This document shows positions 1 to 64,000 of a DNA stretch of 64,000 nt, piece by piece. Made by a program: the position numbers and the translations under genes. This DNA comes from Planctomycetota bacterium. Its GTDB lineage: Bacteria > Planctomycetota > UBA8108 > UBA1146. Each line of letters opens with the position of its first letter. Within the stretch, counting starts at the first letter, position 1. The DNA lies in contig JADHSM010000001.1 of assembly GCA_016776905.1 (NCBI GenBank), positions 45,743-109,742 of the forward strand, in the 5' to 3' direction. The notes beneath the pieces were generated by a model that saw nothing but the letters and a program-made list of their open reading frames with translations, had not been told where the DNA came from and did not search any database.

Positions 1-787
1 TCGCTGTTGCTGCGAGCAGTGCTGCTACCGCGGATGGTGCGGTCGAATAGGCCGCGGGCATCCATAGGTGAAGCGGGAAGAGAGCCATCTTGAGGGCGAC
101 CCCCGCGAGCAAGAAGGCGCGGGCGGTCAGCACGGTGGCATCGACAGGAGCCAGTAACAATTTGGCGTGTATATCCGCCATGTTCAAAGTTCCGGTCTTG
201 GCGTAGAGCAATCCTATGGCGATGAGTATGAATGACGCGCCGACAGAACCGAGAACCAGATAGTTCAGGGCTGCGGTCAAGGCTTGACGGTTCCGTTGGC
301 GTCCCATGGCGATCAAACCGTAAATGGTCAGGGATGAGATTTCGAGCAAGACGTAAACATTGAAGGCGTCCCCTGTGATAAGGATGCCGAGCAGGCCTGT
401 GATGGCGAGGAGCCAGAGTGACCAGAAGAAACGCCGGCGATCAGCTGGGATCTCATCGTCGACTCCCTGCCGTGAAAACAAAGTGACCATGAAGCCCATG
501 CCCGAGACCAGAGTCGCTAACAGCGCACTGAGCAGATCGATCTTGAGTTCGATGCCGTGTGGGGCGGGCCAACCTCCCAAAGGATAAGAAATTGCGAAGG
601 GAGGAGTCAGAGTGTTTTGTGCATGAATGAAAAGTAGGAGAGTCCCGCTGACAAAGGTGGCCGCTCCTGTGGTCACCAATGCGAGGAGCCAGCCAAAGAT
701 CCCGCGTCCGATGATGGGAGCGAGCACTCCGCCGACGAGCGGGATCAAGACGATCAGTACGGGGAGCATCGAAGTTTCTGAGTTCAT
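1..787 (-). CDS. mrpD: Mrp/Mnh antiporter subunit D (NuoN/NuoM-like proton-pumping membrane subunit); 5' end in window, 3' end runs off the left edge
   Basis: Minus-strand ATG at 787 overlaps the mnhC stop (ATGA). My translation is a polytopic membrane protein, MNSETSMLPVLIVLIPLVGG..., ending in the LHLWMPAAY motif typical of the NuoL/M/N-MrpA/D family. It is absent from the ORF track because it has no stop in the window. Confidence 0.7.
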   Translation of the reverse strand, partial: MNSETSMLPVLIVLIPLVGGVLAPIIGRGIFGWLLALVTTGAATFVSGTLLLFIHAQNTLTPPFAISYPLGGWPAPHGIELKIDLLSALLATLVSGMGFMVTLFSRQGVDDEIPADRRRFFWSLWLLAITGLLGILITGDAFNVYVLLEISSLTIYGLIAMGRQRNRQALTAALNYLVLGSVGASFILIAIGLLYAKTGTLNMADIHAKLLLAPVDATVLTARAFLLAGVALKMALFPLHLWMPAAYSTAPSAVAALLAATA

Positions 788-1155
788 GCACCCTCCTCTG
801 CGTCGGCCCGGTCGATGGTGGCGATTTCATCGGCTTCGATGGTGCCGTACTCCTCGCGCACCCCGATGATCAGGGCTAAAGCGACAGCCATCGTGCTCAA
901 GGAGACGACGATTGCCGTCAGGATCAGCACGTGGGGCAGGGGATTGGTGTAGGTAAGGGGTGCGCCTTCCTGAAGGATGGGGGCCACACCGTCATCGCGT
1001 ACACCCAAGGTGATGTACATGAGGAAGATCCCGGTTTGGAACAGTCCAAGGCCGAGGGTTTTTTTCACCAGATTTTGGCGAGCGATCAGTGTGTACAAAC
1101 CGAGCATCATGATCACCACAAAGGCGATGCTGTTGAAGGTTTCAAAGAGACTCAT
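784..1155 (-). CDS. mrpC: Mrp/Mnh antiporter subunit C (NuoK-like)
   Basis: Internal ATG at 1155 (MSLFETFNSIAFVVIMMLGLYT...) overlaps the upstream gene stop (ATGA). It is a small 3-TM protein resembling MnhC/NuoK. The ORF-track start at 1377 would overlap mnhB and is probably too long. Confidence 0.7.
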   Translation of the reverse strand: MSLFETFNSIAFVVIMMLGLYTLIARQNLVKKTLGLGLFQTGIFLMYITLGVRDDGVAPILQEGAPLTYTNPLPHVLILTAIVVSLSTMAVALALIIGVREEYGTIEADEIATIDRADAEEGA

Positions 1156-1571
1156 GCTGGCTCTCCATTCACCTTGCGCACCATCGTCAAGATGACAGAA
1201 GCGACCGTCAAGCCGACGCCTGCTTCGACCAACGTCATCCCCAATGCTTCGGCGTGGGCCGGATGGGTGGGATCTAGAACAGAATAGTCGAGAAAGTAAC
1301 TGCCTTTTACGAGACCGACGATGCCGACTCCTATATAGAGGAGTACGCCCAAGCTCATCGACAGATCGACGAGCCAAGTGGGCAAGAGTCGATCCGTCAA
1401 CTCTTTGCCGAAAAGAAGCGAGTGCAGAATAAAGGCGGCTGCGACGAGAACGCCTGCTTGGAATCCTCCACCTGGGCCGATTTCTCCATGCATTTGAACA
1501 TAGAGACCATAGACCAGAATGTAGGGGAAGAGCATGCCTCCGATGGTGCGTAGGACGACACTTTCGCTCAT
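1152..1571 (-). CDS. mrpB: Mrp/Mnh antiporter subunit B
   Basis: 139-aa membrane protein with an MnhB-like composition (GGGFQAGVLVAAAFILHSLLFG). It is translationally coupled on both sides. Confidence 0.7.
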   Translation of the reverse strand: MSESVVLRTIGGMLFPYILVYGLYVQMHGEIGPGGGFQAGVLVAAAFILHSLLFGKELTDRLLPTWLVDLSMSLGVLLYIGVGIVGLVKGSYFLDYSVLDPTHPAHAEALGMTLVEAGVGLTVASVILTMVRKVNGEPA

Positions 1572-2176
1572 GCGTCCTCCTTGCTACCGGCGGTTCTTCT
1601 TCGGGCAGACCCTGCTAGCGGCCTCAGAATGATGATGACGCAAACCCCTGCGGTAAAGATCACCGCCGTTTCGAACATCGTGTCGTATCCACGATAGGAC
1701 GCGAGCACCGCCGTCACAGCATTGGGCACGTGATCGCCAAAATCATTTTCAGTGGCTTCGGTAGCACCGACCTTGCCGACCGTTTGTGTGATGTATTCGG
1801 GCGCAACATGAACTGTGGCGGGAGCTAGCGGGTCTCCGAATCGGGGCAGATCTGAGGTGCCGTAAATTAAAACAGCACCGGTGACCAGCACCGTCAATAA
1901 TGCCGTGGGGTGGAAGTTGGGGCCCGCCTTTTCACGGGTTCCTGTTCTGGTCAAAGCCGTGAGAAGAAGAATGGTGGAAGCGCCTGCACCGACAGCAGCC
2001 TCAGTGTAAGAGACATCCATGGCGAAGAGATTGGCCCATTCGATAGCGAGCAGGAGACTGTAGATCCCCATCAGCATCACGGCTCCGAGAAGGTCTCGTG
2101 TCCACATGGCAGCGAGAGCGGCTCCGATGGCAAGGAGGAGCAAGAGGACATTGATGAGCAGTACAGGATCACTCAT
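1568..2176 (-). CDS. MrpA C-terminal-like / MbhD-like membrane subunit (DUF4040 plus MnhB-like region)
   Basis: ATG at 2176 is preceded by GGAGGAGG (MSDPVLLINVLLLLLAIGAALA...). It is a hydrophobic protein of about 200 aa between mrpG and mrpB, as in Mbh-type clusters. The ORF-track start at 2224 would overlap mrpG. Confidence 0.6.
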   Translation of the reverse strand: MSDPVLLINVLLLLLAIGAALAAMWTRDLLGAVMLMGIYSLLLAIEWANLFAMDVSYTEAAVGAGASTILLLTALTRTGTREKAGPNFHPTALLTVLVTGAVLIYGTSDLPRFGDPLAPATVHVAPEYITQTVGKVGATEATENDFGDHVPNAVTAVLASYRGYDTMFETAVIFTAGVCVIIILRPLAGSARRRTAGSKEDA

Positions 2177-2528
2177 TCGTATCCTCCTCCTTTTGGGAGA
2201 AGTCCGCTTCCTTTGAGTCCGCACCGGTCCAGGGCTTCATTCCTGATAACTGAGCGACTCTGGAGATGGCATGTGTCGAGGCGGGAGTGGTGACAAAAAG
2301 CAGTAAAGAGATTGCGACCAGTTTGCCCACCGAAAGACCATCTCCTGAAGAATCGAGGATGACTTTCAGGGAAAGTCCTCCCAAGATCAGCAGCTGGCCG
2401 AGCGTATCAGAGGTTCCAGCGGGATGAAGTCGAGAGTAGAAGTCCGGGAGTCTCAGGATTCCGAGTGAACCACTGAAGGCGAAAAAACCACCCAGAATCA
2501 TCAGTGCGTCGGCCACGTATTCCAGCAT
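2169..2528 (-). CDS. mrpG: Mrp/Mnh antiporter subunit G
   Basis: 119 aa, MLEYVADALMILGGFFAFSGSLGILRLPDFYSRLHPAGTSDTLG, a classic MnhG N-terminus. Confidence 0.75.
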   Translation of the reverse strand: MLEYVADALMILGGFFAFSGSLGILRLPDFYSRLHPAGTSDTLGQLLILGGLSLKVILDSSGDGLSVGKLVAISLLLFVTTPASTHAISRVAQLSGMKPWTGADSKEADFSQKEEDTNE

Positions 2529-2788
2529 CAGCCTAGCCTCCGTGTCTCAACAAATTTGAGCAGGGCAATGGTGCCGAGGAAGTTGACCAGAGCATAGAGC
2601 ACGGCGATATCAAGAAAACCTGTGCGGTCGCCGATGTAACCCAGAAGAGCCAGAAGGACGACGGTTTTTGTACCAAAGACATTCACCGCGAGAACGCGAT
2701 CAAAAGTAGTGGGACCCTTGACCGCCCTCAGCAAGGCAAGGAATGCTCCTCCGATGACAAGGAGCGCCGTGATCAGTTCGGCATTCAT
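2528..2788 (-). CDS. mrpF: Mrp/Mnh antiporter subunit F
   Basis: 86-aa 3-TM protein, MNAELITALLVIGGAFLALLRAVKGPTTFDRVLAVNVFGTKTVVLLALLGY, matching MnhF/MrpF. Confidence 0.75.
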   Translation of the reverse strand: MNAELITALLVIGGAFLALLRAVKGPTTFDRVLAVNVFGTKTVVLLALLGYIGDRTGFLDIAVLYALVNFLGTIALLKFVETRRLG

Positions 2789-3297
2789 GATGAGGAGGCC
2801 CCCTCGGTGTCTATGGACTCTCCCGAGGTTGGAATCATTTTTTGAATGCGGCTCGTCATCGATCCATCGAGGACACCCTTTTCAGCATCGTCCGTCAGCG
2901 CATGGACCAATAGTTGATCCTCCGTCACGTCGATGGTCACGGTACCTGGGGTCAACGTAATGGAGTTGGCGAGGAGAGTTTGGGCGAGGGGGTGTCGGAT
3001 GGAGTGGGGGACCTTGACCAACCTGGGTTGGATCGAGGACCGGAGACTCCATGAATGCCGGGTCACATCGAGACTGGCGAGTACGATTTGGTAAATCAGC
3101 CAGGGAAGATAGAAAAGGAATCGTGGAATCGATTCGACAGGCTGGTAAACCTCACCGATCAGTCCGAGACGATGGCAACAGAACACTGCGAGAGCTGAAG
3201 AGATCACTCCAGAGCCGACGAGGAATGTGGATTCGAATTGGCCCGAAAGGAGCAACCAGAAGCCGATCAGTGATAGAAGCAATAGTAACGAACGCAA
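2785..3297 (-). CDS. mrpE: Mrp/Mnh antiporter subunit E
   Basis: 170 aa. It has N-terminal TM helices followed by a soluble tail, and its stop overlaps the mrpF start (ATGA). Confidence 0.65.
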   Translation of the reverse strand: MRSLLLLLSLIGFWLLLSGQFESTFLVGSGVISSALAVFCCHRLGLIGEVYQPVESIPRFLFYLPWLIYQIVLASLDVTRHSWSLRSSIQPRLVKVPHSIRHPLAQTLLANSITLTPGTVTIDVTEDQLLVHALTDDAEKGVLDGSMTSRIQKMIPTSGESIDTEGASSS

Positions 3298-3507
3298 GTT
3301 CGGCTGCCTTGTCCATGTCAGTGTGTGAATGTGGTTTTCCGAGATCTGGAAGTGATCACCCTCAGGCCGTCAGCTCCCCAGATACTTCGACTCGAAAGAA
3401 GATGGCATGGTAATTTGCGATTGTCTACCTCTGACCCCAACAGGATTCACTCCCATAGATCAGTCTTGCCGGGTAGTCTTTTGTTTCGAGTCTCGAAAAG
3501 AGAACCG

Positions 3508-4482
3508 ATGCGACGTCGGGCTTGGGTCGAGACTTCAGGAGGCACCTTGGAATTTGAAACATTCGCTGGATTATTAGCAGCGTCATGCTGGGCGACAGGG
3601 AGTTATCTCTTCAGCCGCATGGATGCTCCTGCGATGGCTTTGAATCTCGGGAAAAATATAGTGGCAGGCACACTTCTTGTGATCAGTTTGCCCTTTGCCG
3701 GATTAGGCCTTGAAGTGTGGCTCGATGCCACTGTTCGGGATTTCACCTGGCTCTTTTTGAGTGGAATCGTCGGGATCATGATCGGTGATTCCGCCTACTT
3801 CCGGAGTATCCAAATCCTAGGGCCCCGTCGGGCGTTGGTTTTGACGACTTTGACTCCGCCCGTTTCTGCATTGCTGGGTTGGTTTTGGCTCGCAGAGGTC
3901 CTCCAATCAGGTCAGTTATTGGCGATCTTGGTGACTCTTGTCGGGATTTTCTTGGTGATTCGTGATCAGGATTTGGCTTCTGACCGTGCTCAATGGCGGG
4001 CGGGGAAGCCGGTGGATGGAATAATTCTGGGAATCGTGGCCGCGCTTTGCCAAGCCACAGGCATCGCACTGTCCAAAGTGGTGATGCAATCATCATTGGG
4101 AGCTTTGGAAGTTTCTGCGGTGCGCATTGGCACTGCAGTGGTGGGAGGCGTCGTCTTCGCTGCCTGCACGGGTCAATTGGGCAGTTGGCTCAAGCCGCTT
4201 CGTCGATGGGATTTGTTTCCAGTACTCTTTGTGGCCAGCGCTATCGGAACCTACTTCGGAATCTGGCTGAGTCATATCTCGGTCGATGCCGTGAGTTTAG
4301 CCATTGCAACAACTCAAATGTCGATGACGCCTGTCTTCATGGTGTTGATCGTCGCCATCGCCTTGAGAAAGAAGATCGCACCCTTAGCGTTGGGTGGAAT
4401 CTTACTCGCAGTGGCAGGTGTCGCTTTATTGATGATGCCCGAAGGCGCTTCCCGCTGGCTGGATCAGGTCTTCGGTTTATAG
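3508..4482 (+). CDS. EamA-like (DMT superfamily) transporter
   Basis: 10-TM protein with two EamA-like halves. The internal ATG at 3508 (MRRRAWV...) is more plausible than the ORF-track start at 3325, which overlaps mrpE. Confidence 0.65.
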   Translation: MRRRAWVETSGGTLEFETFAGLLAASCWATGSYLFSRMDAPAMALNLGKNIVAGTLLVISLPFAGLGLEVWLDATVRDFTWLFLSGIVGIMIGDSAYFRSIQILGPRRALVLTTLTPPVSALLGWFWLAEVLQSGQLLAILVTLVGIFLVIRDQDLASDRAQWRAGKPVDGIILGIVAALCQATGIALSKVVMQSSLGALEVSAVRIGTAVVGGVVFAACTGQLGSWLKPLRRWDLFPVLFVASAIGTYFGIWLSHISVDAVSLAIATTQMSMTPVFMVLIVAIALRKKIAPLALGGILLAVAGVALLMMPEGASRWLDQVFGL

Positions 4483-4811
4483 ATCAGATAGAGGTTGCGG
4501 CTGTACATCAGGATTCCAGCGGCCTGTGCGAGCATGATCGGCAAGTCGACATTGTGCCAAGCATAGATAAACAGTCCGATCCCGCCTGCGATACTGAACC
4601 ACCAAAAGAGAACCGGTATGGTCGATTGCCCCTGCTTTTCACTCGCGATCCATTGCACCAACCAGCGGGCAAAAAAGATCGATTGGGCACCCAATCCAAA
4701 CCAGACCCAAACATCCCCAGTCAGTTTGGCTTTGAGTTGTTCGAAGTAGGTGGGTTCACCCGTACTGACCATTGCCAGAGTCAAAAGTGAAGTGGTAAAG
4801 AAAGCCGACAT
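4464..4811 (-). CDS. LAB_N (lipid-A-disaccharide synthase N-terminal-like) small membrane protein
   Basis: 115-aa 3-TM protein, WFGLGAQSIFFARWLVQWIASEKQGQSTIPVLFWWFSIAGGIGLFIYA. It lies immediately downstream of the GT2 gene, the usual arrangement for this family. Confidence 0.55.
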   Translation of the reverse strand: MSAFFTTSLLTLAMVSTGEPTYFEQLKAKLTGDVWVWFGLGAQSIFFARWLVQWIASEKQGQSTIPVLFWWFSIAGGIGLFIYAWHNVDLPIMLAQAAGILMYSRNLYLIYKPKT

Positions 4812-5537
4812 TTAGAGGGTCTCCCTCGCTGAATATCTCAGGGCTCTTTTGAGCATTCTTCTCACCATTAAGAGATCTAAGAATGCAGGGATCCCTCTTC
4901 CCAGTGGTGAGTATTTGCTGGTGCCCAACTCTCTGGAGCGATGTGAGACGTCCACCTCCACTGTTCGACCACCTCGCATATGAACGATGTAAGGGAAGAA
5001 GCGATGAAGACCGTTGTAGAGTGTGACGTCTTGAATGATCTCGCGGCGAAAAATCTTTAGCGAGCAACCCACGTCTTGAAATGTGATACCGAGAAGTCGG
5101 TTACGAATCGCATTGGCAGTTTTTTGTGCAAAGGTTCTGATCCAAGGGTCCTGACGTTTTGCCCTGACTCCCAACACAGCATCGACTCCCGGAGTGAGTT
5201 CCATCATGTGTGGAATATCGGCAGGGTCATTCTGGCCGTCTGCGTCCATAGTGATGAGGAACTCTCCGCGTGCCGCAGAGAATCCCGCTTCAAAGGCTGC
5301 GGTTTGTCCACTGTTGGGAACAAGAGTGAGGACCCTTAACCCTGGAGTGGTTTCGCGTCTGCGTTCGAGGAATGCAGGTGTGCCATCGGTTGAGCCGTCG
5401 TCGATGACGATGACTTCAAAAGGGCGATTGAGTTCATTGAGGACGGCGAAAACTTCATCGAGTAAAGGGGGCAGAGCCTCCTCCTCGTTGAATGCGGGAA
5501 TCACCGCGGAAATCTCAATCGTTTCAGCCCGGTTCAC
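4812..5537 (-). CDS. Family 2 glycosyltransferase, polyprenyl-phosphate sugar transferase type (DPM1/ArnC-like)
   Basis: VIPAFNEEEALPP...VIVIDDGSTDGT...ITMDADGQNDP, the GT2 DxD signature. Confidence 0.8.
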   Translation of the reverse strand: MNRAETIEISAVIPAFNEEEALPPLLDEVFAVLNELNRPFEVIVIDDGSTDGTPAFLERRRETTPGLRVLTLVPNSGQTAAFEAGFSAARGEFLITMDADGQNDPADIPHMMELTPGVDAVLGVRAKRQDPWIRTFAQKTANAIRNRLLGITFQDVGCSLKIFRREIIQDVTLYNGLHRFFPYIVHMRGGRTVEVDVSHRSRELGTSKYSPLGRGIPAFLDLLMVRRMLKRALRYSARETL

Positions 5538-5732
5538 GTTTGCCTACCTCTCTGGCTTGACGAAATGTCGGCCGCTCCCGGGATGCTATAGGAGTCATCT
5601 AAATTCAGCAACGAGACCCAGAACATCTCTAAACATCTTCGTGAATTGATCTTAATAGGCCGAATGACTGCACGAGAAGAGACCTGTGTGGAATATCTGC
5701 AGGAAATGCGGCCACCGCATTGTTATTCAGGG

Positions 5733-7247
5733 TTAGCAGGCGTCTAGGACAGTATCGGCAAGAGCTCGACCGAGGTCGCCCTCGACCACTAGACCTGCCA
5801 GATCGACGGGAGCCGGATTGAGCTGGAGTCGAAGTATGTCTTCGGCTTTTCGTTCGTCGTCCACTCTTCGGAATCGAGGGCCCACACCGGCTAAGCGGAG
5901 TCCTTCGGAGATCAGTTGTGCACTCAGATAGCCGCAACCCGGATCGTCCAGCGGCAGGTCAACAAAGATAGTGGCTGCTGAGGCTGAAGTGGTCATTGCA
6001 TTGATCGCAGCTTGAATCCCATCAAAGGCTCCGCTCGTGACCTGATCGAGTGCAATCCAAGCGACTCCTCGCGCGGAATCGAATCGAGTGTGGATAGCCG
6101 AATGACCGTTCACGGGGGGGGGTTGATCGGTCTCGAAGACGATCTCCCTTTGGCGAGCTTGATAGAGGGGATTCAGAATCGGAACGAGTTCGGGGGGGAC
6201 AAACGCTCGAAGCATAGGTTCTTCAGTGAGGGGGTCCCAATATAGAAAACAAGAATGGCGCGCAGATTTGCCCTCACTCTCGCTTTCTCCTGAGACGCCG
6301 CCGCGTAATGAGGCTTCTGCGGGCGTGGTTCCGAGACAAAGTCCAGTGGGGGTGGAGCCAAATTTGAGGTTCATGCGCTGACTGATGGGATGCCGAGCTG
6401 TCGGTTGGCTCCATATGCCCAACAGACCGAGGCGAGCACCCGCGGCTTCTACAGCCGATCGCATCGGCTTCATCAATCCATGGCCTCGATGTCTGTGATC
6501 GATGACGGCTTGCCCGGCTTCGCCGATGGGTTCGAGCTCGGGCCTTTCGAGCGCATAATGCCCGACAATTTCCCCACCCGGAGATTCGCAGATGATCGAG
6601 TGGAGTCTTCCTTCTTGATTCAGTGCATCGATTCGCTCGGGAATATACAAATCCTGATTCGGATAGGAACGCCCATAAGCTTCGTAGATCCGGCGAGCGA
6701 CCTCAAGCCCGTCTCCTTGTCGGTATTCACGGATTTTGTATTCACCGGTTTTGTCAGAAGGCGACGTATCAGCGTGAGCATTCTCCGCTTCTTCACGATC
6801 GAGGCGGTGTCGAACCTCTTCCAAGAGTTCAATCGTAGGATGTTCTCGTTTTACTTTGAGGTGAAGTTCGGATCCCTCGTGTCCTTTTTGGACCCACCAG
6901 AGACGATCGAAGATGGTGTTGGGCCTGATTCGATCAGTGATATCCAAACCGGAGCTTTCAGTGAGGTCTCCTCCCAAAGGAGTTCCATGCTCGAGGATTT
7001 TGAATTCCAGGGCATGGGCGTCTATCGTCACTCCTATTTCGAGTGGAACGATCGTGTCACCTTCATGAGCAAGTGTGCGTTCGATCAGTTCAACACCGCA
7101 AAGAAAAGCCTCGAGTAGGTCTTGTCGACGAGTCCCAGAAAATTCTGCGAGATCGAGTGCTCGACTGGCGAAATCTTGTACCAGAGGTGCGAGTTCTGGG
7201 AGGCCAGGAAGATCGATTTTGAGATCGATTTGATCGGGGGTATTCAT
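5733..7247 (-). CDS. Fusion protein: RsbW/SpoIIAB-like HATPase (anti-sigma Ser kinase-like) N-domain, GNAT acetyltransferase, and a C-terminal domain of unknown function
   Basis: ATG at 7247 has GGAG upstream (MNTPDQIDLK...). The N-terminal 130 aa resemble anti-sigma regulatory kinases. The middle region carries GNAT motifs (LHSIICESPGGEIVGHYALE...VIDHRHRGHGLMKPM). The ORF-track start at 7304 is a TTG reading through a 12-bp tandem duplication. Confidence 0.5.
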   Translation of the reverse strand: MNTPDQIDLKIDLPGLPELAPLVQDFASRALDLAEFSGTRRQDLLEAFLCGVELIERTLAHEGDTIVPLEIGVTIDAHALEFKILEHGTPLGGDLTESSGLDITDRIRPNTIFDRLWWVQKGHEGSELHLKVKREHPTIELLEEVRHRLDREEAENAHADTSPSDKTGEYKIREYRQGDGLEVARRIYEAYGRSYPNQDLYIPERIDALNQEGRLHSIICESPGGEIVGHYALERPELEPIGEAGQAVIDHRHRGHGLMKPMRSAVEAAGARLGLLGIWSQPTARHPISQRMNLKFGSTPTGLCLGTTPAEASLRGGVSGESESEGKSARHSCFLYWDPLTEEPMLRAFVPPELVPILNPLYQARQREIVFETDQPPPVNGHSAIHTRFDSARGVAWIALDQVTSGAFDGIQAAINAMTTSASAATIFVDLPLDDPGCGYLSAQLISEGLRLAGVGPRFRRVDDERKAEDILRLQLNPAPVDLAGLVVEGDLGRALADTVLDAC

Positions 7248-7278
7248 CTCAAAAGACTCCCTTTCAGCAGGCACTGTT

Positions 7279-7334
7279 TCATGGGGGCCTTCATGGGGGC
7301 CCAAGGAGGTTATCTGCGGAGGTTATCTGCGGAG
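7279..7334. repeat. Two adjacent short tandem duplications (12 bp x2: tcatgggggcct; 13 bp x2: ggttatctgcgga) in the intergenic/5' region
   Basis: Read directly from the sequence at 7279-7302 and 7308-7333. Confidence 0.85.
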
Positions 7335-8486
7335 GGCGTCCACAGCGGACCTCGAAGACGCGACCCAGGCAGGGATGGCTCCACCCACAACTCCCAAAAT
7401 GAATGAGAGTCCTAGTGCGGTCAGTGCAATGGTGGGCGAAAGCTGAAAAGAGAAACTGATGTCGGTAAAGGTATTAAAGTTTGCCGCCCCAGTCTCGATC
7501 CCATGGAAGGGTGCAACAAGCCCCAGTCCTACCAATCCTCCGATGAGACCGACTTGAGCCGATTCGAGAAGGAACGAGAGAAAAATTTCTTTACGACTGT
7601 ATCCGATCGCGAGAAGAATCCCGATTTCATGATTTCTGGCAGAGACCGTCGCAAGCATTGTATTCATCGTTCCAATGACCGCTGCAGATCCCATGATGAG
7701 GGTCAAGAAAGCGGACAAGTAGAGTAATGCTGTGCTCAGTCCGGTGGTCTGCTTCGACAGGTATGAACTCTGCGAACTGATCTCAAAGTTAAGTCTGGGG
7801 TCTTCAGTGAGCTCCTCATTGAGTTGTTCGAAGTCAACACCGTCAACCATACGAGCAATCACTCTGCTGTATGCAGGGCGGTCGAGGGCTTCCAGCATTC
7901 GGTCGACGGGACCCCATATCTCGCTCCCTTGTGCACTATCAAACTCATAGACTCCGACGACCTTGAAGGGAGTGGTATTCAGTTTGAGGGTGTCACCGAG
8001 AGAGCAATCTTTCATACGATTGACGAGGGGGCGGCCGACGACGACTTCATCGGCATCCCAATTGGGCCAGCTTCCCTCGAGCAGTCGTGGTGGATCGGGG
8101 TGCAGAGTCAGTGAAGCGGCTTCGATACCCCGGAGAGGAGCATTCACCAGACCCCCTTCGATCTTTTCCATGTATAAGGCGAGGAAACATTCAGCGGCTG
8201 CGAGGGGGCGTCCTTCGCTGTCTCTTTGTATTTCCGCTCGCTCTTTGATGATGATTCGGGCCGATTCTCTGGGAATCCCGGATTCGCCCTCAGAGGTCGA
8301 ACCGGGTCTCAAGTAGATACCGACTTGATCTGCGCCCAGTGGTTTGAAAAGTTGTTCAAAACCGTTTCGCAGGGAAAGGACTCCACACAATACAGCGGTG
8401 GTCAGTCCAATTCCCAAGGCCGTAAAAGCCACCTGAGATCGGCGTCGAACGAGATTGCGAGTGGTGTATCCGGTAGGGAGTGCCAT
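7323..8486 (-). CDS. ABC transporter permease, FtsX/MacB family
   Basis: 387 aa. It has an N-terminal TM helix, a large periplasmic domain and a C-terminal FtsX-like 3-TM bundle. It is the last gene of a four-gene exporter operon. Confidence 0.75.
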   Translation of the reverse strand: MALPTGYTTRNLVRRRSQVAFTALGIGLTTAVLCGVLSLRNGFEQLFKPLGADQVGIYLRPGSTSEGESGIPRESARIIIKERAEIQRDSEGRPLAAAECFLALYMEKIEGGLVNAPLRGIEAASLTLHPDPPRLLEGSWPNWDADEVVVGRPLVNRMKDCSLGDTLKLNTTPFKVVGVYEFDSAQGSEIWGPVDRMLEALDRPAYSRVIARMVDGVDFEQLNEELTEDPRLNFEISSQSSYLSKQTTGLSTALLYLSAFLTLIMGSAAVIGTMNTMLATVSARNHEIGILLAIGYSRKEIFLSFLLESAQVGLIGGLVGLGLVAPFHGIETGAANFNTFTDISFSFQLSPTIALTALGLSFILGVVGGAIPAWVASSRSAVDALRR

Positions 8487-8487
8487 G

Positions 8488-9705
8488 TTATCCCATACTC
8501 CTCAACGCTTCAGTGGGACGATATCCCAGAAACGGAATTCCGGCGCTGAGCCCCGCTGTGATGCCCAGTGCGCTTGAAGTGGCGAGAGCCAATAACATCA
8601 GATTGGAATCGATTTTGTAATTGCGGATGTTTGCTCCGAAGAGATCTTGAACGAGACCTTCGGTTCCCACTGCCAACGATAGACCCAGGGCACCTCCGAT
8701 GAGTGCGACCATCAATCCCTCGAAGATGAGTAGAAAAGTACTCGTGAGAGGAGTGAAACCGAGTGCTTGAAGAATCCCAGACTCTTTCAGTCGTTGTCGA
8801 CCTGCGATGAGCATGGCATTGACCACTGAGAAGAAGATCGAGAAAAGAACGGCTCCGCCAATCGTCCCCAAAAAGAGGGGCAGGTTTCCTATGGCAGAGA
8901 CAAAGAAAGAGGCAAAGGCTGCTTCTGTAATGGTCTGAGTTCTTTGAGGTCCGTTTAGGAACTCCTCATCGATGGTGGAAGCCACGACATCGCCGATGTC
9001 TCCACTGTCGATATTGATGTAATAAACACCTGCAGCAATATCACCGATGGCTTCGCCCGATTCGATGGAGGTATTGAGGTAATCGGAACGAAAGTACATC
9101 ACCTGATCAGGGATACGTTCTTTCAAGGGGCGGAATATTCCGACGATGATGAACTCCCAAGAACCTCCATCTGCTCTTTGATAGATGGCTGGAACGATGG
9201 GAACAGTGTCACCGACTTTGAAACTATATTTTTCTTCATCTTTCAGGCCTACGCCGATAATGGCAGCTCTGCGATCACTGTTGAGCGCTTTTTGTACAGC
9301 AGCTCTTGCTCCTGGGCCGGTGATGCCATCGGGACCTTCGATGATCTCGATGTCTTTCTCGTACATTTCGAGAAAGCGGTTTTGATTGACGGCAAACTGG
9401 GGAAAGAAGTTGGAAGGGTCCTGATAGTAACCCCCGAACCAACGGAACTCGCTGGAAAGAGCGACACCGTCGACGGCATCTATCTTGGGTTGATATGACA
9501 TCGGTAGACTGACAAAGAGGCTGACCGCGGATTGAGTCACGAGACGAGTGGCTGAAGCACTTCTGACTCCAGCATCAATTCCCTTGACGACGGCCAACAG
9601 GAAGCACAGCAAAAAGACAGCGATAGTGATGGCGAGAATGGTCAGCCCATTACGGGTTTTGCTGGCCAAAATATGCCGCAGAGCGAGGCGAACAGGGAAA
9701 ACCAA
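8488..9705 (-). CDS. ABC transporter permease, FtsX/MacB family
   Basis: 405 aa with the same architecture. It sits 2 nt from the flanking genes on both sides. Confidence 0.75.
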   Translation of the reverse strand: MVFPVRLALRHILASKTRNGLTILAITIAVFLLCFLLAVVKGIDAGVRSASATRLVTQSAVSLFVSLPMSYQPKIDAVDGVALSSEFRWFGGYYQDPSNFFPQFAVNQNRFLEMYEKDIEIIEGPDGITGPGARAAVQKALNSDRRAAIIGVGLKDEEKYSFKVGDTVPIVPAIYQRADGGSWEFIIVGIFRPLKERIPDQVMYFRSDYLNTSIESGEAIGDIAAGVYYINIDSGDIGDVVASTIDEEFLNGPQRTQTITEAAFASFFVSAIGNLPLFLGTIGGAVLFSIFFSVVNAMLIAGRQRLKESGILQALGFTPLTSTFLLIFEGLMVALIGGALGLSLAVGTEGLVQDLFGANIRNYKIDSNLMLLALATSSALGITAGLSAGIPFLGYRPTEALRSMG

Positions 9706-9706
9706 A

Positions 9707-10408
9707 TTAGGCCCCTTCCCGCGTTTGATCTGACACGAGTGTTCCTTTGTCCAATTTGAGGAGTCGTCGTGCGCTGGCAGCAGCTGCCGGGTCGTGGGTC
9801 ACCATCAGAATGGTTTTTCCCATTTCGGAATTCAGGCGATCGAGTATTTGAAGAATCTCGTCAGCACTACTGCGATCAAGGTCCCCAGTGGGTTCGTCCG
9901 CGATGATGACGTCCGGATCAGTGGCGATGGCGCGAGCGATGGCGACTCTTTGCTCCTGTCCCCCCGAAAGTTGGGAAGGGCGATGGCTGGCTCGATCGGA
10001 TAAGCCGACGATTTCCAATGCGAAGTCTGCCTGTATCTTTCGCTCTGACTTAGAGAGGGGAGTGAGCTGAAGAGGTAGCATCACATTTTCATGAGCGGTG
10101 AGCACTGGCAGGAGATTGAAAGATTGAAAAACGAATCCGACATGGCGAGCTCGCCATGCAGGAAGTTGGCTTTTCGGCATATTGGCGACTTCTGTATCCG
10201 CCACTGAAACCTTGCCTGAATCGGGGACGTCGAGACCTCCGACAAGATTGAGAATGGTGGTTTTCCCCGATCCGCTGGGCCCCATGAGTGCGACGTAGTC
10301 GCCTTCGGGAACTTTAAGATCGAGGGCATCTAGGACGACCAGTTCTTCTCCGCCGCGGGAGTACTTCTTGGTCACACCGTCCAATTGAATGTATGTCTTT
10401 TCGCTCAT
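9707..10408 (-). CDS. ABC transporter ATP-binding protein (MacB/LolD-like)
   Basis: Walker [10 protein letters not shown], signature [14 protein letters not shown], Walker [12 protein letters not shown]. Confidence 0.9.
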
Positions 10409-11586
10409 GGTTTACTCTTCCCGACTTTTACGGCATCTCCAGCTTTGAGTCCTGGGTCTGGATCCATGACCACGGTCTCGCCACCGATCAATCCCGACCC
10501 CACTTCAATCAGAGAGTCATCGAAATCGTCACGGAGGGTGAGGGGTCTCTTCTCAAGCAGCCCATCCCGAATGATGAAGACAGCAGGTTCCGACCCTTGA
10601 ATCAGAGCTCTTTTTGAAAGTAGGACCATCGGTGGAGTAGGGTTACTTTCTTCTTCCGAGACAAAGACGACCCGGACTCCAAGTTCAGGAAGTAAGCGCT
10701 CGTCACGTTCCAAGAACTCAGCACGAAGTTCTACGGTCGCTTTTGCCCGACTGGCCGTGGGCCACACTTGACGAACCTGACCGCGATATCCTTCCTCGGG
10801 ATAGGCGTCGAGATATATCAGTAGGGGCGCTCCCACTCTTGCTGCTTCGAGGGCTGTCTGTGACAACTCTATTTGGACTTCCAAGGTGTCGAAATCGACA
10901 AGCGTCGCGACTGAGCCACGGGCGTTTGTTCCACCGCCACTGGCCACAACGACTTCTCCGACCTCTGCATTTTTTTGAACGACCACACCGGAGAATGGGG
11001 CATAGACAGTGGATTTATCGAGTCGAACCATGACCTCCATCAGTGAGGCCTCTAAAGATTGAACTCTTGCCGCCGCACCTTCGAATGAGGCTTCAGCACT
11101 CTCTAAAGCACTCGCTGACACGTCTTCAGTCTTGGCGAGCTTTTGTTGTCGCTCTAATGCGAGGCGAGTTTGTTTCTCGATGGCTTTTGCAGATTTGATT
11201 TCAGCCTGCAGTCTCTTTTGCCCTGCTTCCAGTTCTCGAGAATCGAGTCGTGCCACGACGTCTCCTTCGGAGACTCGAGATCCTTCTTCGACATTGAGCT
11301 CGACCAGTCGCCCTGGAATGTCTGTCGACAATGCCGCACGTCTTCGTGGGACGATGTAGCCATTGGCCGCAGTGCCTGTTCGTGCTTTTGCACCTCCGCG
11401 TCGCTGGACTCGTACGCTTTGCACGACAGTGTCATCGGAGGTTTGGAGTTGGGGGATTTCTTTCCAGGCGATGTAACTGCCTAGAATGATGAATAGAATC
11501 AGCGGCCATTTCGAAGAGCTTACTTTTGGAGTTCTATCGATCTTTAGGCGCGAAAGGTCAGGCTTCTTGTCTGGAACTTCTGACAA
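10405..11586 (-). CDS. HlyD-family periplasmic adaptor (membrane fusion protein)
   Basis: N-terminal TM anchor, a long coiled coil (LEAGQKRLQAEIKSAKAIEKQTRLALERQQ) and a beta-barrel C-terminus. Its stop overlaps the ATPase start. Confidence 0.8.
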   Translation of the reverse strand: MSEVPDKKPDLSRLKIDRTPKVSSSKWPLILFIILGSYIAWKEIPQLQTSDDTVVQSVRVQRRGGAKARTGTAANGYIVPRRRAALSTDIPGRLVELNVEEGSRVSEGDVVARLDSRELEAGQKRLQAEIKSAKAIEKQTRLALERQQKLAKTEDVSASALESAEASFEGAAARVQSLEASLMEVMVRLDKSTVYAPFSGVVVQKNAEVGEVVVASGGGTNARGSVATLVDFDTLEVQIELSQTALEAARVGAPLLIYLDAYPEEGYRGQVRQVWPTASRAKATVELRAEFLERDERLLPELGVRVVFVSEEESNPTPPMVLLSKRALIQGSEPAVFIIRDGLLEKRPLTLRDDFDDSLIEVGSGLIGGETVVMDPDPGLKAGDAVKVGKSKP

Positions 11587-11703
11587 TGGACTCTCGATCT
11601 CATAAACGGTGGCTCGGCTATCAGTTGGATTTCCTCATCGAGTTTGGCCCGATTCGGACACGCGGTGGATTATAGACACTCTGAACGATGCCGGGATAGT
11701 CAA

Positions 11704-12729
11704 TTACCAACCCCGCTTCTCTTTCTCTGAGCGAATCTGCTTGTCGAGTCCGGAAATGGTTCGTTGCTCGGGATTGGGGTTTCCAGGGAAATGAGATTCT
11801 CTTTGAAGCGGGTAGGCCTCACTTCGTAAATGAAGTGGCATGGCATGTCCTTGCCGCCTCTGTCGCTCTTCGCGGATAACTCCGAGGGCGATAGGCCCGA
11901 TCACAGAAGCCTGACCCGGGCCTTCTGCGGCACGTGATAGAACTCGTCCATCCATGTCGACGATCATGCTCGATCCTGGCCACGAGAAGGGAGGGTAGTT
12001 TTCGGCGGAGGCTCCCTGATTGCAGGCGACGACAGCCGCGAGATTTTCGACGGCTCGACTTCTGTTGATCAATGTCCACCAGTCCATGGGTTCTGTTGCT
12101 CCCCACGGATCCATGTAAGCACTGATGCGAATTAAAACTTCTGCGCCACCCAGAGTCAGTTCTCGACAGGTCTCGGGAAAGAGCCAGTCGTAGCATGTGG
12201 CCACGCCCAGTTTTCCGATGTCGGTTTCTGTGACTGGAAACATCGGTTCGTCGTATCCCGGTATATCGTGCGGACTGGTGTGGACTTCCCAGGGAATCCA
12301 TGGGTTGACCTTACGATATCGACTGGCGATCTCGCCTTCGGGAGAGATCAATACCGTTGTGTTGAAGAGCGCATCAGGCCAGCGAGGATCGATCTCCAGA
12401 AAGGATCCGCTCTGGATCCATACACCATGTTTTTTAGCCACTTTCCCTAGGCGTTCTGTGTGCTCATTGGGAACTTCAACGGCCAGTTTTTCTGTCAGTT
12501 CTGCAACGGTTTCATAGATGGGCCCGGCGTGAGCGAACTCTGGGAAAACCACCAAACGGATATCATGGAATGGTTTGTATCCGATCACTGTGTTTTCAAG
12601 TTGTTCTATGAGGCGAGTCGTGACTGCGGACATCTCATCCCGGTGGCGTGGGTGAGGATGGTCTGTTTGGCAGCAAGCGGCGTAATAAATCATCGGTACC
12701 TTATCTCCACTCGTTTGACCTTCGCTCAT
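11704..12729 (-). CDS. Carbon-nitrogen hydrolase, aliphatic amidase/formamidase (AmiE/AmiF) family
   Basis: Blocks VFPEF...RYRKVNPWIPWE...GVATCYDWLFPE...IRISAYM align with formamidase motifs. Confidence 0.7.
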   Translation of the reverse strand: MSEGQTSGDKVPMIYYAACCQTDHPHPRHRDEMSAVTTRLIEQLENTVIGYKPFHDIRLVVFPEFAHAGPIYETVAELTEKLAVEVPNEHTERLGKVAKKHGVWIQSGSFLEIDPRWPDALFNTTVLISPEGEIASRYRKVNPWIPWEVHTSPHDIPGYDEPMFPVTETDIGKLGVATCYDWLFPETCRELTLGGAEVLIRISAYMDPWGATEPMDWWTLINRSRAVENLAAVVACNQGASAENYPPFSWPGSSMIVDMDGRVLSRAAEGPGQASVIGPIALGVIREERQRRQGHAMPLHLRSEAYPLQRESHFPGNPNPEQRTISGLDKQIRSEKEKRGW

Positions 12730-12761
12730 ATTGACCTTCGCTCATTTTGGACTTCGCTCAT
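12714..12761. repeat. 16-bp x3 tandem repeat spanning the amidase start codon
   Basis: The units tttgaccttcgctcat, attgaccttcgctcat and tttggacttcgctcat each carry ATG plus GAGCGAAGG on the minus strand. Confidence 0.85.
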
Positions 12762-12846
12762 GGGCTGTATCGTTCTTCTGCTGACGTAGTTTTAGGGTTG
12801 AAGACCATTGCCCACGGTCACATGTGTCTGTGATCATAACTTCTTT

Positions 12847-14142
12847 TTAACGTGTCAGGCAGGAGGTTCGAAGAATCAATCCCTGACGTTGGCGTGGAAT
12901 TCCGGGAGAATCGGGATTTTTTTTCTGTTGTAGAGCGAGAGCACTGCCCCGAAGTAACAGACCATGACCATGTTGTTCACGAACGCGATCAACCTGAGGT
13001 AATAATTTTTGCCAGTTTGACTGTTGTCGTTTTTGGAAGTGGGATTCTTCGACTCCGATCGCTGCTGGTGGTCCGTCTTCTAAGACCGTAGATGTGTCAT
13101 CGAAAAGAGTTCCTTGCTCTGCGGAGGAGACGGGTTGGATCTTATCGAGGATCAGACCAATGAACCGAATGGCGGTTCTTCTTTTTTGTAGCGTTCGCCT
13201 CAATCGAAGAACAATCCTGATCAGATCAGGGTCGAGTTGGCTGGGGAATTTCAAAGATTCTCGTCGTCGATCGCGAATATGGTCACTGTAGGCGATTTGT
13301 ACCGAGACTCCGCCTGCCATTAATCCACGCTTTCGAAGATCAGAAGCGGCTCTCTCGGTGAGATATTCCAGCATGGCATCCAGAGTTCGTGGGCAAGAAA
13401 CATCCTCATCAAATGAAGTTCCTCGCTGAAGAGTTCGGGGGATTTCTTTGCCACCGATACTGCGATGATCTTCTCCTCGGCAGCGTTGATAAAGTGTTTC
13501 TCCATTCCTTCCGAGAAGGCCTTTCAAAGCTGGGGCTGAAAGTTGTCTCAATTGGGATATGGTCTCGATGCCTAGGCGACCGAGCTTTTCAGTGGTACGA
13601 GGACCGACTCCCGGAAGATCTCCGACCGTCATCGATAGAAGCAGATCTTCTTCATTCTCGGGACGGATGAGTCCTATACCGTTCGGCTTGTGGTCTCGAC
13701 CGATGAGTCTTGCGAACATACGATTTCTTCCCAATCCAACGGTGACGGTCAGCCCTGTGGATTCAGTGACTTCCCGACAGAGGCGTTCTGCTTCGTGGAC
13801 AGGGTTCGGAAATATTCGTCGGGTTCCCGAGAGGTCGCAGTAGGCTTCATCGAGATGTTCTTCGACACGGGGAGATAGCGTTTCACAGATGTCAAAAAGG
13901 CGCCGTGCATAGGCTCGATAGATGGTTTCGCGTCCACGAACGATGATGAGATTTGGGCAACGACGTAGCGCTTTCCCGAGCGGCATTCCTGCACGAAGTC
14001 CGTGTTCCCGAGCTTCATAGGAGCACGAGGCGATGACGCCGCTACCCACGGCAACGGGTTTACCGCTCAGTCGGGGATTTCGAATCTGTTCGACGGAAGC
14101 AAAAAAGGCGTCGATGTCGACGTGTAAGATGAGGGAATCCAT
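12847..14142 (-). CDS. dinB: Y-family DNA polymerase IV (DinB) with a C-terminal extension
   Basis: MDSLILHVDIDAFFASVEQ, LDEAYCDL and SMTVGDLPGVGPRTTEKLGRLGIETI are present. A clamp-binding-like QGTLF is followed by about 90 low-complexity residues. Confidence 0.85.
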   Translation of the reverse strand: MDSLILHVDIDAFFASVEQIRNPRLSGKPVAVGSGVIASCSYEAREHGLRAGMPLGKALRRCPNLIIVRGRETIYRAYARRLFDICETLSPRVEEHLDEAYCDLSGTRRIFPNPVHEAERLCREVTESTGLTVTVGLGRNRMFARLIGRDHKPNGIGLIRPENEEDLLLSMTVGDLPGVGPRTTEKLGRLGIETISQLRQLSAPALKGLLGRNGETLYQRCRGEDHRSIGGKEIPRTLQRGTSFDEDVSCPRTLDAMLEYLTERAASDLRKRGLMAGGVSVQIAYSDHIRDRRRESLKFPSQLDPDLIRIVLRLRRTLQKRRTAIRFIGLILDKIQPVSSAEQGTLFDDTSTVLEDGPPAAIGVEESHFQKRQQSNWQKLLPQVDRVREQHGHGLLLRGSALALQQKKNPDSPGIPRQRQGLILRTSCLTR

Positions 14143-14170
14143 GGCACTCCTTGTCGGTGGGAAGAGCGAG

Positions 14171-14194
14171 CATAGCGAACATCTGTTCGCTATG
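14171..14194. promoter_or_regulatory. Putative LexA operator (Cheo-type CGAAC-N4-GTTCG) upstream of dinB
   Basis: Perfect 24-bp palindrome catagcGAACatctGTTCgctatg, ending 29 bp upstream of the dinB ATG at 14142. Confidence 0.65.
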
Positions 14195-14309
14195 CACCAT
14201 CCTTGTTGTGGTCACTTGTTCTGGAAGGTCCATCCCCTCAATATGCCCTATAACTGCGATATTCAGCTATTTGAAGACCGGTTTTGCGAATAGCCGGGGA
14301 AGAGGGAGA

Positions 14310-15131
14310 GTGGACGTGGAAGTTCTGTGCAGGGAGGGGGTCGACGAAAAGGGGATAGAAACCCTGATTCTCGATCGGCCCGAAACGATGAATAGCCTGA
14401 ATGGCACCATGGTTTCTGAGTTGGCCATCGTTCTGAGGGAAATCTCTGAAGATTCGGCGGTGCGTGTATTACGAATCAAGGGGCAAGGCCGCGGCTTCAT
14501 GGCCGGGGGCGACCTCCGCTGGTTCGCCGGAATGTTCGAAGCCGAACCGGATCCCCAGCGTCGCCAAGAAGTGGTGCTTGAGGAGATACGTAAGGTTCAT
14601 GAGAGTATTCAACTGATCGACGCCATGGAATTCCCTGTTGTTGCGCAGGTTCATGGCGCTTGCGCCGGTTTTGGCCTGAGTTTGGCGACCGCTTGCGACC
14701 TGGTGATGTGTGCCAGTGATTGCAAAGTAACGTTGGCTTACAGCGGAATCGGTACGAGCCCCGATGGAGGATCGACATTTCAATTGCTCCGTCGTGTCGG
14801 GCGTCAGAGAGCGATGCAATTGGCTTTGCTCAATGAAAGAATCAACGGAGAAACTGCCGTCGATTGGGGATTGTTCTCGCGTGCTGTTCCCACTGAAGAG
14901 TTAGAAGCGGCGACGAGACAGTGGTGTGAGCAACTAGCGGATGGTCCGGCGAAAGCTTTGGCGAGAACACGGAGACTCTTACGGTCACCCCAGTATGATT
15001 TGACAGATGCTCTCGAGGCGGAAGCCCGATCCTTTAGTGAATGCGCAGGAGGTCACGAATTCCCGGAAGGTGTTCGTGCGTTCCTCGAAAAAAGAAGACC
15101 CGATTACAGATCTTCGATGGGAGAAAATTGA
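14310..15131 (+). CDS. Enoyl-CoA hydratase/isomerase (crotonase) family protein
   Basis: ILDRPETMNSLNGTMV...GQGRGFMAGGDL...GACAGFGLSLATACD. A GTG at 14310 is preceded by gggaagaggg; the ORF-track start at 14151 reads through the dinB operator region. Confidence 0.7.
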   Translation: MDVEVLCREGVDEKGIETLILDRPETMNSLNGTMVSELAIVLREISEDSAVRVLRIKGQGRGFMAGGDLRWFAGMFEAEPDPQRRQEVVLEEIRKVHESIQLIDAMEFPVVAQVHGACAGFGLSLATACDLVMCASDCKVTLAYSGIGTSPDGGSTFQLLRRVGRQRAMQLALLNERINGETAVDWGLFSRAVPTEELEAATRQWCEQLADGPAKALARTRRLLRSPQYDLTDALEAEARSFSECAGGHEFPEGVRAFLEKRRPDYRSSMGEN

Positions 15132-15995
15132 ATGAGTGAAGCCAATCAACCTCAACTTGCGGGCAAAGTGGTCTTTATCTCCGGTGGCAGCCGAGGGATC
15201 GGTAAGTCCATCGCCTTAAGAGCTGCCAAGGATGGCGCACGGGTCGTCATCGCGGCAAAGACGGTGGATCCTCATCCTCAACTTCCGGGCACGATTCATG
15301 AGACAGCCGAAGAGGTTCGATCTGCCGGTGGTGAAGCGCTCGCCGTAAAGATGGATATCCGAGACGACGATCAGGTGGACGCTGCTGTTCAGCAGGCTGT
15401 GGCCGAGTTCGGAAGAATCGATGTTCTGGTCAATAATGCGAGTGCGATCAATCTGACCCCTGTCTCCGCAACTCCCATGAAGCGTGTGGATCTGATGTTC
15501 GACGTGAATGTGAGGGGAACCTACACGTTGACTCGGGCGGCACTTCCAGCGATGACCTCGCCAGATGGAAATGGGGGACATGTTGTGAATCTGTCTCCAC
15601 CTCTCTCCATGAAACCGGTTTGGTTTGCTCGTCATACGGCTTATACGATTTCAAAATACGGTATGAGTCTGTGTGTCCTGGGAATGAGTGAAGAATTTCG
15701 TTCTGTAGGAATCGCGGTCAACGGTTTGTGGCCCAAAACAGTGATTGATACGGAAGCTCTTCGAATGATTCCAGGGCTGGATCGAAGAGCGACCCGAAAG
15801 CCAGAGATCATGGCAGATGCACTGCATGCTTTGGTCAGTCAGGACCCGAAGACTTGTACAGGTGAGTTCTTCATCGATGAGGAAATATTGGCACGAGTGG
15901 GGATCACTGATCTTTCTGGGTACGATACCGATCCCAACGTTCCACCGATGCCCGATCTTTTTGTCGACACTCCGGACTCGCCTTTTACAGCGTGA
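15132..15995 (+). CDS. SDR family oxidoreductase (HSDL2-like)
   Basis: GKVVFISGGSRGIGKSIA, NNAS and the YTISKYG catalytic motif. The start overlaps the upstream stop (TGAATG). Confidence 0.85.
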   Translation: MSEANQPQLAGKVVFISGGSRGIGKSIALRAAKDGARVVIAAKTVDPHPQLPGTIHETAEEVRSAGGEALAVKMDIRDDDQVDAAVQQAVAEFGRIDVLVNNASAINLTPVSATPMKRVDLMFDVNVRGTYTLTRAALPAMTSPDGNGGHVVNLSPPLSMKPVWFARHTAYTISKYGMSLCVLGMSEEFRSVGIAVNGLWPKTVIDTEALRMIPGLDRRATRKPEIMADALHALVSQDPKTCTGEFFIDEEILARVGITDLSGYDTDPNVPPMPDLFVDTPDSPFTA

Positions 15996-15997
15996 GT

Positions 15998-16468
15998 TCA
16001 AGGTTGCTGAGAGAACTCTTTCAGAGCGGCTCGTACTCCGTCGGCCAGCGGGATTTTTTTTCCGCTGGCGTATTCGACCTCGACGATTCGAGATGATCCG
16101 AGAGCGACGATGCGTTGGTGTGTCAATGAGTCGATACGGTGTTCGAGAGTGTAGCGATCTTCCCCGATATCACCGACTCGTATGAAGGAGACCAATTCCT
16201 CTGGGAAGACCACAGGAGCTCTGAAGATACATTCTACCTTCGCGAGAATCGGACCTGAAAAACTCTCTGGCCCGAGGGACCCGCAACCCATCCTCTGGAA
16301 AGCCTCAAATCGAGTCTCCTCGAACCAGCCTATAAAACGTGTGTTATTGACGTGACCGAGGGCGTCCATATCTCCCCAAGTGACCCTGAGGGGGATCTTT
16401 ATGGGCCAGTAATCTTCACTTGAATCCATTGTTTGGGCATCCTCTCCAAAAAAGTAAGTCTTTCGCAT
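15998..16468 (-). CDS. Hotdog-fold acyl-CoA thioesterase (4HBT/YbgC-like)
   Basis: WGDMDALGHVNNTRFIGWFEETRFEAF is the thioesterase catalytic Asp/His neighbourhood. Confidence 0.6.
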   Translation of the reverse strand: MRKTYFFGEDAQTMDSSEDYWPIKIPLRVTWGDMDALGHVNNTRFIGWFEETRFEAFQRMGCGSLGPESFSGPILAKVECIFRAPVVFPEELVSFIRVGDIGEDRYTLEHRIDSLTHQRIVALGSSRIVEVEYASGKKIPLADGVRAALKEFSQQP

Positions 16469-16924
16469 CGCACACGGGACATGCGTTGCTGTCCAGTGAT
16501 AGCCGGATTCTGCGACCTTGTGAGGTCTGCCGGAGGAAATGTTAATGTTATCTTCGAATCTGGGGAAGGTGTCCCCTTGTCTAAACCCCCTTTAATCCCG
16601 TATCTTCCCCTGATCGTGAGGGGGAGAGAGCATCAGGATGCGTCGCCCCGGAAGTTCCTGCGGGTGGTGTCCAATTTTCCTCTGTCAGATGTTCCATCTG
16701 ATCTTCGGAAATGATCGGGGTTTTTCCTCGGTAAAACATTCCCCCAAGGAAGACGATGGCTCGTCAGTCATCACTTTTTCGAGTGCTGTGTTCTTCGGAA
16801 TAAATCCGAGGCAAGACGAGAGTTTCGTTCGTATGAGATTCTTCATGCGAATCACAATTAGACTTCTGGACCTGCTGATAGTTTTGGCAGAATCTGATTT
16901 GGATAGACTAAGGAGGTACGCCAT

Positions 16925-18733
16925 ATGCGAGGACCCCGATTCCCGCATCCGTCATTGAGTAGAATCACCTATCAATTGGCATTGCTCATACTCGTTACCG
17001 TATTACCAGGTAGCGCACAGGCGATAGATTTTGATCTGATGAATGGACGAGTGACCGGACAGTTTGATACCACAGCGACGATGGGTTTCTCATGGAGAGT
17101 CTCTGATAGAGATCAATCCATCATTGGAACTACAAATGGCGGAACCGCCTATTCGCTCAATGGTGATGACGGAAACCTGAACTACGACAACGGCGACTTC
17201 TTCTCCAAGAACTTCAAGATTCTTCATGAGATCTCCGTTGATTACGAAGAGTACGAGTTTTTCGTTCGCGGATTTTACTTCAGGGATTTCGCTATCTCAG
17301 AGGGGAAAGTCTTGCAAGAGGGGCGTCAGCCTCTGACCGGAAGCTCCGAACGGTTTGCGGGACGCAATGCCGTTCTTCTGGACGCTTGGGTGCGTCGAGA
17401 TTTTGACCTAGGAGATGAGCCCGTATTGCTGACCTTGGGATCGCAGGTGATCAACTGGGGTGAGAGTACCTTCATTCAAAATGGTCTGAATACCGTCAAC
17501 CCAGTGGATGTCTCGAAGCTCAGAGCCGCAGGCTCGGAAATCAAGGAAGCCCTCGTTCCTATTCCGGCCTTGAAGTTCGATTACCAATTGAACGACGTGG
17601 TTTCTCTTCAAGGCTTCTACCAGTTGGGCTGGAGAAAAACCCGTCTTGAGCCTTACGGCACCTTCTTTAGCACCAGTGATATCGCATCACCTGGAGGCAA
17701 TGTTGTTCTTCTCGGTTTCGGAGTGGATCCCGGTGTCATCGATACACCGCCTGGACCTGCCACACCGGGATACAACGCTCCCGTAGGTGTTGGGGTGACA
17801 AGATCCGGTGACCGTGAAGCGAGTGATAGTGGCCAGTATGGACTGTCAGCGCGCTGGGACAGTGATCTCTTCGGGGGGACTGAAGTTGGTTTTTACTACA
17901 CACAGTTGCACAGTCGTCTGCCGTTGATCAGTTCCGTGACCGGAACTCCAGCCGGAGTGGCTGCGGGAGACTACGGAGGTTCTGCGGAATTCTTCCTCGA
18001 GTTCCCCGAAGATATTTCGACTTTGGGAGTCAGCTTCAACTCGGACCTCGGTATGACAGGGTGGGCGATTCAGGGTGAAACTTCTCTGCACCTCGACCAA
18101 CCGTTGCAGGTCGATGACGTGGAAATCCTCTTGGCTTCACTTTCGCCTCTCAACGCTGTATTCGGACAGAATCAGTTAGGGACCTTTGATTACGGAGATA
18201 AGGTTACGGGATATGTGCGCAAGGATGTTGCCCAAGCACAGTTCTCCCTGAGCCGATTGTTCGTGGGTCTCTTTGGAGCTGACCAAGTGGCCCTAGTGGG
18301 TGAATTTGGAGCGACGTTCGTCAATGAGTTTGAGGACCAAGAAGATTTTCGATACGAAGCCGTCGGTACTTACACTTCTGGAAATCCGATCTTTACTTCA
18401 TTGGGGATTCAGCCCGGTACCGAATCTATCGATGCTTTCCCGGATCGATTGTCGATGGGATATCGTCTGCTCTCCAGAGGAACCTACTACAACTTCTTTG
18501 GACCTTTGCCTCTTGTTCCGCAGGTGGCTTACTACCATGACTTCAAAGGTACATCACCGGTTCCAGTAGCGAACTTTATCGAGGGTAGGAAGACCGTCAG
18601 TCTCTCCGTCGGTACGGGAGCTCTAGGTCTTTGGGATGTGCGTCTTGCGTACTCCAATAGTTTCGGTGGGGGACGTTACAACCTTCTGACCGACCGCGAT
18701 TTCATGTCACTCACAGCGAGTTATTCCTTCTAG
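16925..18733 (+). CDS. DUF1302-family outer-membrane beta-barrel protein
   Basis: 602 aa with a signal peptide (ALLILVTVLPGSAQA), alternating beta-strand periodicity and a C-terminal aromatic (F). AAGGAGGT lies 9 nt upstream. It is followed by DUF1329, BNR and RND genes in the order known from proteobacteria. Confidence 0.6.
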   Translation: MRGPRFPHPSLSRITYQLALLILVTVLPGSAQAIDFDLMNGRVTGQFDTTATMGFSWRVSDRDQSIIGTTNGGTAYSLNGDDGNLNYDNGDFFSKNFKILHEISVDYEEYEFFVRGFYFRDFAISEGKVLQEGRQPLTGSSERFAGRNAVLLDAWVRRDFDLGDEPVLLTLGSQVINWGESTFIQNGLNTVNPVDVSKLRAAGSEIKEALVPIPALKFDYQLNDVVSLQGFYQLGWRKTRLEPYGTFFSTSDIASPGGNVVLLGFGVDPGVIDTPPGPATPGYNAPVGVGVTRSGDREASDSGQYGLSARWDSDLFGGTEVGFYYTQLHSRLPLISSVTGTPAGVAAGDYGGSAEFFLEFPEDISTLGVSFNSDLGMTGWAIQGETSLHLDQPLQVDDVEILLASLSPLNAVFGQNQLGTFDYGDKVTGYVRKDVAQAQFSLSRLFVGLFGADQVALVGEFGATFVNEFEDQEDFRYEAVGTYTSGNPIFTSLGIQPGTESIDAFPDRLSMGYRLLSRGTYYNFFGPLPLVPQVAYYHDFKGTSPVPVANFIEGRKTVSLSVGTGALGLWDVRLAYSNSFGGGRYNLLTDRDFMSLTASYSF

Positions 18734-18746
18734 GAGGAGAGTATAT

Positions 18747-20108
18747 ATGTTGAATAAAACTTTGATCACGACTCTGCTACTGCTTTCGGCATTGTTCATG
18801 TTAGCAGCAGGAGAAGCCCCCATTCAAAATGGGGCTGAGCGTTTAGGTGAAGATTTAACGGCGATGGGTGCCATCCAGGGCGCGAACAAAGATGGATCCA
18901 TCCCTGCATGGACCGGTGGATTGACCCAGCCTGTCGCGGGTTGGAAATCTGGAGATCACTACGCCGATCCCTTCCCTGGCGACAAGGTTCTTTACACGGT
19001 CACCGCAGAGAATGCAGACAAGTACAAGGACATATTGTCCCCAGGGCAATTGGCAATGCTTCAGCGTTATCCCGACACTTGGAAGCTGAACGTCTACCAG
19101 ACGAGACGCACTGCGGCATACCCTGAAGATATCTATGCGGCTGCCAAAGAGAACGCGACGACCGCTTCTCTCACGGATGAAGGAAACGGCGTAAAAGATT
19201 GTCGCCGAACTTCTCCATTCCCAGTCCCTACCGAAGGTCTTCACGGAATATGGAACCATCTTTTGCGTTATCGTGGAAAGTCCACACGCAGAACAGTGGG
19301 GCAGGTCGCTCCGATCGCGGATGGCCGTCACACGATGGTGACCATCGAAGAGGAAGTTCTTTACCGCTATAATGCTGAGGGAATGACTTCGGAATCCGCA
19401 AAAAACATTTTGGCAAAGTTCTATCAGGGAGTCACCGGGCCTCCGCGTCTGGCTGGAACCAAGTTGCATGTCCATGAAACTCTTGATCAGACCTCAGACC
19501 CGAGAAAAGCATGGGTTTACAACAAGGGGTTGAGAAGAGTGCGTCGTGCTCCTCAGGTTTCCTTTGATAACCCAGGGACAGCCAGTGACGGTCAGAGAAC
19601 CAATGACCAGTTCGATATGTTTAATGGAAGCCCCGAGCGTTACGACTGGAAGTTGGTCGGACGCAGAGAGCTACTGGTGCCATACAATTGCTATAAGGCT
19701 CACAATGCAGAGGTCGATCCGAAGAACCTGATCGAGGCCGGTCACTTGAATCCGGATATGCTTCGCTACGAGAAGCACCGTGTTTGGGAAGTCGACGCTG
19801 TCGTTAAAGATGGGACCAGTCACCTCTACAAGAGAAGAACCTTCTTCTTCGATGAGGATTCATGGCAGGCACTTGTGATTGATCAGTATGATAACTCCGA
19901 CAATATTTGGAGAGTCTCAGAGGCATATCCGATCATTTATTATGATCTGCCGGCTCTCTACGACACTCTTCTCTCCCACTATGACCTTGATAATGGTCGT
20001 TACCTTACCATTGGTTTCAATGCCAAGGGGAATGTGGAGAAGTGGGTTTCAGACTTGAAGGACAGTGATTTCTCAGCGGCTTCTCTTTCGAGGCGCGGTA
20101 AGAGGTAG
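18747..20108 (+). CDS. DUF1329-family (LolA-like fold) periplasmic protein
   Basis: 453 aa with a signal peptide. Its size and position in the DUF1302/DUF1329/BNR/RND module support the call. Confidence 0.55.
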   Translation: MLNKTLITTLLLLSALFMLAAGEAPIQNGAERLGEDLTAMGAIQGANKDGSIPAWTGGLTQPVAGWKSGDHYADPFPGDKVLYTVTAENADKYKDILSPGQLAMLQRYPDTWKLNVYQTRRTAAYPEDIYAAAKENATTASLTDEGNGVKDCRRTSPFPVPTEGLHGIWNHLLRYRGKSTRRTVGQVAPIADGRHTMVTIEEEVLYRYNAEGMTSESAKNILAKFYQGVTGPPRLAGTKLHVHETLDQTSDPRKAWVYNKGLRRVRRAPQVSFDNPGTASDGQRTNDQFDMFNGSPERYDWKLVGRRELLVPYNCYKAHNAEVDPKNLIEAGHLNPDMLRYEKHRVWEVDAVVKDGTSHLYKRRTFFFDEDSWQALVIDQYDNSDNIWRVSEAYPIIYYDLPALYDTLLSHYDLDNGRYLTIGFNAKGNVEKWVSDLKDSDFSAASLSRRGKR

Positions 20109-20131
20109 ATCCTTTAGGGCAATTGTGAGTA

Positions 20132-20170
20132 GGGATCGGGCGAGAGGATTTCATCCTCTCGCCCGATCCC
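20132..20170. other. Perfect 18-bp-stem hairpin between the DUF1329 and BNR genes
   Basis: gggatcgggcgagaggat-ttc-atcctctcgcccgatccc. Confidence 0.8.
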
Positions 20171-20312
20171 ATGTCCACTTCCTGATGTTTTGTTATCGAT
20201 GCACTCCTGAATAAAGAAGCCCGCGTTAAAGAAGCACCGCCAAACTTGTGCTCGGGGCAATTTTCTAGGAGCTGTAAGGCGAACGAGATCTTGATCCAAG
20301 AAGAGGTGAACC

Positions 20313-21413
20313 TTGTCTGCAGAAAGATATTCGCCGGGACCCATTCGATCCGTGAAGGGTCGAGGAATAGTAATATTCTTCATTTTCGGGATCCTCCTGT
20401 CGGTGGCAGTCATTCGCTGGTTTGGAGAAACTTCAGACCGGATCGGTCACGAAGTTCTTCTCGCAGAAGCCCAGTCTCCTCAGAAGGACAATCCAAAGAC
20501 TTCTCTTCCGGATTCAGCATTTCTTCTTTCCCCCGATAAGTTTGACACCGCTCTATATCTATCTGGAGCCGTCAGTGGTCAGAGAGTCATTCTTGTCGGT
20601 GATCGCGGAGTCATTTTGGTTTCCTCTGATGGGGGTGAGCAGTTTCAGCAAGTGCCTGTTCCCTCACGACGAATGATTTGCGACGTCACCTTGAGTTCCG
20701 ATGGGACTGCCTTTGCTGTAGGTCATGAAGGATTGGTTTTACGATCCAGAGACTTTGGTGATACATGGGAAAAAGTTCATCACGATCCTGAAGCCGATCA
20801 GGCACTTTTCTCGGTGGTTGATTTGGGGAATGAACACGTCGTGGCTGCGGGGGCCTTTGGTCTGGTGATGGTCACTCGGGACGGCGGAAAGAGCTGGAGT
20901 AAAGGTGAGGTGAACGAAGAAGGACCGCATCTCTATTCGTTGAAGTTGACGGGTGACGAAATTGTGGCAGCAGGAGAATTCGGCTCTGTTCTCAGCAGTA
21001 AAGACGGGGGAGAAACCTGGTCGGCGCTGGAAAGCCCTTATGAAGGAACACTCTTCGATATTCTTGTTACAGAAGATCGTTGGACCTTGATGGGCTTGAG
21101 GGGCAACCTTTGGGAAGGGCGACCGGGTGAATGGACTCAGGTCGATCAGCCTTCTGAAGCCACTCTCTTCGGGGGCTGTTTTCTGGGAGACGGCACGACT
21201 GTGGTCGTTGGAGCAGAGGGTGTGGTCCTGATTCGGTCAGCACAAAGCGGAGAATGGTCCCAGATGAAGCCGAAGAAGGATCGAAGGAGATTACTCTCGA
21301 AACCACTTCTCCTGCCGGCAGGGAGAGTTCTCGGACTCGGTGAAAAAGGATTCGATTCTTTAGAGACGACTCCTGATACCGATACTTCGACAGAGCAGGG
21401 AGGCCCTCGATGA
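20313..21413 (+). CDS. BNR/Asp-box beta-propeller protein (Ycf48-like), membrane-anchored
   Basis: Four Asp-boxes (SSDGGEQF, SRDFGDTW, TRDGGKSW, SKDGGETW) and an N-terminal TM anchor. The start is uncertain: TTG at 20313 or GTG at 20349. Confidence 0.6.
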   Translation: MSAERYSPGPIRSVKGRGIVIFFIFGILLSVAVIRWFGETSDRIGHEVLLAEAQSPQKDNPKTSLPDSAFLLSPDKFDTALYLSGAVSGQRVILVGDRGVILVSSDGGEQFQQVPVPSRRMICDVTLSSDGTAFAVGHEGLVLRSRDFGDTWEKVHHDPEADQALFSVVDLGNEHVVAAGAFGLVMVTRDGGKSWSKGEVNEEGPHLYSLKLTGDEIVAAGEFGSVLSSKDGGETWSALESPYEGTLFDILVTEDRWTLMGLRGNLWEGRPGEWTQVDQPSEATLFGGCFLGDGTTVVVGAEGVVLIRSAQSGEWSQMKPKKDRRRLLSKPLLLPAGRVLGLGEKGFDSLETTPDTDTSTEQGGPR

Positions 21414-23746
21414 GATCTTTGCTCGAATCATGGTTGTTTGGTCGTAGCCGACAAGTCCTCATACTCCTCGCCTTGCTCACAGTCTTCCTGACCTTTCAGG
21501 CGACTCGTCTCGCCATCGATGCCGGCTTTGAAAAACAACTCCCCAAAGATCATCCTTGGATGGATGTTTTCAGGGAATATCAATCTCAATTCGGTGGAGC
21601 CAACAGATTACTGATCGCTGTCAGGGACAGGGATGGAAATCTCTTTAATCCGGACTCTCTTGAAAAGTTGAATAAAGTCACCCGAGCCCTTGGATCTGTG
21701 CCAGGGGTGGATCGCTCTTCTATCACCTCGATCTTCACCCCTAACGTTCGGTTTGTAAGAATCGTTGAGGGAGGCTTTGAGGGCGGAAATGTGGTGCCCG
21801 CCGATTGGAAGCCTACTGAGGAGATGGCTGAACTGGTCAGAGAAAATGCTCTCCAATCAGGTCAGGTTGGTCGACTCGTTGCCAATGACTTTTCTGCTGC
21901 CATGGTCACTGCGACTTTGGTGGAGATGGATCCAAATACAAAAGAAGCTCCTGACCCTATTGAGGTCGGGCGTCTTCTCGAAGAAATGATTCGTGATCCC
22001 TTTGTCGATGACAAAGTGGACATTCATATGATCGGGTTTTCGAAAGCGGTACACGATATCGCTTCTGGAGCCGCTCAAGTAGCAGCCTTCTTCCTCATAG
22101 CCCTTGCTGTGACGGCCCTCTTCGTACGAGGGTTTACCCGTTCATGGAAGTTGACACTCTTCCCTTTATTGTCCTCTTTGTTGGCCGTTGTCTGGACAAT
22201 GGGTGGGGTAACGACACTCGGGTATGGTCTCGATCCTATGTCGATCCTTGTTCCATTCCTGATCTTCGCCATCGCCATGTCGCATGGCGTTCAAATGGTA
22301 GGGGCATTCTCCTCGGCTTTAAGTCAGGGAAGTCTTCCAGCGGAGGCGTCAAAGAAAGCATTTGGCCAGTTATTTGTTCCTGGAGTCGTTGCGCTTCTCA
22401 GTGATTCCGTAGGGTTTTTGACCCTTCTGTTTATTCCGATTCAGGTGATTCAAGACTTAGCAGTGATGTCTGCTATAGGCGTGGTGTTGATCTTTGGAAC
22501 CGGTTTCATGCTACTGCCGATTTTGTTGGCAAAGATGGCTCAAGACGAAAAACTTGTTCAACGACTCTCGCAACCGATGCCCGTTCGTGAAGGACTTTGG
22601 GCACGTATAAACCTTGCGACGAAACCCAGAGTTGCATTTTTACTGGTGATGCTGGCTCTGACCGGAGGAATGCTCGCCTATGATTCTTCGACACGTGTCA
22701 TCATCGGAGACGCCGATAAGGGCTTGCCAGAGCTTCGTCCAGGATCTCGTTACAATGTAGACTCTGTCACCATTGCGGACTCATTCTCAATAGGTGTGGA
22801 TTTGATGACGGTCATCGTCGAATCTCATCCGGATGGAAGTATCGATCATGACGTGATGGATTTGATCGATGAGTTCCAATGGAGAATCTCTCACGTCGAA
22901 GGTGTTCGTTCGACGATCTCCCTCCCGCAGGCTGCGCGTATTCTCGCGGCTGCATGGAGTGAAGGTTCTCCTGTATGGAGAGAACTGCCGAGAAACCAAG
23001 ATGTTCTGATGCAGTCCTTGTCGAGTATCGAAACCTCGACAGGATTACTGAACTCGGACGCCAGTGTGCTTCCCGTTATGATTTTCACTGAAGACCATAA
23101 AGCCGAGACGATCAAGAGAGTGACCGCTGCTGTCGAAGATTTTGATCGGGAGTTTGGGATTGAAGGAACCGCTAGGTTCTTGTTGGCAACTGGCAATGTG
23201 GGTGTCATGGCAGCGACGAATGAAGTCGTTTCAGCCGCCCAAATGCGCATGTTGTTGACCATCTATGGTGTCGTCATCGTGCTAGGACTCTTCGCCTTTA
23301 GGTCTATTCGGGCAACTCTTTGTGTGGTGTTACCGCTCTGTCTCGTGAGTGTCTTGTGTTACTCATTGATGGTCGCATTGGGAATCGGGCTGAAGGTTTC
23401 AACCTTGCCCGTGACGGCTCTGGGAGTGGGAATCGGAGTTGACTACGGAATATACCTGACGCATCAACTGTTGATTGCAAGAAGGTCCGGTCACTCATTA
23501 GGAGAGAGTTATCTCCAAGCCCTCAGGCGCTCAGGGAATGCCGTTCTCGTCACCGGTTTAACATTGGCTATCGGTGTTGCAACTTGGATCTTCTCTGACC
23601 TTAAGCTTCAGGCAGACATGGGCGTATTGCTGAGTTTCATGTTTGCCGGGAACATGATCGGCGCGCTGTTGCTTCTCCCCGCGCTTCATCGGTTCTTGCC
23701 GGGAGGAAAACCTGAATCAGATATCGCTTCAGAAACGGATCAATAA
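21410..23746 (+). CDS. RND-superfamily exporter, MMPL/HpnN-like (12 TM, two periplasmic loops)
   Basis: 778 aa with two repeated 6-TM halves carrying MMPL-like motifs. Its start overlaps the BNR gene stop. Confidence 0.75.
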   Translation: MRSLLESWLFGRSRQVLILLALLTVFLTFQATRLAIDAGFEKQLPKDHPWMDVFREYQSQFGGANRLLIAVRDRDGNLFNPDSLEKLNKVTRALGSVPGVDRSSITSIFTPNVRFVRIVEGGFEGGNVVPADWKPTEEMAELVRENALQSGQVGRLVANDFSAAMVTATLVEMDPNTKEAPDPIEVGRLLEEMIRDPFVDDKVDIHMIGFSKAVHDIASGAAQVAAFFLIALAVTALFVRGFTRSWKLTLFPLLSSLLAVVWTMGGVTTLGYGLDPMSILVPFLIFAIAMSHGVQMVGAFSSALSQGSLPAEASKKAFGQLFVPGVVALLSDSVGFLTLLFIPIQVIQDLAVMSAIGVVLIFGTGFMLLPILLAKMAQDEKLVQRLSQPMPVREGLWARINLATKPRVAFLLVMLALTGGMLAYDSSTRVIIGDADKGLPELRPGSRYNVDSVTIADSFSIGVDLMTVIVESHPDGSIDHDVMDLIDEFQWRISHVEGVRSTISLPQAARILAAAWSEGSPVWRELPRNQDVLMQSLSSIETSTGLLNSDASVLPVMIFTEDHKAETIKRVTAAVEDFDREFGIEGTARFLLATGNVGVMAATNEVVSAAQMRMLLTIYGVVIVLGLFAFRSIRATLCVVLPLCLVSVLCYSLMVALGIGLKVSTLPVTALGVGIGVDYGIYLTHQLLIARRSGHSLGESYLQALRRSGNAVLVTGLTLAIGVATWIFSDLKLQADMGVLLSFMFAGNMIGALLLLPALHRFLPGGKPESDIASETDQ

Positions 23747-23760
23747 TCCCGAAGTTCTGA

Positions 23761-26262
23761 TTAGAGTTTTTTACGTCCACTCGAATTCAAGAGTCCATTC
23801 GTGACTTCTTGGGAACTCGCGGGGGCAACTCCTGCCGGGAAGTGATCTACAGTGATGGCTTCTTGGCGCGCTTGTTCAGCGGCGTGTAATCGAATAGCAC
23901 CTTCTGCGTCGATCACTCCAGCTTCGACTCCCTTTTCGATCAGAGAGGGGAGTGGGCCCTTCGGAAGTATTCCTTTTCGGACCGCGTCCTTCAGAGCTTT
24001 TTTATCCGGTTGTGCTTTTACAACTTTTTGAAGCGCATCTTCGAGCATCCAGAGTCCTGGTGAAGAGTTCGGACGGGTGAGGACATTATTCGTTAATGAG
24101 ACCCAGAGATCTTTACCGTCGAGGAGCTGTTCTCCGATGCGGTCAGCGAGTTTGTCGGACGGCCCGTTGCTTCGACGTCCTCCAGGGACACCGAGAAGGC
24201 GGAGTCCCCATGCTGCTGGGCGAAGGGGCAGATTCGCAAGGAATCCTCCCATTGCTTCTTCCGTATTCTGAACACAGGTTTGCAACAAGTAATCGACAAG
24301 GTCTTTGTCTCTTGCCAAACGACCCTCGTCTTGGAATTTCTTGAGTGTGACTGATCCGACAACCATCCAAGTCAGAGCATCTGCCAAACGCCCGGTCAGG
24401 TGTTCTTTTCGTTTGAGAGATCCTCCAAGAGTCCCCATCGCTGCGTCTGTGCATAAAGCAAAGGCACTGGAGAGAGCTGTGAGACGTTGATGACTTCTTC
24501 CGATAGAACCGGTGAAGTGTTTACTGGCGAATCTTGCTCCTGTGATGCGATGGAGCAATGTTCTGACTCCATTAGATTTCACGAATCCGACATGACCCCA
24601 GAAGGCTTTATCAAAATCGCGAAGATTTCCGGATTCAACTGCGGCCAATTCCTGCTGAACGAAGGGGTGACAGCGCACCGCTCCCTGACCAAAGATGATC
24701 AGCGTTCGGGTCAGAATATTGGCGCCCTCTACCGTAATCCCCACGGGAACGGTGGAGTATGCATTGGCCATTTCATTGCGAGGACCGCGACATATCGCAT
24801 TTCCTGCGACGACGTCCATGCAGTCATTGACGACGTCACGCAGGCGTTCGGTCGCGTAGGCTTTTGCCACTGCACTGAGAACGGCAGGTTTTTCGCCGCT
24901 ATCGACAGCAAGAGTGGTCGATAGCCTCAAGGCATCCAGTGAATAGACATGAGCGGCAGAGCGAACTAAGGGCTCTTGAACGCCCTCAAACTTCCCGATC
25001 GGCATGCCGAATTGTTCTCGAACAGAAGCGTGTGCTCCAGCCACTCGTAGGGACAACTGGGCTCCTCCGGTCGAACTCGAAGGAAGCATGATGCCTCGAC
25101 CCGCAGAGAGGCACTGCATCAGCATGGTCCAGCCTTTGCCACAGCCTTCGCGTCCACCGATGACGGTGTCGAGTGAGGCAAATACGTCCCGTCCGCGAGT
25201 CGGGCCATTGAGGAAGGGGACGCCGAGGGGGTCGTGTCTCTCGCCAGAATCGACGCCGGGTGTATCAGAAGGGATGAGAGCACAGGTGATACCGAGGTCT
25301 TCCTTACCACCCAATAGGCGTTCAGGATCATAGAGCCTGAAAGCCACACCGATCAGTGACGCTCTAGGAGCAAGAGTGATGTATCTCTTTTCCCAGTGAA
25401 TCCGCATTCCCAGTACTTTCTGGCCGTTCACTTCTTCCTCGACAATGACACCATGGGAAGACATCGATCCAGCAGCATCTGATCCCGCACCGGGTTCGGT
25501 GAGAGCAAAACAAGGAATCTCTTGGCCTTTTGCCAATTTGGGGAGAAGAGTTTTCTTTTGTTGGTCGGTTCCATAATGAAGGAGGAGTTCGCCAGGGCCC
25601 AACGAGTTTGGAACCATGATGGTAATCGCGAGAGCATTACTGACGGTGGCCGCCTTGGAAATGATGGTTGATATGGCGGTCGCGGAGAATCCAAGCCCAC
25701 CATATTCCTGAGGAATGATCAGGCCAAAAAATCCATTGTCGCAAAGGAACTGAAAAGTTTCTTCGGATATGGCGCCCTCTTGGCGGTCACGCCAACAGTC
25801 GACCATAGAAGCGAGTTGGGCGAGGGGACCGTCGATGAACTCTTGCTCACGAGGTGATAACTCGGAGGTCCCTTGTCCAAGATAGGTATGCCAGTCAGGG
25901 CTACCACTGAAGAGTTCGCCATCCCAACCGACAGTTCCACCTTCGAGGGCTTCCTTTTCAGTCTCACTGATGGGAGGAAGGACACTTTTTACTGCGATCA
26001 TCGCCGGCTTGCTCAAGATGACAGCACGCAAGGGTGGTACGAGCGCGAACAAGGTGAAGAGGGCAAAGGAGACGAGGTAAACTCCCTGAGCATCCCAAGT
26101 GAAGACCTCGGGGATCCCTACGAGTTTGGGATCAAATGCAATGATGGAGCCGATCAGTAGCAGGCCCCATCGAACCTTGCCATAGGCAATAATGAACAGG
26201 CCTGGTAAGAAAGCGATCAACCAGGGAACTAACTTTTCAGCGAAGGTGCTCAGTTCATTCAT
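23761..26262 (-). CDS. fadE: Large acyl-CoA dehydrogenase, FadE type
   Basis: 833 aa. It has an N-terminal membrane segment, then ACAD N, middle and C domains (GGLGFSATAISTIISK...) and a long C-terminal extension, as in E. coli FadE. Confidence 0.8.
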   Translation of the reverse strand: MNELSTFAEKLVPWLIAFLPGLFIIAYGKVRWGLLLIGSIIAFDPKLVGIPEVFTWDAQGVYLVSFALFTLFALVPPLRAVILSKPAMIAVKSVLPPISETEKEALEGGTVGWDGELFSGSPDWHTYLGQGTSELSPREQEFIDGPLAQLASMVDCWRDRQEGAISEETFQFLCDNGFFGLIIPQEYGGLGFSATAISTIISKAATVSNALAITIMVPNSLGPGELLLHYGTDQQKKTLLPKLAKGQEIPCFALTEPGAGSDAAGSMSSHGVIVEEEVNGQKVLGMRIHWEKRYITLAPRASLIGVAFRLYDPERLLGGKEDLGITCALIPSDTPGVDSGERHDPLGVPFLNGPTRGRDVFASLDTVIGGREGCGKGWTMLMQCLSAGRGIMLPSSSTGGAQLSLRVAGAHASVREQFGMPIGKFEGVQEPLVRSAAHVYSLDALRLSTTLAVDSGEKPAVLSAVAKAYATERLRDVVNDCMDVVAGNAICRGPRNEMANAYSTVPVGITVEGANILTRTLIIFGQGAVRCHPFVQQELAAVESGNLRDFDKAFWGHVGFVKSNGVRTLLHRITGARFASKHFTGSIGRSHQRLTALSSAFALCTDAAMGTLGGSLKRKEHLTGRLADALTWMVVGSVTLKKFQDEGRLARDKDLVDYLLQTCVQNTEEAMGGFLANLPLRPAAWGLRLLGVPGGRRSNGPSDKLADRIGEQLLDGKDLWVSLTNNVLTRPNSSPGLWMLEDALQKVVKAQPDKKALKDAVRKGILPKGPLPSLIEKGVEAGVIDAEGAIRLHAAEQARQEAITVDHFPAGVAPASSQEVTNGLLNSSGRKKL

Positions 26263-26282
26263 GGATCATGACTCCTGTTCAA

Positions 26283-26945
26283 TCAGGGGACTGTAATCAT
26301 CTCCCCATTCAGTCTCTCATCATCTGACAAAAGATCCAAACCTAGTAATGACCCTAGCATATCCAGAATTTCGAGGGGATTGACGCCGAGATCGACATTG
26401 AGCAGTACCAGAGTGCCAGAGATGGCGATCCATGAGTCCCTACTTCTTCGCTGTAGAGGTGTCAATTGTTGCAAAGATGGAGCCTGACTCAGCAGCGGAT
26501 TGGGGATTTGTTCGTGGAGGCCGAACAAGGAGCAACTCTCTCCCTCAACATAATGGTTCCCCATCAATATGAGAGCTCCGAGTAAGCCGCGCTTTCGATT
26601 TTCGAATTCTTCCTCAGGAGTCGACTCTGGCCAGGGTGATTCATAGAAAGGAAATCCAAGTAGCAGAGTTGGAAAAGCCGCTGTTCGAAGCATTCCTGCG
26701 GGTTGTCCCGGACGAGGGTCCCAACCCACAGTACTCATTCGAGTGATCGACCCGTCTCCAAATCCTACGGCGGGCTGGATCAGTGAGGTCACCTCTGCTT
26801 CTGCGTAGAGACCCACGCCCACTCCCACTTTGGCGCGAAAGCAGTCGGTGACATCTCTTTTGAATGCGCTGGAGCAGCCGCAGAGCAGGGGAGTGATCCC
26901 TAGCAAGATCGCCCATTTTAGGTGCGATTGTTTCCCCTGAGACAT
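26283..26945 (-). CDS. Lipoprotein, unknown function
   Basis: Lipobox LLCGCSS after the signal peptide. Confidence 0.4.
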   Translation of the reverse strand: MSQGKQSHLKWAILLGITPLLCGCSSAFKRDVTDCFRAKVGVGVGLYAEAEVTSLIQPAVGFGDGSITRMSTVGWDPRPGQPAGMLRTAAFPTLLLGFPFYESPWPESTPEEEFENRKRGLLGALILMGNHYVEGESCSLFGLHEQIPNPLLSQAPSLQQLTPLQRRSRDSWIAISGTLVLLNVDLGVNPLEILDMLGSLLGLDLLSDDERLNGEMITVP

Positions 26946-27102
26946 GTTGGATGGACCTTCCCGGTGACGTGTTGAGGGTTGATATGCGAATCAGAGACCA
27001 GATTCGGACAAAATCAGAACTGGTGATCTGCTGTAGTTCTTTTAACATTCGTATCAGTATCAAATCTACCACTACTAGTCTCCACGACCGGTTGTCTCGT
27101 GT

Positions 27103-27157
27103 GAACGAAATTTTTGAACGGTGATTTGAACGGTGATTTGAACGGTAATTTGAACGG
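27103..27157. repeat. 12-bp tandem repeat (gaacggtgattt), about 4.5 copies, in the 5' region of the HEAT/vWA gene
   Basis: Read directly. A second 12-bp x2 duplication (ctcttctttgct) lies in-frame at 27285-27310. Confidence 0.85.
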
Positions 27158-27164
27158 AATTGGG

Positions 27165-28928
27165 ATGTCCCACATGACAGAACTCCTGCAAGTTCAGCCG
27201 AGCTTGATTTCAGCGTCGAGAAATGGGCATCTTTTTCTTCAGAGTGGCGACGGCTCGGAGATCAAAATTGCTCGAGTGACCTTCGCTCTCTTCTTTGCTC
27301 TCTTCTTTGCTTTTGCGCTGACATCTTTGAATACCTTAGAGGCCCAAAAGCCTGATTTTCCCAAGGAAGTGATCGACAGTGAGCGCTCTGTCCGCCGGCA
27401 AAGCGATGCGGCGACAGCGGCTCGTAAAGAAGTTCAATCCGCAGTGCAAAATAAAAAGTATCTCCCTGTTTTTCCGTTGTTAGGAGATGCTTCAGGGAGG
27501 GTACGGGATGCGGTTTTCAAACTCTTGGTCGATCTTTCTTCTGAAGAGATGCTCTCTTTACTCGAGTCTTGGAATCGCAGTCCTTTACAAAAAGGAGATC
27601 CCGGAAAGAAAGATCGTATCGAAATCCAGCTGGCCGAAATTCTACATCGGCATCCGGTCACAGGATCGCATCCCTTCCTCCTGGGAATCGTGTCTTCTCG
27701 TAAATCGAGTGATACCGCCCGGGAGTTAGCGGTCTCTGCATTGGGGAATTTTGACTCTCAAACTTTGCCCAAGAAAACAATTCAAGTGATAGAGAAAATG
27801 GCTCAGAGGGATAAATCTTGGTGGGTCCGTGGTGAAGCGATTCGTGTCCTCGCGAAATTGACGGGAGACGCATCCTTGAAAGTGATCGACAAAGCCTGGC
27901 AAGAGAAGAAGTCACTCTCTTTAAGGCTTGCCAGTCTCCAAGCTCTGGCCGAAGTGGATCCTGCTGCAGCCGTTGAGCGCAGTATGGAAATGGTCAGGGA
28001 GGGGGTCAAAGATCGTCAGGGATATTGGGGAGCACGCCTTCGAAGAGGCGCTTTTCAAGTCTTGTCACAACAAGGGAGTCTACTCGCGAGAAGTGAAAGA
28101 GCGCCCTTTATCGAAGAGTTGATATCTCTGGCAGGAGAACTCGATCAGCGCTTTCAGGAGAGTTGTATGCTGACTCTCGAAGGTTTGACAGGAATATCCG
28201 ATCTCGGAAAGAGTGTCGTGGCTTGGGATTCTTGGTGGCGCAGTCGAGGACCCGATTGGATTGCGGGGGAAGGCGAAAAAGAGTCGCCTGAATCTGAAAG
28301 AGGAGATGGGGCCGGGGATTCAGAAGAACAAGGACAGACAAGGGTCGTCGAATATCATGGGATACCCATCGATTCTCGTCATATTGTTTTTGTCTCGGAT
28401 GTCTCGGGTGGAATGTCGAGAACTTTGGATGGATCTTTTGATGGAGACGGTCTTCGTCGTATCGAGGTGGCGAAATCTGAACTGCTCAAGGTTTTGGGAT
28501 CTTTACCAGGAAATGCTCTGATACAGGTCGTCTTTTTTGCCAGCCAGAGGATCCCCGTACTCTCAGCACCTCAATTGTTGTCACGTTGCATCCAGTCCGT
28601 CAGCCAGAAAATAAAAGATCAGGGAGTTCCCCAGGGGCCCGGTGCCGCAAGAGGGAACCTGTATTCACCCTTGCGTTTCGCTTTGTTCGAACCCGGCATC
28701 GATACCATCATATTGCTCACTGAAGGCGCAGCGACGGAGGGATTTATTCATGACGGCGATCGTATCCGTTGGCATGTCCGGCGTTGGAATCGATGGGGAC
28801 AGGTCAAAATCCATGTGCTGTCTTTGGGTTCTCTTTCGGGTAAAAACAGGCAGTTCTTAGAAGGCTTGGCCACCGATAACGGAGGCGAATTTCACGATAT
28901 CGATGATCGCTTTAAGGCTGGGAAGTAG
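27165..28928 (+). CDS. HEAT-repeat protein with a C-terminal von Willebrand factor A (vWA) domain, signal-anchored
   Basis: HEAT-like repeats in the middle, and a C-terminal vWA with a MIDAS-like FVSDVSGGMS. ATG at 27165; the ORF-track TTG start reads through the repeat as MNGDLNGDL. Confidence 0.55.
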   Translation: MSHMTELLQVQPSLISASRNGHLFLQSGDGSEIKIARVTFALFFALFFAFALTSLNTLEAQKPDFPKEVIDSERSVRRQSDAATAARKEVQSAVQNKKYLPVFPLLGDASGRVRDAVFKLLVDLSSEEMLSLLESWNRSPLQKGDPGKKDRIEIQLAEILHRHPVTGSHPFLLGIVSSRKSSDTARELAVSALGNFDSQTLPKKTIQVIEKMAQRDKSWWVRGEAIRVLAKLTGDASLKVIDKAWQEKKSLSLRLASLQALAEVDPAAAVERSMEMVREGVKDRQGYWGARLRRGAFQVLSQQGSLLARSERAPFIEELISLAGELDQRFQESCMLTLEGLTGISDLGKSVVAWDSWWRSRGPDWIAGEGEKESPESERGDGAGDSEEQGQTRVVEYHGIPIDSRHIVFVSDVSGGMSRTLDGSFDGDGLRRIEVAKSELLKVLGSLPGNALIQVVFFASQRIPVLSAPQLLSRCIQSVSQKIKDQGVPQGPGAARGNLYSPLRFALFEPGIDTIILLTEGAATEGFIHDGDRIRWHVRRWNRWGQVKIHVLSLGSLSGKNRQFLEGLATDNGGEFHDIDDRFKAGK

Positions 28929-28969
28929 AAGAAGCCGTACTGGACTTCTCGATGAGGTGCCCCGTCCAA

Positions 28970-29233
28970 CTATTGAAGAAAGAGTCGTTCAATGCGCCAG
29001 CCGGCTTGGGCTTCTTGATAGGCGAGTTCGAGGATGTCTCCAGTATCAACCTCAACCGTAAATCCGTGCAGGGGCGGTTGAAGAGATCTGTCGATCCAGT
29101 GGGAATGGTTTTTTTCCACCTTCAGGAGACGGCGATTCCATAAAATCGATAATATTTCGATACGGTTTGAATGAAATCGAACGATGACCTCTTCCAGAGG
29201 TTCGTCGATAATCTCCTCATGAACTTCGCTCAT
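28970..29233 (-). CDS. Small acidic hypothetical protein translationally coupled to lexA
   Basis: 87 aa. Its ATG overlaps the lexA stop (ATGA). The local GC is lower than its neighbours and I recognise no domain. Confidence 0.3.
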   Translation of the reverse strand: MSEVHEEIIDEPLEEVIVRFHSNRIEILSILWNRRLLKVEKNHSHWIDRSLQPPLHGFTVEVDTGDILELAYQEAQAGWRIERLFLQ

Positions 29234-29958
29234 CTGTTTTGATCAAATCGACGGACGAGTCCGACGAGTTTGCCGAAAACTTTGATGGATCCCATTTCAG
29301 AATTCAGTTCGAGGGGGGGGAAATCCGGATGAGCCGCTTCGAGAATGATGCGGGTTTCTTGACTGGCGTCGGTTTTTTTTCGCCAGCGCTTGAGAGTGCC
29401 TTCTCCTTCGATGGTGATGGCTGCAATCTCTCCATTCTCGACGGTCGGCTGGTTTCGAATGATGGCGAGGTCGCCATTGTGTATTCCCGCATCTTGCATG
29501 CTGTGCCCCTCAACAGTGAGTGCGACGACATGATCTTTTTGACCAAAAGCAGAAGGCGGCATATCGATCCACTCTTCTGGTTGTTGACCTGATTCCAGAC
29601 AACTTTCGATGGGGCGTCCGGCAGCGATTCTGCCGACGACGGGAATCGAGTCGGGACGTGGAGAATCTGCCTGATCTTCGATAACGGGAGACCAACTTCG
29701 GGAACCTCCTCCTGAGACTCGCGTGATCAGTCCCGCTTCTTCCAGCTTTTTGAGATGTCGATGAACAGAGGCCGGTGAAGAGAGACCCAGTTGTGTCGCT
29801 AACTCCCTGACGGTTGCCGGTCTATGACTGGAACCACGAATGAGATCGAGCATTCGTTGACGGGTGTTGTTTCCTCGCGGTGAGTCGAGGTCCGAGGTCT
29901 TGGAATCAGGAACCGCGGATTTGGATTTGAGTGACGACTTTTTTCGTGTGTTGGACAT
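29230..29958 (-). CDS. lexA: LexA repressor (S24 peptidase) with an extended basic N-terminus
   Basis: wHTH region VRELATQLGLSSPASVHRHLKKLEEAGLI, cleavage-site region VVGRIAAGRPI, and catalytic Ser in GHSM and Lys in LKRW. Confidence 0.85.
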   Translation of the reverse strand: MSNTRKKSSLKSKSAVPDSKTSDLDSPRGNNTRQRMLDLIRGSSHRPATVRELATQLGLSSPASVHRHLKKLEEAGLITRVSGGGSRSWSPVIEDQADSPRPDSIPVVGRIAAGRPIESCLESGQQPEEWIDMPPSAFGQKDHVVALTVEGHSMQDAGIHNGDLAIIRNQPTVENGEIAAITIEGEGTLKRWRKKTDASQETRIILEAAHPDFPPLELNSEMGSIKVFGKLVGLVRRFDQNR

Positions 29959-29980
29959 GGTTCATTTTCATGACAGTGAT

Positions 29981-30006
29981 GAAAGCCCCTTTTCTAGGGG
30001 GCTTTC
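29981..30006. other. GC-rich hairpin in the lexA leader, between the operator and the start codon
   Basis: gaaagcccc-ttttcta-ggggctttc. Confidence 0.6.
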
Positions 30007-30014
30007 ACACAATG

Positions 30015-30030
30015 GCGAACGAATGTTCGC
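30015..30030. promoter_or_regulatory. Putative LexA operator (Cheo-type) upstream of lexA
   Basis: gCGAACgaatGTTCGc, 58 bp upstream of the lexA ATG. It has the same GCGAAC-N4-GTTCGC core as the dinB site. Confidence 0.6.
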
Positions 30031-30056
30031 ATGTCAAGTCGGGGACTTCGAAGACC

Positions 30057-30464
30057 TTATGCCGGGGTGGCTGATGATCGAGTTCCATGTTCAACAGTGA
30101 TCGTGGGTGTCAGTCCTCCACGGACATAAAAATGCCCGGTGACTTTGAACCAGCGAGGTTCACATGCTGCCACTAAGTCATCGAGAATCTGATTGGTGAT
30201 GGCTTCATGAAACGCACCTTCATCTCGATAAGACCATAAGTACAGTTTCAAAGATTTACTCTCGACGCATTTCTGGTCGGGAATGTACTCCAATTCGAAA
30301 CGTGCGAAATCAGGTTGGCCTGTGAGCGGGCAAAGGCATGTGAATTCCGGACAATCGAAATGAATGACGAAATCCCTATTGGGATGGGGGTTAGGAAAGG
30401 TATCGAGATCACGATTAGGAATAGTAGACATTCTGTTTCCTTTTTCTGAGGTCAATGAGAACAC
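30057..30464 (-). CDS. queF: NADPH-dependent 7-cyano-7-deazaguanine (preQ0) reductase, unimodular type
   Basis: CPEFTCLCPLTGQPDFA and ESKSLKLYLWSY, the QueF signature motifs. Confidence 0.8.
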   Translation of the reverse strand: MFSLTSEKGNRMSTIPNRDLDTFPNPHPNRDFVIHFDCPEFTCLCPLTGQPDFARFELEYIPDQKCVESKSLKLYLWSYRDEGAFHEAITNQILDDLVAACEPRWFKVTGHFYVRGGLTPTITVEHGTRSSATPA

Positions 30465-30678
30465 CGGTATATTAGCGGCCGAAGGAGCAGATGGGGAGGT
30501 TGAGGATCTAGGATTCGTGGATGGCCTTGAAATGGCGAATTAGTGGGTGTAAAGGCAAAAACAGATGGATATATTTAGTAGACAGTGATGTATACGATGT
30601 AATAAAAACATGCTGATCCGCACGCTTGGTGTGGAAATATCAAGGATTGATTCGTTATCAAGCCGAGGGTTGAGTTGA

Positions 30679-31347
30679 ATGGCTATTTCGAAAATTTTAA
30701 TTCTGGGCAATGGCCCTGAACTGAGGCGTGTGCTCTCTGTTCTTGAAGCCGATCCCGAAAAAGAGTGCGTGGGTTGTGTTTCTTGGAAGGTTTCAGATCC
30801 TTCTAATGAGGCCATAGACCCTAGTCTAGGAATGCACTTCTGGAGGGGGACCGCCGAGACTCTCCAAGAATTGATCGCCGCCCAATCAGCAAAAATCGCA
30901 ATTGCGATCTCTTCCGCTCAAGAACGCTGGAAAGCTCTCAGCCTTCTCAATTCGCTGTCCATAGTTCCAGAGATACTGATCTCCGAAGGTGCAAGTGTCG
31001 ACGACAGTGCCATCATCGGGGCGGGTAGCGTTATCCACCAAGGAGTTATCTTGGAAGAGGGAGTCAGTGTGGGTCACGGGTGTCTCTTATTGCCAGGAAG
31101 TCGTATGGGTGTCGGTTCTCGATGTGGGGACGCCTGTATCATGGAGTCCGGCAGTCAGGTCGAAGATATGGGGCGATTAGGGGACGAGGTTCACCTGGGG
31201 ACTCGTACTGTCGTCTTATCTGAGCGAATTGTCGGCCCAGGATCATTGATTCTTCCCGGATCGATAGTGACTTCAGACGTGGAATCGGGTGTCATTGTGA
31301 GCGGTACCCCGGCGTCTGTGATTGAAAGCTCAACTTCTTCTGAATAG
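30679..31347 (+). CDS. Hexapeptide-repeat sugar N/O-acetyltransferase (NeuD/PglD-like)
   Basis: N-terminal Rossmann-like domain plus a left-handed beta-helix with hexapeptide repeats (IIGAGSVIHQGVILEEGVSVGHGCLL). Confidence 0.6.
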   Translation: MAISKILILGNGPELRRVLSVLEADPEKECVGCVSWKVSDPSNEAIDPSLGMHFWRGTAETLQELIAAQSAKIAIAISSAQERWKALSLLNSLSIVPEILISEGASVDDSAIIGAGSVIHQGVILEEGVSVGHGCLLLPGSRMGVGSRCGDACIMESGSQVEDMGRLGDEVHLGTRTVVLSERIVGPGSLILPGSIVTSDVESGVIVSGTPASVIESSTSSE

Positions 31348-31439
31348 AACACCTGTTCTGCAGATTGAAAGTGAAGAGCAGAAAAGCCAAAGCTGGGGGG
31401 GATATATCCCCATTCGATTTTCCGGGAAGAGAGAGCAAA

Positions 31440-32864
31440 ATGTCTGAGAGTACACCGCATTCTAGCGATGAAGATAGTTCAGGCGAAACGAGCTCAGGAC
31501 TCATCCTGAATACGACAAAAGATCAGGGATATAAACCTCCACGACTCTTTAACGAAATCCTTCCTACTGGAGGAGTGATACGCCGGCGCTGGGAAGATTT
31601 CAGAGTGGAAGAGATTCCTCTCTACACTCCATGCGGTTCTGGAGAGCATCTCTACATAACAATAGAGAAGCGAAACAGAACTACACTTCAAGCTCGAAAT
31701 CATCTCGCGAGGGTATTTGAAGTCTCACCGGACGATGTCGGGTTCGCAGGTTTCAAAGATAAACGTGCCATCACTACACAGACTTTTTCTCTCCCTGTTC
31801 TTTCTGATACAAAAGTTAAAGATGTCGAAGAGCATTGGATAGAAGTCAAGGAAGTCCAGAGACACAAAAATAAGATTCGTACGGGGCATCTTGAGGGAAA
31901 TCGATTTGAAATCCTGATCAGGGAAACTCGTGAAGATTGCCTTGAAGATGTCACTAAGATTCTTTCAAAGATTGCTCTGCATGGGCTTCCCAATTTTTAT
32001 GGACCTCAGCGATTTGGCATCCATGGAGATGGCGCAAAAGTAGGTTCTGCTTTGCTCCGGAGAAAAATTGACAAGGCCCTCGATTTGCTATTGGCCCCAA
32101 GTGAAGGCATCGTTGAGGAATACCGGGACGCTTACGCCGCTGGTGATATTCAACAAGCTCTGCAGCTTTTGCCCCCGGGAAGAAACACAGAGTTGGCGAT
32201 GCTGAAATCGCTGCGTTCTCACCCTGATAATATGCGTGCCGCTGCAAGACGGATTCCTAGACCGCTTCGGAAAATGTACTACTCAGCTTATCAGTCAGAA
32301 CTTTTCAACTGGGTTCTTATCGAACGAATGGATCGATCTCCTGATGCATATCATTCGCCATGGGCGGGTGATATTTGCCAGTTAGAGGGAAGAAGATCAA
32401 GGTTTCATGTTGATCTGGATCCCGTGGCCCATCAGATAGAGGTGGAACGCGCAGCAGCGGGGGAGGTGTCTCCCACAGGACCGATATTTGGTCGAAAGAT
32501 GAAACCACCACTCGGGCTCGCAGGTGATGTTGAAATGGCGATTTTGGAAGCAGAAGGATTAAGAGCGGAGTCGTGGCTCTCTCATGTGAGAGGTCTTGAT
32601 CTGGATGGGTCGAGAAGGCCGCTGAGAGTTTCTGTTGGCGATCCTGAAGCCAGTTGGCACAAAGGTGAAGAGGGAGAGGAAGGGTTGATGATCAAGTTCT
32701 CGCTGCCAGCGGGCTCATTTGCCACCACGCTCCTTGATCAGATCATGGGCCCGGAAGTCTCCCGAGTCGAAGTCGACTCGGGAGACTCCCGTGAGTTGGA
32801 GTCGCAAGACTCCCGTGAGTTGGAGTCGCAAGACTCCTGTGAGTTGGAGTCGCAAGACTCCTGA
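31440..32864 (+). CDS. truD: tRNA pseudouridine(13) synthase TruD with a repetitive C-terminal tail
   Basis: AGFKDKRAITTQ holds the catalytic Asp motif. ATG at 31440 follows GGGAAGAGAG. The C-terminus carries (DSRELESQ)x3. Confidence 0.75.
   Translation: MSESTPHSSDEDSSGETSSGLILNTTKDQGYKPPRLFNEILPTGGVIRRRWEDFRVEEIPLYTPCGSGEHLYITIEKRNRTTLQARNHLARVFEVSPDDVGFAGFKDKRAITTQTFSLPVLSDTKVKDVEEHWIEVKEVQRHKNKIRTGHLEGNRFEILIRETREDCLEDVTKILSKIALHGLPNFYGPQRFGIHGDGAKVGSALLRRKIDKALDLLLAPSEGIVEEYRDAYAAGDIQQALQLLPPGRNTELAMLKSLRSHPDNMRAAARRIPRPLRKMYYSAYQSELFNWVLIERMDRSPDAYHSPWAGDICQLEGRRSRFHVDLDPVAHQIEVERAAAGEVSPTGPIFGRKMKPPLGLAGDVEMAILEAEGLRAESWLSHVRGLDLDGSRRPLRVSVGDPEASWHKGEEGEEGLMIKFSLPAGSFATTLLDQIMGPEVSRVEVDSGDSRELESQDSRELESQDSCELESQDS
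32761..32864. repeat. 22-bp perfect palindrome, then a 24-bp x3.4 in-frame tandem repeat at the truD 3' end
   Basis: cccgagtcgaagtcgactcggg, followed by (gactcccgtgagttggagtcgcaa)x3 up to the stop codon. Confidence 0.85.
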
Positions 32865-32867
32865 AAC

Positions 32868-35078
32868 TCATCGGGCGACTGGAATCTGTCCCTGTGCGAT
32901 TTCTAGAATCTTGAAGGATTGAGTTCCAGTGGGAAGTTCTACTTCAAATTCTTCTCCAGCACGTTTTTGAAGAAGAGCTTTTCCAAGTGGAGAAAGATAT
33001 GAGATTACTCCGTCATCGGGGCCACCATCCCAGGGGCCAAGAATGGAGTATGTGACCTCTGAATCAGTTCCGACGTTAAAGATCTTCACACAACTGCCGA
33101 GACTGACCTGGTCCGTCGTCGCCTTGGTTGGATCAATGATCTGAGCGCGATCGAGTTCTGATTGGAGTTCGAGGACTTTTCTATTCAGGTTCTCACGCTC
33201 TTCGATCGCAGAAGTGAATTCAGCATTTTCACTGAGGTCTCCCAGCGCTGCTGCATCTCCAATCGCTTTGAAAATCGCAGGCAGTTTTTCGTTTCGGATC
33301 TCTGTAAGTTCTTTTTGAACCTTGTCCATACCATAGGTGGTGGAGTAAATGGTGTCTCTGCTTGAGACTTCCACTTTCACTACTTTTTGGCCAGAAAGAA
33401 CCTTGGGGAACTTTCTGAGAATGACGGCTTTCAGCTTTTCAATATTGGCAACACTGATAGTTCGCAAGCTAATAATCAAATCATAGAGTGCTCGTGCATC
33501 ATTGGATTTAGAACTGTCGAGAGTTTTGTTGAGTAAGTTGAATGGCTTTGCAGTGAGGTGCTGACGAAAACGTTTCACCGTTCTTTGCAGACCAGGATCA
33601 TCCGTAGTTGTATTCAAAGTGAGAGCGAGTCTGTCGAGTAGTGATAGGCACTGTCTGACAAGATCAGAAGTGGAAATCCCTTCCAGCATTGGGAAGTCTG
33701 CGGTATTTCCTGCAGCAGCTCGTCTCGCGAGGAACAGGAACAAGAGGGGCGATTTGCTCGGCTGTTGAAGTGAATCCATGCAGTTATCATGCATTTGATT
33801 CATAGTGCCTTCTGCTTTGAATTTTGTGATCAAAAGTTCGCGGAGAACGTCGTCTGATTCAAGGAACAATTCCGAATCGTTATTCGTGAATTCTTCAGGG
33901 TTGAGTCGTATGAGAATTTCCAACGTCTCATTAATCTCATCTTCTCGAGTAATATTGTTGAGAAGATTGGAGAGACGTTTTTCCTTCATGGCGAGTGCGC
34001 CGATAGCCATTTCTTCTTGGCCATTGGAAGCATGCTCCCTGAGAAGGAGGAGTGCTGAGACTCTTTCCGAACGAGGTAGATCTCCTCTGTCGACATCTCT
34101 TCGGAGACGGGTGAACCCTTCTTCCAATACCGAGATTTGATCAGGACCGACCTCCACTAGGGATTCCCTGATCGATTGAAGTAACTCGGAAGGAGAGAGC
34201 CCCTTAAACTTGCGTGTGAGGCTGGTATTCAAGGCTTCAGGTGTATCTAGCAGATACAGCTCATTATTCTTGCCGCCGGTTTGACCGATGAGCGGCTCCT
34301 TTTTGAGAGCATTTCTGGTCTTCGTCCACCATTTACTCCACGAGCTGGTCGGAATCGCTGTTCCTGCAATCAGGTCTTTCACCCGTGGCAATGGTAAAGG
34401 TTTTGAGGAGGTTCGGAGGGCGAGCTTGATCAGTTCGACCGGTTCTTTTTCCGCCAACTCTTTCAGGTCTTCAGGCCTTCTCCATGAGACGACAAGAAAG
34501 TGATCATGATCGAGTGGAGTACAGATCTGGGGGAGGGCTTCCAATTTCATGGAGTGCCCTTCTTTTTTCTGAAAATCGACGATGGCGGTTTCAGTCTTAG
34601 TGTCGAGAGATTTGACTTCTCCCACTCCCCATCCGGATCGGTGTTTGACGAAGGAGCCGGGTTGGTAGTGAACCATTCTTTTAAAGAGTGGAATCACATC
34701 CCCGGGTCGAGTTCCTTCCATGAGGCCTGAGTTTTTAACGCAGGTATCAAACCCATCAATGTGTCCGAAGTTATCTTTGTATGAATCGAGTAGCAGGTTC
34801 CGCATCGGTTCGCTTCTCGGGAGAGTGCATGCCAGAGCCTCGATGAATTCGAGTTTCTTTTCTGGAACCAAAGTGTCAGCGTTCCCTGACTGATAGATGA
34901 GTTCCAGCATTTGTCCGGCACGTTCTTCGCAACCATTTGCAATAGCAGAGCGGGCGGCGGTCAAATAATCAGGAAACTTGACATTGCCACTTTCGATGGC
35001 ATCCAACCAGGCTTCTTCATAATCGTCCCAGGACTGATCTTTCATGGCGCGTTCAGCACGATCCAGAAATTGCGACAT
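32868..35078 (-). CDS. Large GreA/GreB-domain protein (C-terminal Gre factor fold; N-terminal possible CarD/TRCF-like RNAP-interacting module)
   Basis: The C-terminus has ALGDLSENAEFTSAIEERENLNRKVLELQSELDRAQII plus an FKBP-like Gre C-domain. SFVKHRSGWGVGEV resembles a CarD-type RNAP-interacting domain. ATG at 35078 follows AGGATGG; the ORF-track start at 35162 overlaps hutI. Confidence 0.55.
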   Translation of the reverse strand: MSQFLDRAERAMKDQSWDDYEEAWLDAIESGNVKFPDYLTAARSAIANGCEERAGQMLELIYQSGNADTLVPEKKLEFIEALACTLPRSEPMRNLLLDSYKDNFGHIDGFDTCVKNSGLMEGTRPGDVIPLFKRMVHYQPGSFVKHRSGWGVGEVKSLDTKTETAIVDFQKKEGHSMKLEALPQICTPLDHDHFLVVSWRRPEDLKELAEKEPVELIKLALRTSSKPLPLPRVKDLIAGTAIPTSSWSKWWTKTRNALKKEPLIGQTGGKNNELYLLDTPEALNTSLTRKFKGLSPSELLQSIRESLVEVGPDQISVLEEGFTRLRRDVDRGDLPRSERVSALLLLREHASNGQEEMAIGALAMKEKRLSNLLNNITREDEINETLEILIRLNPEEFTNNDSELFLESDDVLRELLITKFKAEGTMNQMHDNCMDSLQQPSKSPLLFLFLARRAAAGNTADFPMLEGISTSDLVRQCLSLLDRLALTLNTTTDDPGLQRTVKRFRQHLTAKPFNLLNKTLDSSKSNDARALYDLIISLRTISVANIEKLKAVILRKFPKVLSGQKVVKVEVSSRDTIYSTTYGMDKVQKELTEIRNEKLPAIFKAIGDAAALGDLSENAEFTSAIEERENLNRKVLELQSELDRAQIIDPTKATTDQVSLGSCVKIFNVGTDSEVTYSILGPWDGGPDDGVISYLSPLGKALLQKRAGEEFEVELPTGTQSFKILEIAQGQIPVAR

Positions 35079-35116
35079 CTTTTTCCATCCTATTGGCACA
35101 CGGGGTGCCTCTTCGA

Positions 35117-36349
35117 TCAACTGTGGACTGGAGGCCCGGAAATCCGGTTTCCACCTGCCCATACTGTACGAGACAAATCGTTAGTGAATTCGTAAATCAA
35201 AAAATCTTCGTCAGGAGCATCCCAAAGAATGAGGTCCGCTCTTTTCTCAACGTCTATGGATCCGCAGATCTCACTTCGTCCCAATGCTTTCGCGCCCCCC
35301 AAAGTGGCCGCTTCAAGTGCCTCTAAAGGGGTCATGTTCATACGCTGGACGGCAAGTCCCATGATGAAGAGCATGCTCTCGATGGTGCATGACCCCGGGT
35401 TTCTATCCGTGGCCAAGGCCACATCGAGGCCAGCATCGATCATTTTGCGAGCTGGAGCATATGTCGGCTTCGACAAGAAAAAGGTGGTTCCGGGGAGCAG
35501 AGTCGCCACGACTCCTGCTTCTTTGAGAGCTGCGATACCTTCTGGTGGTGTCATCATCAGGTGATCCGCACTGATAGCGCCGACCTGAGCGGCAACGAGA
35601 GAACCTCCAGAAGCGGCCATTTCGTCCGCGTGGATCTTTGGTTTCAATCCATGGGCGATACCGGCTTCGAGAACCGCTTGGCTCTCTTCGGGGTTAAAGA
35701 CGCCCCGTTCACAAAAGACATCACAAAACTCTGCAAGCCCCTCGCTGGCAACAGCGGGAATCATTTCTTCGCAGACCATTTGAATATATCGGGATCGATC
35801 TTCACGCCACTCATCGGGAGTTTCGTGAGCGCCCATGAAAGTGGGGACGATTTCAGCAGGACAATCCTTAGCAAGGATCGCTATGGCCCGAAGCATTTTT
35901 AGTTCTGTTTCGAGATCCAGACCATATCCACTCTTGATTTCGATGGTTGTCGATCCGGAGGCCATCATCCTTTGGATTCGAGGAAGAGCATCTGAAACGA
36001 GAGTATCGAGATCCGTATCCCGAGTCATTCGTACCGAGGCTCTGATTCCGCCACCTGCGGCTGCTATTTGTTCGTAGTCCGCGCCCGCACAGCGTTGGAC
36101 AAATTCCCCAGCACGCTGGCCACCAAAGATCACATGAGTATGAGAATCCACAAATCCGGGAGTGATGAGTTTGCCTGTGGCATCGATCTCTTCCCGAGGA
36201 TGGAAAAGACCGGCGATTTCACTCGCCGGTCCGATAGCCTTGATTTTCCCTGAATCGATCGCAATCGAGAACCCCTCGTATACTCCTTTGTTTCCGGAGA
36301 CCACCCTTTTGGCGTTTGAGAGGAGGAGATCAATAGGCTTCAAAGTCAT
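35117..36349 (-). CDS. hutI: Imidazolonepropionase
   Basis: [13 protein letters not shown], with the amidohydrolase metal ligands. Its stop overlaps the hutU start. Confidence 0.85.
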
Positions 36350-38034
36350 CGCCGTCGGTCTCGATTCATGGGTATCCAGACGTCCTTTTCATCAGCGAAA
36401 GAACGTGCGTCTTCATAACCCGCATCGACGTGTCGGAAAATTCCCATTCCGGGATCGTTGATCAGGACTCTCTCAAGTCTCTTTGCAGCTTCAGGTGTTC
36501 CATCAGCGACAACCACCATTCCAGCATGAATGGAATTGCCGATTCCGACTCCGCCTCCGTGATGCAGGGAAACCCAAGTGGCTCCGCTGGCTGTATTGAG
36601 CATGAGGTTGAGGAGGGGCCAGTCAGCGATGGCATCTGATCCATCCAGCATCGATTCCGTTTCCCGATTAGGGGAGGCCACAGAACCACAATCGAGATGA
36701 TCTCGACCGATCACAATAGGAGCAGAGATTTCACCGCTGGCGACGAGTTCATTGATGCGAAGTCCTAGGCGGTGTCTTTCTCCGTAGCCGAGCCAACAGA
36801 TTCTGGAAGGCAGTCCCTGGAATTGGATTCGTTCACGTGCGGTTCGTATCCAATGACAGAGATGTTCATCATCGGAAAATAGGTCGAGGACGGCTTCGTC
36901 TGTTTTGTAGATGTCTTCAGGATCTCCACTGAGTGCGACCCAACGGAAGGGACCTTTGCCCTGACAAAAGAGGGGTCTCACGTAGGCAGGGACAAAGCCG
37001 GGGTAATCGAATGCATTTTCAAGTCCAGCATCCTTGGCTTGTCCGCGCAAATTATTACCATAGTCAAAGCAAATCGATCCGGCGTTCATCAAGCCGATCA
37101 TCGCTTCACAATGGATTCTCATCGATTCTTTGGAAAGAGTCTCATATCGGTCAGGATCCTCTTCTCGGAGTCGCTGAGCCTCACTACAGGAGACCTGGTG
37201 AGGGATATATCCATCCAGCGCATCGTGAGCACTCGTTTGGTCAGTGACCATATCTGGAACGATGCCTCGTTCCAGAATCGCAGGCACTATTTCTGCAGCA
37301 TTACCCAGAATTCCTACAGAGCGTGCTTCTCCGGATTCACATAGTTCGTTGATGCGATTCAATGCTTCATCGAGATCCTCGAAGGATTCATCGAGGTATT
37401 TCATTTCGAGTCGTCGTTGGATGCGTGCGGGATCGACTTCGATATTGAGAGATACCGCACCGGCGATGGATGCCGCGAGGGGTTGGGCCCCTCCCATGCC
37501 GCCGAGTCCAGCGGTGAGAATCCAGCGACCTTTGAGGTCTCCATTGAAGTGCTGTCTTCCTGCCTCGACAAAAGTTTCATAGGTACCTTGAAGAATTCCC
37601 TGGGTACCGATGTAGATCCATGAACCGGCGGTCATTTGCCCGTACATGATGAGGCCTTCTGCCTCCAGTCTCCGAAACTCTTCTATGGTTCCCCAACGAG
37701 GGACGAGATTTGAGTTAGCGATAAGAACGCGAGGTGCATCAAGATGGGTTTTTGCTACGCCGACAGGTTTACCACTTTGTACAAGTAATGTTTCGTCGGG
37801 AGCCATTTCGCGGAGAGTAGAACAGATCGCTTCGAAGCAATCCCATGTTCTTGCTGCTTTGCCGGAACCCCCGTAGACGACGAGATTGTCGGGGTCTTCT
37901 GCAACCTCGGGATCGAGATTGTTCATCAGCATTCGAAGGGGGGCTTCAATCAACCAGCTCGAGCAGCTGAGCTCTGTTCCTCGAGGGGCTTTGACACTAC
38001 GAGCGGATCCAAGGATATCGGGATTCAATGACAT
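36346..38034 (-). CDS. hutU: Urocanate hydratase
   Basis: [31 protein letters not shown]...[12 protein letters not shown]. The ATG at 38034 (MSLNPD) is preferred over the GTG at 38100. Confidence 0.85.
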
Positions 38035-38289
38035 CGGACGGAGATCCCTTTCCACAGGGTGACATTGAAGTACCGGATTCACCCTGAAAGTGGATGCCAC
38101 CAGAAAGATCGGGGTGATGCAACCGAAACAGAATCGATCATTCAGACTGATCGAAAACGGGAGAGGACTCGAATCTGGGTTCCGGAGAGTGTTAGAATGT
38201 CATCGTGACCTTGCCAATCCCGGCTTCAGATCATTAGAAGCATCCGGTAGGTTTGTTGGAGTCATGTAGAATCGGAGTTAGATCCTGAA

Positions 38290-39141
38290 ATGAAGATCAC
38301 ACGTGCCAGAGCCCTCGGAACCTGTTTTGGAGTTAGGGATGCCATTGAGGCTGCCCTTGACCCCGCATTTAAGGGTGATCTGACGATCGTGGGCCAGCTG
38401 GTTCATAATCCTCAAACAGTTCAGAAATTACGGGATCATGGCGTCCAGATGGTCGATTCACTCGATGACGAAATAGAGTCTCGAAATGTGATGATCACGG
38501 CTCATGGGACGGCAGAAAGTGTGAAAGAAAAACTGTCCGACAGGGGATTCACTGTTTATGACGCCTCCTGTCCTCTGGTGCTGAGGGTACATACCGCTGT
38601 AAGAAGGCTTGTTTCTGAAGGCTGGCACCCCGTTGTTTTTGGCCAGGAAAAACACGTTGAGGTTCGTGGGATCGTGGGTGATCTCGAGGATTACACGGTG
38701 GTCGGTGGCAGTGGGGATATCGAAAAGTTGGCTGGGAAAGCCCGCATAGGCATCGTTTGCCAGACCACCCACAGAATCACGGAGGCCCGGGGCATCCTCG
38801 ACGAGATTAGAAATCGTTTTCCTGAAATGGAAGTTGAGTTTGTCGATACCGTCTGCAAGCCGACCAAGGACCGCCAAAGTGCAGTTGAGGAATTGGCCGA
38901 CGATCTGGCGAGGGGGCAGGGAGTCATGGTCGTCGTGGGCGGCTACAACTCTTCGAACACCCGAAAATTACTTGAAGTTTGTAGCGAACGTCAGGTGACG
39001 GCTCATCACATTGAAAATGAAGATCAGTTGGAATCCGCCTGGTTCACGGGTGTGGAACATGTGGGAATCACCGCTGGAACTTCAACTCCACACGAAGTGG
39101 TCGATGCGGTTCACGTTAGAATTACTGAATTATCTCGATAA
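38290..39141 (+). CDS. ispH: 4-hydroxy-3-methylbut-2-enyl diphosphate reductase
   Basis: LGTCFGVRDAI...CPLVLRVH...TVCKPT carry the three conserved Cys of LytB/IspH. Confidence 0.9.
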   Translation: MKITRARALGTCFGVRDAIEAALDPAFKGDLTIVGQLVHNPQTVQKLRDHGVQMVDSLDDEIESRNVMITAHGTAESVKEKLSDRGFTVYDASCPLVLRVHTAVRRLVSEGWHPVVFGQEKHVEVRGIVGDLEDYTVVGGSGDIEKLAGKARIGIVCQTTHRITEARGILDEIRNRFPEMEVEFVDTVCKPTKDRQSAVEELADDLARGQGVMVVVGGYNSSNTRKLLEVCSERQVTAHHIENEDQLESAWFTGVEHVGITAGTSTPHEVVDAVHVRITELSR

Positions 39142-39397
39142 ATGCGGGTCTTGAGGGAGATTTACCCGAGGACTAAATGGACCCTAGAGTCCATTATTGC
39201 GTCGCTTTCCACGGCAATTTATTACCCTAGGTCGTTTTCGGGGTTTCCCATGAGGTCATTCTTATAGATGGCGTCGATTGACCGAGAATTTCCCCATATC
39301 TCGGTTACACTGGAATTTGTAAATATAGGTCTAAACAAGACCCCACTGAAATCAAGGTTACCGGAGAGACGGTGACTGAGAATCGATTGGAAGTTGG

Positions 39398-41500
39398 ATG
39401 AACTCTGAAAGTTCGAACACTTTTCGGACCCCGTTATTTTTGGTCCGTACTTTGTGTGCGTTTTTGGTAATCCTTGTGCTTTTTCCGGATGTGTCGATCG
39501 CTGAATCGGGAACGACACCTCTTTCTACCCGCAGGATTGCCAGTGGTGTCGCTAGACCCGTACTCGTGGCTGCGCCTGAGGGAGACTTTGAACGTCTCTT
39601 CATCGTTCAGCAGGCCGGCATTATTCGTATTTACGACATGGCCAGTGCTACGTTGTTGACGACTCCATTCCTCAATATCAACTCCATCGTTGGGGGAGGA
39701 AATTCCGGAGCTGACGAACGAGGACTTCTAGGCCTTGCGTTTCACCCCGACTACATGAACAACGGTTTCTTTTACCTGTATTACACGAACAACAGCAGTG
39801 ATACCGTCGTCGCCCGCTTCTCTGTTTCAGCAACGAATCCAAATGTTGCGAACGGAAGTCCGGACCAGATTCTGTTTACGCAGAATCAACCCTTCACGAA
39901 CCATAACGGAGGCATGATCGCCTTCGGTCCCAATGACGGTTACCTCTACATAGGCTTGGGTGATGGCGGAAGTGCCAATGACCCTCAGGGGAACAGTCAG
40001 AATCCAAATACCCGTCTGGGGAAAATGTTGCGTTTGGATGTAGATGCGGGAACTCCTTATGCGATTCCTCCCGACAATCCATTCGTGGGGCCTGGTGCTC
40101 CTCTGGATGAGATCTGGGCGACGGGACTTCGTAATCCATGGAGATTCTCGTTCGATAGAGACAACGGAGATCTCTACATTGCCGACGTGGGGCAGTTCAA
40201 CTGGGAAGAGATCAGCATTCAGCCGTTTTCTTCCGTAGGAGGCGAAAACTACGGATGGCGTTGCATGGAAGGCAATAGTTGCACCGGGCTCTCCGGGTGT
40301 GCCTGTAATTCTGCTGCACTCACGGATCCGGTACAAGTTTACTCTCATGGATCGGGTTGCTCGATCACGGGTGGAAATGTCTATCGAGGTTGTGCCATGC
40401 CTGATATGCACGGCATTTACTTTTACTCCGATTGGTGCACGAGCACGATTTGGTCATTCTTATGGAACGGGTCCAGTGTCACAGAATTCACGAACCGTTC
40501 TGCAGAGTTGAACCCTCCCGGGTCTCAATCCATCTCTGGTGTCACCGGCTTTGGTGAAGATGCCTACGGTGAGGTATACATCTGCGACTGGAATGGTGGA
40601 GAAATCTTTAAGATTGTTCCTGCCAACATCGATTCCGTAGATACCAATGGGAACTTCATCGTCGATTCATGCGAGTGCGCGATCGGCAATACGGCAGACT
40701 GTAATAATAACGGCGAGCCAGACGCTTGTGATATTGCCGCGGGAATTGAAATCGATTGCGATGGGGACTCGATCCCTGATTCATGTCAGACTCCTGCGAT
40801 CGATTGCGATGGAAATGGTATCGAAGATTCCTGCGATATCGAAGCAGGTGCATCCGATTGTGATTCGGATGGGATTCCTGATTCATGCCAGTTGGCGACC
40901 AATGATTGTGACGGAAACGGTGTTCATGATATCTGTGATATCAACTCCGGTACCTTGGTCGATTGTGACTTCGATAACCTCCCGGATTCCTGCGAAGTGA
41001 TCAACGGGACCGGCGATGATTGCAATAGTAATACGTTGCTCGATAACTGTGAGATTGACCTCGGTATCGCCGATGACTGCAATAACAATGGCGCCATCGA
41101 TCAGTGTGAGGTGGATTCAGGTTCCGCTCCGGATTGCAACGACAACGGTAATCCAGACAGTTGTGATATTGCCAATGGCTCAGAGCTGGATTCCGATGGA
41201 AACGGGGTTCCTGACGCTTGCGAGTCGATCACTTTCAGACGGGGTGACCCGAATGAAGACGGTGCCATCAACATCGCAGACGCTGTGAGAATCCTTGGCT
41301 TCCTGTTTAATGGTGAGGGGACTCCTTCTTGCCTCGACGCTACAGATGTCAATGACGATGGGTCGCTGGATATCTCAGACGGAGTCGCATTGCTGACGTA
41401 CCTGTTCGGGACTGCAAACTTGCCGGCACCCGGTGAGACTTGTGGATCAGATCCGACCAGTGATGGATTGGACTGCAGCAGTTATCCCAACTGTCCGTAA
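39398..41500 (+). CDS. Secreted PQQ-dependent sugar dehydrogenase-like beta-propeller (sGDH/sorbosone DH family) with about 12 Cys/Asp-rich repeats and a C-terminal dockerin-like module
   Basis: Signal peptide, then [11 protein letters not shown]...[23 protein letters not shown]. Repeats follow the pattern DCDGNG(I/V)xDxCD. Dockerin pair [17 protein letters not shown] / [17 protein letters not shown]. Confidence 0.65.
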   Translation: [700 protein letters not shown]

Positions 41501-41525
41501 TACGGGATTTGGGTGATCACAAAAA

Positions 41526-41570
41526 ACCGGAGCGAGACAACATGTCTCGCTCCGGTTTTTTTTTGCCTAA
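41526..41570. terminator. Bidirectional rho-independent terminator
   Basis: ccggagcgagaca-acatg-tctcgctccgg, with an A-run on the left and a T9 run on the right. It sits between convergent genes. Confidence 0.85.
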
Positions 41571-41631
41571 AAGGCGAGGTCTCTTCCGTGAAATCATCTC
41601 TTCAGTGACATCGAACCTGATCCATAGTAAA

Positions 41632-42921
41632 TCAGCCTTTGACGTGGATCTCTTTACTGGTGGCGGGGTCTCGTCTGATTCCACGAATCACGGTCTCTAT
41701 CACTTTCCCGGGGAATGGACGATCTTCAAAGGGTGACCAACCTGCACGGCTTTGAACTTCAGATCTATTGAGCGTCCAAGGGCTTCTCGTATCAACGATG
41801 GTCAGCGATGCCACTGCTCCAGGCTTGAGTTGGCCAAAGGTGCCTTGGGTGAAGGGGTCGAAGAGTTCAGCGGGACGAGTGGAAGCTCGATCCACGAGGA
41901 CCTCCCATGGGAATCCCTCGCTGGCGAGGTGACAGACGAAGGCTCCGAAGGTGTCGAGTTGGGGTACTCCGGAAATCCCCCGACGATTCTCTTCCACAGT
42001 GTGAGGTGCGTGATCCGTAGCCAGTACCTCGATGCTGCCGTTGAGAAGTCCCTCCATCAAAACCTCTCGGTCGTGAGGAGTTCTCAGAGGCGGATTCATC
42101 TGGAGCCACTCACCACACTTCCACTCGTGTCTGTTTTCCATGTCAAACGCGAGATGGTGGGGTGTGACTTCTGTGGTCACGATCTGGCCTTCAGCCCGCG
42201 CCTGTTCGATTCGGCGTAATCCCTCGGCGGTGGAAAGGTGGGCGATGTGAGCAGTGATGTCCAACTCTCGACAAACCTTGAGGATGGTATCGATGGCTGC
42301 GACTTCGGCTTCAGGGGGACGGCGTTTTTCGTGAGTTTCCGCATCTTGGGCGGCGATGAGCATCGGTGGATCTTCTGCATGGAAGGTGACGCGCTGACCG
42401 CGGTAATTTTCCAAGACTGCTGTTACACCGCGGTCTCCCCAGGAGTCGATTTCTCCGACACTAGGACCGAAGTAGCACTTCCAAGGGATCTCTGAGGAGA
42501 AGCAATCTCCCTCAGGGGTCACCAGTCCGTGCAGGACGATATCGATGAGGCCCACTTCATCCGCCAGGTCACGCTTTTTCTGGTAGTCCAATTGATTGCT
42601 GGGGGGGATGGGATTGTTGGGCATATCGCCCATGAGGACGACACCCCCTTGAATCGCGGCCTGGCTCGAGGACAGAAAATCTTCTTTGTATCGATGTTCT
42701 CCGCTGGGATCATCTCGACAGTGCACGTGGATGTCGATGAACCCGGGGCAAACCCTTACGCCCTCGGGCCAGATCACATCCGGATCTCCCGGCAGATCTC
42801 CACGGTCCAGAATTTTTCCGGACTCGGAACAGATGAGTAGGCGTTCTCTGGAAATACCGGACGTTTCTTGCAGGTCACCTTCAAGAAGCCATGGAGATGC
42901 GGTGTCTTTTTCATGAGTCAT
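41632..42921 (-). CDS. pyrC: Dihydroorotase (class I cyclic amidohydrolase)
   Basis: DIHVHCRDD, FHAED, HIAHLST and ATDHAPH metal-ligand motifs. Confidence 0.7.
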   Translation of the reverse strand: MTHEKDTASPWLLEGDLQETSGISRERLLICSESGKILDRGDLPGDPDVIWPEGVRVCPGFIDIHVHCRDDPSGEHRYKEDFLSSSQAAIQGGVVLMGDMPNNPIPPSNQLDYQKKRDLADEVGLIDIVLHGLVTPEGDCFSSEIPWKCYFGPSVGEIDSWGDRGVTAVLENYRGQRVTFHAEDPPMLIAAQDAETHEKRRPPEAEVAAIDTILKVCRELDITAHIAHLSTAEGLRRIEQARAEGQIVTTEVTPHHLAFDMENRHEWKCGEWLQMNPPLRTPHDREVLMEGLLNGSIEVLATDHAPHTVEENRRGISGVPQLDTFGAFVCHLASEGFPWEVLVDRASTRPAELFDPFTQGTFGQLKPGAVASLTIVDTRSPWTLNRSEVQSRAGWSPFEDRPFPGKVIETVIRGIRRDPATSKEIHVKG

Positions 42922-45251
42922 TAACGTGAATCTTCCTGTGTATTCATGTTTTCTTGAGGGTAGATCACCAAACGGTCATGGATCAGAAGGCAGACGTCAG
43001 CGAGACCATCGCCGTCGAGATCCTCGACGAGGACGGCACGAGGTTCGACTCCTCGACCTCCGCCGGAGAAGGTTTTCTTCTCAAAGACAGGGAAGCCGAG
43101 AGCAGGGATAAATGAATCGGCGGTCCCTGCCAGTATCTCCAGTTCTCCCCGTGCTCCGTCTACAGCAACCAGATCGAGTATCCCATCTCCATTGAGGTCG
43201 CCATGGGCCATTGCAGTGATTCTCGAATTTTCATTACGCGCTCTTCGCGAGAAAGTTTCCTGCAGAATCAGATTGCTGCCCAATCTTCTCAAGATAAGAA
43301 GAGATCCACTTTTCAATAGGACCAGTTCATCGTTGCCGTCGCCATCCACGTCTAGATTCAGCACCTGACGAATCTTCTTGAAGGGGCCTTCCAAAGATTC
43401 GAGAACTTCGGATTCATTGGCGAGATGAATCATGGATGATCCTTCGTCAATGAATGCCAGAGTCGCGCTGTCTGATGGATCTGGAGAGTGGGTGTTCAGG
43501 TAAGTCGCTCCCACTAATTTTACGGAGGTTCCTGGAGTATCAATTTGTCGGAGGACACGAGCCGTTAAATCTTCGACGAGAACGATTCGACCGCGATTCT
43601 CCTTAGTGACGAGCAATTTCCCGGGTGCAAGGCTCTGGATTCGCCCCCCGGATTCCAGTGTTGCGGGAGATACGATGGGGAGAAATTTGTTTTCTCTCAG
43701 GGCAAAGAGAATCGGAGATTCAAAGGGGATTTCGACGACCACGATCGAATCTCCAGAACTTCCTGGGAAGAGACGGACAGCCGAAGGTTCTCTATCGAGT
43801 GAATCCAGCGGGAATTCAACTTCTCCTAATTGAAGGGAGTATGAATTTCTTCCTTTTTTGTTCAAAGTTAAAAGGGCGAGAGATCCTTCTTTTCCAGAGA
43901 TTTCAGGAGCGAATCCTGCCACTGAAATGAGGCCGAGAGCGGAATCTGTTTCACCGGGAACTGGGAAGGAAAAACCTTCCCCTTCTAGTTCACATATACC
44001 GATGCCACCGTCCGATTTACTGGTGACCAGTACTTTGCCCTCATGGACGATGAGGTCTTTGGGCTTTTGGAGCGTTGGGGAGGGCTTACCTGGGATCAGT
44101 TGACCATCCACATTGAAAATGGGAATGAGTCGAGAATTCTTCGTATCTAGGACGGTGAGGTCGATATCGCCATCACCATCGAGATCTCCTTTGGCGACTC
44201 TTCCGTTACCGAGACCATCTGCTGAAAGAGAAATCACTTCCGGTGCGGAAAGAGCTGTTTTGGAGGGAGTGCTTTCAATGCGATATCCCTTAATAACAGG
44301 ACGATCTCGCTCACTAAAGAACCAAGTGGGGCCCGTAGCCTCACTCATTAGAGAGTTGAGGTTGGGAGCTTGAAGAAGGAATCTACCGCTTTCCAATTGA
44401 AGGAGCGACTCGGGTAACCATGAATTTGAACCGGCAGACGGACGGACTCTTACAAGATACGGACGATCTGAATTTGAGCCGCTGATAGTGATCAGATCTT
44501 GGAATCCATCTTCGGTGACGTCTTCATGAATCAGTACCCTTGATCCCGTTGTGGAACCTACAAGTGTCTTTATTTTTGGAGAGTTGTTGCGACCGATTTG
44601 TTCGATTTCATAGACACCGGTTTCTGAGAGCACTCTCAGGATAGGGAGTTTGTCTTTCTGAGTTTCTATTCGAAGTGTTTGAGATCCTCTCGCGATGCGT
44701 TCGAGTCGAATTTTGTCGGATGACCGAAAGCGTTGACCCCCTTCAGCACCCCATAAAATTTGTACGCGATTCGCTCCTGGGCAGGAGAGAACAAGATCGA
44801 GATGTCCGTCTCCATCGAGATCAGCGGAATTGATGGATTCGACTTGTGCGCCCACCGAAATTTCAGCCCGCGTCCAGCCGGCGGGATCGACCAGAGTGTT
44901 TCCAGCTTCTTCATGGATAAAGCCGTCAGAATTGGGATCTCTCAGAAATTGAACGAGTTCGCCTCGGTCATCGAGCCAAATACAAAGATCGAGATCCCCA
45001 TCTCCATCGACGTCTGCGGGATGCCATGGGCCTCCTTGCGAGCCCAAACGGAAGACCTGCATTCCAGAAAATCCGAAATCTCCGAGACGATCAATGGCGT
45101 CCTTGTTTTGAGCACTGAGCGGGCTGGAGAGACCTGATAGGAAAATCACTGCCAGTATGAGGTTGAGAATGATGGAACGGGAAAGTATGTGGACACAGCC
45201 AAATACCTTCACCCTTGACGGTCTAAAGACAGGGGAGGGGGTCTTGAACAT
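42921..45251 (-). CDS. FG-GAP/VCBS-repeat beta-propeller protein, secreted
   Basis: Repeated DxDGDG Ca-binding loops (ADVDGDGDLDL, ADLDGDGHLDL, GDLDGDGDIDL, GDLNGDGILDL) and a signal peptide. Confidence 0.6.
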   Translation of the reverse strand: MFKTPSPVFRPSRVKVFGCVHILSRSIILNLILAVIFLSGLSSPLSAQNKDAIDRLGDFGFSGMQVFRLGSQGGPWHPADVDGDGDLDLCIWLDDRGELVQFLRDPNSDGFIHEEAGNTLVDPAGWTRAEISVGAQVESINSADLDGDGHLDLVLSCPGANRVQILWGAEGGQRFRSSDKIRLERIARGSQTLRIETQKDKLPILRVLSETGVYEIEQIGRNNSPKIKTLVGSTTGSRVLIHEDVTEDGFQDLITISGSNSDRPYLVRVRPSAGSNSWLPESLLQLESGRFLLQAPNLNSLMSEATGPTWFFSERDRPVIKGYRIESTPSKTALSAPEVISLSADGLGNGRVAKGDLDGDGDIDLTVLDTKNSRLIPIFNVDGQLIPGKPSPTLQKPKDLIVHEGKVLVTSKSDGGIGICELEGEGFSFPVPGETDSALGLISVAGFAPEISGKEGSLALLTLNKKGRNSYSLQLGEVEFPLDSLDREPSAVRLFPGSSGDSIVVVEIPFESPILFALRENKFLPIVSPATLESGGRIQSLAPGKLLVTKENRGRIVLVEDLTARVLRQIDTPGTSVKLVGATYLNTHSPDPSDSATLAFIDEGSSMIHLANESEVLESLEGPFKKIRQVLNLDVDGDGNDELVLLKSGSLLILRRLGSNLILQETFSRRARNENSRITAMAHGDLNGDGILDLVAVDGARGELEILAGTADSFIPALGFPVFEKKTFSGGGRGVEPRAVLVEDLDGDGLADVCLLIHDRLVIYPQENMNTQEDSR

Positions 45252-45495
45252 GAATACTCCTGTATATCAAGAGATGGCGAAAAATGATGAACCCCAAATA
45301 GGGTTACCCCAATGACCTTGCAGAAGATCGATGAAGGATTCAATATAGTAGTCTGGAATCTATGATTCCGGACCCTTGAATCGTTAAATTCAAAGGATCC
45401 TTCTTGTTGAAATCAGCTGGAGAAATCTGCTGGAGAGGGAACCATTGGGTCCGTTCTCATGTTTGCCCATTCGTAACCGTTAAAGGGGATACCTG

Positions 45496-46515
45496 ATGAA
45501 ACATATGAGATTCACTGATTTTGTCAGTTTGAGTCGGGGCTTGGCACTGGTGGTGATCATTTTGGTCAGTACACAGGGTCATCTCGAAGCCATGGTTCAA
45601 GTGGCCAACAAGAGTACTTCTTCTGAACAGGACCTAAAGTCTCAGCAAGTGGAAGTGAAATTGGTCGGCGGAGCACTTGTTCGAGGGAGAATCGTCAAAG
45701 AAACCAGGCAGCAGGTCTTTATCGATATAGGTCCGACAATCGTGTCTTTGCCTAAGAATTTGATTGGATCTATGAATGTCGTTTCTTCAGACAAAATTTC
45801 TGAAGAGGAGATGTCGACGGGATCGGTCTATTCCACTGGTAAAGGGATCCCTCTTCCCCTCGAAGAGGCTGAAAACATCGCCCGTGGGAGTGTTGTTCGG
45901 GTTCTTGCGGGTGGGGGACTCGGTAGTGGTTTCATCATCAATGAGAACGGCATGGTCATCACTAATGTTCATGTGGTCGAGGGACAGAGAGATGTTCAAC
46001 TGACAGTTTACTTAGATGATGCTGAAGGTGGTTCACGCAAGCAGCAGATCGAGAATGTCGAGATTGTGGCTCTCAATCCATTTTTGGATTTGGCTCTATT
46101 GCGGATTCCAAATGCGGAGAAGTATCCACTCAGGCCTGTGAAAATGGCGGCTTCAGATGGCCTCGATCGCAGTCAAAAAGTGTTTGCGGTCGGAACCCCT
46201 CGTGGATTTGAGCGTACTGTCAGTGAAGGCATCGTTTCCGATCCTTACCGCTCTTTTGCAGGACAGTGCTATATTCAGACAACCACTCCCATCAACCCTG
46301 GTAACTCCGGGGGAGCTCTCTTCAATGAGGCAGGGGAAGTTGTAGGAGTGACCAACATGAAGATTCTTCAATCAGAGGGGCTTAATTTTGCCATCCCTCT
46401 GGATCAGGTGAAGTTCTTTATCGATAGAAGAGAATCATTTCTTTTTGACGAGAGCCAACCCAATACGGGTGTGAGATACTTGGCTCCTCCCAAAAAAATA
46501 AAACCCGGGGAGTGA
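45496..46515 (+). CDS. Trypsin-like serine protease (S1C-like, no PDZ)
   Basis: GSGFIINENGMVITNVHVV has the His, and PINPGNSGGALF has the catalytic Ser motif GNSGG. Confidence 0.8.
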   Translation: MKHMRFTDFVSLSRGLALVVIILVSTQGHLEAMVQVANKSTSSEQDLKSQQVEVKLVGGALVRGRIVKETRQQVFIDIGPTIVSLPKNLIGSMNVVSSDKISEEEMSTGSVYSTGKGIPLPLEEAENIARGSVVRVLAGGGLGSGFIINENGMVITNVHVVEGQRDVQLTVYLDDAEGGSRKQQIENVEIVALNPFLDLALLRIPNAEKYPLRPVKMAASDGLDRSQKVFAVGTPRGFERTVSEGIVSDPYRSFAGQCYIQTTTPINPGNSGGALFNEAGEVVGVTNMKILQSEGLNFAIPLDQVKFFIDRRESFLFDESQPNTGVRYLAPPKKIKPGE

Positions 46516-46578
46516 TCAACCTTCCCCCACGAACGAACGGGTCCAAATTTGATGAGGTTTCCAGTGAAAGGAATATTT

Positions 46579-48483
46579 ATGGCGAACAAACTGTTCAGCC
46601 TCTTACTCTTGACCGTTGCGGTGCTTTTGAGCACGCCGTCTAGAGCGATAGCAGATGTAGAGAAATTAGGACAATACACCGTCATTGCGATGTCCGTCGA
46701 TGACTGGCAGGGAATGAAGACTGAAGGCGGAAAGTCTGACTTTGGCCAGTTTATCGCTGAGCCGGGTATTCAGGAAATCGGCAACCGTCTCTTTGACGGA
46801 ATCTCGAAAATGATCAGTAACGAGATGTCGATGGAGGAAGATCAGCAGAAGGGCTTGGACTTTCTTAAGACTCTTGCCATGCGCTGGTATGCAGAAAATA
46901 CAGGTCAATTGGTTGTGGGATTGGGTTACGAGATGGATCCCAATATGGGTTTCCCCATGCCCAGCCTCATTCTTGATTTTAATGGGCCGGCCGATTTGGG
47001 ACCTCAGCACTTGGAGCTTCTGACGTTGATTCGGGAGCAGGTTGGGGAAAAAGTCGGTTTAATCCCGACAGCCTTCAGTATCGGCGAGATGGAATTCAAC
47101 GGTTTGGCAGCAATGCCGGGTTCGGGAGTGTTCATCGGTCAACAGGAGACTCGCCATCTGGTGGGCACGAGTAAGAAGGCGATCGAAAATTATCTTCGTG
47201 AGGGTGACACAGCCGTCGGTGCGAATTTCGGATCTACGAAAATCTTCAAGGCTGCTCAAAATAATCTTCGTCGTGGTGGGTCGTCCTCGTACCTGAATAT
47301 GGACGCCGTGTGGAACCTGACACCGATGCTCGACATGATGACCTCCTCTGGGGACGAAGAAGATGGAATGTCGATCAGTAAGGTGATTTCCTCGCTGGGT
47401 TTCGAGAGTATTTCTGGATTCGCTTCTCGATCATACGTGGAAGATGGTGGAAGCGGTTCCGATTCAATTCTCGCCATGAACGGTCGCCCAGGAATACTGT
47501 CTATTTTACCCAAGGAAAATGGCAATATTTCGATTCCCGGTTTTGTTTCGGCAAAGAGTTCTAGCGTTTCACTTATGCGTTTGAACTTTGACACAATCGT
47601 AGATGACGTCGTTGAGATGGCGGCAACTATGAGTGGTGAATCTCCTGACGAGTTCCGAGCGATGCTCGATATTCAGATGGAAATGATGGCAGCGCAAATG
47701 GGCGTTAATCCCATGGAGTTGTTAGATGCGATGGAGGGCACTATTTGTGTCGCCACTCCTCCTGCCCCGGAAAATAAGTCGATGGCCATGAACCCTATGG
47801 AAATGATGATGGGGCAAGGCGGCAACGGGAACTTCATGATCAAGATGTCGGACCGAAAGGTCTTCGAGAAACTTTTGGGTGTTCTTGCAGGTCCCGAAAT
47901 GATGGGATCCATGATCAAGAAGGATAGTTTCATGGATCTTGATGTCTGGACCTACGATCCATTGGGGGATATGCCTCCTGAGTTCGCTGGACAAGGACCT
48001 GCTTTAGCTCCGTCTTGGACGATGTCGGATGACTGGTTCGTCCTGAGCTTCAGTTCGGATGATCTCAAGGACATGATTCGCACTTCTCAGGGCGAGGGTG
48101 AAAAGTTCTTGGAAGACCGGGAAATTAACAAGGTGATGAAGCAAGTGATGGCCTCTCAAGGAGTGTCATTATCTTTCACAAACCTTGGGGAGAACTTGGC
48201 AGCAGGAGCGGATGTTCTTCGTCCTCTGTTGGGGTTCCTACCGTTGATGTCTCCGGAACTGGGGCAGAATGAAGATTTATTGTTCCTGTTTGATCCTTCC
48301 AACATCCCGGAATCAGAGATTTTCAGAAAGTACTTCGGATGGACTGGTGGAAGAGTTTCCGCCGTCGATGACGGACTCAAGACATACACTTTCTCAGAGC
48401 GTATGACGTCTTCTGATAGTGAAGAAAAAAGCGCTGAAGAAAAAAGTACTGAGGAAAAGAAGAAGGAAGTTCAGAAATTTTAG
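46579..48483 (+). CDS. Secreted Met-rich protein of unknown function
   Basis: Signal peptide MANKLFSLLLLTVAVLLSTPSRA. Met-rich patches include MAMNPMEMMMGQGG, MLDIQMEMMAAQMGVNPM and PEMMGSM. It lies 34 bp after the protease gene. Confidence 0.5.
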   Translation: MANKLFSLLLLTVAVLLSTPSRAIADVEKLGQYTVIAMSVDDWQGMKTEGGKSDFGQFIAEPGIQEIGNRLFDGISKMISNEMSMEEDQQKGLDFLKTLAMRWYAENTGQLVVGLGYEMDPNMGFPMPSLILDFNGPADLGPQHLELLTLIREQVGEKVGLIPTAFSIGEMEFNGLAAMPGSGVFIGQQETRHLVGTSKKAIENYLREGDTAVGANFGSTKIFKAAQNNLRRGGSSSYLNMDAVWNLTPMLDMMTSSGDEEDGMSISKVISSLGFESISGFASRSYVEDGGSGSDSILAMNGRPGILSILPKENGNISIPGFVSAKSSSVSLMRLNFDTIVDDVVEMAATMSGESPDEFRAMLDIQMEMMAAQMGVNPMELLDAMEGTICVATPPAPENKSMAMNPMEMMMGQGGNGNFMIKMSDRKVFEKLLGVLAGPEMMGSMIKKDSFMDLDVWTYDPLGDMPPEFAGQGPALAPSWTMSDDWFVLSFSSDDLKDMIRTSQGEGEKFLEDREINKVMKQVMASQGVSLSFTNLGENLAAGADVLRPLLGFLPLMSPELGQNEDLLFLFDPSNIPESEIFRKYFGWTGGRVSAVDDGLKTYTFSERMTSSDSEEKSAEEKSTEEKKKEVQKF

Positions 48484-48530
48484 CGTCAGTCTCCTGACGG
48501 AGTAAACCGCGACTTTCTGACAATGCTTCA

Positions 48531-48567
48531 AATAGCCCCTGCAGGGTACCCTGCAGGGGCTATTTGC
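48531..48567. terminator. Perfect 17-bp-stem palindrome after the Met-rich protein gene (terminator-like)
   Basis: aaatagcccctgcaggg-tac-cctgcaggggctattt, followed by a T-rich tract. Confidence 0.6.
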
Positions 48568-48687
48568 TTGTTCATGACGAGTGATTTCTACCCTATGCTC
48601 GCCTTGAGAGGGTAAACTGCACCTCCTCTCATGAGGCCGATCCTGCAAGATGACAGAATCGGTAAAATCACAGTTTCGGTTGGAGAA

Positions 48688-49467
48688 ATGATGATGACCT
48701 TTAGCGATGCACTCTCAGGTAAACGGGGTTTGATTCTCGGTGTGGCGAATGACAGAAGTATTGCTTGGGGAATCGCTCAGGTCATGGCTTCGGCAGGCGC
48801 ACGGCTTGGATTTACCTATCAGGGAGATCGCCTTGAAAGAAGAGTCCGTCCTCTTGCCGAAAAGGTGGAAGGGGAAATCATCACCTCTTGCGATGTGTGT
48901 GATGAGAAGGACGTCGAAAGTCTGTTTCAGAAGGTCGATGACCAGTGGGGCGGGCTTGATTTCCTTGTTCATTCGATCGCTTTCGCAGACAAGGAAGATC
49001 TCGAAAAAGAATATTTGGATACGGGTCGTGAGGGCTTTTTGAAAGCACACGACGTCAGCTCCTACAGCTTTACACTTCTCGCCAGAGAAGCGGCAAAACG
49101 CATGGCCCCCGGTTCTTCTATGGTGACCATGTCCTATCTGGGAGCTGAGCGAGCCGTGAAGGGGTACAACGTCATGGGGGTGGCGAAAGCCAGTCTCGAA
49201 GCCAGTGTTCGTTACCTCGCTGCTGATCTCGGATCCCGAGATATTCGAGTCAATGCGATCAGCGCCGGGCCGATTCAAACTTTGGCGGCTCGGGGTATCA
49301 GCGGCTTTTCGGAAATCTTCTCAGAGGTCGAAGGGCGTGCTGCTCTCGGGCGTGGTGTGACGACCGAAGAGGTGGGTAACACCGCAGCATTCCTTCTCTC
49401 TCCTTTGGCCAGCGGGATTACAGGTGAAGTCATCTATGTCGATGGTGGATTCCGGATGATGGGTTAG
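48688..49467 (+). CDS. fabI: Enoyl-[acyl-carrier-protein] reductase (NADH)
   Basis: GKRGLILGVANDRSIAWGIA...MSYLGAERAVKGYNVMGVAKASLEA, with the Y-x6-K catalytic dyad. The start is at the ATGATGATG after GGAGAA. Confidence 0.85.
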   Translation: MMMTFSDALSGKRGLILGVANDRSIAWGIAQVMASAGARLGFTYQGDRLERRVRPLAEKVEGEIITSCDVCDEKDVESLFQKVDDQWGGLDFLVHSIAFADKEDLEKEYLDTGREGFLKAHDVSSYSFTLLAREAAKRMAPGSSMVTMSYLGAERAVKGYNVMGVAKASLEASVRYLAADLGSRDIRVNAISAGPIQTLAARGISGFSEIFSEVEGRAALGRGVTTEEVGNTAAFLLSPLASGITGEVIYVDGGFRMMG

Positions 49468-49476
49468 GTTTAATTC

Positions 49477-51135
49477 GTGCGACTTGCTATTGCCCAGATC
49501 AATACGACTGTTGGAGATCTCGAAGGGAATTACACCCTGATTCTAGAGGCTGTTCGTCGTGCCTCTGATCTGGGAGCCGATACGGTTCTCTTTCCGGAGT
49601 TAGCAACATGTGGCTATCCGCCTCAGGATTTGGTCACACGCCCTGATTTTGTTTCTTCAGTTGAAAAAATGAATCAACGCATTGCTGAGGATCTGGAATC
49701 GGGGCCGGCTTTGATTTTGGGAAGTTTGAGAACCTCTCCCGAAGGAAGTTCTAGAGATGTTTACAACAGTGCTCTGATTTTGGATCAGGGGCGACTTCAG
49801 GGATTCCACGATAAAATCCTCTTACCTACATACGATGTCTTCGATGAGGCGCGAACCTTTGAGCCGGGCGGAGAGGCCAGCGTGCATTCCATCCGTGGCA
49901 AAAAAGTGGGAATCGCAATATGTGAGGATCTCTGGACAACAACTCTGAGTGGGCAACCCACCTATTCACGAGATCCAGGACAGGAACTGGTCGAACAAGG
50001 AGCCGAGATCTTACTCAGCCCTTCGGCGAGCCCTTTTCATGCAGGTCGGAAAAAGATCAGGGAGCAAGTCTTTGCTGCCCAGTCCAAACGTTGGGGAGTG
50101 CCCATCTGCTTGGCCAATCTCGTCGGAGGAAATACCGAACTGATTTTTGATGGGGGTAGTTTCTTGATGGATCCCGATGGTTCGATCGAGCGCTGTCCTT
50201 CATTCAGTTCTCATGTCGCACTTGTCGGGGGAGTTGCCAAAAGTGGATTAGATGCTGCCTTAGAAGATACGGATGAAGAATCTTTGCAGGAGATTGCGGA
50301 TGCATTAATTCTGGGGATTTCCGACTTCTTTCAAAAGTGTCATCACGAAACTGCTGTTTTAGGCCTGTCCGGAGGAATCGATTCCGCAGTGGCGGCCTTG
50401 TTGGCAGTGGAGGCATTGGGCTCTGAACATGTTCGGGGAGTGGGAATGCCTGGCCCTTATTCGTCGATAGGAAGTCAGGAAGATGCTGTCGATCTCGCCC
50501 AAAGATTGGGGATCGACTTTCAGATGATCTCGATTCAGGAGTCCTACACTCAGATGAGATCGAGTTTGGAACCGGTATTGGGGACTGGAAATTGGGGCGT
50601 GGCTCAAGAGAACCTACAATCACGCATCCGGGGGACCACTCTGATGACTTTGGCAAACTCGATGCCTGGGGCCATGGTTTTGGCGACGGGGAACAAATCT
50701 GAGCTTTCGGTGGGATACTGCACTCTATACGGTGACATGTGCGGCGGATTGGCCCCTCTGGGGGATCTCTCCAAGCAACAGGTCTATGGGATTGCGAGAC
50801 TGGAGAAATTCAGGGGCCGCATCCCCGATTCGACCCTCGATAAACCCCCTTCTGCGGAACTCGCCCCGGATCAAGTCGATACGGATAGTCTGCCTCCTTA
50901 TGAACAATTGGACGCCATTCTCTCCGGATGGGTTGAGCAAAGGCTTTCATTTCAAGAGATTGTCGATCTCGGAATCCCTGAAGAATCGGTCAGAAGCGTC
51001 ATCCGGCTGATCGAAATCAGTGAACACAAGAGACGGCAATCTGCTCCCATCTTGAGGGTTTCACCTAGGGCATACGGCGTCGGCAGAAGGGTTCCTATCG
51101 CACGATCACTGGATGGCTGGCAACTTCCGTCTTGA
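49477..51135 (+). CDS. nadE: Glutamine-dependent NAD+ synthetase (CN-hydrolase domain plus NAD synthetase PP-loop domain)
   Basis: N-terminal nitrilase-like domain with catalytic Cys in IAICED. PP-loop GLSGGIDSAV. Confidence 0.9.
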   Translation: MRLAIAQINTTVGDLEGNYTLILEAVRRASDLGADTVLFPELATCGYPPQDLVTRPDFVSSVEKMNQRIAEDLESGPALILGSLRTSPEGSSRDVYNSALILDQGRLQGFHDKILLPTYDVFDEARTFEPGGEASVHSIRGKKVGIAICEDLWTTTLSGQPTYSRDPGQELVEQGAEILLSPSASPFHAGRKKIREQVFAAQSKRWGVPICLANLVGGNTELIFDGGSFLMDPDGSIERCPSFSSHVALVGGVAKSGLDAALEDTDEESLQEIADALILGISDFFQKCHHETAVLGLSGGIDSAVAALLAVEALGSEHVRGVGMPGPYSSIGSQEDAVDLAQRLGIDFQMISIQESYTQMRSSLEPVLGTGNWGVAQENLQSRIRGTTLMTLANSMPGAMVLATGNKSELSVGYCTLYGDMCGGLAPLGDLSKQQVYGIARLEKFRGRIPDSTLDKPPSAELAPDQVDTDSLPPYEQLDAILSGWVEQRLSFQEIVDLGIPEESVRSVIRLIEISEHKRRQSAPILRVSPRAYGVGRRVPIARSLDGWQLPS

Positions 51136-51368
51136 GATTCATTGAGAATCCGCTCAGCGATCATCTCTGATCAAGAAGTCGCCTCTGAATGCCGGAACCT
51201 CTTGCCCCGAGCAGGATTACAGATGATTATTAAGTTTGGACCTTCGAGGCCCTGTGGAGTGAGTTCTCCCCAGAGCCCCGTGGGCCCTCTCGATAAATCA
51301 AAAAACAGGGTTGAGCCTCACGTTATTCCGGATCTGAAAAAGATCTGAGGCGAGGGGTGATATGCCAG

Positions 51369-51464
51369 CGTGAGTACTGCTTTTCAAGTACACGTGAGTA
51401 CTGCTTTTCAAGTACACGTGAGTACTGCTTTTCAAGTACACGTGAGTACTGCTTTTCAAGTACA
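51369..51464. repeat. Four perfect tandem copies of a 24-bp unit (cgtgagtactgcttttcaagtaca) about 65 bp upstream of gltA
   Basis: Read directly. Each unit carries AGTACT and, across unit junctions, CACGTG. Confidence 0.9.
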
Positions 51465-51528
51465 TCAGTGGTGCGCGGCAACAAACGGGCTTCCAAGGAA
51501 GTCTAAACACGGGACGGACATGTAGAGG

Positions 51529-52818
51529 ATGAATGAGAAGATGACCACGGAGAATGCCATTCTTCATCTGGGGGACCAACAGGTCTCGCTTCCGGTGTAC
51601 ACAGGCACCGAGGGTGAAAAGGCGATCGATATCCGGAATCTTCGTAAGGAGAGCGGATTTGTGACTCTCGATCCTGGTTATGTGAATACCGGGAGTACCG
51701 AGAGTTCGATCTGTTTCATCGATGGCGAAAAAGGTATTCTTCGATACCGCGGTTACCCCATCGAGCAATTGGCTCAGAAATCAAATTTCGTAGAGACCAG
51801 TTACTTGCTCATTCATGGCGACCTTCCCAATCCTGAACAGTACGAATCGTTTCGAACAAATCTTCGTTTTCATTCGATGATCCACGAAGACATGCGCCAC
51901 TTTTACGAAGGATTCCCTTCTTCAGCGCATCCCATGGCGATCCTTTCGGCGATGGTGATGGGGCTTTCGACTTTTTACACAGATATCGAAGATCCTGAAA
52001 ATGACGATAATCTTGATTTGACGGTTTGCCGTTTGCTTTCAAAAGTTAGAACGCTTGCAGCATTTTCATTCAAGAAGTCCATTGGGCAGCCCTTCATCTA
52101 CCCCGACAACTCGCTCACGTACTGCGGAAACTTTATGCACATGATGTTTAGAGTTCCTGCAGAGCCGTACCACGTAGATCCAGAGGTGGAGAGAGCTCTC
52201 AATCTGCTCCTCATATTGCATGCGGATCATGAGCAGAATTGCTCCACTTCAACGGTTCGAATGGTGGGATCTTCTCTCACCAATCTCTACGCTTGTATCT
52301 CGGCAGGGATCAGTGCTCTCTGGGGATCCCGGCACGGAGGTGCCAATCAGGCGGTACTCGAGCAACTATCGATGATCCATGAAAATGGGGGAGACGTAGC
52401 GAAGTTCATGGAGCAGGTGAAGGACAAGGATTCCCCAACCCGTTTGATGGGATTTGGTCACCGCGTCTACAAAAACTATGATCCCAGAGCAAAGATCATC
52501 AAAGAAGCCTGCGATCGCCTGTTGGATCACCTTGGTGTTGAAGATCCATTGTTGGAAGTGGCCCGAAAGCTTGAGGATATTGCTCTCAGTGATTCCTACT
52601 TCGTGGAGCGCAACCTTTACCCGAACGTCGATTTCTATTCGGGAATCATGTATCGGGCTATTGGTATTCCAACCAACATGTTTACAGTGATGTTTGCATT
52701 GGGTCGTTTACCAGGGTGGATAGCACATTGGCTTGAGCAGCGAGCAAATCCTGCTGATCGCATTCAGCGTCCCCGCCAAATTTACACGGGTGAACAAATG
52801 AGAGCGTACCCGGAATAA
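51529..52818 (+). CDS. gltA: Citrate synthase (type II)
   Basis: GYRGYPIEQLA...LILHADHEQNCSTSTVR...GFGHRVYKNYDPRA. Confidence 0.9.
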   Translation: MNEKMTTENAILHLGDQQVSLPVYTGTEGEKAIDIRNLRKESGFVTLDPGYVNTGSTESSICFIDGEKGILRYRGYPIEQLAQKSNFVETSYLLIHGDLPNPEQYESFRTNLRFHSMIHEDMRHFYEGFPSSAHPMAILSAMVMGLSTFYTDIEDPENDDNLDLTVCRLLSKVRTLAAFSFKKSIGQPFIYPDNSLTYCGNFMHMMFRVPAEPYHVDPEVERALNLLLILHADHEQNCSTSTVRMVGSSLTNLYACISAGISALWGSRHGGANQAVLEQLSMIHENGGDVAKFMEQVKDKDSPTRLMGFGHRVYKNYDPRAKIIKEACDRLLDHLGVEDPLLEVARKLEDIALSDSYFVERNLYPNVDFYSGIMYRAIGIPTNMFTVMFALGRLPGWIAHWLEQRANPADRIQRPRQIYTGEQMRAYPE

Positions 52819-52842
52819 TTCAGAGGGGTCTCTGAAGAAGAT

Positions 52843-53268
52843 TCAGGAACCTTCTATCCACTCGGGTGGAGAGTCTGTGTAGTGTTCGTGTTTCCACACG
52901 GCCACCTCACTTTTGATTTCGAGCATCCCTCTCTCCAGTAATTCAAATCCACGTTTTCTGTGGGGGAGAGAGACTCCTAGCAAGATGCTGGTTTCTCCGA
53001 CCTCAAGCATTCCGAGTCTATGAATAGCGATGGCTTTTGTTGCGCCGGATTCGACAAGACCCGCAACAATCTTCTCAAGGCTTTTTAAAGCGAGAGGTTC
53101 GTGTGAGTGGTACTCGATGCGAGTCACGGTTTGTTCCCTGTTGAGGTCCCTCACGACGCCACAGAAAAGGTGAATAGCACCGCAGGTTGAATCTTGTAAC
53201 CAGCGTGAAGCTTCTTCGGTACTGATGGGGTCTCGGGTTAGCGAGGCTGAATAAGATTCCGGTGACAT
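52843..53268 (-). CDS. moaE: Molybdopterin synthase catalytic subunit
   Basis: IHRLGMLEVGETSILLGVSLPHRKRGFELLERGMLEIKSEVAVWKHE. Confidence 0.8.
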   Translation of the reverse strand: MSPESYSASLTRDPISTEEASRWLQDSTCGAIHLFCGVVRDLNREQTVTRIEYHSHEPLALKSLEKIVAGLVESGATKAIAIHRLGMLEVGETSILLGVSLPHRKRGFELLERGMLEIKSEVAVWKHEHYTDSPPEWIEGS

Positions 53269-53273
53269 CCGCT

Positions 53274-53519
53274 CTAACCTCCGCTGACTGGTGGAATCAA
53301 TGCCAATTCAGCACCTTCTGTGATCACAGTTTCTGGTGTGACGAACTCATCTCCAAGAGCCACCCGGACGTGATCCAGTCGTTCTGAGAGTTGAGGATGA
53401 TCTCTACGGATGGCCTCTATGAGGTCGGCCACCCGATCTCCCTCTGTCATTTGTATTTCAATCGTGGAAGATCCGGCTGCATCTTTGAGTGAAGCAAACA
53501 AAAGTATATTCAGGTTCAT
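53274..53519 (-). CDS. moaD: Molybdopterin synthase sulfur-carrier subunit
   Basis: 81 aa, ThiS/MoaD fold, ending in GG. Confidence 0.8.
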   Translation of the reverse strand: MNLNILLFASLKDAAGSSTIEIQMTEGDRVADLIEAIRRDHPQLSERLDHVRVALGDEFVTPETVITEGAELALIPPVSGG

Positions 53520-53583
53520 TTTATCTCCAATAACTCATCATCCTTTGAACAGGATCACAGGTCAACAGGTCGATCGCCATCGA

Positions 53584-54873
53584 TTAATCCTGAAGGTAAT
53601 CTCTCCAAGACTGAACCTCTAAAGATCGAAGATCAGGATCACCATTCGCCCAGAAATGGGGACTGACGATTGTTTTTTGCCGCGATATCGAGGCAAGAGT
53701 CTTCGCTGCAACAACCCTGAGGTCTGGATCCGTGGATTCTAGGCAATCTACGATGGAGTCGGTGAGTAAGAAGCTTCGGGATCCTGGAATAATCGCTTCG
53801 CAAATAGTTATCTTTTGTCTCGGAGTCGCTTCAGTCATGAACGAGTTGAATCTACCGATCCACTCCTGACGTATCGACGAGGTCAGTCGTATGCCACGGG
53901 ATCCAAGTAATTTCGAAACGGAACACCATGCCCATATGGGATCGCTTGATGCCTCAAGGTCTAGTTTGAGAACTTCTAGCAAATCATTTCCGTTGATTCG
54001 ATAGCGGGTGAGCATGCCATCTACAGCCCAACGTCTCAGCTCAGGGTTCATCAGATGTTCCCGAAGTCGTTCTGTCGTGCTTTTCCTCAGGCGGTCGAGG
54101 AGTGATTCTGATTCCGCTAAAACTTGATCGTCTGTGAGTTTGGAAATCGCTCTTATTCTGGATTCCAAATCAGATTCGGCAGGTACAGTTTCTGCAAGAT
54201 GCCAAAAAAGAGCCCATGAGAGCGCGTATCGATAAAGTAGTTCTGAATCGGTGCTATAAAAACTGCGATAATTCCCTTGGACTGTTTCTTCTAGGTCGTT
54301 GAGGAATTGTTGACGTCCTCGGCGGCGCAATTCGCGACGGCATTTTTCATAAAACTTGAGATGGATAGGTGGAATGCTGAAGCCGCCATCTCCAGGGTCG
54401 AATCCGCCTTCAAAGAAGCAGGCGATTCCTTCAACAAGCCACCAACGGCGTTGAATCCCATCGATATTGGAGGTCATATGGTGAGCAAGTTCATGTTGGA
54501 AAGTTTCCAACGACTCGGATTTGAGCAGAATGGAAGTTCCGTCATCGTCCGGATCACCGGACAGCCATATAGAATTCAAAAGACTACTGTACCAGCCCGC
54601 AAATCCAGTCTGATATCGTCGAATGACTGTCCCTGAATCAGCGGGTGTTCCAGATAGAAAAACCGTGACTGGCCGAACTCGTTCTGTCGAGAGAGGCAGT
54701 TGCTGACGAATCCCTTCTGAGGCCCATGACAATCTATTCATGTAAGGGGCAGTGACCTCCTGGGGATGATTGCTGAAGAGAACCCCTCCTGAAGACTCAA
54801 GACGGTGATCATAGACAACTGAGCAGCCACTCCCCATAAAGATGAGCCAGCAGAGCCAAATGCGGTGGGGCAT
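53584..54873 (-). CDS. Lipoprotein with an HExxH zinc-metallopeptidase-like motif (DUF1570-like) and C-terminal helical repeats
   Basis: Lipobox MGSGCS. HELAHH is followed by E in WLVEGIACFFEG. Confidence 0.4.
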   Translation of the reverse strand: MPHRIWLCWLIFMGSGCSVVYDHRLESSGGVLFSNHPQEVTAPYMNRLSWASEGIRQQLPLSTERVRPVTVFLSGTPADSGTVIRRYQTGFAGWYSSLLNSIWLSGDPDDDGTSILLKSESLETFQHELAHHMTSNIDGIQRRWWLVEGIACFFEGGFDPGDGGFSIPPIHLKFYEKCRRELRRRGRQQFLNDLEETVQGNYRSFYSTDSELLYRYALSWALFWHLAETVPAESDLESRIRAISKLTDDQVLAESESLLDRLRKSTTERLREHLMNPELRRWAVDGMLTRYRINGNDLLEVLKLDLEASSDPIWAWCSVSKLLGSRGIRLTSSIRQEWIGRFNSFMTEATPRQKITICEAIIPGSRSFLLTDSIVDCLESTDPDLRVVAAKTLASISRQKTIVSPHFWANGDPDLRSLEVQSWRDYLQD

Positions 54874-54876
54874 GAT

Positions 54877-55323
54877 CTAGAATCCCCTCTGAACAATTGT
54901 TGTGACATGTTCGAGATTTCCTGTGGGACCCACTGCTCTTCTCCAAAGAACTGTTCCGAGGTAACCCCGGAAAGATCGTTCTCTAGAAAAAAAGTAATAG
55001 CGGACTTCATAGACAGGGATCTCAGGGAATCCAGGGTTCTTGGTCGCGAGTTGATTTTTCTCTAGGTGTTGTTGCGTCCACTCTAGGTATTCGTCTGCTG
55101 ACATAGGGCCATTGAGGCCAATCGAAAATTCGACGACGTCTTTTTCTCGGTTCCAAGAGTTCTCTCCCGTCACCTGAGCCGGTGAGCGTAGAGAAACGCA
55201 ACCTACTTGACAGAAGCACGCCAATAGAAGGAACAGAGTCAAGAATCGCAAGTTACTCTTTGCGAAGGGGGATTTCGGCTTAATAGCCTTTGATCCACAG
55301 GTGAGTATTGGAGCGATTTCCAT
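54877..55323 (-). CDS. Small lipoprotein, unknown function
   Basis: Signal peptide with a QVGCVS lipobox. It lies 3 bp downstream of the preceding gene. Confidence 0.35.
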   Translation of the reverse strand: MEIAPILTCGSKAIKPKSPFAKSNLRFLTLFLLLACFCQVGCVSLRSPAQVTGENSWNREKDVVEFSIGLNGPMSADEYLEWTQQHLEKNQLATKNPGFPEIPVYEVRYYFFSRERSFRGYLGTVLWRRAVGPTGNLEHVTTIVQRGF

Positions 55324-55452
55324 CTTCTGGATGTCTCTTTCGAAGGAAGAAGTGCCTTGGGTTTGTTACTTTTAGATGGTACCACGAGCCTACAGGCGGG
55401 TAACTCTGGAATTTGACTGACAGCGGGAATGTTGACCGGATGAGGAAAAGAA

Positions 55453-56967
55453 ATGTCGAACTTGAAAACGGAAATACTACCTGAGCGTGGGGTTCGTTGG
55501 ATTCCCGTGATTCTCGGGCCATTACTCACTCTTCTCACTTATTACCTCGCACCTGCAGAGTATTCCTCCACAGTCAGAGGAACCTTGATGGTTACTGTTT
55601 GGACAGTGACATGGTGGGTGACTGAGGCGATTCCGATCCCGGCAAGCTCTCTGCTCCCAGCGGTACTACTCCCTCTCTTCGGAGTTTGCGATGCGGCCAC
55701 AGCGGCAAAATACTACTCTCATCATCTCATTTTGTTACTTCTCGGGGGATTTATGTTGGCGAGAGCTGTGGAGTGCTCAGGGCTCCACCGCAGAATTGCT
55801 ATTCGTACACTGATATTGCTAGGTTCTTCTCCGAGAAGATTAGCTCTGGGATTCTTGGTGACCTCAGCGATGTTGTCGATGTGGATTTCGAATACTGCGA
55901 CCACATTAATGCTGTTGCCGATTGCCATTTCGGTAGCACGACGCACCGAAGAAAAGAGTTCTCTAGACGGTAGATTTACACTGTGCCTGTTACTTTGTAC
56001 TGCATATGGAGCAAATGTCGGCGGTATCGGAACTCTTATTGGGACTCCGCCCAATTTGATTTTCGTCAAGAACGCGCAAGATCTTATTCCTCCTGTTGAA
56101 GTGGGATTCCTTCAATGGCTGACATTGGGATTGCCTGTCGTCGTTCTCTTTTTGCCGGTGATGTACATCCTTATGACCCGATTCTTGGTGCCTCTCCCAG
56201 CAGGAGAATCTCATGGCGGAGAGGGAATGCTCAGAAAAGAATTGGCGGATTTGGGGCCGATGCGTTCTGAGGAGATCCGGGTATTTATCGTCTTTCTTGT
56301 GACCGCTTTATTGTGGATCACTCGTGGAGGTGGAGAAGTCCCAGGTTGGATTGACATCGTCGGGCCATGGCTTGGCTTAGATCCTGCACTTGCAGGGAAG
56401 TATCTTAACGATTCCATCGTCGCTGTCGCTGCGGGTATCGCCTTATTCGTTGTTCCCTCGAAACCGGGCGGAGCAGCGTTACTGGATTGGGAAAAAGCGA
56501 AAGATGTTCCTTGGGGAATGTTACTTCTCTTTGGTGGTGGATTCGCCATCGGAGGTGCTTTTCAAAGCAGTGGTCTTTCCGAAGAAGTCGGAGCATTGAT
56601 GGCGGGTTGGAACACTCTTCCTTTTCCCGTTCTGGTGATGGCGATTTCTTCAGTCACTACTTTTCTGACGGAAGTCACTTCGAATACAGCCTCGATGCAC
56701 TTATTGATGCCAGTGCTTTCTTCGGCAGCTATTCAAGGCGGTATTTCTCCGATACAGATGATGTTGCCAGCAGTACTTTCAGTTTCTTGTGCCTTCATGC
56801 TTCCTGTGGCCACAGCGCCGAATGCCATCGTTTTTGCGACAGGTAAAATTCCCATACGAACGATGATTCGTTGCGGGATCGTCTTGAATATCGTGGGAGT
56901 GATCATTGTGTTGGTTGTGAGTGTTTTACTCGGTCAATTAGGTTGGTTACCTCAAGCGACTGGCTAG
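55453..56967 (+). CDS. DASS-family (SLC13-like) anion:Na+ symporter
   Basis: 504 aa with about 12-14 TM segments in the internally repeated topology typical of DASS/ArsB-NhaD superfamily permeases. Confidence 0.75.
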   Translation: MSNLKTEILPERGVRWIPVILGPLLTLLTYYLAPAEYSSTVRGTLMVTVWTVTWWVTEAIPIPASSLLPAVLLPLFGVCDAATAAKYYSHHLILLLLGGFMLARAVECSGLHRRIAIRTLILLGSSPRRLALGFLVTSAMLSMWISNTATTLMLLPIAISVARRTEEKSSLDGRFTLCLLLCTAYGANVGGIGTLIGTPPNLIFVKNAQDLIPPVEVGFLQWLTLGLPVVVLFLPVMYILMTRFLVPLPAGESHGGEGMLRKELADLGPMRSEEIRVFIVFLVTALLWITRGGGEVPGWIDIVGPWLGLDPALAGKYLNDSIVAVAAGIALFVVPSKPGGAALLDWEKAKDVPWGMLLLFGGGFAIGGAFQSSGLSEEVGALMAGWNTLPFPVLVMAISSVTTFLTEVTSNTASMHLLMPVLSSAAIQGGISPIQMMLPAVLSVSCAFMLPVATAPNAIVFATGKIPIRTMIRCGIVLNIVGVIIVLVVSVLLGQLGWLPQATG

Positions 56968-56996
56968 TCGAGTTTCAGCGATGAGGGGAAGAGCCT

Positions 56997-57650
56997 CTAA
57001 ACTCTTCCCTTACGCTCAAGGTCCTCAAAGGCCTTGATCAGTGACTTCAATTTCGTGCTCGCCAACTCCAGCGATTCTCCAGTCATGGTTTTATGCTTGT
57101 CTGGATGGTACTTCTTCACGAGTTCCTTGAATCTTTTTCGTATTTGGTCGGGAGTTGCGGATATTTCCAGCCCCAAAGTATGGAGTGGGTGATTTGAAAT
57201 GGGTTTCGACTTTGTGGGGAAGGATTTGTGTTGTTCCTGTGACGAAGTCTGGGGTTCTTTTCTCGTTCCAGAGGATCCCCCAGGGGCGGAAGTGGGTCTT
57301 TTGGATAACCATTGGCGGAGGTGAGAACCGGAATATGTATTCTTTCCGGCCTCCTCGAAGAGCATTCTTCTTTCTTCCCCAAATTGTTGGTGCCATTCCT
57401 GGAGACGAAGGAAATCGGTAGGTGCAAGAGGTTCTATCCAGCCGACGAGCCAGTCGACCAAACCGATGTCTCGTGCAGGTGAGGAGTAAAACCGATTCTT
57501 GCTGATGGTTTCAATTCGATTTTCACGTCTGCAATCGGGACAAGTGTAGATTCGAAAGGGGCCACCCTCTTGCTCATCACGCCCTCGAAGGAGTCCGTCT
57601 CTTTGAATCCAGTTTGGTTGGAGAGTGGATTTACAGAACCAGCAATTCAT
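56997..57650 (-). CDS. J-domain protein with an N-terminal zinc-ribbon
   Basis: CxxC...CPDC at the N-terminus. The C-terminal J domain has KKYHPDK (HPD motif). Its start overlaps the queA stop. Confidence 0.6.
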   Translation of the reverse strand: MNCWFCKSTLQPNWIQRDGLLRGRDEQEGGPFRIYTCPDCRRENRIETISKNRFYSSPARDIGLVDWLVGWIEPLAPTDFLRLQEWHQQFGEERRMLFEEAGKNTYSGSHLRQWLSKRPTSAPGGSSGTRKEPQTSSQEQHKSFPTKSKPISNHPLHTLGLEISATPDQIRKRFKELVKKYHPDKHKTMTGESLELASTKLKSLIKAFEDLERKGRV

Positions 57651-58726
57651 TCAACTTCTCTTGGCTGAATCAACATGCAGTCACCATAGGAATAAAACCG
57701 GAATTCTTTCTCGATAGCATTTTTGTAAAGGGCTCGAGTATTTTCGAGTCCATGAAAGCATGAAACGAGAACTAGCAGCGAAGATCCCGGAAGATGGAAA
57801 TTCGTAAGAAGTCCGTCCACATGTCGAAATTTATACCCGGGAAGAATCGTTAAATCGGTCTCATTTTGTAGGTCTGGGCCCGGTTCTAGATGGGGTAATG
57901 ATTCGAGAACTCTAAGACTCGTTGTTCCTACGGCGATGATGGGGCGACCCTTCGATCTGGCATCCGCGAGAGCTGACCGGCTCTCCGCTGTGATGGAATA
58001 CCATTCAGGATCCACTCTGTGGTCTTTGATTTCTTCAGCTTCGATCGGCTTAAAGGTGCCTGGACCGACATGCAGAGTGATCGGGATCCTAGAGACTCCC
58101 AGGTGTTCAAGTTTGTCCAGAAGGGGTTTGTCAAAGTGAAGGCCAGCTGTGGGGGCCGCTACGGCTCCCGGTTTGTTGGCATACACGGTTTGATATCTGT
58201 CTTTGTCGAGTTCTTTGATGTGATCCGGGAGTGGCGCAGTGCTCTCGGAGTCTCTGCGAATGTAGGGGGGAAGGGGAACTTCCCCGACACTTTCGAGATC
58301 AGTGTTTTTCGGTAATCGAATTCTCCAACTGGATCCACAGCGTTCCACCACAGAAATTTCTACGAGGGGACCTTGGAGTACTTCTCCGGGTTTAATTCTT
58401 CGTGAAGGAGAAAGCCAGGCGAGCCACTCGTCGGCCTGATCGCCCGGTCGAAGCAAGAAGACTTCAATACGTCCTCCGGTACTGCGCTGACACGGGATTC
58501 GAGCAGGGATGACTCGAGTGTTGTTGTAGACCAGAACTTCATCGCCCCGAAGTTGATCGAGAATGTCTCGAAAGTGTCCTTCAGTAGATCCTAAATCACT
58601 TCGACGAGTGAAAAGGCAACGAGAGCCTGATCGCTCTTTTGCAGGTTCCTGAGCGATCAGGTGTTGCGGAAGATCAAACCAGTAACTGCTGAGGGAATGA
58701 TCATTCCCTTCGGGTTCAGTGGTCAT
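57647..58726 (-). CDS. queA: S-adenosylmethionine:tRNA ribosyltransferase-isomerase
   Basis: YWFDLPQHLIAQEP...LVYNNTRVIPARI...LPPYI...AAPTAGLHF. The ATG at 58726 is preferred; the ORF-track start at 58750 overlaps the NYN gene. Confidence 0.8.
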   Translation of the reverse strand: MTTEPEGNDHSLSSYWFDLPQHLIAQEPAKERSGSRCLFTRRSDLGSTEGHFRDILDQLRGDEVLVYNNTRVIPARIPCQRSTGGRIEVFLLRPGDQADEWLAWLSPSRRIKPGEVLQGPLVEISVVERCGSSWRIRLPKNTDLESVGEVPLPPYIRRDSESTAPLPDHIKELDKDRYQTVYANKPGAVAAPTAGLHFDKPLLDKLEHLGVSRIPITLHVGPGTFKPIEAEEIKDHRVDPEWYSITAESRSALADARSKGRPIIAVGTTSLRVLESLPHLEPGPDLQNETDLTILPGYKFRHVDGLLTNFHLPGSSLLVLVSCFHGLENTRALYKNAIEKEFRFYSYGDCMLIQPREVE

Positions 58727-59609
58727 CCTCATCGTCAAAATCGTCGTCAACAGGGCCTCGTGCTCGACGTTTGGATGGGGCGGTTACAAGCTCTTCTTGT
58801 TCTTCGTATTCCATATCATCATCGTCGAGTTCCTCATCCGAGTCGGATGGCTGGAACTGGTTTCCTGAAAGGAGAACGCGTTCATCGAGATGGTGAACTT
58901 GGTCCGCACACTGATAAAGTTCATTTGAGGTCGTATCCCTGAAGGATGCTATCTCGACCCTGACACCTTCATTCTTCAATCGCTCAACGAGTGGTACAAA
59001 GTCGCCATCACCCGTAACAAGAATGCAGACGTCGGTTCGAGGTGCAATAGCGAGTGCATCTAGAGTGATGCCGATATTCCAATCGCCGCTGTTGGAGGGA
59101 TCTGTTCTATCTCCCACAACCCGCTTTCTTACTTCGTATCCATTACGACGAAGAACTTCGATAAATTTATTTTGTTCCATACCCGGTCGCTCGACGATGT
59201 ACGCCAGCGCTCTTTGCAGAACTCTTTTGCTGACGAGATGCTTCAGCAACGTTGCAAACTCAAGTTTTGACTGATAAAGATTTCTCGCAGCATAATACAT
59301 ATTCTGTACATCTACGAAAATGGCCACTCTCTGTTGGCTTGAGAGGTCGTGTCCATCGACCGTCACGAGCATATTTGGAGTGGTGGGTTGAGTTCTACGA
59401 ATTCTATCCACGGCCTCTAGGCCACGGGACATTTCGTCTTTGTGTTTGTTGCGTTCTTCTACGATTTGGTTTTGGAGTTCGATGATTCGTTCCTGGAGGT
59501 CGTCCAAAGAATCTCCACCGCTGCCTGCACCTGCACGAGGTGAGTAATAGATCATGATAAATATCTCCCCTTTGAGTAAATCTATAATTGAGTGTAATGG
59601 ATTTCTCAT
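58716..59609 (-). CDS. NYN/LabA-like (PIN-related) domain protein with a C-terminal poly-acidic tail
   Basis: AIFVDVQNMYY...VCILVTGDGDFVPLVERLKNEGVRVEIASF is the NYN fold signature. The tail is EELDDDDMEYEEQEE...DDDFDDEDDH. Confidence 0.65.
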   Translation of the reverse strand: MRNPLHSIIDLLKGEIFIMIYYSPRAGAGSGGDSLDDLQERIIELQNQIVEERNKHKDEMSRGLEAVDRIRRTQPTTPNMLVTVDGHDLSSQQRVAIFVDVQNMYYAARNLYQSKLEFATLLKHLVSKRVLQRALAYIVERPGMEQNKFIEVLRRNGYEVRKRVVGDRTDPSNSGDWNIGITLDALAIAPRTDVCILVTGDGDFVPLVERLKNEGVRVEIASFRDTTSNELYQCADQVHHLDERVLLSGNQFQPSDSDEELDDDDMEYEEQEELVTAPSKRRARGPVDDDFDDEDDH

Positions 59610-60036
59610 CAGTGAAAAGTCAATGCGGGAGTCATCAGGTGTTGAATCATGCTTTAGGTTGGGAACTCATGCGGGGGATAAAGGCTTCGTCGGTCTATCT
59701 GGTGTTTATCTGCGGTGCAGGAACAACGTGCAGTCTCTTGCTGTGGATAAGTTGTGTATAAGTATTTATGGAATCGACCTGAGTTTTCGGAGTTTCTAGG
59801 ATGAATTTTTAATTTAAAGGAGCGGCTTTAAATGAATTCTGTCCATGAAAAACCAAGGGGTCGAGAAGTTTTTTGGCGGGGCATTTCCTAAAGATAAGGA
59901 TGCATGTGTTCTTTTTCGAATATGATGTCGCTCTGGTCAAAATCAATGAATTTTTGCTCGTATGTTTCCCTTTGGCATGAGGGAAACATTCGGAGTTGTC
60001 TGAGGGAAGAGAATAGAAAACAGAGGATTAAGATCG

Positions 60037-60591
60037 ATGACAAAGAGAACGGCTGGGCGATCCAAATTGAAGTCTTCCTCCACAAGAAGGAAGAGAAATA
60101 CCTATTCAGATGCTTTTCGTCGCAAGGTGGTGACATTTTCCGTGAAAAACGGAATCGTTGCCGCAGCACAAAAGTTCGATGTTTCGACTCCTAGCGTGAC
60201 CAATTGGCGCAAAGATTTCGGAGTCACTCGTGCGACGAAGGAAGCGGCAACCCAGGGTAAGAAGTTTAATATTCCCCAAAACCCAACTAAGAACCACGCA
60301 CCTTCAGGAAGAAAGAATTATTCCGACTCTTTCCGAGAAGAAGTGGCCAAATTTTCTGCACTAGAGGGTGTCGAAAAGACGGCGATTCGATTTGGAGTCA
60401 GCGCACCCAGCGTGACCAATTGGAGGAGAGAATTTGGCGTGAACCGCCAGATGCGTGCAGAGCTTCTTGAGGAGCGTAAAAAGTTGGGTTTGGAGGGGGC
60501 CGGTGCCCCAAGCAGGAAAGAAATCCAGCGGATACGCAATCAGGTGAAGCGAGCTCTCGATTTACTGGATACACTGCTGGAAGAAGAATAG
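60037..60591 (+). CDS. Protein with two tandem IS3-OrfA-like HTH (HTH_Tnp_1-like) modules and a C-terminal coiled coil; no transposase catalytic partner
   Basis: YSDAFRRKVVTFSVKNGIVAAAQKFDVSTPSVTNWRKDFGV and YSDSFREEVAKFSALEGVEKTAIRFGVSAPSVTNWRREFGV, then a leucine-zipper-like tail. Confidence 0.55.
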   Translation: MTKRTAGRSKLKSSSTRRKRNTYSDAFRRKVVTFSVKNGIVAAAQKFDVSTPSVTNWRKDFGVTRATKEAATQGKKFNIPQNPTKNHAPSGRKNYSDSFREEVAKFSALEGVEKTAIRFGVSAPSVTNWRREFGVNRQMRAELLEERKKLGLEGAGAPSRKEIQRIRNQVKRALDLLDTLLEEE

Positions 60592-60694
60592 TCCACTTTT
60601 GAGAACCAGCATGCAGCCCAGCTGACGTGAATTGTTCATGAATCAGACTGGTGTTGTTGTTCTTAATAGTTCCAGTAAGAAGTTAGGTGTATCC

Positions 60695-61681
60695 ATGCCC
60701 AGAGATGGTCACGGTCGAATAATCGATTACCTCCGAATCTCTGTGATGGATCGCTGTAATCTGCGTTGCACTTATTGCATGCCCCTCGAAGGGCTTAAGT
60801 TTCTTCCCGAAGAGTCTCTGCTCTCGGCTGAAGAGATAGGTCTCGTTGTCCAGGCGGCAACAGCATCTGGTTTTCGAAAGTTTCGTATCACCGGTGGTGA
60901 GCCCACTCTGAGAAAAGACTTAATCGATATCATTCAGAGGATGAGAGCGGCTGCTCCAGAAGCAGATATTGCGATGACGACAAATGGAATTCTTCTACCC
61001 TCGATGGCAGAAGAATTGAAATCCGCTGGGCTCAACAGAGTCAACATTCATCTGGATACTCTCGATGGTGATCGATTACGTCAGGTGATGAGGCTTTCTG
61101 ACCTTGACCGAATCATGTCAGGAATCGAAGCTGCTAAGCAGGCAGGCTTGACTCCTATTAAAATTAATTCGGTCGTAGTGAGAGGCGTGAATGACGAAGA
61201 CGTGATCGATCTCGCCAAGAAGACATTGACTGAGCCATGGCAGGTTCGATTTATTGAATTGATGCCATTTGGCAGCGGGGAACCTGAAGAGATTGCCCAA
61301 CAAAAAGGGGTGCCTTCCTCTGAATCAAAAATACGGATCGAGAAAGCTCTCGGACCTCTCACTTCTCTACAGGCAAAAGATCCCTCTGACGAAAGTCGTA
61401 ATTTTAAACTTGAGAATGCTGAGGGATCTGTCGGATTTATAAGCCCCGTTTCTGACCCATTTTGCGCCTTTTGTAATCGGGTTCGGTTGTCTGCTGAAGG
61501 TCGCTTGTTGCTTTGTCTTCTCCGAGATGACGAAGCAGATCTCAGAGGTGTGATTCGGAATGGCGGCGGCGTTTCCGAGATAAAGAAAGCCTTAGAGGCT
61601 GCGATATTGACCAAGCCAGTGGGGCACGCACTTGACCAGGGTATTCATGCAAGTCGTCGAATGCATGAAATAGGCGGTTAG
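60695..61681 (+). CDS. moaA: GTP 3',8-cyclase (radical SAM)
   Basis: DYLRISVMDRCNLRCTYCMP has the CxxxCxxC cluster. The ATG at 60695 follows AGGTG; the ORF track starts at 60632. Confidence 0.85.
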   Translation: MPRDGHGRIIDYLRISVMDRCNLRCTYCMPLEGLKFLPEESLLSAEEIGLVVQAATASGFRKFRITGGEPTLRKDLIDIIQRMRAAAPEADIAMTTNGILLPSMAEELKSAGLNRVNIHLDTLDGDRLRQVMRLSDLDRIMSGIEAAKQAGLTPIKINSVVVRGVNDEDVIDLAKKTLTEPWQVRFIELMPFGSGEPEEIAQQKGVPSSESKIRIEKALGPLTSLQAKDPSDESRNFKLENAEGSVGFISPVSDPFCAFCNRVRLSAEGRLLLCLLRDDEADLRGVIRNGGGVSEIKKALEAAILTKPVGHALDQGIHASRRMHEIGG

Positions 61682-61682
61682 G

Positions 61683-62186
61683 TTGTCGGGGTTTTTTCGA
61701 GGCTTGACTGTTGTTTTGTTTCTACTGGCGTTATTTGTTTTCTTTGTAGTAGGTTTGGGTTCCTCCAAAGAAAATCTGCGCGATGTCGTCATAGGAATGC
61801 AAAACGGTTTCAACGAAGAGGATGCCGGAGACGTTCTTGCACATTGCACACCTGATTTCATGGAATCAACATATCAACTCGACCAGGCAACCTTCAGAGG
61901 GGCTTTGTTCAGAATATTTCTGGGACAAAGAGACCGTGTCGATAAATCCTTCAAATGGAGAGTCTTTGTCGATACTGAAGAAATCTTGTTGGATCCGGAG
62001 CCGGATGAAAATACAAAACTTCCTGTCAGAGTGACCGCTCCAGTACAGTTCATCAGAGCGAAAGATAAGACGATGACTCCAGTGTGGGTATTAGAAGTCT
62101 CTGGTGAGGCCATTCTTTGCGAGGATGGTAAGTGGCGATTTCGCAGGGCTAGATTCAAGACTCTTTCCGGTAAAAGACCATTCTAA
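61683..62186 (+). CDS. Membrane-anchored hypothetical protein (possible NTF2-like fold)
   Basis: N-terminal TM helix. It starts 2 nt after the moaA stop. Confidence 0.4.
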   Translation: MSGFFRGLTVVLFLLALFVFFVVGLGSSKENLRDVVIGMQNGFNEEDAGDVLAHCTPDFMESTYQLDQATFRGALFRIFLGQRDRVDKSFKWRVFVDTEEILLDPEPDENTKLPVRVTAPVQFIRAKDKTMTPVWVLEVSGEAILCEDGKWRFRRARFKTLSGKRPF

Positions 62187-62196
62187 CTGATAAAGG

Positions 62197-63132
62197 TTAG
62201 CCCACATCTCTCCGCGCGAACAATGCCACTCCCAGTGACAATATTGCTGAAATGACCAAAGCGGTCCATAGCATTGCCCAACCCAATGCTTCGGGGCTGA
62301 CACTCCCGCCACGAATCAATCCATCTGAAATCCAAAGCCTTTGGAGGTCAGGGAACATTCGCACCCAAGAATAATCTCTGCCGATGGACCCGACGATCAC
62401 TCCTGACATCAAGGTACCTAGCGTCACCGCAAGAGTTGCGGGAGTTGGTAATCGTGTTGAAGCCGTGAGTGCGACTGCTGCCAGGATCAGTACGGTGAGG
62501 TGAACCATGATCATCGCTGCAAAAACGCTGGGCTCTACGATACGGAGGGGAGAGATCCAATCTCCTGAAGGGTTTTGGCTGATGGCGATGACTGCGGATA
62601 TTCCTAATAACAGTGAACAAGATTTGGAGAGATTTGCGGGGAAACTATGACCTTGTCGGTGTTTCCAAGCGGCAAAGATCAATGAAAGACTTAATCCACA
62701 AAATGCCAAAAGGAGTACCGGCGTTTCGTCGACTTGTAGTCGTGAGTGAATCGTTCGATGTCGAATCGCAAGGAGTAATGTCGCCATCCAAGAGATTTGA
62801 GCGAGGCTTAGAGCAAGAGTAATCCCCAGAAACTTTCCGAGGATGAGAGACCAGCGCGGAATGGGCTTGCTGAGAAGAACCATAATTGTTCTTCGTCTGA
62901 TCTCATCGCCGAGACTAGAGGCTGCTGTGAAAGCACCGAGAAATACACCAACGGCCAACATAGAACTGAGGCTGATGTCGATGAGTAGGCTATTTTCGTC
63001 TCCAAGTGCAAAGGCACTCAAAACTGGAGACACTGCGATCAGGGCTATTCCCGTCAGAAGCAGGACAGCATGGAATCCTGGTCGAAGTGCTTCTAGGAAC
63101 GCAGCTTTCGCAATCAATAAGATAGTTCTCAA
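62197..63132 (-). CDS. ABC-2-type transporter permease
   Basis: 311 aa, six or more TM segments, ABC-2-like hydrophobic pattern. Confidence 0.55.
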   Translation of the reverse strand: MRTILLIAKAAFLEALRPGFHAVLLLTGIALIAVSPVLSAFALGDENSLLIDISLSSMLAVGVFLGAFTAASSLGDEIRRRTIMVLLSKPIPRWSLILGKFLGITLALSLAQISWMATLLLAIRHRTIHSRLQVDETPVLLLAFCGLSLSLIFAAWKHRQGHSFPANLSKSCSLLLGISAVIAISQNPSGDWISPLRIVEPSVFAAMIMVHLTVLILAAVALTASTRLPTPATLAVTLGTLMSGVIVGSIGRDYSWVRMFPDLQRLWISDGLIRGGSVSPEALGWAMLWTALVISAILSLGVALFARRDVG

Positions 63133-63258
63133 GGATTCCAGAATTTGTTCCTTTCGAGTACAGCCAGGGACGAGACTGTTAGATTCTCGTCCTTGTTCCT
63201 TATACTATCCTGATGAATGTAGGGGAATCCATTCAAGTCACGGAAGGACGGTATCTCC

Positions 63259-64000
63259 TTGTCTGAGTCAGTTATTGAAGTGAGCGGACTGTGGAAAGTC
63301 TTCCGGGATTTCTGGATGCGTCCACGTGTTGAAGCCATTAGGGGGATTGACCTAAAGATTCAAAAAGGGGAAGTCTTCGGATTATTGGGACCTAATGGTT
63401 CCGGGAAATCGACAACGATTCAGGTTTTGCTAGGGCTTTTGTTTCCAACGAGAGGCGAAGTCAAAGTTTTAGGGGGAAATCCGGGATCGAGTGAATCCAA
63501 AAAAAGAATCGGTTATCTCCCTGAAGATTCCGTTTTCTATCCCTTCCTGACTGGAAGAGAAATGCTCAACTTATGTGCCCGTTTAAGTCAGGTCCCCGAG
63601 GATTGTCGAAAGTCTCGTGTTGAGGAGCTACTGAGAATGGTCGGACTCACAGCCGCTGCCGATCGGGAGATAGGCGATTATTCCAAGGGGATGCAGCGCA
63701 GGATAGGAGTTGCACAAGCACTGATCCACGATCCCGAATTGATTATTTTGGATGAGCCTACAAATGGACTCGATCCGATCGGAGTTCGTCAGGTCAAGGA
63801 TTGGATTAGAGGTCTTCAAAAACGTGGAAAGACGATTTTGATCACGAGTCACCTCCTTGCGGATGTCGAAGAAGTTTGTGACCGGGTTTCCATATTGTAT
63901 GGGGGGAAGGTTCAAGACGAAGGAGAAGTCGAAGACATCCTAGAGCACCAAAACCAAAGTCAGTGGATCACAACTACTCCAAAAGAAGATCAAGTCTCTG
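63259..64000 (+). CDS. ABC transporter ATP-binding protein, 3' end truncated by the window edge
   Basis: My translation gives GLLGPNGSGKST (Walker A), YSKGMQRRIGVAQAL (signature) and IILDEPTNGLD (Walker B). The likely TTG start at 63259 follows GGAAGGA. It is absent from the ORF track because it has no stop. Confidence 0.7.
   Translation, partial: MSESVIEVSGLWKVFRDFWMRPRVEAIRGIDLKIQKGEVFGLLGPNGSGKSTTIQVLLGLLFPTRGEVKVLGGNPGSSESKKRIGYLPEDSVFYPFLTGREMLNLCARLSQVPEDCRKSRVEELLRMVGLTAAADREIGDYSKGMQRRIGVAQALIHDPELIILDEPTNGLDPIGVRQVKDWIRGLQKRGKTILITSHLLADVEEVCDRVSILYGGKVQDEGEVEDILEHQNQSQWITTTPKEDQVS

What the first reader, a model, noticed from the sequence alone, without database searches (positions are those of the whole stretch)
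14171..14194. Cheo-type (GAAC-N4-GTTC) SOS operators in front of both dinB and lexA
Two near-identical palindromes are present. One is catagCGAACatctGTTCGctatg, a perfect 24-bp palindrome 29 bp upstream of the dinB ATG. The other is gCGAACgaatGTTCGc at 30015-30030, 58 bp upstream of lexA. Both fit the LexA box described for B. subtilis and other Gram-positives (CGAACN4GTTCG). I found no third copy in the window. This defines the LexA motif for this organism, which appears to be a Planctomycetota-like genome, and gives a direct read-out of its SOS regulon.
Basis: partly seen in the sequence, partly recalled or inferred. Interest (0 to 1): 0.6.

Follow-up and report, generated by a model that had tools for sequence, protein, structure and literature searches.

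The report
Gram-positive-type LexA boxes in a planctomycete
Two conserved 14-bp inverted repeats sit inside the promoters of the lexA repressor operon and of an error-prone DNA polymerase gene in an uncultured marine planctomycete, so they are almost certainly the DNA-damage (SOS) operators of this lineage; the control system is a well-known kind found in a phylum where it had not been described.

Summary
Both sites exist as reported: CGAACATCTGTTCG at 14176-14189 and CGAACGAATGTTCG at 30016-30029. Exact core matches number 3, against 0.10 expected by chance. It is not conserved, overlaps the mnhE start codon and scores at noise level, so it is probably fortuitous.

In relatives with 47-71% protein identity, the box lies upstream of lexA in 8 loci (exact in 6, one core mismatch in 2) and upstream of the polymerase gene in 4 (all exact). 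It always fills the spacer between a -35 (TTGACA-like) and a -10 (TAnnnT or CATnnT) hexamer. A matrix built only from the non-window sites scores the two window sites at 25.2 and 24.5 bits (shuffle maximum 16.5).

LexA is intact, and its recognition helix (SSPASVHRHL) resembles actinobacterial and Firmicute helices. Other planctomycete LexAs differ and lack the box.

"dinB" is below every NCBIfam Pol IV cut-off. In other lineages it sits in a lexA-small ORF-polY operon. Here that cassette is split: lexA plus an 87-aa DUF6504-like gene at one locus, polY about 15 kb away, each with its own box.

Verdict: a real LexA operator, a new member of a known kind. Binding and the wider regulon are untested.

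The parts
30016..30029 (.). LexA operator of the lexA operon. On the gene (minus) strand it reads CGAACATTCGTTCG. With its flanks it is GCGAAC-N4-GTTCGC (30015-30030).
   Evidence: Exact core match. The box is present at the same position in L001, L002, L003, L167, L168, L170, L172 and L174. It scores 25.2 bits with a matrix built from non-window sites, against a shuffle maximum of 16.5.
30032..30037 (-). -35 hexamer TTGACA of the lexA promoter, 2 nt upstream of the operator.
   Evidence: Read directly from the sequence. TTGAC(A) is conserved at the same offset in relatives (alignment). The consensus promoter scanner did not call it, because the -10 hexamer is weak.
30009..30014 (-). -10-like hexamer CATTGT of the lexA promoter, 1 nt downstream of the operator.
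   Evidence: CATTGT, CATTCT, CATCCT and TAACCT occur at the same offset in relatives, and A2 and T6 are always kept. Inferred, not mapped.
29230..29958 (-). lexA (242 aa). It has a winged-helix DNA-binding domain, the Ala113-Gly114 cleavage site and the Ser153/Lys190 dyad.
   Evidence: TIGR00498 130.6 bits against a 110.95 cut-off. Pfam LexA_DNA_bind and Peptidase_S24. The cleavage-site and catalytic residues are invariant in 30 homologues. Alignment to E. coli LexA structures.
28970..29233 (-). 87-aa all-beta protein (DUF6504-like, candidate standalone ImuB-C). It overlaps the lexA stop codon by 4 nt, so it is presumably co-transcribed with lexA.
   Evidence: Conserved immediately downstream of lexA in all close relatives. 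Hits to Pfam DUF6504 lie around the gathering score. NCBI names the homologue P0258 a 'DUF6504 family protein'. It lies between lexA and polY in L089, L107, L115, L140 and L146. The AlphaFold model has pLDDT 89.6 and seven strands.
14176..14189 (.). LexA operator of the Y-family polymerase gene. On the gene (minus) strand it reads CGAACAGATGTTCG.
   Evidence: Exact core match. It is an invariant block GCGAACA-N-ATGTTCGC in an otherwise diverged intergenic alignment. The box is exact upstream of the orthologue in L161, L162, L165 and L173. It scores 24.5 bits.
14192..14197 (-). -35-like hexamer GTGCAT of the polymerase promoter, 2 nt upstream of the operator. It is weak here; relatives have TTGCGA or GTGCGA.
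   Evidence: Alignment of sites with their flanks. Inferred.
14169..14174 (-). -10-like hexamer TATGCT of the polymerase promoter, 1 nt downstream of the operator.
   Evidence: TATGCT, TAAGAT, AATGAT, TATCCT and TAACGT occur at the same offset in relatives. Inferred.
12847..14142 (-). The active-site motifs DIDAFFASVE and LDEAY are present. It has a QGTLF clamp-binding-like motif and a conserved C-terminal extension that ends in RTSCLTR.
   Evidence: Pfam IMS, IMS_C and IMS_HHH_1. All NCBIfam Pol IV models score below their cut-offs. The C-terminal extension is conserved in homologues down to about 42% identity and aligns weakly to RecA residues 9-29. Relatives sit in lexA-small ORF-polY operons.

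Best explanation
The two inverted repeats are operators for the LexA repressor encoded at 29230-29958. The consensus in this clade is CGAACA-N2-TGTTCG, the same motif as in Firmicutes and Actinobacteria.

Each operator occupies the spacer between a -35 hexamer and a -10 hexamer of a sigma-70-type promoter. A bound LexA dimer would therefore exclude RNA polymerase. After DNA damage, RecA bound to single-stranded DNA would trigger LexA self-cleavage at Ala113-Gly114 by the Ser153/Lys190 dyad. Both promoters would then fire.

One promoter drives lexA plus an 87-aa DUF6504-like gene, which is a candidate standalone ImuB-C. The other drives a Y-family translesion polymerase. Together these are the parts of the lexA-imuB-C-polY damage-inducible cassette known from Geobacter. 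Here the cassette is split into two loci about 15 kb apart and kept co-regulated by a box at each.

Shown: the presence of the motif, its enrichment, its conservation, its position in the promoter, the intact LexA, and the linkage of the three genes in other lineages. Inferred: LexA binding, repression, damage induction, and the role of the small protein.
For: Enrichment in the window: 3 exact core matches against 0.10 expected.

Enrichment in relatives: in 236.5 kb of loci (12 from close relatives plus L175, another assembly of the window's own organism) there are 11 exact matches. Ten lie directly upstream of lexA or polY.

Conservation upstream of lexA: exact in L001 and L003, one mismatch in L002; exact in L167, L168 and L170; one mismatch in L172 and exact in L174.

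Conservation upstream of polY: exact in L161, L162 and L165 and in L173.

The box is the only invariant block of that length in the polY upstream alignment.

The architecture is constant: [-35]-N2-box-N1-[-10].

A matrix trained without the window sites scores them at 25.2 and 24.5 bits, against a shuffle mean maximum of 11.7 and a maximum of 16.5.

LexA scores above the TIGR00498 cut-off. Its cleavage site and Ser/Lys dyad are invariant.

The alpha-3 helix SSPASVHRHL is close to SSPSTVHSHL of Acidimicrobiia and Actinomycetes and to the Firmicute-type SSSTVHGHL. Many of those loci carry the same box upstream of their own lexA, which serves as a positive control.

The Verrucomicrobia-type motif TGTTC-N4-GAACA is absent from the window.

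Cassette linkage: lexA-small ORF-polY are contiguous in L089, L107, L115, L140 and L146, and small ORF-polY in L081-L083 and L087. [quoted passage not shown]
Against: There is no binding or expression data. The organism is known only from metagenome assemblies.

The -10 hexamers are weak, and the consensus promoter scanner found no promoter at either site.

Only two target promoters could be examined. No recA, uvrA or other classical SOS promoter from this clade was reachable, so it is unknown whether this LexA controls a broad SOS regulon.

The identity of the 87-aa protein with ImuB-C rests on gene neighbourhood and near-threshold DUF6504 hits. It was not compared directly with ImuB.

The RecA-N-terminal-like motif of the polymerase tail is only weakly supported (hhalign probability 33%). 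Pfam DUF4113 was not detected.
Confidence: 0.85

Rival explanations
1. The boxes are real LexA operators, but this LexA is a dedicated regulator of the mutagenesis cassette (lexA-DUF6504 plus polY). It is not the master regulator of a broad SOS regulon. recA and the excision-repair genes are then outside its control, as reported for the cassette-linked LexA proteins of Geobacter sulfurreducens.
For: In other lineages lexA is part of the three-gene cassette. [quoted passage not shown] In about 300 kb examined (window plus relatives), the well-supported sites are only at lexA and polY. Other planctomycete LexAs have different recognition helices, so more than one LexA type exists in the phylum.
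Against: The 300 kb covers one syntenic region and contains no other classical SOS gene, so the absence of further sites says little. In Firmicutes and Actinobacteria the same motif controls large regulons.
Confidence: 0.3
2. The third exact core match (3289-3302) is also a functional LexA site. It would place the mnh/mrp cation antiporter operon or the divergent EamA transporter under SOS control.
For: It is an exact CGAAC-N4-GTTCG in a divergent 5' region. A TACTAT hexamer follows it on the mnhE strand (read).
Against: It is absent from the syntenic EamA/mnhE intergenic region of L161, L162 and L165. Its right half is the coding sequence TTG-CGT-TCG (Met-Arg-Ser) of mnhE. Its spacer (TTGC) and flanks do not fit the clade motif: it scores 9.4 bits, below the shuffle mean maximum of 11.7. 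One chance match is not unlikely.
Confidence: 0.08
3. The palindromes are not LexA sites. They would be binding sites of another regulator, or structural hairpins or repeat elements that happen to resemble the Cheo box.
For: No binding data exist. The motif is short.
Against: The bases themselves are conserved, not merely the ability to pair. The repeats sit between the -35 and -10 hexamers. One of the two is in front of lexA itself, which is the hallmark of LexA autoregulation. The box co-occurs with a Firmicute/actinobacterial-type LexA helix and is absent where the helix differs. A stem of 5-6 bp with a 4-nt loop is too weak to act as a terminator.
Confidence: 0.04

Closest known systems
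Cheo box, the LexA operator of Firmicutes and Actinobacteria (CGAAC-N4-GTTCG; B. subtilis optimum CGAACATATGTTCG from my own knowledge; GAAC-N4-GTTC as cited in PMC4951493)
   Same: The half-sites, the 4-bp spacing and the preference for A and T at the inner spacer positions are identical. The box lies upstream of lexA itself and of a translesion polymerase. The LexA alpha-3 helix is similar.
   Different: The host is a Planctomycetota lineage. PMC4951493 (2016) states that the SOS response had not been documented in the PVC super-phylum. I found no later description of a planctomycete LexA motif in the searchable library. Binding is not demonstrated here.
Verrucomicrobia LexA-binding motif TGTTC-N4-GAACA (PMC4951493)
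   Same: Same super-phylum (PVC), the same 5-4-5 dyad geometry, and lexA autoregulation.
   Different: It is the mirror image of the motif found here. No exact TGTTC-N4-GAACA occurs in the window, and 1-mismatch hits are at chance level. No tandem sites were seen at the lexA promoter.
Geobacter sulfurreducens lexA-imuB-C-polY operon, GeoPolY-like group (PMC6511836, citing Jara et al. 2003)
   Same: It combines an active Y-family polymerase that has a C-terminal extension, a small all-beta protein, and lexA. The same three genes are contiguous in L089, L107, L115, L140 and L146.
   Different: In the window and its close relatives the cassette is split. lexA and the small ORF are about 15 kb from polY, each with its own box. 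The operator sequence differs between lineages: L107 has CTAAC-N4-GTTAG in the same promoter slot.
E. coli dinB (Pol IV) under the CTGT-N8-ACAG SOS box
   Same: A Y-family polymerase repressed by LexA.
   Different: The operator motif is different. The polymerase here is below all NCBIfam Pol IV cut-offs and carries an extra conserved C-terminal region.

Membership tests
LexA repressor (TIGR00498) | Scores above the curated equivalog cut-off, with an N-terminal LexA DNA-binding domain and a C-terminal S24 peptidase domain | tested here: met
   TIGR00498 130.6 bits against 110.95. PF01726 35.4 against 23.7, and PF00717 74.2 against 23.3.
LexA repressor (TIGR00498) | Ala-Gly self-cleavage site and Ser/Lys catalytic dyad | tested here: met
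   A113-G114, S153 and K190 are invariant in 30 homologues. They align with E. coli LexA.
LexA repressor (TIGR00498) | Autoregulation: its own operator lies in the lexA promoter | tested here: met
   The box lies between the -35 and -10 hexamers of lexA in the window and in 8 related loci.
LexA repressor (TIGR00498) | RecA-stimulated cleavage after DNA damage | not testable with these tools
   Requires biochemistry.
Cheo-type LexA operator (CGAAC-N4-GTTCG) | A 14-bp dyad matching the consensus, occurring more often than chance | tested here: met
   3 exact matches against 0.10 expected. Ten of 11 exact matches in 236.5 kb of related loci lie at lexA or polY promoters.
Cheo-type LexA operator (CGAAC-N4-GTTCG) | Conserved in orthologous promoters while the flanks diverge | tested here: met
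Cheo-type LexA operator (CGAAC-N4-GTTCG) | The cognate LexA has a recognition helix of the Firmicute/actinobacterial type | tested here: met
   SSPASVHRHL compared with SSPSTVHSHL and SSSTVHGHL. LexAs with other helices (L043, L047, L049) lack the box. This is similarity by inspection, not a binding-specificity assay.
Cheo-type LexA operator (CGAAC-N4-GTTCG) | Bound by LexA in vitro or in vivo | not testable with these tools
   Needs EMSA, DAP-seq or ChIP.
DNA polymerase IV (DinB) equivalogs of NCBIfam | Scores above a Pol IV equivalog cut-off | tested here: not met
   The best hit is NF002882 at 257.2 bits against 389. The closest to its cut-off is NF002677 at 223.5 against 256. It is a Y-family polymerase (Pfam IMS) but not a curated Pol IV.
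GeoPolY-like polymerase with standalone ImuB-C (PMC6511836) | Active Y-family catalytic core | tested here: met
   The motifs DIDAFFASVE and LDEAY are present. D9, D11 and E99 are nearly invariant, and D98 is invariant.
GeoPolY-like polymerase with standalone ImuB-C (PMC6511836) | Gene neighbourhood with lexA and a small all-beta protein | tested here: met
   The three genes are contiguous in L089, L107, L115, L140 and L146, and split in the window clade.
GeoPolY-like polymerase with standalone ImuB-C (PMC6511836) | RecA-N-terminal-like (DUF4113-like) motif in the C-terminal extension | tested here: inconclusive
   hhalign aligns the tail to RecA residues 9-29 with probability 33%. Pfam DUF4113 was not detected, and there was no PDB sequence hit.
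GeoPolY-like polymerase with standalone ImuB-C (PMC6511836) | The small protein is homologous to the C-terminal domain of ImuB | tested here: inconclusive
   Only DUF6504 hits around the gathering score (21-27 bits against 24.2). No ImuB sequence was available for a direct comparison. The all-beta model agrees with the beta character described for ImuB-C.

The most novel reading that the evidence does not exclude
A marine Planctomycetota clade has kept the presumed ancestral Firmicute/actinobacterial LexA motif, while the sister phylum Verrucomicrobia uses its mirror image and other planctomycetes carry LexAs with different recognition helices. In this clade the LexA is the dedicated switch of a lexA-ImuB-C-PolY mutagenesis cassette that has been split into two loci. 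The two loci are held together only by a shared operator placed in the same phase in both promoters. If so, this is a natural example of operon fission with regulon preservation. It is also a missing data point for the tandem-site model of LexA motif evolution in the PVC group.
Probability: 0.3. Interest if true: 0.5.

Novelty: new member of a known kind. Interest (0 to 1): 0.35.

Why it matters
The finding gives a testable LexA motif for part of a phylum in which, according to the literature I could search, no SOS operator has been defined. With the matrix derived here, anyone holding the full genomes can read the regulon directly.

It also adds a data point on LexA motif evolution in the PVC super-phylum. 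This clade has the Gram-positive-type motif, Verrucomicrobia have the mirror image, and other planctomycete LexAs have different helices.

It links a widespread uncharacterised small protein family (DUF6504-like; 502 cluster representatives) to LexA control and to a specific Y-family polymerase.

None of this changes how the SOS response is understood. It is a clean extension of a known system.

Tried and rejected
It returned mostly Actinobacteria and only three close relatives. It was still useful as a positive control.

2. The metagenome-contig scan with the polymerase alignment used very general peptide patterns and returned only distant relatives (29-55% identity). Few had the box. These loci later turned out to carry the contiguous lexA-small ORF-polY operon.

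3. The third exact site was rejected as a conserved operator. The variant AGAACACCTGTTCT at 31346 is not conserved either.

4. The extended 24-bp palindrome is not conserved. Its outer arms coincide with the promoter hexamers.

5. The strong hairpin in the lexA leader is not conserved in relatives.

6. Pfam DUF4113 was not found in the polymerase tail, and the tail profile gave no PDB sequence hit.

8. No ImuB gene was present in the held loci for a direct ImuB-C comparison.

9. One window-edge protein gave about 9 kb of extra genome with no further site. The other was not on record.

Full report
**Observation.** The two reported sequences are present. catagCGAACatctGTTCGctatg is at 14171-14194, with its core at 14176-14189. 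gCGAACgaatGTTCGc is at 30015-30030, with its core at 30016-30029. The pattern CGAAC-N4-GTTCG has 3 exact matches in the 64-kb window against 0.10 expected, and none of 100 dinucleotide-preserving shuffles reaches 3. With 1-2 mismatches the count is at chance level (36 found, 35 expected). The 24-mer is a 10+10 inverted repeat around a spacer that is not self-complementary.

**Genes.** The ORF 12847..14142 on the minus strand is a Y-family polymerase with the Pfam domains IMS, IMS_HHH_1 and IMS_C. It stays below every NCBIfam Pol IV cut-off. The ORF 29230..29958 on the minus strand is LexA. It scores 130.6 bits against TIGR00498, above the 110.95 cut-off. Its Ala-Gly cleavage site and Ser/Lys dyad are invariant in 30 homologues. 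queF lies upstream of lexA on the same strand. An 87-aa ORF (28970..29233) overlaps the lexA stop codon. Pfam annotation of twenty ORFs between 26 and 57 kb found no other classical SOS gene. The named closest homologues are Planctomycetota or Planctomycetia MAGs. One window protein is found exactly in NCBI assembly GCA_014382255.1.

**Conservation upstream of lexA.** I fetched related loci through the genome scan and by exact-protein look-ups. The box is found in eight loci:
- L001, L002 and L003
- L167, L168 and L170
- L172 and L174

It is exact in six of them and has one core mismatch in L002 and L172. These LexAs are 44-61% identical to the window protein.

**Conservation upstream of the polymerase gene.** The box is exact in L161, L162 and L165 and in L173, where the proteins are 58-71% identical. 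In the alignment of the polymerase upstream regions the box is the only invariant block of that length. Across 236.5 kb of loci (12 from close relatives plus L175, another assembly of the window's own organism) there are 11 exact matches, and 10 of them are at these two promoters.

**Promoter architecture.** Aligning all 14 sites in gene orientation shows one architecture: a -35 hexamer, 2 nt, CGAACA-N2-TGTTCG, 1 nt, then a -10-like hexamer.
- The -35 hexamer is TTGACA or TTGAC for lexA, and TTGCGA, GTGCGA or GTGCAT for the polymerase.
- The -10 hexamer is CATTGT, CATYCT or TAACCT for lexA, and TATGCT, TAAGAT, AATGAT, TATCCT or TAACGT for the polymerase.
- A at position 2 and T at position 6 of the -10 hexamer are always kept.

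The operator therefore fills the promoter spacer, which is the classical arrangement for repression by occlusion. The simple consensus scanner did not call these promoters, because the -10 hexamers are weak. The promoter assignment is an inference from conservation.

**Matrix scan.** A matrix built only from the 12 non-window sites scores the window sites at 25.2 bits (lexA) and 24.5 bits (polymerase). In 20 shuffles the best score averaged 11.7 and never exceeded 16.5.

**The third site.** 3289-3302 lies between mnhE (minus strand) and an EamA transporter gene (plus strand). Synteny is conserved in L161, L162 and L165, but the site is not. Its right half is the mnhE coding sequence TTG-CGT-TCG, where relatives have GTG-CGT-ACT. 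It scores 9.4 bits, which is within noise. I regard it as fortuitous. The symmetric variant AGAACACCTGTTCT at 31346-31359, just upstream of truD, is also absent from relatives.

**Why LexA.** One box lies in front of lexA itself. The recognition helix of this LexA (SSPASVHRHL) is close to the helices of Acidimicrobiia and Actinomycetes (SSPSTVHSHL) and of Firmicute-type proteins (SSSTVHGHL). Many of those loci, fetched in the same scan, carry CGAAC-N4-GTTCG upstream of their own lexA, which serves as a positive control. LexAs from other planctomycete MAGs (L043, L047, L049) have different helices and no such box. The Verrucomicrobia motif TGTTC-N4-GAACA is absent from the window.

**The cassette.** The 87-aa ORF follows lexA in every close relative.
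- A profile of the family finds 502 cluster representatives. The best 150 are nearly all short standalone proteins, typically 80-90 aa and none longer than 135 aa.
- Members score around the Pfam DUF6504 gathering score. NCBI names one of them a DUF6504 family protein.
- The AlphaFold model is confident (pLDDT 89.6) and consists of seven beta strands. It has no significant solved homologue.
- In the more distant polymerase loci from metagenomes the three genes are contiguous and co-oriented. lexA-small ORF-polY occurs in L089, L107, L115, L140 and L146. Small ORF-polY occurs in L081-L083 and L087.

[quoted passage not shown] That paper cites evidence that the Geobacter operon is damage-induced and transcribed as one unit.

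The polymerase has a conserved C-terminal extension. hhalign places it on RecA residues 9-29, the region that paper calls RecA-NT, but only at 33% probability.

In the window clade the cassette is split into two loci about 15 kb apart, and each has its own box in the same promoter phase. In L107 the same promoter slot holds CTAAC-N4-GTTAG. The half-site therefore varies between lineages while the architecture stays the same.

**Literature.** PMC4951493 (2016) states that the SOS response had not been documented in the PVC super-phylum, and defines TGTTC-N4-GAACA for Verrucomicrobia. PMC3108266 says only that planctomycete LexA does not recognise the E. coli motif. Further searches found no description of a planctomycete LexA motif. 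The library does not hold most subscription journals, so a prior description cannot be excluded.

**Limits.** There are no binding or expression data. No recA, uvrA or imuA promoter from this clade was reachable, so the extent of the regulon is unknown. A cassette-dedicated LexA remains a live alternative. The equation of the small protein with ImuB-C rests on neighbourhood and near-threshold family hits.

**Verdict.** It is a new member of a known kind: a Firmicute/actinobacterial-type LexA operator in a Planctomycetota clade. The added observation is that it co-regulates the two halves of a split lexA-DUF6504/PolY cassette. Interest is moderate.

Noticed in passing
window 3289-3302: A third exact CGAAC-N4-GTTCG (CGAACGCAAGTTCG) lies between mnhE and an EamA transporter gene and overlaps the mnhE TTG start codon. 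It is not conserved in syntenic relatives and scores only 9.4 bits with the matrix, so it is probably fortuitous.
   Followed up: yes
window 31346-31359: The symmetric variant AGAACACCTGTTCT lies at the end of a hexapeptide-transferase gene, 6 nt upstream of the first possible start of truD. It is absent from the same position in L167, L168 and L170.
   Followed up: partly
window 29981-30006: A strong stem-loop (GAAAGCCCC / GGGGCTTTC) lies in the lexA leader between the -10 hexamer and the ATG. As RNA it folds at -22.9 kcal/mol with a z-score of -5.4, and there is no T-run. Most relatives lack it; only L172 has a comparable leader hairpin. Its function is unknown.
   Followed up: partly
L167 about 9900-9985; L168 and L169 upstream of lexA: The lexA leaders of relatives contain short tandem repeats between the operator and the start codon. 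L167 has five copies of a 17-nt unit (cactggcctgagagaca). L168 and L169 have copies of a 12-nt unit (gtgcttctcact). The leader is long and variable across the clade.
   Followed up: no
L107 2950-2963: In a more distant lexA-small ORF-polY operon, the palindrome CTAACGTTTGTTAG sits between a perfect TTGACA and TATATT. It occupies the same slot as the box studied here but has a different half-site. It is probably the LexA motif of another lineage.
   Followed up: partly
L043, L047, L049 (lexA loci of Phycisphaerales, Planctomycetaceae and Planctomycetia MAGs): These planctomycete LexAs have different recognition helices (VSKVTVFEHV, KSPNGVMCHL, KSLRGVTIHL). No GAAC-N4-GTTC lies upstream of lexA in L043 or L049; L047 holds only 62 nt upstream, so it cannot be judged. 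The phylum seems to hold several LexA specificity classes.
   Followed up: partly
window 32868-35162 (minus strand): A 764-aa protein has GreA/GreB domains only in its last 160 residues, after a long N-terminal extension. It is conserved in relatives as a protein of about 735 aa carrying an HTH_GRAD annotation.
   Followed up: no
window 27114-28928 and 31365-32864: Two proteins contain short peptide repeats. The HEAT-repeat protein starts with NGDLNGDLNGNLNG. The TruD homologue ends with three copies of S(R/C)ELESQDS.
   Followed up: no
window 1-40000 compared with L161-L174: Gene order around lexA and the polymerase gene is conserved over tens of kilobases in relatives whose proteins are only 50-70% identical. 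The conserved order is: mnh operon, EamA, glycosyltransferase, MacB-type ABC system, CN-hydrolase, polY, enoyl-CoA hydratase, DUF1302/DUF1329, MMPL, acyl-CoA dehydrogenase, HEAT protein, small ORF, lexA, queF, truD, greA-like, hut genes.
   Followed up: partly

Follow-up and report, generated by a model that had tools for sequence, protein, structure and literature searches.

The 64-kb stretch of DNA analyzed here (the window) carries, all on one strand, the genes for a DUF1302 protein, a DUF1329 protein, a Ycf48-like BNR propeller, and an MMPL/HAE3-type RND transporter, which by family, order, and size make up a cassette of the AmeABCD type known from Castellaniella. With moderate confidence, we read this module as a proton-driven conduit that would move neutral, very hydrophobic lipids across the cell envelope in the service of acyl catabolism, probably inward. 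The initial annotation had described this gene order at 16925-23746, and the open reading frames lie exactly there (Table 1).

Table 1. Features of the module and its surroundings, in window positions
Feature	Position	Strand	Evidence or remark
Enoyl-CoA hydratase/isomerase family (ECH)	14310..15131	+	ECH_1 E 5e-48; longest ORF from 14151
SDR oxidoreductase, PRK08278 subfamily	15132..15995	+	adh_short E 8e-40; NF006133 396 bits vs cutoff 250
Hotdog acyl-CoA thioesterase (4HBT_2, YbgC/FadM-like)	15998..16468	-	4HBT_2 E 6.5e-20; divergent from module
Promoter-like block upstream of module	16577..16608	+	13-locus planctomycete alignment of the thioesterase/DUF1302 intergenic region
DUF1302 outer-membrane beta-barrel (AmeA-like), 602 aa	16925..18733	+	PF06980, E 1.2e-156, profile positions 5-541 of 541
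DUF1329 periplasmic LolA-like carrier (AmeB-like), 453 aa	18747..20108	+	PF07044, E 1.3e-136, positions 1-367 of 368
Ycf48-like BNR/Asp-box propeller (AmeC-like), ~353 aa	20313..21413	+	PSII_BNR E 5.5e-16, plus BNR repeats
RND/MMPL (HAE3-like) inner-membrane transporter (AmeD-like), 778 aa	21410..23746	+	MMPL E 3e-22
FadE-type long acyl-CoA dehydrogenase, 833 aa	23761..26262	-	ACDH_C E 2.8e-79; NF007000 936 bits vs cutoff 600
Putative lipoprotein, 220 aa, N-terminus ...LLCGC	26283..26945	-	First gene of U220-FadE pair

The four module proteins

Pfam assigns the first two genes to DUF1302 and DUF1329, and structure models agree with the barrel and carrier folds proposed for them. The DUF1302 protein has a signal peptide ending ...GSAQA, followed by ID, and a C-terminal Phe (...SYSF). 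Its AF2 model (pLDDT 81.5) has 18 long strands, with AlgE and the Occ/OprD channels as best Foldseek matches (E 1e-10, TM 0.52-0.59); FadL was absent from the top 50 fold matches. The DUF1329 gene begins 13 bp past the DUF1302 stop and encodes a protein with a signal peptide and without a lipobox cysteine, whose model (pLDDT 86.8) matches LolA3 (9tp6; E 7e-17, TMt 0.81), the DUF1329 crystal structure 4z48, 3bk5, 3buu, LolA/LolB, and RseB. The open beta-barrel LolA fold shared with these structures occupies the C-terminal ~240 to 290 residues, and an extra N-terminal region makes the protein about twice as large as LolA. Against the LolA_like profile (PF17131) it scores 24 bits, under the cutoff of 30, and whereas the genomic partner of LolA is LolCDE, that of DUF1329 is the RND pump.

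The propeller gene lies 204 to 294 bp past DUF1329, depending on its start (GTG at 20352 is likely, TTG at 20313 gives the longest ORF, and gene callers choose 20352 or 20403), and its last 4 bp overlap the start of the RND gene. Its N-terminus forms a hydrophobic anchor or signal segment, as in homologues of many lineages, and its PDB sequence matches are Ycf48 (8am5, 2e-15; 2xbg).

The 12-TM architecture claimed for the pump is borne out by hydropathy, which gives 12 TM-like segments, with two large loops in the periplasm at residues 35-220 and 425-605. Besides MMPL, the RND protein matches the sterol-sensing domain in Pfam and the TIGR00921 HAE3 model, the latter at E 8.6e-47 but under that model's cutoff. 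Polar intramembrane residues are invariant among 61 homologues: D275, S291-H292 (TM4), Q295, D332, D678-Y679 (TM10), and N748. The nearest PDB sequences are HpnN (5khn, E 3e-05) and MmpL4/5 (MmpL4, 4e-05), and the 12-TM, two-loop architecture is common to the HAE3/HAE2 RND lipid exporters HpnN and MmpL3/4/5. The Asp-Tyr pair in TM10 resembles the MmpL3 relay, whereas TM4 has Ser-His in place of Asp-Tyr. The protein also falls far under the HpnN/MmpL family cutoffs (TIGR03480, 58 bits vs 752; TIGR00833, 84 vs 875), and HpnN, unlike the module, functions with no dedicated partner proteins in the outer membrane or periplasm (PMC6394551). All biochemically characterized bacterial relatives of the pump (HpnN, MmpL) are exporters, as is the closest barrel fold, AlgE, which speaks against an inward reading.

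Flanking genes and upstream region

The flanks had been described as enoyl-CoA hydratase, SDR, and hotdog thioesterase upstream and FadE downstream, and Pfam and NCBIfam assign the same families. The ECH start is called at 14310 or 14316, the former agreeing with a 273-aa ECH predicted on identical contigs; no NCBIfam equivalog attains its cutoff for this protein. The SDR gene follows directly 3' of it. FadE converges on the RND gene with stop codons 14 bp apart, and it is paired with the gene for the 220-aa putative lipoprotein, which matched no known family in Pfam or NCBIfam and is kept in all planctomycete loci (49-56% identity). An acyl-CoA synthetase gene was not found within the 64-kb window. 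The beta-oxidation genes are convergent or divergent neighbors of the module, not its operon partners; the convergent orientation of FadE and the divergent one of the thioesterase exclude co-transcription of the module with either.

Upstream of the module, TTGTCT (16577-16582) and TATCTT (16601-16606), separated by an 18-nt spacer, are kept across planctomycete loci. TATCTT lies inside the invariant AATCCCGTATCTTCC (16594-16608), a 15-mer found once in the window at 0 mismatches, and past it come a poorly conserved leader of ~310 nt and the conserved ribosome-binding site AAGGAGGT. From this conservation, the TTGTCT/TATCTT block would act as the module promoter. The intergenic alignment and a motif search of the window revealed no operator or regulatory motif common to the module and the flanking genes.

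Recurrent linkage to lipid catabolism

The gene order DUF1302-DUF1329-BNR-RND is retained in ~60 loci across many phyla. The proposed tie between the module and acyl oxidation gains support from other phyla, where single-strand arrays join it to lipid-catabolism genes. In a Desulfuromonadales MAG (L038), the order on a single strand is lipase, the four module genes, acyl-CoA synthetase (AMP-binding), FadB, and thiolase, and in a gammaproteobacterial MAG (L057) it is FadE, FadB, thiolase, ECH, SDR, the module, and acyl-CoA synthetase (AMP-binding). Elsewhere, a GDSL lipase lies directly upstream of the module and an ECH directly downstream (L089), or thioesterase, ACAD, FadB, and thiolase abut it (the unrelated genome L091), the thioesterase being of the 4HBT_2 family, as in the window, and adjoining RND. 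In a second planctomycete lineage, an acyl-CoA synthetase (AMP-binding) gene lies 32 bp past RND.

Homologues of the flanking genes recur in the same way: those of ECH (39-46% identity) adjoin the module in four gammaproteobacterial MAGs (L057, L060, L064, and L066), those of SDR (52-56%) in five loci (L033, L039, L057, L060, and L064), and those of FadE lie within ~6 kb of it in eight (L035, L040, L042, L046, L052, L055, L057, and L063). Overall, lipid genes occur at most 6.7 kb from the module in 23 of ~44 non-planctomycete loci, as a raw count. The ~20 loci elsewhere without lipid genes nearby (e.g., L090 and L092) count against a catabolic reading.

Characterized relatives

The module had been called functionally uncharacterized, yet relatives with phenotypes have been published. 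The closest comparison is AmeABCD of the betaproteobacterium Castellaniella defragrans 65Phen (Puentes-Cala & Harder 2018, PMC6394551), which matches in all four families, in order, and in size (AmeA DUF1302, 605 aa; AmeB DUF1329, 451; AmeC COG4447 Ycf48-like, 316; AmeD HAE3 RND, 787) and is likewise surrounded by genes for the breakdown of a hydrophobic substrate, there monoterpene genes rather than the acyl-CoA oxidation genes of the planctomycete locus. Without ameABCD, C. defragrans grows poorly on monoterpene hydrocarbons and normally on oxygenated monoterpenoids, accumulates more Nile Red, and shows a limonene sensitivity that acetate relieves; its authors assign efflux/tolerance (PMC6394551), whereas we favor uptake for the family.

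The four families also match Sama_1588-1591 of Shewanella amazonensis and PP_0765/PP_0766 plus PP_2018/PP_2019 of Pseudomonas putida. Sets of this type are cofit in Shewanella, Kangiella, and Pseudomonas (10.1101/072470). In pooled assays, in which cells share any secreted function, mutants of P. putida show a growth defect with Tween 20 and butyl stearate but none with laurate or myristate (10.1101/2020.07.04.188060). The Pseudomonas cluster is split between DUF1329 and BNR, exactly at the sole sizeable internal gap of the planctomycete locus, and acyl-CoA ligase and fatty-acid genes are frequent neighbors there as well. The Pseudomonas DUF1329 is only ~42-45% identical to the planctomycete copy, several DUF1302/DUF1329 paralogue pairs are often present in Pseudomonas (L080), and a LuxR-type regulator usually accompanies the Pseudomonas copies (PMC13499233) but not the planctomycete locus. 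AlphaFold-multimer contacts have been reported for DUF1302-DUF1329 and DUF1329-BNR-RND (PMC10866462; PMC13499233, ipTM 0.84). The common order, the cofitness elsewhere, and these contacts indicate that the four genes form one functional unit, whose products would assemble into a complex here as well.

Proposed function and alternatives

In the mechanism that we favor, the 18-strand DUF1302 barrel would sit in the outer membrane, the soluble LolA-like DUF1329 protein would shield hydrophobic cargo within the periplasm, and the membrane-anchored propeller would dock onto the HAE3-like RND pump of the inner membrane, driven by the proton-motive force. Because the P. putida defects are ester specific and were seen in pooled assays, and given the monoterpene phenotype of C. 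defragrans, we suggest that the cargo is neutral and hydrophobic and that the system acts cell-autonomously. Rather than a free fatty acid, the cargo would most likely be a lipid such as a hydrocarbon or a fatty ester of the wax ester or acylglycerol type, and its acyl moieties, once converted to CoA esters, would be oxidized by FadE and the neighboring ECH, SDR, and thioesterase enzymes, with which the module may be co-regulated. From the outer-membrane barrel the cargo would reach the carrier, then the RND pump, and finally the inner membrane, much as NPC2 hands hydrophobic cargo to the RND-superfamily protein NPC1/NCR1 in eukaryotes and thence into the latter's own membrane. This is a functional analogy only: DUF1329 and NPC2 share no homology, and the RND protein matches NCR1 weakly (8qeb, E 1e-3). 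Entry of hydrophobic substrates is likewise the proposed role of FadL and of AupA-AupB in marine bacteria (PMC5989066), proteins unrelated to those of the module, AupA being FadL-like whereas the DUF1302 model is AlgE/Occ-like. Inward transport is tentatively favored over efflux.

A possible but less probable explanation is transport in the reverse sense, the RND pump drawing a hydrophobic molecule out of the inner membrane and passing it via DUF1329 and the DUF1302 barrel into or through the outer membrane. The cargo could be a toxic substrate that partitions into the membrane while the cell grows on lipids or hydrocarbons, or else an endogenous lipid of the envelope, and beta-oxidation genes would be co-located only because the presence of hydrophobic substrates calls for both. 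Export by HpnN and MmpL4/5, the alginate exporter AlgE as best barrel match, the Nile Red and limonene phenotypes of C. defragrans, and the ~20 loci lacking catabolic neighbors are all in line with it, as are the pleiotropic phenotypes of Shewanella and P. stutzeri, interpreted as cell-wall component export, and the finding of DUF1302/DUF1329 in Delftia nanopods/OMVs. However, RND/MMPL lipid exporters usually adjoin biosynthetic genes, whereas here and in many phyla the neighbors are catabolic (lipases, acyl-CoA synthetase, FadB, thiolase, FadE). Furthermore, growth of the P. putida mutants fails on fatty esters specifically, compounds of no marked toxicity, but not on the matching free acids, and an exported free surfactant, as a shared good, would not show in pooled fitness assays.

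A general role of the module in building or maintaining the outer membrane (e.g., Lol/Mla-like lipid or lipoprotein traffic), with beta-oxidation neighbors as an accident of inherited synteny, is unlikely. The LolA/LolB/RseB-type fold of DUF1329, the opposite-strand or convergent flanking genes, and the lack of a detected shared operator suit that idea. So does the collinearity of the whole ~21 kb in the planctomycete clade, which takes in DinB, nitrilase, MacAB-like, and LexA-like genes; because unrelated genes are included, local synteny within this clade is uninformative on function. On the other hand, ECH and SDR homologues (39-56% identity), FadE, thioesterase, acyl-CoA synthetase, and lipases adjoin the module in unrelated phyla in differing arrangements, the module is patchy in distribution and non-essential in the organisms tested, and DUF1329 has neither a lipobox nor a LolA_like score above cutoff. 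Finally, hydrolysis of fatty esters by DUF1302 and DUF1329 themselves, the original proposal for PP_0765/PP_0766, would account for ester-specific defects in P. putida without an identified esterase, but it is highly improbable given a porin-like barrel and a LolA-like carrier unlike hydrolases, no hydrolase family match, separate lipase genes (GDSL, Lipase_bact_N) beside the module in several lineages, and the original group's later recasting of the pair as transport components (PMC10866462).

Host and distribution

The background had been described as Planctomycetota-like, which the MAG labels of relatives of the module and of a housekeeping citrate synthase from the window support. All close relatives come from marine Planctomycetota MAGs, and the planctomycete sequences group as one clade. 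Judged by these labels, the host belongs to a cosmopolitan marine planctomycete lineage. Contrary to the initial annotation, the module is not chiefly a feature of Pseudomonas, Marinobacter, and Alcanivorax; its relatives bear ~10 phylum-level labels. Its occurrence in Planctomycetota, first regarded as unusual, is so only to a mild degree, although new to the searchable literature. The locus is not itself a new system; it represents a known system in a new host.

A described envelope cassette in a new phylum

The DUF1302, DUF1329, Ycf48-like BNR and RND genes of the window form a cassette of an already described kind in a new phylum-level host, and not a new kind of system. The initial annotation had called this module functionally uncharacterised, which does not hold, as the cassette has already been described, under the name AmeABCD, in Castellaniella defragrans. 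The likeness extends to a DUF1302 protein with a signal peptide, a DUF1329 carrier of the LolA superfamily, a Ycf48-like BNR protein and the gene order. In C. defragrans, AmeABCD is induced on alpha-phellandrene; a deletion mutant grew less well on monoterpene hydrocarbons, though not on oxygenated monoterpenoids, and accumulated slightly more Nile Red (PMC6394551). The ORF map and the Pfam scan reproduced the positions and families first proposed for the module, with 16925-20108 falling in DUF1302 and DUF1329, and the beta-oxidation surroundings were recovered as well (see the table). These Pfam matches far exceed chance. In NCBIfam, the SDR was assigned to NF006133 (396 bits, cutoff 250) and FadE to NF007000 (936 bits, cutoff 600).

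Features of the module and its surroundings in the window
Feature	Coordinates	Strand	Pfam E value or length
ORF	5733-7304	-	523 aa
MacAB-like set	7323-11586	-	
HlyD-family gene of MacAB-like set	10405-11586		
DinB/IMS translesion polymerase	12847-14142	-	
Enoyl-CoA hydratase (ECH_1)	14310-15131	+	5e-48
SDR	15132-15995	+	8e-40
4HBT_2 thioesterase	15998-16468	-	6.5e-20
Promoter-like block	16594-16608		
Possible 5' leader	16609-16924		about 310 nt
DUF1302 (PF06980), full-length match	16925-18733	+	1.2e-156
DUF1329 (PF07044)	18747-20108	+	1.3e-136
Gap with small, probably spurious ORF	20109-20351	-	76-89 aa
Ycf48-like BNR protein (PSII_BNR)	20313-21413	+	5.5e-16
MMPL-type RND	21410-23746	+	3e-22
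FadE-type dehydrogenase with ACDH_C	23761-26262	-	2.8e-79
U220, putative lipoprotein	26283-26945	-	220 aa
LexA-like (HTH, S24 peptidase)	29230-29958	-	
GreA/GreB-domain ORF	32868-35162	-	764 aa
Glucose/sorbosone dehydrogenase-like	39398-41500	+	
FG-GAP repeat protein	42921-45251	-	776 aa
ORF	46549-48483	+	644 aa
ORF	53584-54873	-	429 aa

Barrel, carrier, propeller and pump are encoded in this order by four adjacent same-strand genes, with 13 bp between DUF1302 and DUF1329 and a 4-bp overlap between BNR and RND. Within the module, the sole sizeable gap separates DUF1329 from BNR by 204-294 bp, according to which BNR start is taken, and it is exactly at this junction that the Pseudomonas cluster is split into two loci (10.1101/072470). 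The small ORF of the table was placed in this gap by gene callers, which also start ECH at either 14310 or 14316 on identical contigs; the longest ORF begins at 14151.

Upstream of DUF1302, a block strongly conserved in all planctomycete loci (TTGTCT, 18 nt, TATCTT) sits within AATCCCGTATCTTCC, and a ribosome-binding site, AAGGAGGT, is conserved before the start codon. The stretch from the promoter-like block to this codon is otherwise poorly conserved between lineages (190-310 nt) and may be a long 5' leader. Neither an Rfam nor a tRNA scan of the window gave a match, so the leader holds no known riboswitch, and a generic sigma-70 and terminator scan returned fewer promoter-like sites than shuffled sequences and nothing informative. 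The AATCCCGTATCTTCC block occurs once in the window, other matches (three mismatches each) falling inside genes. A common operator for the module and either ECH-SDR or U220-FadE was considered and rejected, since the block is confined to the DUF1302 upstream region; its absence upstream of ECH and of U220-FadE leaves no evidence for a shared regulator. FadE runs towards RND, their stop codons 14 bp apart, and the thioesterase is transcribed away from the module; hence no flanking gene can be co-transcribed with the module.

Predicted properties of the four components

The DUF1302 protein has a signal peptide (...GSAQA, followed by ID) and, as read from its sequence, a C-terminal Phe (...SYSF). 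Searching the PDB by sequence gave no matches for either DUF1302 or DUF1329, so a fold search was needed, and we know of no experimental DUF1302 structure. Its AF2 model (pLDDT 81.5) shows 18 long strands and is closest to AlgE and the Occ/OprD channels (E about 1e-10, TM 0.52-0.59), a reading with which the ECLIPSE paper agrees. FadL and AupA differ in being 14-strand barrels with a hatch, and DUF1302 has no FadL Pfam match. The DUF1329 protein has a signal peptide that lacks a lipobox cysteine, and its model (pLDDT 86.8) resembles Porphyromonas gingivalis LolA3 (E 7e-17, TMt 0.81), with further fold matches to the DUF1329 crystal structure 4z48, 3bk5, 3buu, LolA/LolB and RseB. Both the beta-barrel and the LolA-like fold anticipated for these proteins are therefore predicted. 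The likeness to LolA is confined to the fold (PF17131 scores 24.2 bits, short of its cutoff, 30), and whereas the Lol pathway carrier is partnered by LolCDE, DUF1329 is here partnered by an RND pump. Two other systems were rejected as homologues: AupA/AupB of Marinobacter, of which AupA is FadL-like and AupB an unrelated inner-membrane protein (PMC5989066), and PahS/PahP of Cycloclasticus, PahS being a 22-strand TonB-dependent receptor.

The BNR product can be assigned to the Ycf48-like propellers (COG4447) on sequence, as its nearest solved relatives, the Ycf48 structures 8am5 and 2xbg, were matched at 2e-15 to 1e-11 in the PDB sequence search, and its N-terminal hydrophobic segment recurs in homologues of many lineages. 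It diverges far faster within the planctomycete clade (40-59% identity) than the other three proteins (66-88%).

In the pump, 12 TM-like segments with two large loops (residues 35-220 and 425-605) give a topology that fits the HAE3 type, and the MMPL Pfam score is 79.5 bits against a cutoff of 20.5. TIGR00921 (HAE3) is its top NCBIfam match, at 159.6 bits, under the cutoff of 351.9. Although HpnN and MmpL4/5 are its closest solved relatives in the PDB sequence search, the pump falls under the cutoffs of the HpnN/MmpL exporter families (TIGR03480, 57.9/751.85; NF052374, 19.9/1100; TIGR00833, 84.4/874.7 bits) and, for the AcrAB-TolC (HAE1) type, under that of ACR_tran (18.5 bits, cutoff 28). No HlyD/MFP or TolC gene was found within the module, the HlyD gene nearby belonging to the separate MacAB-like set. 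Invariant across 61 homologues are D275, S291-H292, Q295, D332, D678-Y679 (GVGIGVDYGIY) and N748; these polar residues fit a titratable intramembrane network and, by analogy with MmpL3 and HpnN, may act as a proton relay. Published AlphaFold-multimer models predict contacts between DUF1302 and DUF1329 and among DUF1329, BNR and RND (PMC10866462; PMC13499233).

Host, inheritance and genomic neighbours

Identical copies of the DUF1329 protein are found in 83 blocks of a metagenome-assembly index, with listed records from ENA, Logan and NCBI (one labelled marine metagenome) and contigs of up to 313 kb. In the species-representative genome set, relatives at 67-98% identity are mostly Planctomycetota/Planctomycetia MAGs (labels including TMED53, UBA1146, NAT2 and MCMED-G47), with a few generic 'bacterium' labels and one Bacillota. 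Those at 45-60% are labelled Bdellovibrionota, Rhodospirillaceae, Fibrobacteraceae, Krumholzibacteriota, Desulfuromonadales, Gammaproteobacteria and Opitutaceae/Verrucomicrobia, and Pseudomonas copies are about 42-45% identical in the same set; protein searches added Cloacimonetes and Eisenbacteria labels. All named relatives of the window's citrate synthase at 70-85% identity are 'Planctomycetota bacterium', so the planctomycete host initially proposed is supported by the MAG labels of module and citrate synthase, which are its sole basis. Two labels disagree, each probably from a mislabelled MAG: the 'Bacillota' locus (L018, QNYK01000023.1) is fully collinear with the planctomycete loci, and a 99%-identical citrate synthase (P0241) lies on an 8.5-kb contig labelled 'Proteobacteria bacterium'. 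A literature search combining DUF1329 and Planctomycetes returned no paper linking the two.

Within the planctomycete clade, the whole region of about 21 kb is collinear: FtsX-ABC-HlyD-nitrilase-DinB, ECH and SDR, thioesterase (-), the four module genes, FadE (-) and U220 (-), a HEAT-repeat protein and LexA-like (-). This synteny alone is mute on function because unrelated genes are kept equally. A more distant planctomycete lineage, with 57% identity in DUF1302, has this core too; there, an AMP-binding acyl-CoA synthetase gene follows RND after 32 bp on the same strand. In an unrooted NJ tree of DUF1329 and RND, the planctomycete copies form a single clade beside a Bdellovibrionota MAG, and GC is uniform over the region (module 0.51, like its surroundings). 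Collinearity, the single clade and uniform GC indicate that the cassette is an old, vertically inherited part of the planctomycete lineage, in a tree that is unrooted, MAG-labelled and mute on ancient transfer. Recent horizontal transfer was rejected on the same observations, GC and synteny giving no sign of recent acquisition.

Several other genes of the region were recorded. U220 has a lipoprotein-like N-terminus (...LLCGC), lies immediately 5' of FadE in the same orientation, belongs to no Pfam or NCBIfam family and is 49-56% identical across all planctomycete relatives; the distant lineage L087 has a 234-aa protein without a family in a similar position. The MacAB-like set comprises an HlyD-family adaptor, an ABC ATPase and two FtsX/MacB_PCD permeases; it is collinear with the module throughout the planctomycete relatives and shows no association with it outside the phylum. 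DinB/IMS and LexA-like genes, possibly SOS-type, bracket the region in positions conserved clade-wide. Elsewhere in the window are ordinary core genes (FabI, NadE, citrate synthase, QueA, MoaA, IspH, TruD, urocanase), the 523-, 644- and 429-aa ORFs with no Pfam match at E <= 1e-3 or 1e-4, and two proteins that look secreted or surface-located, namely the FG-GAP repeat protein and the dehydrogenase-like protein, which carries a dockerin type I domain. The sole recognised domains of the 764-aa ORF are GreA/GreB N- and C-terminal (residues 606-756), preceded by an extension of roughly 600 residues without a family match.

The four-gene order is retained in about 60 related loci, about 44 of them non-planctomycete, and 23 of the latter have lipid genes at <=6.7 kb. 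In four Pfam-verified cases, a Desulfuromonadales MAG (L038) carries lipase (Lipase_bact_N)-DUF1302-DUF1329-BNR-RND-AMP-binding-FadB-thiolase on one strand; a gammaproteobacterial MAG (L057) carries FadE-FadB-thiolase-ECH-SDR-DUF1302-DUF1329-BNR-RND-AMP-binding, also on one strand; L089 has a GDSL lipase directly upstream of the module and ECH directly downstream; and L091 has 4HBT_2 thioesterase, ACAD, FadB, thiolase, MerR regulator and AMP-binding genes convergent with the pump. As the window's ECH and SDR are 39-56% identical to those adjoining gammaproteobacterial modules, the pair tends, by sequence comparison, to travel with the cassette. In Pseudomonas profundi (L080, NZ_VTPZ01000001.1), three tandem DUF1302-DUF1329 pairs lie in 21 kb without adjacent BNR or RND, illustrating how paralogues of the system's outer-membrane half have multiplied in pseudomonads.

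Direction of transport

The overall reading of the initial annotation, trans-envelope traffic of a hydrophobic substrate tied to its oxidation, was judged essentially right. On balance, we lean towards uptake, with the four components forming an envelope conduit that carries neutral, very hydrophobic molecules and is linked to acyl catabolism. Known RND/MMPL lipid exporters usually sit with biosynthetic genes; the module neighbours catabolic ones, which favours inward transport, as do mutant defects touching esters and hydrocarbons and not the corresponding polar derivatives. According to Thompson et al., growth on Tween 20 and butyl stearate, but not on laurate or myristate, depends specifically on PP_0765/0766/2018(/2019), and acyl-CoA ligase genes lie nearby in pseudomonads (10.1101/2020.07.04.188060). 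That pooled assays show the P. putida defect to be cell-autonomous speaks against a secreted helper and for inward transport. For co-expression or cofitness and a transport phenotype, the only evidence is published work on Castellaniella, Shewanella, Kangiella and Pseudomonas.

Export or detoxification is a serious alternative that we consider rather unlikely, given these catabolic neighbours and mutant defects. In its favour, every characterised bacterial relative of the pump is, to our knowledge, an exporter, AlgE, the fold relative of the barrel, exports, and the Nile Red result in C. defragrans points outward. Price et al. observed cofitness of the four genes in Shewanella, Kangiella and Pseudomonas and suggested that a cell-wall component is exported (10.1101/072470). 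A general envelope role amid coincidental neighbours is improbable. L090, L092 and other loci have housekeeping neighbours only, and the lipid-gene enrichment is qualitative, but recurrent same-strand adjacency to lipase, acyl-CoA synthetase and FadBA genes in phyla that are unrelated is hard to put down to chance. That DUF1302 and DUF1329 are hydrolases is very improbable, the esterase idea being at odds with their predicted folds.

A more specific form of the uptake reading, put forward tentatively and by analogy, is that the cassette may be a proton-driven importer, doing in bacteria what the NPC2-to-NPC1 hand-off does in eukaryotes. Neutral lipids (wax esters, acylglycerols, algal hydrocarbons) would be drawn from the outer to the inner membrane, and free-living marine planctomycetes and many Gram-negative phyla would thereby feed on particulate and algal lipids.

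Planctomycetes seem to possess an 18-strand barrel of porin-like type and a LolA-like carrier, within a cassette stably inherited in a cosmopolitan marine lineage. The cassette is a widespread envelope system whose transport direction is disputed. The cross-phylum comparison extends its links with lipase, acyl-CoA synthetase and beta-oxidation genes far outside Pseudomonas, which sharpens a testable hypothesis of neutral-lipid uptake. If true, the importer would be the first bacterial system of the RND superfamily to serve nutrient uptake, and marine lipids would be turned over by a widespread route that has been overlooked.

Follow-up and report, generated by a model that had tools for sequence, protein, structure and literature searches.

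Aravind, Anand and Iyer described ImuB-C in 2013: an all-beta domain, some 80 residues long, in which a C-terminal tryptophan and two basic residues are conserved and which occurs either at the end of ImuB or as a standalone protein (PMC3765255). Gene contexts without a polymerase were published for it as well, with Ku/ligase, SplB photolyase and SRAP genes (PMC3765255). The arrangement lexA-imuB-C-polY was named by Timinskas and Venclovas in 2019 and has already been reported for Planctomycetes; in Geobacter sulfurreducens it is damage-induced and forms one transcription unit, imuA is absent from the genomes that carry it, and a complex of PolY, RecA and ImuB-C has been proposed for it (PMC6511836). 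[quoted passage not shown]

ImuB-C is nevertheless the least understood module of the bacterial mutasomes; its proposed task there is to keep DnaE2 or Y-family polymerases within the complexes that carry out SOS mutagenesis. To our knowledge, there has been no biochemical study of a standalone ImuB-C. The gene analyzed here lies directly downstream of lexA in a 64-kb stretch of planctomycetotal DNA (the whole of which is referred to as the window), and its product is, with high confidence, a standalone ImuB-C under LexA control. The fuller explanation, in which lexA and imuB-C form a LexA-repressed pair, ImuB-C is an accessory subunit of a Y-family polymerase encoded elsewhere in the window, and the published module has been split, is considered likely as a whole.

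The locus most resembles the GeoPolY-like lexA-imuB-C-polY systems (type Geobacter sulfurreducens GSU0042), which are known from delta-proteobacteria as well as Deferribacteres and Planctomycetes (PMC3765255, PMC6511836). In both, an all-beta protein of about 80-87 aa directly follows lexA and displays a conserved Trp and Arg pattern, the DinB-like PolY is catalytically intact by its residues and bears a clamp motif together with a C-terminal motif of putative RecA-NT-like type, and no imuA is seen nearby. However, in the whole marine clade to which the window belongs the polymerase lies outside the operon, the polY of the window being 15 kb away with a predicted LexA box of its own, and the window sequence is too divergent for a direct match to the Pfam family DUF6504 (PF20114). 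Moreover, lexA and imuB-C are separated by spacers of 45-69 bp at other Planctomycetota loci, whereas they overlap by four bases here.

Homology to the C-terminus of ImuB in the ImuA-ImuB-DnaE2 mutasomes is indicated by the DUF6504 model, and hhalign places the family, at weak scores, on ImuB residues 403-489. Yet the ImuB-C of the window is free-standing rather than fused to an inactive Y-family polymerase, neither imuA nor dnaE2 was found in the 64-kb window by tblastn, and activity is predicted for the partner polymerase. The Deinococcus cassette lexA-imuY-imuB-C-dnaE2 (PMC8072749) is likewise an operon controlled by LexA in which a standalone ImuB-C of 80 residues is encoded, LexA control being a prediction in the present case. 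That cassette includes the inactive polymerase ImuY and DnaE2, with imuB-C placed after the polymerase gene, whereas the imuB-C of the window follows lexA and no dnaE2 is seen; two related Planctomycetota loci, L019 and L028, do carry imuB-C-polY-dnaE2 (in L028 together with DUF72). Finally, UmuD' of Pol V and YolD/YqjX offer a possible functional analogy, as small, SOS-induced, beta-rich accessories of a Y-family polymerase (PMC6511836, PMC12926913), but not homology: the 87-aa protein matches neither the S24 peptidase nor the YolD model, and a fold search retrieved nothing UmuD- or SH3-like.

A small gene overlapping lexA

The positions of the features discussed are collected in Table 1. Plus-strand bases 29230-29233 read TCAT, giving ATGA on the minus strand, so that the ATG of the small ORF (29233..29231) and the TGA of lexA (29232..29230) overlap by four bases. 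The identity of lexA is secure, with a score of 130.6 bits against the NCBIfam model TIGR00498 (cut-off 110.95) and additional matches to Pfam Peptidase_S24 and LexA_DNA_bind. The encoded 87-aa protein is acidic (pI 5.1; 16 D+E versus 9 K+R) and, read by eye, contains no hydrophobic run of membrane-helix length, while the GC content across the ORF is about 0.46-0.47 versus 0.53-0.55 in lexA. The original prediction, made from the DNA letters, had reported each of these features, namely the 87-aa ORF starting on the lexA stop, the acidic product without a transmembrane segment, and the dip in GC, and all agree with the coordinates, the TIGR00498 match and the composition given here. Its general reading, a small protein co-regulated with the SOS response, also holds, given the shared orientation, the four-base overlap and a conserved predicted LexA-box promoter.

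Table 1. Positions of the principal features in the window
Feature	Position	Strand	Basis
imuB-C, 87-aa standalone ImuB-C (DUF6504-like) protein, predicted 7-strand beta-barrel	28970..29233	-	ORF, homologues, selection, profile link, AF2
lexA, 242 aa	29230..29958	-	TIGR00498, Peptidase_S24, LexA_DNA_bind; TGA stop shared with the imuB-C ATG
Stem-loop in the lexA 5' leader, 10-bp stem perfectly paired, 8-nt loop	29980..30007	-	100% complementary; between promoter and start codon
Putative sigma-70-type promoter: TTGACA 30037..30032, 17-nt spacer, CATTGT 30014..30009	30009..30037	-	Read from sequence
Predicted LexA box CGAACATTCGTTCG, palindromic GAAC-N4-GTTC type	30016..30029	.	Pattern count; conservation upstream of lexA
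Y-family (DinB/Pol IV-like) polymerase, unlinked partner candidate	12847..14142	-	tblastn, Pfam IMS + IMS_HHH_1 + IMS_C, alignment
Predicted LexA box CGAACAGATGTTCG before the polymerase gene	14176..14189	.	Pattern search

A length of 87 codons does not by itself exceed chance, and many spurious ORFs of the same size overlap the region. Conservation in relatives, which the original prediction had put forward as a check, is therefore the decisive evidence, and the ORF was found downstream of lexA in related genomes, with its frame intact and in synteny. Among 5.8 billion proteins searched, five clusters matched, each of exactly 87 aa and 64-99% identical, and a scan of species-representative genomes returned seven loci, all from marine Planctomycetota or Planctomycetia MAGs or from unclassified MAGs; full-length homologues of 87 aa span 63-100% identity. 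At the nearest locus, CALJGL010000004.1, the ORF is 100% identical, LexA 96% and the downstream neighbor 94%. The order queF, lexA, ORF, and then a convergent HEAT/VWA gene is retained. Between lineages, pN is 0.11-0.23 and pS 0.64-0.91 per site, synonymous sites being near saturation, and nine distinct marine Planctomycetota sequences retain the ATGA overlap even though the preceding 30 nt have diverged.

This substitution pattern indicates that the ORF is under strong purifying selection, and the homologues of constant length, the retained overlap and the pN and pS values together establish it, on comparative grounds, as a real gene. The earlier suggestion that it might be a spurious frame in the 3' region of lexA could appeal to the missing database match of the 87-aa protein, to the lower GC content, and to the lack of a Shine-Dalgarno sequence, none being present upstream of either the imuB-C or the lexA ATG. 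It is contradicted by the preservation of frame, length and start at 63-69% amino acid identity with synonymous sites near saturation, and also by a wider family of 46 cluster representatives and a confident AF2 model, and can practically be dismissed.

Beyond imuB-C, the convergent HEAT/VWA gene follows after a gap of 41 bp that has no clear terminator, and no operon terminator was detected by a consensus terminator scan. The longest reading of the HEAT/VWA ORF opens with NGDL/NGNL repeats (27114-27160) that precede the region to which homologues align, the matches starting at residues 18-81. Because these matches begin only after the repeats, the true start of the gene is probably further downstream. 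A separate repeat is present in the TruD-like ORF at 31365-32864, the 3' end of which encodes a tandem peptide repeat, SRELESQDS, in three copies, one of them variant.

Relationship to the ImuB C-terminal domain

The 87-aa protein has no direct match among the Pfam, NCBIfam (E ≤ 1), PHROG or PADLOC models. The 46 cluster representatives, mostly of 80-87 aa and about 83 aa in length, were gathered by an exhaustive HMM search with a six-sequence profile of the close clade, and 33 of the 50 aligned family members match Pfam DUF6504 at E ≤ 0.1. Members P0013, P0051, P0052, P0058 and P0079 exceed the gathering score of that model (25.3-27.0 bits versus 24.2) over nearly its whole length, and P0013 is reached by the close-clade profile at E 6.2e-9. 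The DUF6504 model in turn matches C-terminal residues 415-488 of a true ImuB, encoded by a Caulobacter plasmid in a cassette annotated as imuA-imuB-dnaE2, at 32.2 bits, which is above its cut-off. Because DUF6504 matches the C-terminus of ImuB, it can be equated with the domain that Aravind et al. (2013) called ImuB-C; a full-text search found no papers under the name DUF6504.

Direct comparison with ImuB is weaker. Using hhalign, the family alignment matched one ImuB over residues 403-489 at E 0.0032, with a weak probability of 10%, and six ImuB C-termini at E 0.0024, with a similarly weak 12%; these alignments land on the C-terminal region of ImuB and align both conserved tryptophans. A search of six ImuB proteins by hmmsearch with the family profiles gave at most 7.3 bits, near noise. 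Since the window protein has no DUF6504 match and the direct comparisons with ImuB are weak, membership is reached by a transitive chain.

The residues conserved in the family accord with this assignment. Across the 50 aligned sequences, conservation is seen at W32, R35, V39, W46, R49, F58, G65-D66 and W79, with W79 present in 47 of 50 members (94%), W46 in 48 of 50, and K or R at position 35 in 88% and at position 49 in 82%. The hallmarks of ImuB-C are thus found in the family: a C-terminal tryptophan (W79), two basic residues (R35 and R49), and an all-beta structure. Conservation falls on Trp, Phe, Arg, Gly and aliphatic residues, without a catalytic residue pattern. Judged from sequence, then, the 87-aa protein is a divergent member of the ImuB-C family described in 2013 and not a new kind of SOS effector, the main grounds for this assignment being the transitive link through Pfam, the hallmark residues and the genomic neighborhood. 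The original prediction, which had recognized no domain and allowed for a novel effector, is superseded on this point by the profile chain to DUF6504.

The predicted structure is in agreement. With the 50-sequence alignment, AF2 returned an all-beta barrel of seven strands and no helix at a pLDDT of 92.9; the alignment of six close sequences had given an unusable model (pLDDT 54), and the larger one was used instead. A PDB sequence search with the family profile produced a single chance match (E 0.49), and a fold search recovered no UmuD or SH3-like relatives and no known DNA-binding fold. No close relative of the fold was found among solved structures, as has been described for ImuB-C, and the barrel agrees with the published description (PMC12926913).

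Both the structure and the homology bear on the earlier proposal that the protein is an SOS-induced division inhibitor like SulA, YneA, SidA or DivS. That proposal draws on the position in a LexA-controlled operon and on small size, and on nothing further. The 87-aa protein has neither a SulA domain, nor the LysM domain and membrane anchor of YneA, nor the character of a small hydrophobic membrane peptide such as SidA/DidA, and no membrane segment, LysM, SulA or other Pfam or NCBIfam match was obtained at E ≤ 1. Instead, the prediction for it is a soluble all-beta barrel, it shares homology with a domain of the mutasome subunit ImuB, and its gene is linked to translesion polymerase genes in distant relatives, so that the analogy with division inhibitors fails and a role of this type is highly improbable.

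One family member recovered by the profile search, P0007 (130 aa), combines an ArsR-type HTH (Pfam HTH_5, E 2e-12) with the last 57 residues of an ImuB-C domain, the latter close to the marine-clade sequence. This could be a real HTH-ImuB-C fusion, or else a deletion or assembly artefact joining a regulator gene to imuB-C.

The original proposal for the domain was that ImuB-C acts mainly as a sensor that binds damaged DNA, detects lesions or stalled structures, and recruits repair or translesion enzymes, rather than as a stoichiometric polymerase subunit (PMC3765255). The two strongly conserved basic residues, in the absence of a catalytic pattern, are consistent with such a function, as are the published contexts without a polymerase (PMC3765255) and the DNA-binding HTH fused in P0007. 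Conversely, the window protein, at pI 5.1, is unfavorably acidic for DNA binding (the family median is 7.9), no known DNA-binding fold was recovered, and the later AlphaFold models place ImuB-C at interfaces with the DnaE2 PHP domain and with ImuA (PMC12926913). A sensor role is accordingly regarded as unlikely for the window protein, and its assignment as an accessory to a polymerase is preferred.

Y-family polymerases in relatives and in the window

The accessory role is suggested by the neighborhood of the gene outside the marine clade. In L015/L016, L017/L018 and L020 the order is lexA, small gene, Y-family polymerase gene. The small gene is followed by polY and a dnaE2-like gene in L019, and by polY, DUF72 and a dnaE2-like gene in L028; in L029 it is followed by polY, the contig starting 475 nt upstream of the small gene. 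In L030, on a low-coverage contig, it lies near a fragmentary IMS_C gene. The small gene is thus found just upstream of a Y-family polymerase gene in eight distant lineages, that of L030 being called from the IMS_C fragment only, and among these eight lexA is upstream in three and dnaE2 downstream in two. In distant relatives, the polymerase is the constant neighbor of imuB-C and lexA a frequent one. A constant polymerase partner points to damage tolerance and mutagenesis, and not to cell-cycle arrest.

In the imuB-C-linked polymerases, the DxD and DE residues needed for catalysis are preserved, as are a clamp-type motif QxxLF and a C-terminal VDxxRxxxG. The possibility that the Y-family genes adjacent to imuB-C encode inactive ImuB-like proteins was considered and is ruled out by the intact DxD and DE residues.

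DUF72 genes recur in these cassettes. In L028, on a Planctomycetota contig with the order imuB-C-polY-DUF72-dnaE2, the gene (5445-6356) lies between polY and dnaE2. In L022, on a Desulfosarcina plasmid without imuB-C, a DUF72 gene (1991-2797) is flanked by lexA and a Y-family-like gene and precedes a dnaE-like gene.

In the marine clade, no polymerase gene was found within ±8 kb of imuB-C. The 64-kb window holds one Y-family polymerase, about 15 kb from imuB-C, and in tblastn searches with the imuB-C-linked polymerases this window PolY is most like the L019 polymerase (36% identity, 279 bits). The NCBIfam Pol IV models match it below their cut-offs. By alignment, its catalytic residues D9, D11, D98 and E99 are intact, and catalysis is accordingly predicted. 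The protein also shares with the imuB-C-linked polymerases a clamp-type motif, QGTLF, and a C-terminal VDxVRxxxG; the latter has no Pfam DUF4113 match, and its RecA-NT-like label is taken from the description in the literature.

The window PolY and the dnaE2-linked polymerase of L019 have in common an extra C-terminal tail (GLILRTSCLTR versus GYILRTPSLTK), which is absent from the lexA-linked polymerases of L015, L017 and L020. The tail hints that the window PolY may belong to a dnaE2-associated subgroup, though no dnaE2 is present in the 64-kb window.

The full lexA-imuB-C-polY operon is therefore absent at the window locus: lexA and imuB-C are there, and the polymerase gene is not next to them. 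It thus appears that the module has been split in the marine clade, with lexA and imuB-C remaining together and polY having moved away. The same facts can be read differently, with the marine-clade protein working with LexA itself by tuning its cleavage, its DNA binding or the set-point of the SOS response. The ATGA overlap, kept in all nine marine-clade sequences despite diverged flanks, would suit such a partnership, as would the absence of a polymerase gene within ±8 kb and the presence of lexA immediately upstream in three other lineages. However, L019 and L028 combine imuB-C with polY and have no adjacent lexA; L029 too has polY directly next, although its contig starts 475 nt upstream and lexA could lie there. 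The constant neighbor is the polymerase and not LexA, and ImuB carries the domain as a fusion to a polymerase-like protein. Furthermore, retention of the pair is already explained by imuB-C staying behind a LexA-controlled promoter, and a function directed at LexA is judged improbable. A broader variant, in which marine-clade ImuB-C is made in fixed proportion to LexA and either acts on LexA/RecA to adjust the SOS set-point or serves as an adaptor shared by several LexA-regulated repair enzymes rather than being dedicated to one polymerase, would also be doubtful, if slightly less so.

Predicted LexA control and proposed role

A LexA-boxed promoter upstream of lexA was part of the original prediction, and it is borne out as a sequence feature by a CGAAC-N4-GTTCG palindrome in the spacer between -35 and -10, a motif that occurs three times in the 64-kb window versus 0.10 expected, a count reached in none of 100 shuffles. 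The minus-strand sequence upstream of lexA reads cTTGACAtgCGAACATTCGTTCGcCATTGTg, in which the box (30029..30016) fills the 17-nt spacer between a consensus -35 (TTGACA) and a weak -10 (CATTGT). A stricter consensus promoter scan missed this promoter. Nonetheless, the element GAAC-N4-GTTCGCCA is kept upstream of lexA in eight related loci, and the architecture TTGAC(A/T)-N3-GAAC-N4-GTTCGC-CAT(C/T)(C/G)T is common to all eight related loci that include the lexA promoter region. The GAAC-N4-GTTC type is the LexA motif of Firmicutes and Actinobacteria, and as of 2016 the SOS response was undocumented for the PVC superphylum, Planctomycetes included (PMC4951493).

The polymerase gene is preceded by the same motif. 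There, the box is enclosed in an 18-bp palindrome, AGCGAACAGATGTTCGCT, and its core ends 33 nt upstream of the ATG. With CGAAC-N4-GTTCG predicted from sequence in both promoters, polY would fall in the same LexA regulon as lexA-imuB-C. As no polymerase is found within ±8 kb, the functional link between imuB-C and the window PolY rests on this shared predicted control and on homology to the linked partners.

Under the proposed mechanism, which follows established SOS biology in its regulation, LexA would repress both the lexA-imuB-C and the polY promoters, and DNA damage would induce both through RecA-stimulated self-cleavage of LexA. Ribosomes terminating on lexA could then re-initiate at the overlapping ATG to produce ImuB-C, which would serve as a non-catalytic accessory subunit of the LexA-boxed Y-family polymerase and, together with RecA and the beta clamp, probably assemble or direct a translesion-synthesis complex. 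Drawn from gene context and published modelling, this specific accessory-subunit role for ImuB-C is given a somewhat better than even chance.

The current picture of SOS biology is unchanged by the locus. What it adds is a divergent marine Planctomycetota branch of ImuB-C that is missed by the current Pfam and NCBIfam models, and an indication that lexA and imuB-C can remain a tightly coupled pair once the polymerase gene, its predicted LexA box kept, is no longer in the operon. It also supplies a predicted GAAC-N4-GTTC LexA motif and a minimal predicted SOS regulon for Planctomycetota.

Further sites of this type occur in the window. The third perfect CGAAC-N4-GTTCG site, CGAACGCAAGTTCG at 3289-3302, overlaps the beginning of a minus-strand gene (2785..3297) for an MnhE-type Na+/H+ antiporter subunit; the divergent gene on the plus strand (3325..4482), which encodes an EamA-family transporter, has the site 23 nt upstream. 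These two are not among the classical SOS genes, and the site may be a chance occurrence or mark an unexpected member of the regulon. A palindrome with a GAAC-N4-GTTC core and A/T flanks, AGAACACCTGTTCT, is located at 31346-31359, in the interval from the stop codon of a hexapeptide-repeat gene (30679..31347) to the point where truD (31365..32864) begins, and is also present in the close relative L008, at 5874.

The lexA leader contains a perfect stem, the arms of which are TGAAAGCCCC...GGGGCTTTCA, with no T-run following; it is found in the closest relative, L008, as well. In L005, L011, L012 and L014, GC hairpins of unrelated sequence were seen by eye at the same leader position (for example GTCGC-ttcg-GCGAC), which suggests that a leader structure is conserved across lineages. 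Short tandem repeats occur in the leader or N-terminal region of lexA in two relatives, L001 (about 5120-5220, 'cactggcctgagaga' in at least four copies) and L013 (about 7100-7160, 'ctcactgtgcttct' in three copies), and are absent from the window; such repeats may explain the variable N-termini called for LexA, with lengths of 224-261 aa.

Follow-up and report, generated by a model that had tools for sequence, protein, structure and literature searches.

In Mycobacterium tuberculosis, the MIRU-VNTR loci are intergenic head-to-tail repeats with near-identical copies whose number varies between strains; the MIRUs form a dispersed family, with units of 46–101 bp at dozens of loci. Simple-sequence contingency loci of Neisseria, Haemophilus and Campylobacter are built from many copies of 1–7-nt units and switch at very high rates. 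Plasmid iterons, usually with a 22-bp period, lie at replication origins beside a rep gene. In the colibactin island of E. coli, the copy number of an 8-bp repeat (ACAGATAC) in the clbR-clbB spacer changes promoter activity; further effects, on the stability of the transcript and on its translation, were proposed in the same study (PMC10924459).

Here, we analysed a perfect 24-bp tandem repeat upstream of the citrate synthase gene (gltA) in a 64,000-nt stretch of a Planctomycetota contig (hereafter, the window). An initial annotation of this DNA had placed the repeats in the gltA promoter region and likened them to an iterated transcription-factor operator or UP-element array. Our analysis favours another reading: the array is probably a young, species-specific minisatellite, most likely situated in the citrate synthase leader, whose effect on expression would probably be small or neutral.

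Results

Tandem Repeats Finder reported the array as (CGTGAGTACTGCTTTTCAAGTACA)x4 with a period of 24, 4.0 copies and 100% matches (score 192), the highest-scoring tandem repeat of the window (Table 1). A pattern search with the 24-mer returned exactly four zero-mismatch copies; allowing up to three mismatches added none in the window, and 0 of 100 shuffles gave a match. The four perfect repeats of the initial annotation were thus recovered, as an assembly-level count, and the gap to the gltA ATG, given there as about 65 bp, measures 64 nt (51465–51528). Each unit carries one AGTACT and the three internal junctions form CACGTG, both as previously read from the sequence. In addition, each unit contains the inverted repeat GTACT-N8-AGTAC, and the junctions create a second N8-spaced palindrome, AGTA-N8-TACT. 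The G+C content of the unit is 42%. As in other minisatellites, units in the range of about 10–100 bp follow one another head to tail in non-coding DNA, here the 393-nt spacer between nadE and the citrate synthase gene, which also holds the promoter-like element and the hairpin described below.

Table 1. Features at the citrate synthase locus, in window coordinates.
Feature	Positions	Strand	Basis or remark
NAD+ synthase gene nadE, upstream neighbour	49477–51135	+	
Promoter-like element TTGCCC-N17-GATTAT	51202–51230	+	Conservation, role inferred; TTGCCC at 51202–51207, 17-nt spacer, GATTAT at 51225–51230
Interrupted hairpin, presumed 5' end of the citrate synthase leader	51238–51287	+	Covariation
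Fast-evolving remainder of the presumed leader, with the array within it	51288–51528	+	
Minisatellite	51369–51464	+	Units 51369–51392, 51393–51416, 51417–51440 and 51441–51464
Citrate synthase gene, 429 aa	51529–52818	+	Pfam PF00285, E 1e-137

Scanning GTDB genomes for the citrate synthase gave no match nearer than 67% identity, and the species, an uncultured marine planctomycete, therefore has no reference genome. About 2.6 kb from the citrate synthase gene lies a gene for a transporter of the CitMHS / sodium:sulfate symporter family (55453–56967), possibly a di- or tricarboxylate carrier, whose position is kept in most relatives examined.

The window contains other short tandem repeats. A second 24-bp array (AGACTCCCGTGAGTTGGAGTCGCA, 3.3 copies, 98%) lies at 32783–32861. 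It is in frame with a TruD pseudouridine synthase gene (31365–32864), at whose 3' end it encodes DSRELESQ repeats immediately before the stop codon. Besides its period of 24 bp, this array shares a heptamer, CGTGAGT, with the one at gltA; since about eight such heptamers are expected in 64 kb, this is probably a coincidence. Four further repeats with 12–16-bp units and 2–4 copies were found at 48420–48458, 27113–27157, 12715–12761 and 7278–7335; one of these occupies the spacer that precedes fabI.

Does the copy number vary between strains? Searches for proteins identical to the citrate synthase and the NAD+ synthase retrieved about 20 further contigs of the same species, 99.5–100% identical to the window outside the array. 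All units were perfect in all of these contigs and only their number differed. Two copies were present in 14 contigs (L001-3, L009, L010, L109-111 and L113-117, with the duplicate scaffold pair L116/L111 counted separately), three copies in three contigs (L004, L008 and L112) and four copies in the window and one other contig (L108), while three independent metagenome contigs (L005, L006 and L007) were broken 28–31 nt inside the array. The four-copy L108 is a 312-kb contig with 236x coverage and a single mismatch to the window over 4.6 kb; the three-copy L112, from an NCBI MAG, has 0 mismatches over the same length. Copy-number difference among close strains, another mark of a minisatellite, is therefore seen at this locus (2, 3 or 4 copies, counted in short-read assemblies).

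Copy number also followed the local SNP haplotype. The three- and four-copy contigs share one haplotype and are all identical to the window across 1274 bp around the array. Within the same 1274 bp, 13 of the 14 two-copy contigs differ from the window, L110 being the exception, and they do so on several backgrounds: (i) 52107C>T with 52617T>G; (ii) 51354G>A; and (iii) 51526A>C. At 52107 and 52617, the broken contigs L005–L007 have the alleles of the window. Strain comparison, which had been proposed as a check on the array, thus yields a variable number of 2–4 copies that tracks SNP haplotypes.

Are these counts real? Short-read assemblies can collapse tandem repeats, and the species could in principle carry one, possibly larger, number everywhere that de Bruijn assembly has reduced to two or three. 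Such an artefact would fit the three contigs that break 28–31 nt into the array and the finding that L112 has three copies and not four despite its identity to the window; by our reasoning, the shortest path through a 24-bp cycle would also yield 2–3 copies at k of about 30–55. Nevertheless, we judge it very unlikely that artefacts account for the copy differences. The two-copy arrays occur in MEGAHIT contigs, whose names give a final k of 127 or 141, and in SPAdes contigs as well. From the way these assemblers work, final k-mers of this size should span a 48-bp array together with both flanks, so that reads joining flank, two units and flank must exist. Copy number also tracks the SNP haplotype, and the sister lineage (see below) has a single copy with substitutions of its own in two independent assemblies. 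Arrays of 72–96 bp, on the other hand, exceed small k and should break or be miscounted, which would fit both the broken contigs and the disagreement between three and four. We conclude that a two-copy allele and an allele of at least three copies both exist; the exact number of three or four is less certain, and the difference between three and four copies on one haplotype may be an assembly artefact.

Where does the array come from? In a sister lineage with 95–97% identity, two independent contigs each hold a single diverged copy at the same position and with the same flanks: an NCBI MAG with 96.7% nucleotide identity (L106) has one unit, CGTGTGTACTGCTTTTCGAGTACA, and a JGI contig with about 95% identity (L107) has one unit, CGTGTGTACTGCTTTTTGAGTACA, a variant with TTTTTGAG. 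The single copy of the sister lineage forms a better inverted repeat of 6 bp, TGTACT-N8-AGTACA. The gene order fabI-nadE-gltA-moaE-moaD is conserved in more distant relatives (citrate synthase identity 92, 84, 81, 76 and 74%), whose spacers contain neither a tandem repeat nor a recognisable 24-mer. When JGI metagenomes were scanned with the unit core GAGTACTGCTTTTCAAGTACA, no match was found; with the right flank, the sole match was the single-copy contig L107. A single copy in the sister lineage and no 24-mer in the relatives point to a pre-existing sequence that expanded recently and in this species only, in agreement with the recent expansion previously suggested from the identity of the units (one copy in the sister lineage versus 2–4 in the species). 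As judged from these sequences, the simplest history would lead from one copy to two, now in most haplotypes of the species, and then to three or four in one sub-lineage. No microhomology with 24-bp spacing that might have given rise to the first duplication was found flanking the array. The sister lineage has a direct repeat, TCAGCG, which was considered as duplication microhomology and rejected: its spacing is 28 bp, not 24, and it is out of register.

To place the array relative to transcription signals, we aligned the spacers of eight lineages and searched for conserved blocks. The part of the spacer that bears the array (51288–51528) can hardly be aligned even to the 92% relative, and the only block conserved in the clade is a promoter-like pair immediately followed by a hairpin (51202–51287). 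The pattern TTGNNN-N17-GAT(G/T)AT is kept down to 74% citrate synthase identity, with TTGNNN-N17-GATGAT present in L092, L099, L102 and L104. A simple sigma-70 scan of 51000–51700 reported no promoter or terminator, including none in the 64 nt that separate the array from the ATG; the conserved pair agrees with the sigma-70 consensus at 8 of 12 positions, just under the threshold of the scan. We found no usable planctomycete promoter consensus in the literature.

The hairpin comprises 17 pairs, six of them with compensatory changes (RNAalifold, on only six sequences). In the aligned register 91% of cells were paired, versus 40–53% in slid registers, and none of 500 shuffles reached its covariation score. 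A covariance model built on it matched this clade only, with no match in 50 more distant loci. The hairpin has invariant GACC...CCCCG.GG bases and is without an Rfam match; in relatives, the block lies at 2935–3026 of L091, 2795–2895 of L092, 2829–2953 of L099 and 2788–2894 of L102. The 51202–51287 block could be an undescribed citrate synthase leader element of this marine Planctomycetota clade.

The array starts 139 nt downstream of the promoter-like element. Because the only clade-conserved promoter-like element is upstream of it, the array falls in the presumed 5' leader and not in the promoter region to which the initial annotation had assigned it. On these alignments, the array is most likely transcribed leader rather than promoter DNA; a transcription start downstream of the array or inside it is possible. 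If 51202–51230 is the promoter, the array would occupy about +130 to +230 of a leader of about 290 nt. In relatives, the distance from the -10 hexamer to the ATG is 143–234 nt, and E. coli gltA leaders are reportedly also long, about 200–300 nt.

Two ORFs, both short and not conserved, cross the array (51357–51506 and 51370–51525). The second has 51 codons and runs from a GTG start in the first unit through all four units in the gltA frame. A citrate synthase with an N-terminal extension through the array was considered; it was rejected, as the frame is closed by a TAG at 51523–51525, 3 nt before the gltA ATG. Over-long citrate synthases of 458–547 aa do occur in the 90% cluster (members P0124–P0134, and the call at 3001–4449 of L091, the nearest relative). 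They contain no repeats and are gene-calling over-extensions, which arise because the relative has no in-frame stop upstream of the true ATG.

Might the array act in the RNA? In such a scheme, each unit would contribute a weak hairpin (GUACU-N8-AGUAC), a U4 tract and an in-frame GUG, and the copy number would alter mRNA stability, the binding of an RNA chaperone or other protein, or the translation of an upstream ORF, and hence the citrate synthase level. The position of the array downstream of the promoter-like element and hairpin is consistent with this, as are the two ORFs that traverse it and the effect of the comparable clbR-upstream repeat of E. coli on promoter activity (PMC10924459). 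The folding results are not: shuffled sequence folds as well as the array (-24.4 kcal/mol, z = -0.47) and as the whole leader (z = -0.60), which led us to reject a stable RNA structure formed by the array. The ORF at 51357–51506 differs from the sister lineage by four non-synonymous and two synonymous changes, as expected without selection, and nothing similar to the array is present in relatives. Rfam gave no match in the window at gathering scores, and a permissive search of 51100–51560 returned only chance-level miRNA matches (E > 0.3), placing the array region in no Rfam family. A module of this kind, with the parts listed, is therefore an unlikely account of the array.

Alternatively, the units could be DNA sites. 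A dimeric transcription factor bound to the N8-spaced palindromes would repress or activate more strongly as copies are added, in keeping with the imperfect palindrome of the unit, the second palindrome formed at the junctions and the TGTACT-N8-AGTACA of the single sister copy. Several observations speak against such an iterated operator: (i) an operator array should have a conserved orthologous motif, and the motif is missing from the orthologous spacers of the 74–92% relatives, in which the gene order is the same; (ii) GTACT-N8-AGTAC and AGTA-N8-TACT are otherwise absent from the window, and a search of its 64 kb for GTACT-N8-AGTAC or AGTAC-N6-GTACT gave only one chance-level match with one mismatch; (iii) a 24-bp period corresponds to 2.3 helical turns, so that successive sites do not lie on one face of the helix; and (iv) the array is well downstream of the sole conserved promoter-like element, with no promoter-like site between it and the ATG. 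We consider a DNA operator improbable, slightly more so than a role in the RNA. UP elements are rich in A+T and adjoin the -35 hexamer on its upstream side, at about -40 to -60; this does not describe the array, as its unit has the G+C content given above, no promoter-like site precedes the ATG and the conserved element is upstream of the repeats. Thus, neither the operator nor the UP-element reading of the initial annotation was supported by conservation, by recurrence within the 64 kb or by position relative to a promoter. GTAC, AGTACT and CACGTG were also considered as avoided or enriched restriction or methylation sites and rejected, their observed/expected ratios (0.82, 1.1 and 0.9) being unremarkable.

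Two other kinds of repeat locus were compared. Contingency loci undergo very frequent recurrent copy changes; at gltA, two copies are found on several SNP backgrounds, and the persistence of exactly two copies on several haplotypes argues for a modest rate of change. Iteron arrays come with an adjacent rep gene and origin features, and the neighbours here are fabI, nadE, gltA, moaE and moaD.

Discussion

How could a minisatellite of this kind have formed? We propose that duplication of a 24-bp sequence, present once in the fast-evolving part of the nadE-citrate synthase spacer, came first, and that the identical copies then increased to three or four in one sub-lineage, through slipped-strand mispairing or unequal recombination between them. 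The array would be transcribed within a long citrate synthase 5' leader, which would grow by 24 nt with each copy, from about 216 nt with one copy to 240 nt with two and 288 nt with four. In the sequences compared, the 24-bp unit bears no sign of a conserved protein- or RNA-recognition site, and citrate synthase in this clade is more likely to be regulated through the promoter-like element and the leader hairpin than through the array.

Neutrality of the copy number is assumed in this proposal. Against it, the unit is palindromic, and comparable arrays influence expression in other bacteria. The array might even work as a natural rheostat that sets how strongly the entry step of the TCA cycle is expressed, with the output of citrate synthase shifting at each added 24-nt unit or palindromic site. 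We consider this unlikely. If it were true, repeat number would create heritable differences in central-carbon flux among the co-existing strains of a free-living marine planctomycete, and the logic of contingency loci would extend from the surface genes of pathogens to core metabolism in the open ocean.

On present evidence, the minisatellite is mainly useful as a strain marker. It also calls for caution in assembly, since contigs of the species break or miscount there. Should copy number change citrate synthase expression, wild marine Planctomycetota could be genotyped at this array as a simple way to mark their metabolic micro-diversity.

How does the locus compare with described repeats? 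Like iterons and operator arrays, the gltA array consists of internally symmetric direct repeats of about 20 bp; unlike iterons, it has no adjacent rep gene and occupies a conserved chromosomal spacer that contains no repeat in relatives. As at contingency loci, a change of repeat number in a 5' region would be a heritable and reversible source of expression differences, but the two-copy gltA array is common to several SNP haplotypes, which points to a slow rate. With the clbR repeat, it has in common a position upstream of a start codon, near or within the promoter or leader, and a number that varies between strains (PMC10924459); its unit is three times longer, and only 1–4 copies have been seen. 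Compared with the MIRU-VNTR loci, the gltA array is confined to one locus, has a 24-bp unit and occurs nowhere else in the window or the JGI metagenome scan. Like them, it lies head to tail between genes, with near-identical copies whose number differs among close strains. It belongs to an ordinary class of intergenic variable-number tandem repeats in bacteria, shows no evidence of conserved regulatory function and shares its general organisation with the MIRU-VNTR loci.
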